Origin: Salinivirgaceae bacterium
GTDB lineage: Bacteria; Bacteroidota; Bacteroidia; Bacteroidales; SZUA-534
Assembly (NCBI GenBank): GCA_024405635.1
Contig: JAKSOL010000033.1
Span: forward strand, 1-17,928
Reading direction: 5' to 3'
DNA length: 17,928 nucleotides
In this document: one piece after another, positions 1 through 17,928 of the stretch
Position numbering within the stretch: position 1 is the first letter of the stretch
How the letters are laid out: the number at the start of each line of letters is the position of its first letter
Program-made: the position numbers and the translations under genes
The notes under the pieces: generated by a model
Databases searched by the model: none
What the model was told of the DNA's origin: nothing
What the model saw: the letters and a program-made list of their open reading frames with translations, nothing else

Positions 1-176
1 CTGAGCAACTTAAGGCTTGCTCATTCACCTTTAATTGTTTGGTTTTTCCTTGCCAATTTCTCCAACCTTGTTGGTCAATGGCTCTACATAGTTGGTTCTG
101 TCTGTTTTTTGCATAAATGGTTTGCGCTACGCACCCAGCAGCTTGTAAACAATAAAATATCAAGAGGTATAAAAAC

Positions 177-388
177 AAAAAACGTGGGTGTCATCACCTT
201 GCTCATCCCACGACTTGAGGCTCTTGCATTGCCGACGGAGTAGAACGAGCAATGCAGAACCCACGTGTATATAGTACGCACAATAAGGTGCATACGTACA
301 CAACGCGAGCATCTACCATTGCTTTGTTCTTGACTCCGTAAATGTTTGCAAGATTTCAAGTCGTCAAGATCAAGCGTAGTAAACGCTT
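177..388 (-). ncRNA. Putative structured leader/antisense-type RNA with mutually exclusive pairings (family not identified)
   Basis: Nested stems: 182-189/259-266 (ACGTGGGT/ACCCACGT, followed by a T-tract on the minus strand), 199-204/247-252 and 219-221/231-233. A long imperfect inverted repeat pairs 210-254 with 317-364. Further hairpins at 265-301 and 372-388. No convincing long ORF covers it. Confidence 0.5.
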
Positions 389-562
389 TTAGTATATTAT
401 AACCATCTCAAAAATTTATACTTAACATTGGCAGTTGTAGTTTGTTAAGCATAAAGTAAATGAGATGTGCGAATGTATAGTTTTTTTGAAATAGATAAAC
501 TGCCTCTAAATATTGCTAATCATCTATTTTGCTGCACCTATTTTATACACAAGTAATTATTG

Positions 563-570
563 TACTTTTG
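563..570 (+). promoter_or_regulatory. Bacteroidota sigma-A -7 element for yidC
   Basis: TACTTTTG(C) matches TAnnTTTG about 75 nt upstream of the yidC ATG. No clear -33 TTTG at canonical spacing. Confidence 0.55.
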
Positions 571-645
571 CGCTGCTTTTCAATTGGTGCATTTTATGCG
601 CAATGCTGAGCCTAAATATTTGATTATTAACATAAACCAAAAAAT

Positions 646-2502
646 ATGGATAAAAATTCGTGGATAGGAATGGCTCTTATTTTGGCCGTGTTGTTCGGTT
701 GGAGCTATTATACCCGCCCTTCAGAGGAACAAATTAAGCAATATCGCGAACGCCAAGACTCTATTGCGCGTGTTGAGCAAGCTAACCAATTGGCGCGCGA
801 GCAAGCCAACAAAAACACATCGGCAACTGCCGTTTTGAGCGATGCAGACGATAAAGATACTGCTGCTGTTGCAAAACTTTTAACCGATCAATTTGGCGAC
901 TTTGCTCCATTTGCAACTGGCAATCGCGAGTTTAATACCATCGAAAACGATTTGATGAAAATCACTTTCACCAATCTTGGTGGTCGCATTAGTTCAGTTG
1001 AATTGAAAAACTACAAGACATGCGATTCAACACCATTGGTATTGTTTAGTGGCGATTCTGCAGTGTTTAGTCTTGACTTTTTTGCACAAAATCGCCGCAT
1101 CTCAACTGGCAACCTTTTCTTTGCTCAAACTGCTACAGTTAAAGGCGGAGTGGTTGACACCGATTCGGCACAAGTAATTTACGCATTGAATTTGGACAAC
1201 AACCGTTCAATGGAGTTTGTTTACACCATTTATCGCAACAGTTACGAGATTGGGTTTGATGTTCGCATGAACAAAATGAACAAACTAATTCTTACCCAAA
1301 TGCGCTACATGCAACTAAACTGGCAAGCCTACATTACAGGTTTTGAAAAAGGTCGCAAATGGGAAACCATGAACTCAACCGTTGCTTACCGTTATTGGAA
1401 CGACGATGTTGATATGATATCGGAGCAAAAAGAAACTGCAAGCGAAACCATTAACAGCAAGTTGCAATGGATTGACTTTAAACAACAATTCTTCAACATG
1501 GCTTTGGTGTCAAACACAGGTTTCTTAAATGCAAACATTAGCAAGCAAAAGGTGCAAGACAGCAAGTACTTCTCAAAATTCACAGCCGACATTTCGGTGC
1601 CATTTGAGGGAACCGATAGCGAAACAATTTCGATGCGAATGTTTTATGGCCCAAACCAATACAATATTTTGAAAGACCTTGGCATTGGCTTGCAAAACAT
1701 TATTCCACTTGGTCGCAGCATTTTCCGTTGGGTTAACGTTGGAATTGTTATTCCACTATTCAACTTGCTTGGTAAGTTTATTAGCAACTACGGCATCATC
1801 ATTTTAATAATGACCATCATTATTAAACTAGTGCTTTTCCCATTGACTTACAAGTCATACATCTCAACCGGCAAAATGACAGCTCTAAAACCAGAGATTG
1901 ACAAGTTGAACGAGAAATATCCAAAGCAAGAGGATGCAATGAAAAAACAACAAGCCACAATGGAGTTGTACAAAAAAGCGGGCATCAATCCAATGGGCGG
2001 CTGCTTGCCAATGTTGTTACAAATGCCATTGCTTATTGCCATGTTCCGTTTCTTCCCTGCATCAATCGAGTTGCGCCAACAAAGTTTCCTATGGTGCGAC
2101 GACCTTTCAACCTACGATGCAATATTGAATTTGCCTTTCAATATTCCTTGGTATGGCGACCATGTGAGCCTTTTCTGCTTGCTGATGACTGTGGTTAATA
2201 TTCTGTACATTAAACTAAACGGACAAGCAACAGGCGGCCAACAAATGCCAGGCATGAAAATGATGATGTATATGATGCCAGTTATGATGTTGTTCTGGTT
2301 TAACGACTATGCTGCTGCATTGAGCTACTATTACTTCATTTCGTTGCTCATTACCATTGTTCAAACCTACGTGATGCGCCGTTTTGTAAACACCGAGGCT
2401 TTGCTTGCAAAAATTCACGAAACAAAAAAGAAAACCACAGTAAAGTCGAACTTCCAAAAACGCATGGAAGAAGCCGCAAAAAAACGCGGAATCAAATTCT
2501 AA
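646..2502 (+). CDS. yidC: Membrane protein insertase YidC
   Basis: N-terminal TM (WIGMALILAVLFGW), large periplasmic domain, and the YidC core motifs YGIIILIMTIIIKLVLFPLT, GINPMGGCLPMLLQMP and FLWCDDLS. Confidence 0.97.
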   Translation: MDKNSWIGMALILAVLFGWSYYTRPSEEQIKQYRERQDSIARVEQANQLAREQANKNTSATAVLSDADDKDTAAVAKLLTDQFGDFAPFATGNREFNTIENDLMKITFTNLGGRISSVELKNYKTCDSTPLVLFSGDSAVFSLDFFAQNRRISTGNLFFAQTATVKGGVVDTDSAQVIYALNLDNNRSMEFVYTIYRNSYEIGFDVRMNKMNKLILTQMRYMQLNWQAYITGFEKGRKWETMNSTVAYRYWNDDVDMISEQKETASETINSKLQWIDFKQQFFNMALVSNTGFLNANISKQKVQDSKYFSKFTADISVPFEGTDSETISMRMFYGPNQYNILKDLGIGLQNIIPLGRSIFRWVNVGIVIPLFNLLGKFISNYGIIILIMTIIIKLVLFPLTYKSYISTGKMTALKPEIDKLNEKYPKQEDAMKKQQATMELYKKAGINPMGGCLPMLLQMPLLIAMFRFFPASIELRQQSFLWCDDLSTYDAILNLPFNIPWYGDHVSLFCLLMTVVNILYIKLNGQATGGQQMPGMKMMMYMMPVMMLFWFNDYAAALSYYYFISLLITIVQTYVMRRFVNTEALLAKIHETKKKTTVKSNFQKRMEEAAKKRGIKF

Positions 2503-2526
2503 AAACAGAGTAAACCATAAAATCAG

Positions 2527-2564
2527 AAAAATCCTGCTCAAACAACTTGGGCAGGATTTTTTTT
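2527..2564 (+). terminator. Rho-independent terminator after yidC
   Basis: AAAAATCCTGCTCAA-acaac-TTGGGCAGGATTTTTTTT: a stem with one G-U pair followed by a T8 tract. Confidence 0.88.
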
Positions 2565-2714
2565 GCAAGTTACAATTGAAAAGCTGCCATCAAAGTGGCG
2601 TCATTGTTGACTCGTGTTAATATGATTGGTAGAGTGTTGATATTTATAAACTGTCAAAATCGAAGTTGAGGCAGTGTGTTTCATTATCTTTATGCACATA
2701 AAAACCGTACCAAT

Positions 2715-5700
2715 ATGTTTTTGATATTCGACACCGAAACCACAGGATTGCCAAAGGATTTCAAGGCTCCATTAACCGATTTTGAAAACTGGCCACGTTT
2801 GGTTCAACTTGCTTGGCAATGCCACGATGTGAGCGGAAACTTCCTTTTCAACAAAAATTTGGTTATTCGCCCTGATGGATTTGAAATTCCAGCCGAATCA
2901 ACCGCAGTTCATTGCATCACCAACGAGTTGGCAGCCCAAATGGGTGTGCCATTGACCGAGGCTTTAGCAGAATTTGCCGAAGATGTAAAAAAATCGCGTG
3001 TGGTGGTGGGCCACAACATTCAGTTTGATTTGAACGTAGTGGGTTGCGAGTATTTGCGTAGCCAAATGCCAAATGTGCTCGAAAACGCAAAATCGCTATG
3101 CACCATGAACTCTTCTACCGAGTTCTGCAACATAATGTTGCATGGGCATCTCAAGAGTCCTAAACTGTCGGAGTTGCATGCAAAACTATTTGGCGACATT
3201 TTTGCCGAGGCACATAATGCAGCAGCCGATGTTGAGGCAACAACCCGTTGTTTCTTAGAGTTGGTACGCCGCCGGATAATTCCTCTTGAACAATTGCAAA
3301 TGTCCGACGCCGAAATGGATGACTTTCAGGAGAATAACCCCGATGTAATTCGTCCTGCTGGAGTTGAATATGTGTCGTTTAAAACAGGTGAAATGATGGG
3401 CGGCAAAAAAGCCACAGAACCACAACCTGTTGCAGAAGAGCCAAATTTGGTTCCAGTTGAAGATGGAGTAACCCCTCGTCAGTTTGTGCATCTTCACGTT
3501 CACTCGCACTTTTCAATGCTCGATGGTATGTCGAAAATTGAAGATTTGGTTGACAAGTGCATGTCCAACAACATGCCAGCCATTGCCCTTACCGACCACG
3601 GCAACATGTATGGCATAAAAGTGCTAGCCGACTATTGCGACAAGGTGAACAATAAGCTACAAAACAAACTTGGCGACCTTCAGAAAGATTTGAAAAAGGC
3701 TGGCGACAATGCCGAAAAAGCGGCCGAAATTCAAGCACAGATTGACGATGTAAATGCTAAAATTGAGAAATTCGTTCCAATTAAGCCGATTTTTGGTATT
3801 GAGGCATATTGCGCGCGCCGCAGCCATTTTTATAACAAAGAATGGGCCGAAAAAAATCCCGATTTGAAAACAAAAGACGACGTGAGTGGTTGGCACCTTA
3901 TTCTTCTTGCCAAAAACAAAACAGGATACTTTAACCTTTGCAAACTAACATCGCTGTCGTTTATCGAAGGCATTTACCGCCGTCCACGCATCGATCACGA
4001 GTTGCTTGAAAAGTACCATGAGGGAATAATTTGCTGTTCGGCCTGCATTGGTGGCGAGGTGCCGCAATATATTATAAAAGGCGACCTTGAAAAGGCTGAG
4101 CAGTCGGCTTTGTGGTTCAAAAACCTTTTTGGCGACGACTATTACATTGAAATACAGCGCCACAAAACCAACAAACAAAACGCCAACTACGAAACATACG
4201 AAGAGCAACAACGTGTTAATCCGCATTTGATTGAAATAGCGCGAAAACACAACATAAAAATAGTGTGTACCAACGACGTGCACTTTGTTGAAGAAGACCA
4301 CGCCGAGGCTCATGACCGTTTGGTGTGCTTATCGACTGGTAAAAAGTTTTACGAAGATCGCATGCACTATACCAAGCAAGAGTGGCTTAAAACTCCCGAT
4401 GAGATGTATCCAATCTTTAGCGATATACCCGAGGCTCTTGAAAATACTCTTGAGGTAGCCCAAAAGGTTGAATTTTACGACATCAATTCGGGGCCAATCA
4501 TGCCAAAATTTCCTATACCTGAAGAATTTGGAACCGAGGAAATATATCGCCAAAAATTTACTGACGAGGATATTTACAACGAATTTACGCAAGACGAAAA
4601 CGGCAACGTTGTAATGACTCGCGAGGATGGCGAAAAGAAAATTAAGAAGATTGGCGGTTACCAAAAGTTGTACCGAATAAAGCTAGAGGCCGATTATTTG
4701 AACAAACTAGCTTGGGAAGGCGCCGAAATGCGCTACGGCAAAAATCTTGATCAAGCCATTGGCTCCGATGGCAACCCAGTGCCGCCCGAAATGGTTAAAA
4801 AACAAATAACATTTGAGTTGCACGTAATGAAAACCATGGGTTTCCCTGGCTACTTCCTCATTGTGCGCGACTATATTAGAGCCGCTCGCGAAGAACTCGA
4901 TTGCTGGGTTGGTCCAGGGCGTGGTTCGGCGGCAGGTTCGGTAGTCGCCTACTGCTTAAAAATTACCAACATCGACCCTTTGCGCTACGATCTTCTGTTT
5001 GAACGTTTTTTGAACCCCGACCGTATTTCGTTGCCCGATATTGATGTGGACTTTGAAGATTGCCGCCGTGGCGATGTAATTGATTGGTGTGCAAAACGTT
5101 ATGGGCCTGAAAAACTTGCGCACATCATTACTTACGGAACAATGGCAACTAAAAACTCGGTTGCCGATGTTTGCCGAGTTCACGATATTCCAATTCCGCT
5201 TACCAATGCCCTAAAAGGATTTGTTCCCGATAAATTCGACGATTTTAAAAACCCCGAAAGCGGAAAAACCTTTGCTTGGGAAAAAGAAAACGAAAACAAG
5301 AAAATTCCAAAAATCAATCTAAAAAACTGCTTTAAATATGTTCCTCAACTTAAGGCAGCTGTAAGCAAAGAGGATAATCCAGACTTGCAAGCTTTGCCAA
5401 CATATATGGAGACAAAGGAAACGGTTGCCGATGTGTTGAAATACGCAAGCCAACTTGAAAACACCAACCGACAAACTGGTGTTCACGCTTGCGGTGTGAT
5501 TATTGGTGCCGACGACCTTACAAATTATGCTCCAATTGCACTACAAGAAGATAAAGCAAGTGGCAGTTATGTAACAGTAACTCAATATGATGGACACGTA
5601 ATTGAAACGGTTGGACTTATAAAAATGGACTTTCTTGGTTTGTCAACTTTGACATTGCAAAAGGAAGCCATTCGCAACATTAAAAAGCGACATGGAATAG

Positions 5701-7508
5701 ATATTGACATTGAGGCCATTTCGCTTGAAGACGAGCAAGCTTATAAACTATTTTCGGCAGGGCGCACAGTTGGAGTGTTTCAGTTTGAGTCGCCTGGTAT
5801 GCAAAAATACTTGCGCGAACTGCAACCTCGCAAATTAACTGACCTTATAGCCATGAACGCCCTTTATCGTCCAGGACCAATTGCCTACATTCCAACCTTT
5901 ATTGAGCGTGCCCAAGGTCGCGAGCCTATCAGCTACGACTTGCCAATAATGGAAAAGTACCTAAAGGATACCTATGGCGTTACAGTTTATCAAGAGCAAG
6001 TTATGCTTTTGAGCCGTCTGCTTGCTGGGTTTACACGCGGCGAGAGCGACAAACTACGTAAGGCTATGGGTAAAAAACAAATGGCCATTCTAGCCGAACT
6101 AAAGCCAAAGTTCATCAATCAAGCAATGGAAAATCCAAACATTCAAGATGGAATTGAGCCCAAAATGAGTGAAGACAAATTGCGCGAAACTCTTGAAAAA
6201 ATTTGGAAAGACTGGGAGGCTTTTGCATCGTATGCGTTTAACAAGTCGCATGCCGCTTGCTATGCTTGGGTGGCTTATCAAACTGGTTATTTAAAAGCCA
6301 ATTACCCTGCCGAATACATGGCCGCCACTCTAACCTTGAACAAAGACGACATTAAAGAGGTTACCAAATTCATGGAAGAGTGTAAGGTGATGAAAATAAA
6401 GGTTAAAGGACCAAATGTAAACGAGTCGGAACTAAACTTTACCGTTAACAAGGCGGGCGAAATTTTGTTTGGACTAGGTGGCATTAAAGGCGTTGGCGAG
6501 GCGGCAGTAAACAAAATTGTGACTGAGCGCGAAAAGAACGGACCTTTTCAAAGCATATTCGATTTTGTTGAGCGAGTTGATTTATCGAGCTGCAACAAGA
6601 AAACCATTGAGAGTTTGGCCATGGCTGGTGCGTTTGACGAAATTACCGACATTCGTCGAGAGCAATTTATTGGCGTTGAAGGAGCCGAGTCGGCTTGCGA
6701 CGTGCTTGTGCGCTACGGAAACGCATTCCAAAGCGACAAGTCAACCAACGTAAACACTCTTTTTGGCGACGATTTAACTGCTCCAATTCCTAGACCAATT
6801 ATACCCGAAGTGCCCGAATGGAGTAACATTCAGCGACTAAATAAAGAAAAGGAATATGTTGGCATTTATTTGTCGGCCCATCCACTCGACCCGTATAAAT
6901 TCCAAATTGACTACTTATGCAAAACCAAATTGGTTGATATGACCGACTTTGAAAGCAAAGAAGGCCGATCGGTGTCGTTTGCTGGCATTGTTACCGATAG
7001 TTATACAGGCTTAACCAAAAAAGGTAACCCTTACTCAAGTTTTATAATTGAGGACTACTCCGGCTCTTTCAAAGTAATGTTGTTTGGTAAAAATCACGTT
7101 AATTTCAGCAAGTATGCGCAAAATGGACTATTCCTATACGTAACAGGAAAAATTGCGCGTCGCGAAGCATATCAACGTAAAGGCGAGCCCGCTCCCGATC
7201 CTAAATCACAACCTATTGAATTTCAGTTAACTGAAGTTAAATTACTTGACGATTTAGACACTGTTTCAATGATTAAGAACATTACCATTTCGGCAAACTA
7301 CCAAGACCTTAACGATGAAATGTTGGCTGAATTGATAGATGTTGTTACGGCAAACCAAGGCTCAACCGAGTTGTATATAACACTTACCGATAGTTCGTCG
7401 CTAATGAAACCAGTGCGAATGTTTTCAAGAAAAATGATGGTAAATGTTGATTCTGAATTGGTAAAAAAACTAAGTGCAATCGAAAATTTAAGTTTTAAAA
7501 TCAACTAG
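2715..7508 (+). CDS. dnaE: DNA polymerase III alpha subunit with N-terminal DEDDh (DnaQ/epsilon-like) 3'-5' exonuclease fusion
   Basis: Exonuclease motifs DTETTG, HNIQFD and HNAAAD. PHP motifs HLHVH, TDHG and NDVH. Polymerase motifs GPGRGSAAGS, PDIDVD, KMDFLGL and YAFNKSHA, plus a C-terminal OB fold. ATG at 2715 (MFLIFDTETTG) is preferred over the GTG at 2676. Confidence 0.97.
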   Translation: MFLIFDTETTGLPKDFKAPLTDFENWPRLVQLAWQCHDVSGNFLFNKNLVIRPDGFEIPAESTAVHCITNELAAQMGVPLTEALAEFAEDVKKSRVVVGHNIQFDLNVVGCEYLRSQMPNVLENAKSLCTMNSSTEFCNIMLHGHLKSPKLSELHAKLFGDIFAEAHNAAADVEATTRCFLELVRRRIIPLEQLQMSDAEMDDFQENNPDVIRPAGVEYVSFKTGEMMGGKKATEPQPVAEEPNLVPVEDGVTPRQFVHLHVHSHFSMLDGMSKIEDLVDKCMSNNMPAIALTDHGNMYGIKVLADYCDKVNNKLQNKLGDLQKDLKKAGDNAEKAAEIQAQIDDVNAKIEKFVPIKPIFGIEAYCARRSHFYNKEWAEKNPDLKTKDDVSGWHLILLAKNKTGYFNLCKLTSLSFIEGIYRRPRIDHELLEKYHEGIICCSACIGGEVPQYIIKGDLEKAEQSALWFKNLFGDDYYIEIQRHKTNKQNANYETYEEQQRVNPHLIEIARKHNIKIVCTNDVHFVEEDHAEAHDRLVCLSTGKKFYEDRMHYTKQEWLKTPDEMYPIFSDIPEALENTLEVAQKVEFYDINSGPIMPKFPIPEEFGTEEIYRQKFTDEDIYNEFTQDENGNVVMTREDGEKKIKKIGGYQKLYRIKLEADYLNKLAWEGAEMRYGKNLDQAIGSDGNPVPPEMVKKQITFELHVMKTMGFPGYFLIVRDYIRAAREELDCWVGPGRGSAAGSVVAYCLKITNIDPLRYDLLFERFLNPDRISLPDIDVDFEDCRRGDVIDWCAKRYGPEKLAHIITYGTMATKNSVADVCRVHDIPIPLTNALKGFVPDKFDDFKNPESGKTFAWEKENENKKIPKINLKNCFKYVPQLKAAVSKEDNPDLQALPTYMETKETVADVLKYASQLENTNRQTGVHACGVIIGADDLTNYAPIALQEDKASGSYVTVTQYDGHVIETVGLIKMDFLGLSTLTLQKEAIRNIKKRHGIDIDIEAISLEDEQAYKLFSAGRTVGVFQFESPGMQKYLRELQPRKLTDLIAMNALYRPGPIAYIPTFIERAQGREPISYDLPIMEKYLKDTYGVTVYQEQVMLLSRLLAGFTRGESDKLRKAMGKKQMAILAELKPKFINQAMENPNIQDGIEPKMSEDKLRETLEKIWKDWEAFASYAFNKSHAACYAWVAYQTGYLKANYPAEYMAATLTLNKDDIKEVTKFMEECKVMKIKVKGPNVNESELNFTVNKAGEILFGLGGIKGVGEAAVNKIVTEREKNGPFQSIFDFVERVDLSSCNKKTIESLAMAGAFDEITDIRREQFIGVEGAESACDVLVRYGNAFQSDKSTNVNTLFGDDLTAPIPRPIIPEVPEWSNIQRLNKEKEYVGIYLSAHPLDPYKFQIDYLCKTKLVDMTDFESKEGRSVSFAGIVTDSYTGLTKKGNPYSSFIIEDYSGSFKVMLFGKNHVNFSKYAQNGLFLYVTGKIARREAYQRKGEPAPDPKSQPIEFQLTEVKLLDDLDTVSMIKNITISANYQDLNDEMLAELIDVVTANQGSTELYITLTDSSSLMKPVRMFSRKMMVNVDSELVKKLSAIENLSFKIN

Positions 7509-7541
7509 TGTAATTTATTAACAATCAAAAAATTAAAGATT

Positions 7542-7862
7542 ATGGCAGAGCAAGTTACAGATGCAAATTTCGAAGAATTGGTGCTTAATTCGCCAGTTCC
7601 AGTAGTTGTTGATTTTTGGGCAACATGGTGCGGTCCATGCCGTGTTCTTTCGCCAGTTGTTGATGAATTGGCTGAAGATTTTGCAGGCAAGGTTAATGTT
7701 TATAAAATGAACATTGAAGAGAATGCCGATGCAACCACTGCAAAGTATGGCATTAGAAACATACCAACATTATTGTTTTTTAAAAATGGCGAGCAAGTTG
7801 ATAAACAAGTTGGTGCTTGCCCAAAAAATACTTTAGCTGACAAGATTAACGCGTTGCTTTAG
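7542..7862 (+). CDS. trxA: Thioredoxin
   Basis: 106 aa with the [10 protein letters not shown] active site and the IRNIPT cis-Pro loop. Confidence 0.96.
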
Positions 7863-7888
7863 TTTTGAATGTAGAAAAGGCAAACAAT

Positions 7889-7926
7889 AAAAAAGGCGGT
7901 TACTTTTTAAGTGACCGTCTTTTTTT
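7889..7926. terminator. Bidirectional intrinsic terminator between trxA and the convergent NlpC/P60 unit
   Basis: A6-GGCGGTTACTT-ttt-AAGTGACCGTC-T7, with tracts on both sides of the stem. Confidence 0.85.
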
Positions 7927-7950
7927 GTGTTTATAGGTTGAGGCGTTAAC

Positions 7951-8049
7951 TCACTCATGGTCGTCTAAATTCTTCTTTACGTACACAAACAACGCCACCA
8001 CAATAACAACTACTGCAAAAAGCGATTTTATTAGCAACGAAGGGGCCAT
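7951..8049 (-). CDS. Putative 32-aa single-TM membrane microprotein
   Basis: Manual translation gives MAPSLLIKSLFAVVVIVVALFVYVKKNLDDHE*. The ATG lies 10 nt after the NlpC/P60 stop and the ORF ends just before the terminator. Confidence 0.55.
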   Translation of the reverse strand: MAPSLLIKSLFAVVVIVVALFVYVKKNLDDHE

Positions 8050-8059
8050 AGTTCAAAAT

Positions 8060-8836
8060 TTAAAGTTGGCGCATAATAGCACGCAAAGTGTGTGAATATT
8101 GTTCGGTATCGACATTAAAAATACCGTAATGGTCAACCTTGTCAATGCGAACCACGCCCGACGAAGCGTGAATAATTTCGTTTTGCGAAATAAGAATACC
8201 AGCATGCGTTGTTCTATCGTCGCCCTCGTGACCAAAAAAAGCCAAATCGGCAGGTTGGGCATCGGCAATAAACGGAATGTGTTGTCCAACCGACTCTTGT
8301 TGCGATGCGTTGCGCGGCAAGTTAATGCCAATGGCAGCGTAGCACACTTGGGTTAAACCTGTGCAATCAATTCCAAACATTGATTTGCCTCCCCACAAAT
8401 ATGGCGAACCTAAAAATTGTTTGGCAAGTTCAACAACACTTTCGGCAGTGCGAGGTAAGTTGTTGCCCATTGGGTACGAATAAGTGTGCTTGCCAAGTTT
8501 AAAACCATCGCCATACAAAACAGAGCCCGCACCAATTGGCATTTTGTATTGGTTGTCAACCGTTACAAAGTCAATTTTTTTGCCAACAGTGTAAAAAGGT
8601 TGTTCGGCCAATTGCATAATCAGTTCGCTGTCAATAGGTGTTACAATCTTGCTGTTAATCCAACCTTCGTATCCGTCGTTTCGCAAATGAACCTTAGCCC
8701 AGTTGCCGTCGTCTTCAAGAACAATGTAAAGTTCGCCAAACAAAATTTGGGTTTCCATTTCCGATGTTTCACTTGGCTCGTGGCGGAGAGGAATAATAGC
8801 TTGGTTGCAAATGCAAGTTATTTGTGGTTGTTGCAT
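8060..8836 (-). CDS. SH3b + NlpC/P60 (C40) peptidoglycan peptidase, YkfC/dipeptidyl-peptidase VI-like
   Basis: N-terminal SH3b (PLRHEPSETSEMETQILFGE...GYEGWI), followed by LGSPYLWGG, GIDCTG (catalytic Cys), LPRNASQQ, THAG (His) and IIHAS. No signal peptide. Confidence 0.9.
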   Translation of the reverse strand: MQQPQITCICNQAIIPLRHEPSETSEMETQILFGELYIVLEDDGNWAKVHLRNDGYEGWINSKIVTPIDSELIMQLAEQPFYTVGKKIDFVTVDNQYKMPIGAGSVLYGDGFKLGKHTYSYPMGNNLPRTAESVVELAKQFLGSPYLWGGKSMFGIDCTGLTQVCYAAIGINLPRNASQQESVGQHIPFIADAQPADLAFFGHEGDDRTTHAGILISQNEIIHASSGVVRIDKVDHYGIFNVDTEQYSHTLRAIMRQL

Positions 8837-8958
8837 ATTGATAGGTTTTATGAAAATGTATTCAAAAGTGAAAAATTTTCTAACATTGACAAATATTAAG
8901 ATTCACGTTACACAGTCATTTGTAGTTGTGAAGTTAAAGCATTGAAAAACAGTTTAGT

Positions 8959-10056
8959 ATGAAGATTTCTGAAATAACCAACTATCTTGAGTCATTGGTG
9001 CCGTTATCGTTTCAAGAATCGTACGATAATGCAGGATTGCTAGTTGGCGACCGCAATGTTGAGGCAACAGGTGCGCTTATTTGTATTGATGTTACCGAAG
9101 AAGTGGTTGACGAGGCCATACAGTTAGGGTACAATCTTATTATTTCGCACCATCCGCTTGTTTTTAGTGGATTGAAAAAATTTACAGGTACCAATGCCGT
9201 TCAGCGTACTTTGTTAAAAGCCATTAAAAACGAAGTTGCCATATATTCGGCCCACACAAATCTTGATAAGGTAGCTGGCTATGGAGTGAATTTTAAAATT
9301 GCCCAAAAACTTGGTTTAAAGCAAGTTGAGGTTCTTGCGCCTGAGGGTAATCTGTATTCTAAAATAACGGTAAACGTGCCATTGTCGCACGAACAAGGTG
9401 TGGCACATGCCATGTTTAACGCAGGAGCAGGACAGTTGGGCAATTATAGTTGCAACGCTTTTTACGCTGAAGGATTAGAAACATTTAAACCTTGTTCAAA
9501 AGCAAATCCTTTTATTGGCCAAATAGACGAAACAAGTAGGGTAGAGTCAGCAAAAATTGAGGTGTTGGTACTTAATCAAGATGTTGACCGTGTGATTGAT
9601 GCAATGAAAAAATCCCATCCATACGAAGAACCAGCTTACTACGTTTTACCATTAAACAACCGATGGAACCATGTGGGGTGCGGAGCAGTTGGAAATTTGC
9701 CAGAACCACAAGATGCTGAGTTGTTTCTAAAAAAAGTGAAAGAAGTGTTTGGTTGCGGAGTTATTAGGCATACGCAATTGCCAAACAAAACAATTTCGCG
9801 AGTTGCACTTTGTGGTGGTTCAGGTAGCGAGTTTTTGCACAACGCAATTGCCTCAGGTGCCGATATTTACATCACGGCCGATGTTAAGTATCATCAATTT
9901 TTTGACGTTCCTTATCCTTTTGTACTAGCCGATATTGGTCACTACGAAAGCGAACAGTTTACAAAAGAGATTTTCAGTGAAATATTAACCGAAAAATTTA
10001 ATACTTTTGCCCACCAATTGACAAAAGTAAATACTAATCCAATAAAATACTTATAA
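8959..10056 (+). CDS. Nif3-like dinuclear metal-centre protein (YqfO/YbgI family, with PII-like insert)
   Basis: Motifs QESYDNAGL, ISHHPL, AHTNLD, HPYEEPAY, GGSG and DIGHYESE. Confidence 0.94.
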   Translation: MKISEITNYLESLVPLSFQESYDNAGLLVGDRNVEATGALICIDVTEEVVDEAIQLGYNLIISHHPLVFSGLKKFTGTNAVQRTLLKAIKNEVAIYSAHTNLDKVAGYGVNFKIAQKLGLKQVEVLAPEGNLYSKITVNVPLSHEQGVAHAMFNAGAGQLGNYSCNAFYAEGLETFKPCSKANPFIGQIDETSRVESAKIEVLVLNQDVDRVIDAMKKSHPYEEPAYYVLPLNNRWNHVGCGAVGNLPEPQDAELFLKKVKEVFGCGVIRHTQLPNKTISRVALCGGSGSEFLHNAIASGADIYITADVKYHQFFDVPYPFVLADIGHYESEQFTKEIFSEILTEKFNTFAHQLTKVNTNPIKYL

Positions 10057-10060
10057 CGCT

Positions 10061-10831
10061 ATGGCAGAAGTAGATGCAAAGGGAGCAACTTCAATTGAGC
10101 AAAAGTTGAGAAACTTGTACGATTTGCAACAAGTTGACACCAGAATCAACAAAATTGAAAAATTGAGCGGTGAACTTCCTGAAGAAATTAAAGATTTGGA
10201 AGACGAACTTGAAGGCAAAAACACTCGTATTGCTAACTTGAAGGCAGAGGTTGAGTCTAGAACTCAAGACATTGCAACCAAAAAGCAAGAGATTATTGAT
10301 GCTCAAGCCAAAATTAAAGACGACCAAGAGAAACAAAATAACGTTCGCAATAACCGCGAATACGATTCTCTTTTGAAAGAAATTGAATACCAAGAGCTTG
10401 AAGTTCAGCTTTGCGAAAAACGCATCCGCGAGTACACTGCTGAAGTTGAAAACAAAAAAGAGGCTATTGCTAACCTTGAGGTTGAAATTGCTGAGCGCGA
10501 AGGCGACTTGAACCAAAAGAAATCTGAGTTAAACGATATTGTTTCTGAAAACGAAAAAGAAGTTGCTGCTCTTAAAGAGAAAGCTGCTGAAATTGAAAAA
10601 CTAATTGATGCACAATATCTTAACGCATATCATCGTATTAAAAGCAACGCTCGCAATGGTTTAGCTGTTGTTACTGTTCAACGCGATGCTTGCGGTGGTT
10701 GCTTCAACAAAATCCCTCCTCAACGTAAAGTGGATATCCGCACACGTAAGCAAATTATTGTTTGCGAGTATTGTGGCCGCATTTTGGTTGACGATGGCTT
10801 TAACGCTGAAAACGAAAACACCGAGGCTTAA
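10061..10831 (+). CDS. Coiled-coil protein with C-terminal C4 zinc ribbon (DUF164 / CT398-like)
   Basis: Long heptad region, NNREYDSL motif and CGGC...CEYCGRIL. Its position directly after nif3 is the usual arrangement in Bacteroidota. Confidence 0.9.
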   Translation: MAEVDAKGATSIEQKLRNLYDLQQVDTRINKIEKLSGELPEEIKDLEDELEGKNTRIANLKAEVESRTQDIATKKQEIIDAQAKIKDDQEKQNNVRNNREYDSLLKEIEYQELEVQLCEKRIREYTAEVENKKEAIANLEVEIAEREGDLNQKKSELNDIVSENEKEVAALKEKAAEIEKLIDAQYLNAYHRIKSNARNGLAVVTVQRDACGGCFNKIPPQRKVDIRTRKQIIVCEYCGRILVDDGFNAENENTEA

Positions 10832-10851
10832 TACTCTGAGGTTTATACTAT

Positions 10852-10892
10852 AACAAAAAGGATTGTTGGTCTTCAGCAATCCTTTTTTTGTT
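10852..10892 (+). terminator. Rho-independent terminator after the zinc-ribbon gene
   Basis: AACAAAAAGGATTGTTG-gtctt-CAGCAATCCTTTTTTTGTT. Confidence 0.85.
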
Positions 10893-10906
10893 CAGAAAAC
10901 AACCTG

Positions 10907-12307
10907 ATGAAAAAATCGATACTATTTCTGCTGTTTGCTGTGTGCAACATGTTTGCTCAAGCTCAGTTTGTTTATTCGCCAGCTTGCCAACAAGCTCATT
11001 GTTGCGTGCTTAACCTCGATTTTGATTCAGTTGCAACAATAAACATATCAAACAATAGTAGTTATTGGATTGATGCCTACTCAGTTTATGTTGGTCAAAT
11101 AGCCAATAACCAGAACGTTGAGGCGCAAAATGCAATTCAAAAAGTAGCTGCTAGCATTGTATCGCTGCAAGCAACAAACGACAATTCGCCAGAGTTGCGG
11201 CTTGCTTTGGCCGATATGTGGTTGATGAAATCGGTGCTGTTTTTTCAAAAATCGGATTATGTGTCGGCGGCAACGGCCTACTATAAATCGTTGCGTTATG
11301 TTGACGCTACCAATCCTTTGGCATTAAAACATAGGCTGACTCGCACAGCCGTTGAGCGTTTAATGCTCAATTTGATGCCATATTCCAGTAAAGCGGCAAA
11401 TGCTCAGTTGTTTGTGCAGCATTGTCAGTCGGTGGCAACCTTTATAGCCGATAGCTCCATTGCACAACCTTTTAAAGTTGAACTTTGTTGGTTGTTTTTT
11501 ACTGTTATAAGCGATGCTAATGTTGATGCAACGAGTGTAGCTAATGTGTTTGCCATTATTCCAACTGAATGGTTTTTGCGTTGCCCTTTGTTAACAGTTT
11601 CAGCTTATAAAGTTGCAGTTAAGTACGGCCTTTCAAATTACGCGCAACAATTGATGCAATGTATTTTAAGCAACCGCATGGATAAAAAAATAGCTTCGGC
11701 AAATATGTTGATTGGCAACCATTTGATAGCAAACGCAAGCGATTCGTGTATGCGCTATTTTGATGCCTGCAAGCAATCGTCGCACATGTATGTTGCAATG
11801 AAAAAGGCGTGGGCACATTTTATTCAATCAAGAACCGATTCAGCTGATGCGTATGTTGATGCTGTGTTGGCCCTACAACCGCAAACCGATGCCGATTATC
11901 AGGCTAAGTACGAGTGCTCGTTGCGCAAACATTGGCACCCACAGCTAATGAAAGCTCGTGTTTTGTTTGATGCAGCCTATTTTGAGCAAGCTAAAATATT
12001 GCTCGATTCGGTAGATGTTTCGGCCTTAAATAACATTCAAACGGCAGAATATAACTACCGAATGGCTCGAATTTTGACAACTATTGGCAATGTTGACGAA
12101 GCAAAACAATACTACCAAAAGGTGGTTAAGTCGGGTACCGATGCCGAGTTGTATTACCCAGCGTATTCGGCTTATTACTTAGGCATTATTTACAAGCAAG
12201 AGGGAAATAAAGAAAAGTCCAACGAGTGGTTTAAATTGTGTCATAAAACCAATTCGCCAATTTATTCCGAGAGTATTCACCGCAAGGCTAAGTGGGATAT
12301 GGAGTAA
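10907..12307 (+). CDS. Exported tetratricopeptide-repeat protein
   Basis: Signal peptide MKKSILFLLFAVCNMFAQA. C-terminal TPR-like helices AEYNYRMARILTTIGNVDEAKQYYQKV and YSAYYLGIIYKQEGNKEKSNEWF. Confidence 0.75.
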   Translation: MKKSILFLLFAVCNMFAQAQFVYSPACQQAHCCVLNLDFDSVATINISNNSSYWIDAYSVYVGQIANNQNVEAQNAIQKVAASIVSLQATNDNSPELRLALADMWLMKSVLFFQKSDYVSAATAYYKSLRYVDATNPLALKHRLTRTAVERLMLNLMPYSSKAANAQLFVQHCQSVATFIADSSIAQPFKVELCWLFFTVISDANVDATSVANVFAIIPTEWFLRCPLLTVSAYKVAVKYGLSNYAQQLMQCILSNRMDKKIASANMLIGNHLIANASDSCMRYFDACKQSSHMYVAMKKAWAHFIQSRTDSADAYVDAVLALQPQTDADYQAKYECSLRKHWHPQLMKARVLFDAAYFEQAKILLDSVDVSALNNIQTAEYNYRMARILTTIGNVDEAKQYYQKVVKSGTDAELYYPAYSAYYLGIIYKQEGNKEKSNEWFKLCHKTNSPIYSESIHRKAKWDME

Positions 12308-12383
12308 AGGCGTTAGTGCATGCGGCAACTAATTCCAATAGCGGTTTTTTATCAAGTAAGGGGCACTTCTGCCTAATGTGCAT

Positions 12384-13127
12384 CTATATCTTCACATTCA
12401 GCATTTCGAACAACGGATCTTTTCTGCGGCGCGACACTTCAATTTGTGTGCCGTCGGCCATAACCACAACGGGCACTTCGCCTTTAACAAAACTGTCAAC
12501 TTTGTTGATGTTGATGATGTTTGACCGGCTGACCCTGATGAATTTGTTTTCGGGCAAAATGTCTTCGTAATACTTTAGGTTGCGGCATACCAACATATCC
12601 TCAATGTCGTCGCAAAAACGGAATTTGGAGTAGTTGCCTTCGGCCGCGCAGAACACAATGGAATCAATTGGCACAAACTTGATGCAGTCATTAAGCATGA
12701 GTCCAATCTTGTCGAACTTGTTGAAGTTGTTGTTAAACTGTTCAACCGACACATATACCTGTCTGTCTTTTAGTGAGTTGAGCACTTTTTCAAAAGCCTC
12801 CTCAAACATGTCGGGATCAATAGGTTTGAGCAGATAGTCGGCGGCGTTGAACTTTATGGCCTTTATTGCGAAATTGTCGAACGATGTAACAAAAACCACC
12901 TTAAAGTTGCGCTCTTGCACTTGTTGCAGCAAATCGAACCCAGTGCCGTCTTGCATCTGTATGTCAAGAAAAACGATGTCGGGTTTCAGAGTATCGATAA
13001 GTTTTACGCCACTTTGCACAGAGTCGGCATCGGCAATCAGTTCTATTACATTGCTGTATTGTCGCAAATTGTGGCGAACAATGTCGCGTCCGCTAAATTC
13101 GTCGTCGATAATGGCAATTTTATACAT
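12384..13127 (-). CDS. LytTR-family DNA-binding response regulator
   Basis: REC domain (IIDDE, FLDIQM phospho-Asp, YLLKP) and LytTR domain (AEGNYS, FIRVSRSNIIN, VSRRRK). Overlaps the kinase stop by 8 nt. Confidence 0.95.
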   Translation of the reverse strand: MYKIAIIDDEFSGRDIVRHNLRQYSNVIELIADADSVQSGVKLIDTLKPDIVFLDIQMQDGTGFDLLQQVQERNFKVVFVTSFDNFAIKAIKFNAADYLLKPIDPDMFEEAFEKVLNSLKDRQVYVSVEQFNNNFNKFDKIGLMLNDCIKFVPIDSIVFCAAEGNYSKFRFCDDIEDMLVCRNLKYYEDILPENKFIRVSRSNIININKVDSFVKGEVPVVVMADGTQIEVSRRRKDPLFEMLNVKI

Positions 13128-15252
13128 TTTCGATATAAGGTATTTGTATAGTTACTTTTGTGCCTTTTGCAGTTCCGTCAGAGTCATACAGATCCTCAAT
13201 TTTGCACGATATTCCTTCGGTTTCCTTGTTCAAGTCCTTAAGCCTGTCGCGGGTAAGCTGCATGCCAACCGAGCGGTGTTTCTTGTTGGCTTTGCTGAAT
13301 TCGGCGGCAGCCACTCGGCCAATGCCGTTGTCGGTAATGCTGCAGGTTAGTGTTTTCTTGTCGTGATTGTCAACCACGTCAATGGTAATGAGCCCGTTGC
13401 TGTCGGTTTTGTTTATAAGTCCGTGCAGGATAGCGTTTTCAACAAACGGCTGAATAAGCATTGGTGGTACAAAAACCAGTTCCTCCTCAATGTCGTCGTC
13501 AACGTTAATGTGGTAGTTGAATCGGTTGCCAAACCGTACCTTTTCAAGGTCGATGTAAAGCGAGAGCGACAGCAGTTCGTTTTCGAGTGGCACCCTTTGG
13601 TTCATTGAGTTGTCGAGTATCATTCGCATCAGTTTGGCGAATTTTGACAGGTAACGCTCGGCATCGCGGGGCTCGTTGTTGATGATGAAGTTTTGGATTG
13701 AGTTGAGCGCATTGAAGATGAAGTGAGGATTCATTTGCGTGCGCAACAGTGAGCGTTCAATTTCAAGAGCCTTATGTTTTAATTCGGCTTGCTCGTTCAT
13801 TTTGCGCAAACGGTAGTTGCGGAACAAGATGACGCTAATGATTATGATAGCAACAATAAATACTGACAATAGCAAGAGTTCTATCTTTTTCTGTTTTAGC
13901 TCGTTTTTGTGTTTTATGTCGAGAGTCAAACGCTCGTGGTATTGGCGAATGGAGTCGGCCTCGTGCAGTTTGTTGTATTTGTATTCCGATTCGGCCAATG
14001 CCAATTTTCTGGTAAAACTCTCGTCGCGAATTGAATCGATAAGCGTTAAAGCGATGTTGCAGAACTTGTAGGCTTTTGTTGAGTTGCCAATTATGGCATA
14101 TTCTTTAGACAACCCTTCGGCCGACTTAAACTTAAGCAACCTATAGTTGTTATAATTGGCAATGCCCCAACACTCTTCAAGATGCTGAATGGTTTTTTGT
14201 GTGTTATGCAAATCTTGATAAGCCAATCCAATTGTTAAAGTAGCCTCGGCAACTTTATAGTCCAAACCAAGTTTTTTGCGATACTCGTAAGCCTTAGTAA
14301 GGTGCGTTAAGGCTTCGCGTGGTTCGCCTTTTTTTTGCAGGGCCGAGCCGATGTTGAAAATGGCAGATTCGAGAATTGACTCACGCCAATATTTTTGATA
14401 ATCGAGCGTAACAGTTTCTTGGCTTATTGCTATTTGGTATGCTTGATTTTGGTTAAACGACTCTTTTAACTTTAGCGACAAGTTTAAGTAATACAAAGCT
14501 GAATCGTATTCTTCCAACTGAACAAATGTTAGACCAATGTTGTTGTACGATTGTGCTATCATTACCGAGTCAGAAAGTTTTAGTCTAATATCTAACGCCT
14601 CTTTTTGCAGTTGCAGTTCCTCGTCAAAGATGCGGCGGTCGTCCATAATTTTTGATAGCAAATCTTTTGTGTATGCAATGCCGATAGAGTCGAGTAACTT
14701 TTCGCTGATTGATAATTCGGCATAGGCAAATTGTTGAGCCAAAAAAGACTCGCCTTTGTGTTGGTAGAGCTGAGCCACAAAATCGTAGCAAATGCCTTCG
14801 CTATACTCGTTGCCGCATTCTTTGTACAATTCAGCTGCACGTCGGGCCGACACTATGGCGCTATCGGCAAGCCCAAGTATGTTGTAGTTAATGGCAATGT
14901 TGTAGTTGAGTATGGCCAAGTTAGCAATGTTTGACGAGTCGGAGTGGGTTACATTGTTACGTATGTCGATGGCTTGGTTGCAGTATGCAATAGATTGTTT
15001 GAAGTCGTCTTTATAATGATAAGCGTTTGCCATGTATCGCAATACTAAGGCTTCTTGCTGTTTGTTGGAGCTATGTGATTGAGCTTGGGTTAGCAGCACA
15101 AGGGCCGAGTCGGGATTTGATGGAAGAATTTGTTTACCAATGGTAATTAGTGAGTCGAATGCCGACATTTCAACTTGATTGTTGGATTTGGCATAATTGA
15201 CCGAAGCCGTAAGCAATGCTACTGCCGTGAATATTCTAAAAACAATGTTCAC
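13120..15252 (-). CDS. LytS/YehU-type sensor histidine kinase with periplasmic TPR sensor domain
   Basis: Signal peptide, multiple TPRs (e.g. AQSYNNIGLTFVQLEEYDSALYY), one TM (LLLLSVFIVAIIIISVILF), H-box QMNPHFIFNALN, and IQPFVENAILHG / DNGIG / GTKV. GTG start. Confidence 0.94.
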   Translation of the reverse strand: MNIVFRIFTAVALLTASVNYAKSNNQVEMSAFDSLITIGKQILPSNPDSALVLLTQAQSHSSNKQQEALVLRYMANAYHYKDDFKQSIAYCNQAIDIRNNVTHSDSSNIANLAILNYNIAINYNILGLADSAIVSARRAAELYKECGNEYSEGICYDFVAQLYQHKGESFLAQQFAYAELSISEKLLDSIGIAYTKDLLSKIMDDRRIFDEELQLQKEALDIRLKLSDSVMIAQSYNNIGLTFVQLEEYDSALYYLNLSLKLKESFNQNQAYQIAISQETVTLDYQKYWRESILESAIFNIGSALQKKGEPREALTHLTKAYEYRKKLGLDYKVAEATLTIGLAYQDLHNTQKTIQHLEECWGIANYNNYRLLKFKSAEGLSKEYAIIGNSTKAYKFCNIALTLIDSIRDESFTRKLALAESEYKYNKLHEADSIRQYHERLTLDIKHKNELKQKKIELLLLSVFIVAIIIISVILFRNYRLRKMNEQAELKHKALEIERSLLRTQMNPHFIFNALNSIQNFIINNEPRDAERYLSKFAKLMRMILDNSMNQRVPLENELLSLSLYIDLEKVRFGNRFNYHINVDDDIEEELVFVPPMLIQPFVENAILHGLINKTDSNGLITIDVVDNHDKKTLTCSITDNGIGRVAAAEFSKANKKHRSVGMQLTRDRLKDLNKETEGISCKIEDLYDSDGTAKGTKVTIQIPYIENV

Positions 15253-15284
15253 AATAAATGGGTTTCGATTGTTTCATTTTTTTT

Positions 15285-15292
15285 CAAAAATA
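15285..15292 (-). promoter_or_regulatory. Possible -7 element for the kinase-regulator operon
   Basis: Minus-strand TATTTTTG matches TAnnTTTG about 33 nt upstream of the GTG. The region is very AT-rich, so a chance match is possible. Confidence 0.35.
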
Positions 15293-15483
15293 AAAATAAT
15301 AAAAAATGATAATTGAAATGCTCTTACAAATTTGCATGAGCCATAAGGTGTTGAACTGCTGATGCGATGAACCATTTGCCTAAAACTTAAAAAAATCTGC
15401 GTTTTTGCCATTTTTTTGCCCCAAAACAGGCGTTTCTGTTTAACAATAATGTGTGTTTTTGGGGCTATTTTTTAGCCCTCTTT

Positions 15484-15537
15484 ACCACAAATCAGTCCAA
15501 ACCTGCATCTCGTAAGCCCAAACCGACCACTCGTTAA
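15484..15537 (+). promoter_or_regulatory. Putative LytTR-binding direct repeats (21-bp period)
   Basis: CCAAACC-N5-CTCGT occurs at 15497 and 15518. ACCAC occurs at 15484 and 15526 (2 x 21 bp). The array lies upstream of the 15633 gene and next to a LytTR regulator. Confidence 0.55.
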
Positions 15538-15632
15538 ATGAAAAAATTTGTGTGTTTTTTTTATATACTCTTGTACCCATGGGCAATAGTGAAAAGTCCC
15601 AAAAAGAATTCTTTAACTTAAAAAATAAAACT

Positions 15633-17928
15633 ATGACGAAAACACTTACAAGTTTTCGATTGCTACGTGCAATCCTAATCATGCTGGTGTTGGCTATGTT
15701 TGTTCCCGCAAGGGCTGCAATAGACATCACAGCCTCGCAACCAGCCAATGGTACGGGTACAACAGCCGACCCATACCAAATTGGTACTCCTGGCGAACTT
15801 TATTGGTTTGCCGAGCAGGTTAACAATGGACAAAACACAATCAGCGCCAAGTTGACTGCCGACATTGTGGTTAACGAGAATGTGCTGAAAGCAGAAACTT
15901 TTGACTTGAACGGCACACCTTCAAGAAGCTGGACTCCAATTGGAAAATCTGGCAACAACTTTAAAGGTACATTTGATGGCAATGGCCACACCATTAGCGG
16001 TTTGTATTTCAAAAATACAACCAATTCTAATTATCCTGCTGGTGGTAAATATATCGGCCTTATAGGTTATGCCTATGGTGCCACCATTAAGAATGTAGTG
16101 GTTAAGGACTCTTACCTCTATGGTTACCAATTCGTAGCAGGCATTTGCGGATATGCTGGTGGTTCAACCAAAATAACCAACTGCGGATATGAGGGGTATG
16201 TATATGGCAGTGGTTATTATGCTTGCGGCATTGCCTACAACTATTCTGCTACAGTTGAGAATTGCTATAGCGTGTCGAATGAGACTTTGGCAGATAATGC
16301 AACCACCAACTGCTACCACGATAATACCAAATACACAGAGTCAACCACAGCAAGCACTGGCAAGCCAAGCGAAGCCTTTGCAAGTGGCGAGGTGGCATTC
16401 TTGTTAGGTGAAGGTTGGGGCCAGAAAATTGGTACTGATGTATTGCCTATACCTGGCAGCGACAAGGTTTATAAGAACACCTACTCAGGCGAATGCCCTG
16501 GTGTGGTTTATAGCAATGATGTGGACGAACATGGTGTAGTTACCGAACGTAACCACAATTGCAATGAAGAAGGTGCATGTACGCAATGTGGTTTTTATTT
16601 TATTTCAACAGCCGACCAGTTGTATGCCTTTGCAGCAAAAGTAAATGCAGGTGGAACAACACTCTGTGCCAAGTTGACTGCCGACATTGTGGTTAACGAG
16701 AATGTGCTGAAAGCAGAAACTTTTGACTTGAACGGCACACCTTCAAGAAGCTGGACTCCAATTGGAAAATCTGGCAACAACTTTAAAGGTACATTTGATG
16801 GCAATGGCCACACCATTAGCGGTTTGTATTTCAACAATACAACCAATTCTAATTATCCTGCTGGTGGTAGTTTAATCGGCCTTATAGGTTGGGCCAATGG
16901 TGCCGCCATTAAGAATGTAGTGGTTAAGGACTCTTACCTCCGTGGTTACAACTACGTATCAGGCATTTGCGGATATGCTAATGGTTCAACCCAAATAACC
17001 AACTGCGGATATGAGGGGTATGTATATGGCTCTAGTTATGCTTACGGCATTGCCTGCAACTATTCTGCTACAGTTAAGAATTGCTATAGCGTGTCGAATA
17101 AGCCTTTGTCAAATAAGGCAACCACCAACTGCTACCACGATAATAACAAATACACAGAGTCAACCACAGCTAGCACTGGCAAGCCAAGCGCAGCCTTTGC
17201 AAGTGGCGAGGTGGCTTGGTTGTTAGGAGATGCTTGGGGTCAGAAAATTGGTACTGATGTATTGCCTATACCTGGCGGCGACAAGGTGTATGCAACAGCC
17301 CTTTGTCCTCACGCTATTGGCGGCAGCAACACGCCTAGTGATTATATTCCAATTACAGACGGACCAGAACACTACGACTCTGATGGCTATTGTGAAGTAT
17401 GTGGCGCAGGACAACCAGCTACTCTTGTCGATGGTTACTACGAGATTGACAATGTAAGTAAATTATATTGGTTTGCCAATCAGGTTAACAATGGACAAAA
17501 CACAATCAGCGCCAAGTTGACTGCCGACATTGTGGTTAACGAGAATGTGCTGAAAGCAGAAACTTTTGACTTGAACGGCACACCTTCAAGAAGCTGGACT
17601 CCAATTGGAAAATCTGGCAACAACTTTAAAGGTACATTTGATGGCAATGGCCACACCATTAGCGGTTTGTATTTCAATAATACAAGCAGTAGTAATTATC
17701 CAGAAGGTGGTCAATATATCGGTCTTATAGGTTGTGCCTATGGTGCCACCATTAAAAATGTAGTGGTTAAGGACTCGTACCTCCGTGGTTACGACGACGT
17801 AGCAGGCATTTGCGGATATGCTTATGGTTCAACCCAAATAACCAACTGCGGATATGAGGGGTATGTATATAGTTCTAGTTATGCTTACGGCATTGCCTAC
17901 AACTATTCTGCTACAGTTGAGAATTGCT
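15633..17928 (+). CDS. Large secreted GLUG-motif / beta-helix tandem-repeat surface protein (3'-truncated by window)
   Basis: The frame is open from ATG 15633 to the window end (>=765 codons). Signal peptide MTKTLTSFRLLRAILIMLVLAMFVPARA. GLUG-family hallmarks GTGTTADPYQI, WTPIG, FKGTFDGNGHTISGL, IGLIG/VAGICG, ITNC/VENCY and FASGEVA. It is absent from the ORF track because no stop codon falls in the window. Confidence 0.88.
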   Translation, partial: MTKTLTSFRLLRAILIMLVLAMFVPARAAIDITASQPANGTGTTADPYQIGTPGELYWFAEQVNNGQNTISAKLTADIVVNENVLKAETFDLNGTPSRSWTPIGKSGNNFKGTFDGNGHTISGLYFKNTTNSNYPAGGKYIGLIGYAYGATIKNVVVKDSYLYGYQFVAGICGYAGGSTKITNCGYEGYVYGSGYYACGIAYNYSATVENCYSVSNETLADNATTNCYHDNTKYTESTTASTGKPSEAFASGEVAFLLGEGWGQKIGTDVLPIPGSDKVYKNTYSGECPGVVYSNDVDEHGVVTERNHNCNEEGACTQCGFYFISTADQLYAFAAKVNAGGTTLCAKLTADIVVNENVLKAETFDLNGTPSRSWTPIGKSGNNFKGTFDGNGHTISGLYFNNTTNSNYPAGGSLIGLIGWANGAAIKNVVVKDSYLRGYNYVSGICGYANGSTQITNCGYEGYVYGSSYAYGIACNYSATVKNCYSVSNKPLSNKATTNCYHDNNKYTESTTASTGKPSAAFASGEVAWLLGDAWGQKIGTDVLPIPGGDKVYATALCPHAIGGSNTPSDYIPITDGPEHYDSDGYCEVCGAGQPATLVDGYYEIDNVSKLYWFANQVNNGQNTISAKLTADIVVNENVLKAETFDLNGTPSRSWTPIGKSGNNFKGTFDGNGHTISGLYFNNTSSSNYPEGGQYIGLIGCAYGATIKNVVVKDSYLRGYDDVAGICGYAYGSTQITNCGYEGYVYSSSYAYGIAYNYSATVENC
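15801..16468 (+). repeat. Intragenic repeat unit, copy 1
   Basis: Homologous to 16668-17288 (offset 822) and 17466-17928 (offset 1665). 15846-16012 is identical in all three copies. Confidence 0.95.
16668..17288 (+). repeat. Intragenic repeat unit, copy 2
   Basis: Begins GCCAAGTTGACTGCCGAC. Identical to copy 1 over 16668-16834, then shows point differences and a 3-nt deletion. Confidence 0.95.
17466..17928 (+). repeat. Intragenic repeat unit, copy 3 (truncated by window)
   Basis: Begins TATTGGTTTGCC as copy 1 does. The identical block spans 17511-17677, offset 843 from copy 2. Confidence 0.95.

Follow-up and report, generated by a model that had tools for sequence, protein, structure and literature searches.

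Probable concerted evolution and diversifying selection in the tandem beta-helix units of a giant Salinivirgaceae repeat protein

Concerted evolution together with diversifying selection on a multivalent, adhesin-like protein is the best reading of a giant repeat gene found in a Salinivirgaceae bacterium, and probably the correct one. The 5' part of this gene closes the window (the whole stretch of DNA analyzed, 17,928 nt), which is itself a whole contig and ends inside copy 3 of the repeat unit (Table 1). An earlier note on this DNA had offered strong selection, cassette recombination or a trans-acting mechanism resembling a diversity-generating retroelement (DGR) as the source of the variation between the copies. 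The first two options fit, because nonsynonymous exceeds synonymous divergence (pN > pS) at cross-validated variable sites of close pairs and because recombination between units is detectable as mosaic units and a PHI signal. The third does not, as the bacterium's own genome yielded neither a reverse transcriptase nor a template copy and the adenine pattern is wrong.

Table 1. Features of the repeat-protein gene at the end of the window (coordinates refer to the window)
Feature	Position	Strand	Remarks
Giant repeat-protein gene, 5' part	15633..17927	+	765 aa seen; ORF open at contig end
Probable signal peptide MTKTLTSFRLLRAILIMLVLAMFVPARAA	15633..15719	+	Read from translation
Unit 1 (aa 43-316)	15759..16580	+	Beta-helix module (predicted) and type-A Cys-rich linker
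Frozen block, unit 1	15846..16010	+	Codon alignment
Variable block, unit 1	16011..16265	+	Three rungs: GGxxIGLIGxAx, LxGYxxVxGICGxAx, YxxxYAxGIAxN
Tail of unit 1 (last rungs and helical cap)	16266..16472	+	Codon alignment
Type-A linker and head of unit 2	16473..16667	+	KNTYSGECPG...NHNCNEEGACTQCG...LYAFAAKVN
Unit 2 (aa 317-597)	16581..17423	+	Beta-helix module (predicted) and type-B Cys/His linker
Frozen block, unit 2	16668..16832	+	Codon alignment
Variable block, unit 2	16833..17084	+	Codon alignment, variable-site count, model register
Tail of unit 2	17085..17291	+	Codon alignment
Type-B linker and head of unit 3	17292..17510	+	ATALCPH...EHYDSDGYCEVCG...LYWFANQVN
Unit 3 (aa 598-765)	17424..17927	+	Truncated by contig end
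Frozen block, unit 3	17511..17675	+	Codon alignment
Variable block, unit 3	17676..17927	+	Codon alignment, variable-site count

Unit architecture, export and predicted fold

The protein (P0001) contains three units of about 275 amino acids, each with the anchor KLTADIVVNENV (at residues 73, 347 and 628). At the DNA level, a repeat search recovered three copies of about 300 nt with 92-94% identity and a spacing of 822 and 843 nt; at the protein level, the unit cores are 87-90% identical (27/208, 14/139 and 15/139 changed codons per pair). The frozen blocks comprise 55 codons (165 nt) that are nucleotide-identical in 3/3 copies, and the divergence between the type-A and type-B linkers is saturated. 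The same unit architecture was found in an independent assembly encoding a homologue with six units (P0002), and a further homologue (P0003) has its first 21 residues, in the signal-peptide region, in common with the N-terminus studied here. P0002 is annotated as partial, and contig L014 (1885 nt) holds repeats only. All three assemblies from which units were taken break in, or consist of, repeats.

A second fragment, an ORF at the end of contig C13 of the same assembly, carries InlB-B-like repeats with 55-94% identity to the P0002 C-terminus, and we infer, by analogy with P0002, that it belongs to the same gene, the middle of which would be unassembled. The last 95 amino acids of this ORF match DUF6383 (E=4.5e-5, 24.0 bits, cut-off 23.7) and, below the cut-off of 27, Por_Secre_tail (E=0.0066, 17.1 bits). 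SprA, a component of the type IX secretion (T9SS) machinery, is represented in the genome by a 2502-aa ORF matching SprA_N with E=5.8e-177. The protein is probably exported by the T9SS, and it would be displayed at the cell surface and serve in binding. SprB-like proteins are large repetitive T9SS surface adhesins of Bacteroidota, and the present protein resembles them in being giant and repetitive, in its probable N-terminal signal peptide and in coming from a genome with SprA. It differs from them in the fold of its repeats, and its candidate C-terminal sorting domain is called from the DUF6383 match in a fragment on another contig.

The units are predicted to be right-handed beta-helices of the GLUG / Peptidase_M26_N type. 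A profile of 28 units matched PDB 3n6z, a "putative immunoglobulin A1 protease" from Bacteroides ovatus (BACOVA_03286), with E=4e-13, and chains of IgA1 proteases with E=1e-9 to 2e-4. An AF2 model covering window positions 16479-17468 reached a pLDDT of 88.7 and a pTM of 0.82 (pLDDT 88-92 in ten-residue blocks from residue 271 on), and Foldseek placed 3n6z at rank 1 for this model (probability 1.00, E=9e-4, TM 0.42), with 6xja and 6xjb at ranks 2 and 5 and pectate lyases and tailspikes also further down. In Pfam scans, Glug matched P0001 under its cut-off of 20.5 (E=0.0059, 17.4 bits), and Peptidase_M26_N matched P0002 and P0003 with 39.7 and 37.7 bits (cut-off 27.7); the homologues carry PF07581 and PF05342. 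Matches of RecJ_OB and Viral_FcR on P0001 were taken as repeat noise, as no single stretch passes, and an NCBIfam scan of P0001 and the C13 fragment returned 0 families. Together, the repeat anatomy and the fold match support the earlier proposal of a multivalent repeat protein with a beta-helix scaffold.

Like the GLUG / M26_N domain, which is N-terminal in streptococcal IgA1 proteases, the units begin with F-x-G-x-F-D-G-N-G-H-x-I and continue with G-[LI]-x-G rungs, and both the 28-unit profile and the predicted fold match it. Unlike that domain, they occur here in tandem, in at least three copies and in six in P0002. In contrast to the IgA1 proteases, the 765 amino acids seen, the C13 fragment and P0002 are without an M26 catalytic domain; for the assembled parts of the gene, Peptidase_M26_C gave no Pfam match in P0001, the C13 fragment, P0002 or P0003.

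In the AF2 model, the variable residues W138/N140 and Y166/N168 alternate with invariant alanines in strands 136-140 and 164-168 (DSSP). Most variable residues are predicted to lie at alternate positions of stacked strands or in adjoining turns. In the numbering of this model, the ladder positions of unit 2 correspond to S131, L132, W138, N140, R155, Y157-Y159, Y166, N168 and S185-Y189. The proposal that variable sites occupy equivalent registers of successive rungs holds; that they stack into one surface stripe is backed by this register and by the DSSP assignment of the model, and the residues may form one contiguous face.

Variation and selection at recurrent columns

The alignment of copies 1 and 2 (208 codons, columns 30-238) contains 27 codons with an amino-acid change, 6 with a synonymous change only and a single one-codon indel, close to the roughly 26, 6 and 1 counted by eye before. 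The synonymous changes had been described as concentrated near the end, and 5/6 synonymous-only codons indeed lie at 16350-16467. The triplets listed for the three copies (KY/SL/QY, Y/W/C, Y/N/Y, Y/R/R, QF/NY/DD, G/N/Y, C/Y/Y and Y/C/Y) are all present.

The same columns vary elsewhere. We compared the window's copies with eight foreign units, taken from the assemblies of two related genomes, G041 and G042, giving 11 units from three assemblies in total. Columns variable in the window and columns variable in the foreign units coincide far more often than expected (138 columns; counts 14, 22 and 6, 96; Fisher p=9e-6). Per-position entropy also correlates (Spearman 0.54, p=2e-10, 120 positions) with that of 33 units which an HMM located in three giant sister-genus ORFs. 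Tyrosine accounts for 17.5% of residues at variable columns vs 5.7% elsewhere and arginine for 3.9% vs 0%, an enrichment that is non-random; serine is likewise enriched, and Gly, Val, Leu and Ile are depleted.

All selection tests draw on these 11 units from short-read assemblies; pairs are non-independent, and Nei-Gojobori counting ignores recombination. Within the variable block (84 codons), copies 1 and 2 are separated by 24 nonsynonymous and 0 synonymous changes (Nei-Gojobori, Fisher p=0.002). This is the one pair with a block-wide dN/dS significantly above 1; the pairs with copy 3 gave 1.2 and 0.84, neither significant, and the tails of copies 1 and 2 gave 0.66. When hypervariable columns were defined from the eight foreign units only (57/220 columns), pN at these columns was 0.196, 0.237 and 0.163 in the three window pairs vs pS at all columns of 0.036, 0.060 and 0.074, i.e. 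2.2-5.4 times as high, and two of the three comparisons were significant (Fisher p = 3e-5, 0.002 and 0.10). In the reverse test, with 20 columns variable in the window, three close foreign pairs showed pN/pS of 4.3, 2.7 and 2.2 (p=0.0002 to 0.02), and two more diverged foreign pairs fell below 1 (0.37 and 0.62). Over all 55 unit pairs, dN reaches a plateau at about 0.15-0.2 while dS spans 0.04 to 1.15. A descriptive two-class fit assigns a rate about 13 times that of synonymous change to 16% of nonsynonymous sites and a value of 0.065 to the others, and 66.5/80.5 reconstructed nonsynonymous changes fall in 20/83 columns. A tree-based count over six close units gave 1.54 (binomial p=0.09). Since gene conversion lowers dS, dN/dS overstates the rate of new change.

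Part of this pattern would also be expected from a recent tandem duplication followed by relaxed constraint at exposed sites, with purifying selection on the scaffold and no positive selection. Such an origin is consistent with the whole-block dN/dS of about 1 in two of the three window pairs, the tree-based count and the ratios below 1 in older pairs; the same positions are moreover variable throughout the wider family, as generically exposed sites would be. Neutral sites, however, cannot exceed the synonymous rate, as the variable columns do in the window pairs and in the three close foreign pairs (2.2-4.3 times), and the 24 to 0 count for copies 1 and 2 argues in the same direction. Codons that differ at two positions, of which each pair among copies 1-3 has 7-8 (copies 2 and 3: 4-5), and the Tyr/Arg enrichment also speak against it. 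If conversion had depressed dS, drift alone would not have spared precisely the variable codons. We therefore consider relaxed constraint an unlikely explanation.

Recombination, lateral exchange and alternative mechanisms

The window units are mosaic, with head, block 1, block 2a, tail and linker each having a different nearest unit. Identity in block 1 is 99-100% among the window's units vs 78-93% to foreign units, and the observed PHI value (177 informative sites) was reached in 0/2000 permutations (p=0.0005). States of the variable codons have been reassorted among units from different genomes, and the same combinations persist across genomes. Some of the diversity is old and shared in this way, as seen for the first rung of unit 1 (KY, Y, Y) and unit 6 of H90. 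The assembler may itself have chosen how sequences were joined across the identical 165-nt block, which would inflate the apparent mosaicism.

Lateral exchange is indicated by similar units despite distant DnaE sequences: the window units share 85-95% DNA identity with units of G041 and G042 (unit-core dS 0.08-0.18), whereas DnaE of the own genome is only 61% identical to theirs at the protein level (pS 0.87-0.88). YidC (42-43%) and NIF3 (40-44%) are also distant in identity. In a genus of the same family (g5), DnaE is 62% identical and the units merely 48-51%. The gene flanks show no synteny: neither blastn nor tblastx found a match between the 8 kb upstream of the L013 homologue and window positions 1-15632. 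Unit 2 core DNA was not found in 400 other genomes of the same order (E<=1e-20, two candidates scored per genome); as 1/401 genomes matched, namely the own genome, the close units of G041 and G042 are not widespread in that sample.

The mosaic units, the PHI signal and the reassortment of codon states between genomes could in principle stem from programmed, high-frequency segmental gene conversion of the vlsE or pilE kind, with units or silent copies as donors, and the unassembled middle of the gene would leave room for it. Metagenome contigs from four of 20 runs do carry many 90-95% segment variants; these pieces of 100-400 nt cannot be assigned to a strain, unit or organism, however, and are thus uninformative on within-population switching. 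The metagenome pieces (Logan contigs) are 90-100% alike, and many fit two places. No silent cassette locus was detected by blastn in the 36 contigs of the assembly, and among the gene neighbours, a LytTR two-component pair and housekeeping genes, there is no recombinase or invertase. Ordinary homologous recombination, acting over evolutionary time, is enough to account for the mosaics, and a programmed system is, in our view, distinctly unlikely.

It is very unlikely that short-read assembly of a repeat has generated the copies as chimeras or by collapsing variants of several strains, in which case polymorphism between strains would pass for differences between copies. Such an artefact would fit the contig end inside copy 3, the repeats-only contig L014, the partial status of P0002, an identical block longer than common k-mer sizes and the many variant pieces in several metagenome runs. 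Against it, three copies stand on one contig, joined through two saturated linker types; architecture and variable columns recur in the independent six-unit assembly, and the pN > pS signal is independent of the head-to-block joins.

Least probable of all, and close to refuted, is a DGR acting in trans, or another adenine-directed hypermutation, that would rewrite the variable codons from a template repeat. As in DGRs of the Bordetella phage BPP-1 Mtd type, hypervariability here is position-specific on a fixed scaffold, and many variants alter codon positions 1-2 while keeping a third-position T or C. An A is present in at least one copy at 28/38 variable nucleotide sites, and reverse transcriptases with an IGNLTSQ motif, which we take to be a DGR-type mark, occur in G041 and G042. 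Yet 10/38 sites lack A in every copy, variable sites are spread over codon positions 1, 2 and 3 as 14, 13 and 11, and 57 adenines of the block never vary among the three copies; 33 of these are constant across all 11 units. The own genome was checked for both missing partners: an RVT_1 search of the 99.78%-complete assembly gave 0 matches (two candidates scored and rejected), and blastn with unit 2 as query (word size 11; all 36 contigs searched) returned just the three coding copies and one 55-nt, 80% match in a paralogue on C9, with no template among them. At the three reverse-transcriptase loci of G041 and G042, matches to the units do not exceed 27 nt and none is template-like, and the enzyme of locus L024 adjoins an upstream ORF with, by reading, a lectin-like C-terminus typical of DGR targets. 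Identical variable-codon combinations persisting across genomes also disagree with this mechanism. DGR targets usually have C-terminal CLec or Ig-like folds, in contrast to the internal beta-helix predicted here.

Proposed model and relation to other hypervariable repeats

Concerted evolution with diversifying selection would account for these observations through two ordinary processes acting jointly, and no dedicated mutator would be needed. The gene product would be a giant, adhesin-like binding protein at the cell surface, built of tandem beta-helix modules that are joined via small Cys/His-rich knuckles. In each module, three stacked rungs would present some 20 variable residues, among which Tyr, Arg, Ser, Gln and Glu are frequent; as these residues are predicted to be mostly outward-alternating or in turns on an identical scaffold, each module would offer a different binding face. 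Homologous recombination among units, by gene conversion or unequal crossing-over, would keep the scaffold near-identical even at synonymous sites, together with lateral exchange in which gut Bacteroidales of distant kinship pass on single units or the entire gene. Diversifying selection would create and preserve differences at the ladder positions.

A similar situation has been described in fungi, where the passages concerned of PMC13449251, citing Paoletti 2007 and Dyrka 2014, propose concerted evolution for the high-internal-conservation (HIC) repeats of NLRs (HET-E/D/R WD40, ANK and TPR), through unequal crossing-over and through shuffling of repeats or their exchange between genes. HIC repeats are about 80-100% identical to each other and carry few hypervariable positions under diversifying selection, which compares with 92-94% DNA and 87-90% protein identity in the present units and with pN > pS in two of three window pairs and three of five foreign pairs. 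HIC repeats are also marked by shuffling or copy-number polymorphism between strains; here mosaicism and the PHI signal point to shuffling, in a gene that is incompletely assembled. The systems differ in that the present unit is a domain of about 275 amino acids, a predicted beta-helix plus linker, rather than a solenoid repeat of about 40, and in that the protein is bacterial and probably extracellular, with a probable signal peptide; Pfam scans of P0001, P0002 and P0003 found no NACHT or NB-ARC ATPase. Unlike fungal HIC repeats, the present units are common to distantly related species.

A more far-reaching possibility, which we regard as rather unlikely, is a pool of hypervariable beta-helix cassettes that distantly related gut Bacteroidales would share through lateral exchange, possibly reassorted within one giant gene by frequent segmental conversion. 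If this were true, populations would display changing combinations of binding faces without a retroelement. The pool would amount to a Tyr-rich binder library on a GLUG scaffold and to a bacterial, extracellular counterpart of fungal HIC-NLR or vlsE-type variation.

Gut and rumen metagenomes abound in GLUG / M26_N beta-helix repeat proteins, a single search having retrieved 4412 long proteins with E<=0.001 out of 7980 scored candidates. These proteins are almost unstudied, and a literature search confined to the papers themselves turned up no work on hypervariability, or on selection, in GLUG repeats. The similarity of units at the DNA level despite saturated housekeeping divergence marks the gene as one that is laterally exchanged in gut communities. 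Concerted evolution with diversifying selection would further imply that antibody-like variation can arise via recombination and selection alone, the DGR reading being wrong in this case. If each module does bear a selected, Tyr-rich face, this would supply defined positions to mutate or graft and possibly a natural scaffold for binder engineering, and it would provide a concrete hypothesis on the role of these giant proteins, which would be multivalent, multi-specific binding.

The repeat gene, its neighbours and its family

The host genome (2.66 Mb in 36 contigs, 99.78% complete) carries the repeat gene at the 3' end of contig C27, whose full length of 17,928 nt makes up the window. The N-terminus of the 765-aa fragment resembles a signal peptide and is followed by three units of ~275 aa. 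The divergent kinase and response regulator pair upstream (see table) could be a candidate regulator of the gene. A frame ending contig C13 carries InlB-B-like repeats 55–94% identical to the C-terminus of P0002, the nearest database protein, and is probably the C-terminal remainder of the gene. Since its last 95 residues match DUF6383 (24.0 bits, cut-off 23.7) and, below the cut-off, Por_Secre_tail, and since the genome encodes SprA, export of the repeat protein by T9SS appears plausible.

Features of the window and of related loci in the host genome
Feature	Position	Strand	Description
DnaE (Pol III alpha)	2676-7508	+	1610 aa; N-terminal RNase_T-type exonuclease domain fused to PHP/polymerase core
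TPR-containing His_kinase (710 aa) and LytTR response regulator	12384-15252	-	divergent, upstream of repeat gene
AT-rich spacer	15253-15632		380 nt, directly 5' of repeat gene
Repeat-protein ORF	15633-17927	+	starts at 15633, open at contig end; 765 residues visible
Linkers	16473-16600; 17292-17423		two alternating types; conserved Cys/His patterns C...H-N-C...C-x-x-C and C-P-H...H-Y-D-x-D-G-x-C-x-x-C
C13 contig-end ORF	C13 54356-56421 (L032:357-2420)	-	687 aa, at 3' end of C13; InlB-B-like repeats and domains without Pfam matches
Second giant GLUG paralogue	C9 23183-28351	-	1931-aa open frame, 30-38% identical
Three smaller GLUG paralogues	C1:191072; C14:45901; C34:82727

The length of the fused DnaE was seen again in the same-family sister genus g5, whose open frames are 1622 and 1605 aa long, and was absent from the related genomes G041 and G042 (1337 and 1344 aa, with the match beginning at residue 268).

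Pfam searches of the window fragment itself returned Glug only, below the threshold. P0002 (2058 aa, 74% identical, annotated as partial) contains six units of the window type followed by divergent InlB-B repeats. A second homologue, P0003, has its first 21 signal-peptide residues in common with the window protein, combines window-type units with GLUG units of greater length and has a DUF6383 domain at its end. A 28-unit profile, built from 26 of 28 qualifying tblastn segments (two rows from locus L008 duplicating L007 were left out) and two window segments, matched the PDB entry 3n6z ('putative immunoglobulin A1 protease', Bacteroides ovatus; E=4e-13) as well as N-terminal parts of IgA1 proteases from streptococci. 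Modelled by AF2 along with both linkers, unit 2 reached a pLDDT of 88.7 and a pTM of 0.82, the first 36 residues being poor. Foldseek placed 3n6z at the top (prob 1.00), ahead of IgA1 protease, pectate lyases and tailspikes; as modelled, the unit is a right-handed parallel beta-helix. By fold, the window protein belongs to the GLUG/Peptidase_M26_N domain family. Its visible parts are not those of an M26 protease: Pfam scans of the window fragment, the C13 frame, P0002 and P0003 found no M26 catalytic domain.

This family is large: one search assigned 4412 long proteins (E<=0.001) out of 7980 scored candidates to it, and 24/41 related genomes, the host included, showed matches, with open frames of up to 6820 aa. 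In sister-genus genomes, frames of 6820 aa (L027, G018:C3), 3851 aa (L028, G018:C15) and 2684 aa (L029, G009:C13) each hold about 8–15 HMM matches starting at the first model positions; these are spaced ~380–400 aa apart, so the beta-helix units are longer there.

Unit anatomy and evidence for selection at variable columns

A DNA repeat search identified three ~300-nt copies, 92–94% identical, at spacings of 822 and 843 nt. Codon alignment of copies 1 and 2 (208 aligned codons) gave 27 amino-acid-changing codons, six synonymous-only codons and one codon indel, reproducing almost exactly the ~26, ~6 and one counted in the earlier note. The late clustering of synonymous changes it described was recovered (5/6 synonymous-only codons at 16350–16467), as was every residue triplet it listed, KY/SL/QY and Y/W/C among them.

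Five zones make up each unit. The first is a 29-codon head with saturated divergence between copies; it precedes a frozen zone of 55 codons whose DNA is identical in all three copies. The variable block of 84 codons follows, with 24 nonsynonymous and no synonymous differences between copies 1 and 2 (Fisher p=0.002); its dN/dS for the pairs with copy 3 was 1.2 and 0.84, neither significant. The tail shows a dN/dS of 0.66, and the linker is saturated. At least 90% of the 28 profile units keep the C-x-x-C cysteines of the linkers, and AF2 models the type-B linker (17292–17423) with confidence; these Cys/His linkers may be small zinc knuckles.

For the variable positions, 11 units from three assemblies were codon-aligned: three from the window, six H90 units (locus L013) and two H91 units (L014). 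Columns varying in the window coincide with columns of at least three residues in the eight foreign units ([[14,22],[6,96]], 138 columns, p=9e-6). In order to avoid circularity, a forward test defined the variable class from foreign units alone (57/220 columns). Here, pN at variable columns against pS at all columns was 0.196 against 0.036 for copies 1 and 2 (Fisher p=3e-5), 0.237 against 0.060 for copies 1 and 3 (p=0.002) and 0.163 against 0.074 for copies 2 and 3 (p=0.10). The reverse test, applying the 20 window-variable columns to foreign pairs, yielded pN/pS ratios of 4.3, 2.7 and 2.2 in three close pairs (p=0.0002–0.02) and 0.37 and 0.62 in two older ones. Across all 55 unit pairs, dS spans 0.04–1.15 and dN levels off at ~0.15–0.2. 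A descriptive two-class fit to these non-independent pairs assigned ~13 times the synonymous rate to 16% of nonsynonymous sites and 0.065 to the remainder. For the variable block of six close units, a parsimony count reconstructed 80.5 nonsynonymous changes against 15.5 synonymous ones (omega 1.54, p=0.09), with 66.5 of the nonsynonymous changes concentrated in 20/83 columns. Variability per position also matches that of 33 sister-genus units from three giant ORFs (Spearman 0.54, p=2e-10; 33/46 HMM domain matches, those spanning model positions <=5 to >=110). Relaxed constraint alone is rather unlikely, being contradicted by pN > pS at independently defined sites, and the selection proposed earlier is supported by the forward test and the close pairs of the reverse test.

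At variable columns, Tyr (17.5% vs 5.7% elsewhere), Arg (3.9% vs 0%), Ser, Gln and Glu are over-represented and Gly, Val, Leu and Ile under-represented. According to the model's DSSP, strand 136–140 contains W138 and N140 and strand 164–168 contains Y166 and N168, each pair flanking an invariant Ala; the x-x pairs preceding I-G-L-I-G and V-S-G-I-C-G occupy equivalent registers in successive rungs. The suggested stacking of variable sites is thereby supported in its rung register, within the predicted model.

Recombination, probable lateral exchange and the DGR reading

The nearest relative of each window unit changes segment by segment in the 11-unit comparison. The heads of units 1, 2 and 3 are nearest to H90 units 1 (80%), 5 (94%) and 3 (81%), respectively. 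Block 1 is 99–100% identical among window units and just 78–93% identical to any foreign unit. In block 2a, unit 1 shares more with H90 unit 6 (95%) than with the other window units (87–91%), and its linker is 95% identical to that of H90 unit 3. The PHI test rejected the absence of recombination (177 informative sites; 0/2000 permutations reached the observed value) for ten units, the truncated window unit 3 being omitted. These mosaics and the PHI result bear out the recombination of cassettes suggested in the earlier note; that such conversion is programmed seems quite unlikely.

Between genomes, the same dozen codons differ and the scaffold is near-identical, including synonymous sites. 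The host and G041/G042 share only 61% protein identity in DnaE (pS 0.87–0.88), 42–43% in YidC and 40–44% in NIF3, and no synteny was found between the flanks upstream of the L013 homologue and those of the window. Despite these distant housekeeping genes, dS of the unit cores is 0.08–0.18, which, judged from sequence divergence, implies that the gene or its units were exchanged laterally between lineages not long ago. In g5, DnaE is at a similar distance (62%), yet the units are merely 48–51% identical.

Each of the three assemblies either breaks within the repeats or is made up of them, and across the 165-nt identical block heads and blocks could have been wrongly joined during assembly, so part of the mosaicism is provisional until seen in long reads. 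An assembly artefact is nevertheless a very improbable explanation overall, and the pN > pS signal is independent of head/block joins.

A diversity-generating retroelement (DGR) is considered refuted for this locus: no RVT_1 match was found in the host genome and no further copy of the unit's DNA in its 36 contigs, variable nucleotides fall on codon positions 1/2/3 as 14/13/11, 10/38 variable sites lack A in any copy, and 57 block adenines are invariant among three copies (33 among 11 units). Variable-codon combinations also persist across genomes, unlike under continual remutagenesis. Reverse transcriptases do occur in G041 and G042 (L024, G041:C10; L025, G042:C33; L026, G041:C27), as open frames of 381–436 aa with an I-G-N-L-T-S-Q motif, which we take to be DGR-type. 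In L024, the ORF just upstream ends in a Tyr/Ser/Asp-rich C-terminus read as lectin-like (CLec/FGE-like). Reverse transcriptase and ORF together have the look of a classical DGR cassette with no relation to the GLUG units, and no match >27 nt to the units was found in the three loci.

A known pattern in a common family

The observation behind the earlier note is confirmed and its interpretation partly supported, for selection and recombination, and not for a DGR. We consider it fairly probable that the gene encodes a surface protein for multivalent binding. Recombination within the gene and lateral exchange would keep its beta-helix modules alike, and diversifying selection would create and maintain differences along one ladder of exposed residues.

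The high-internal-conservation repeats of fungal NLRs are described as near-identical, with few hypervariable, positively selected positions, and as undergoing concerted evolution and repeat shuffling (PMC13449251). The window units resemble them in this pattern of variation. They differ in their beta-helix fold, in a unit that is a whole domain, in belonging to a putatively extracellular protein for which Pfam scans showed no ATPase domain and in being shared between species. Our literature search, with supplements outside its reach, found no papers that address hypervariability of GLUG repeats or selection on them. The repeat gene represents a known kind of evolutionary pattern within a very common, little-studied protein family.
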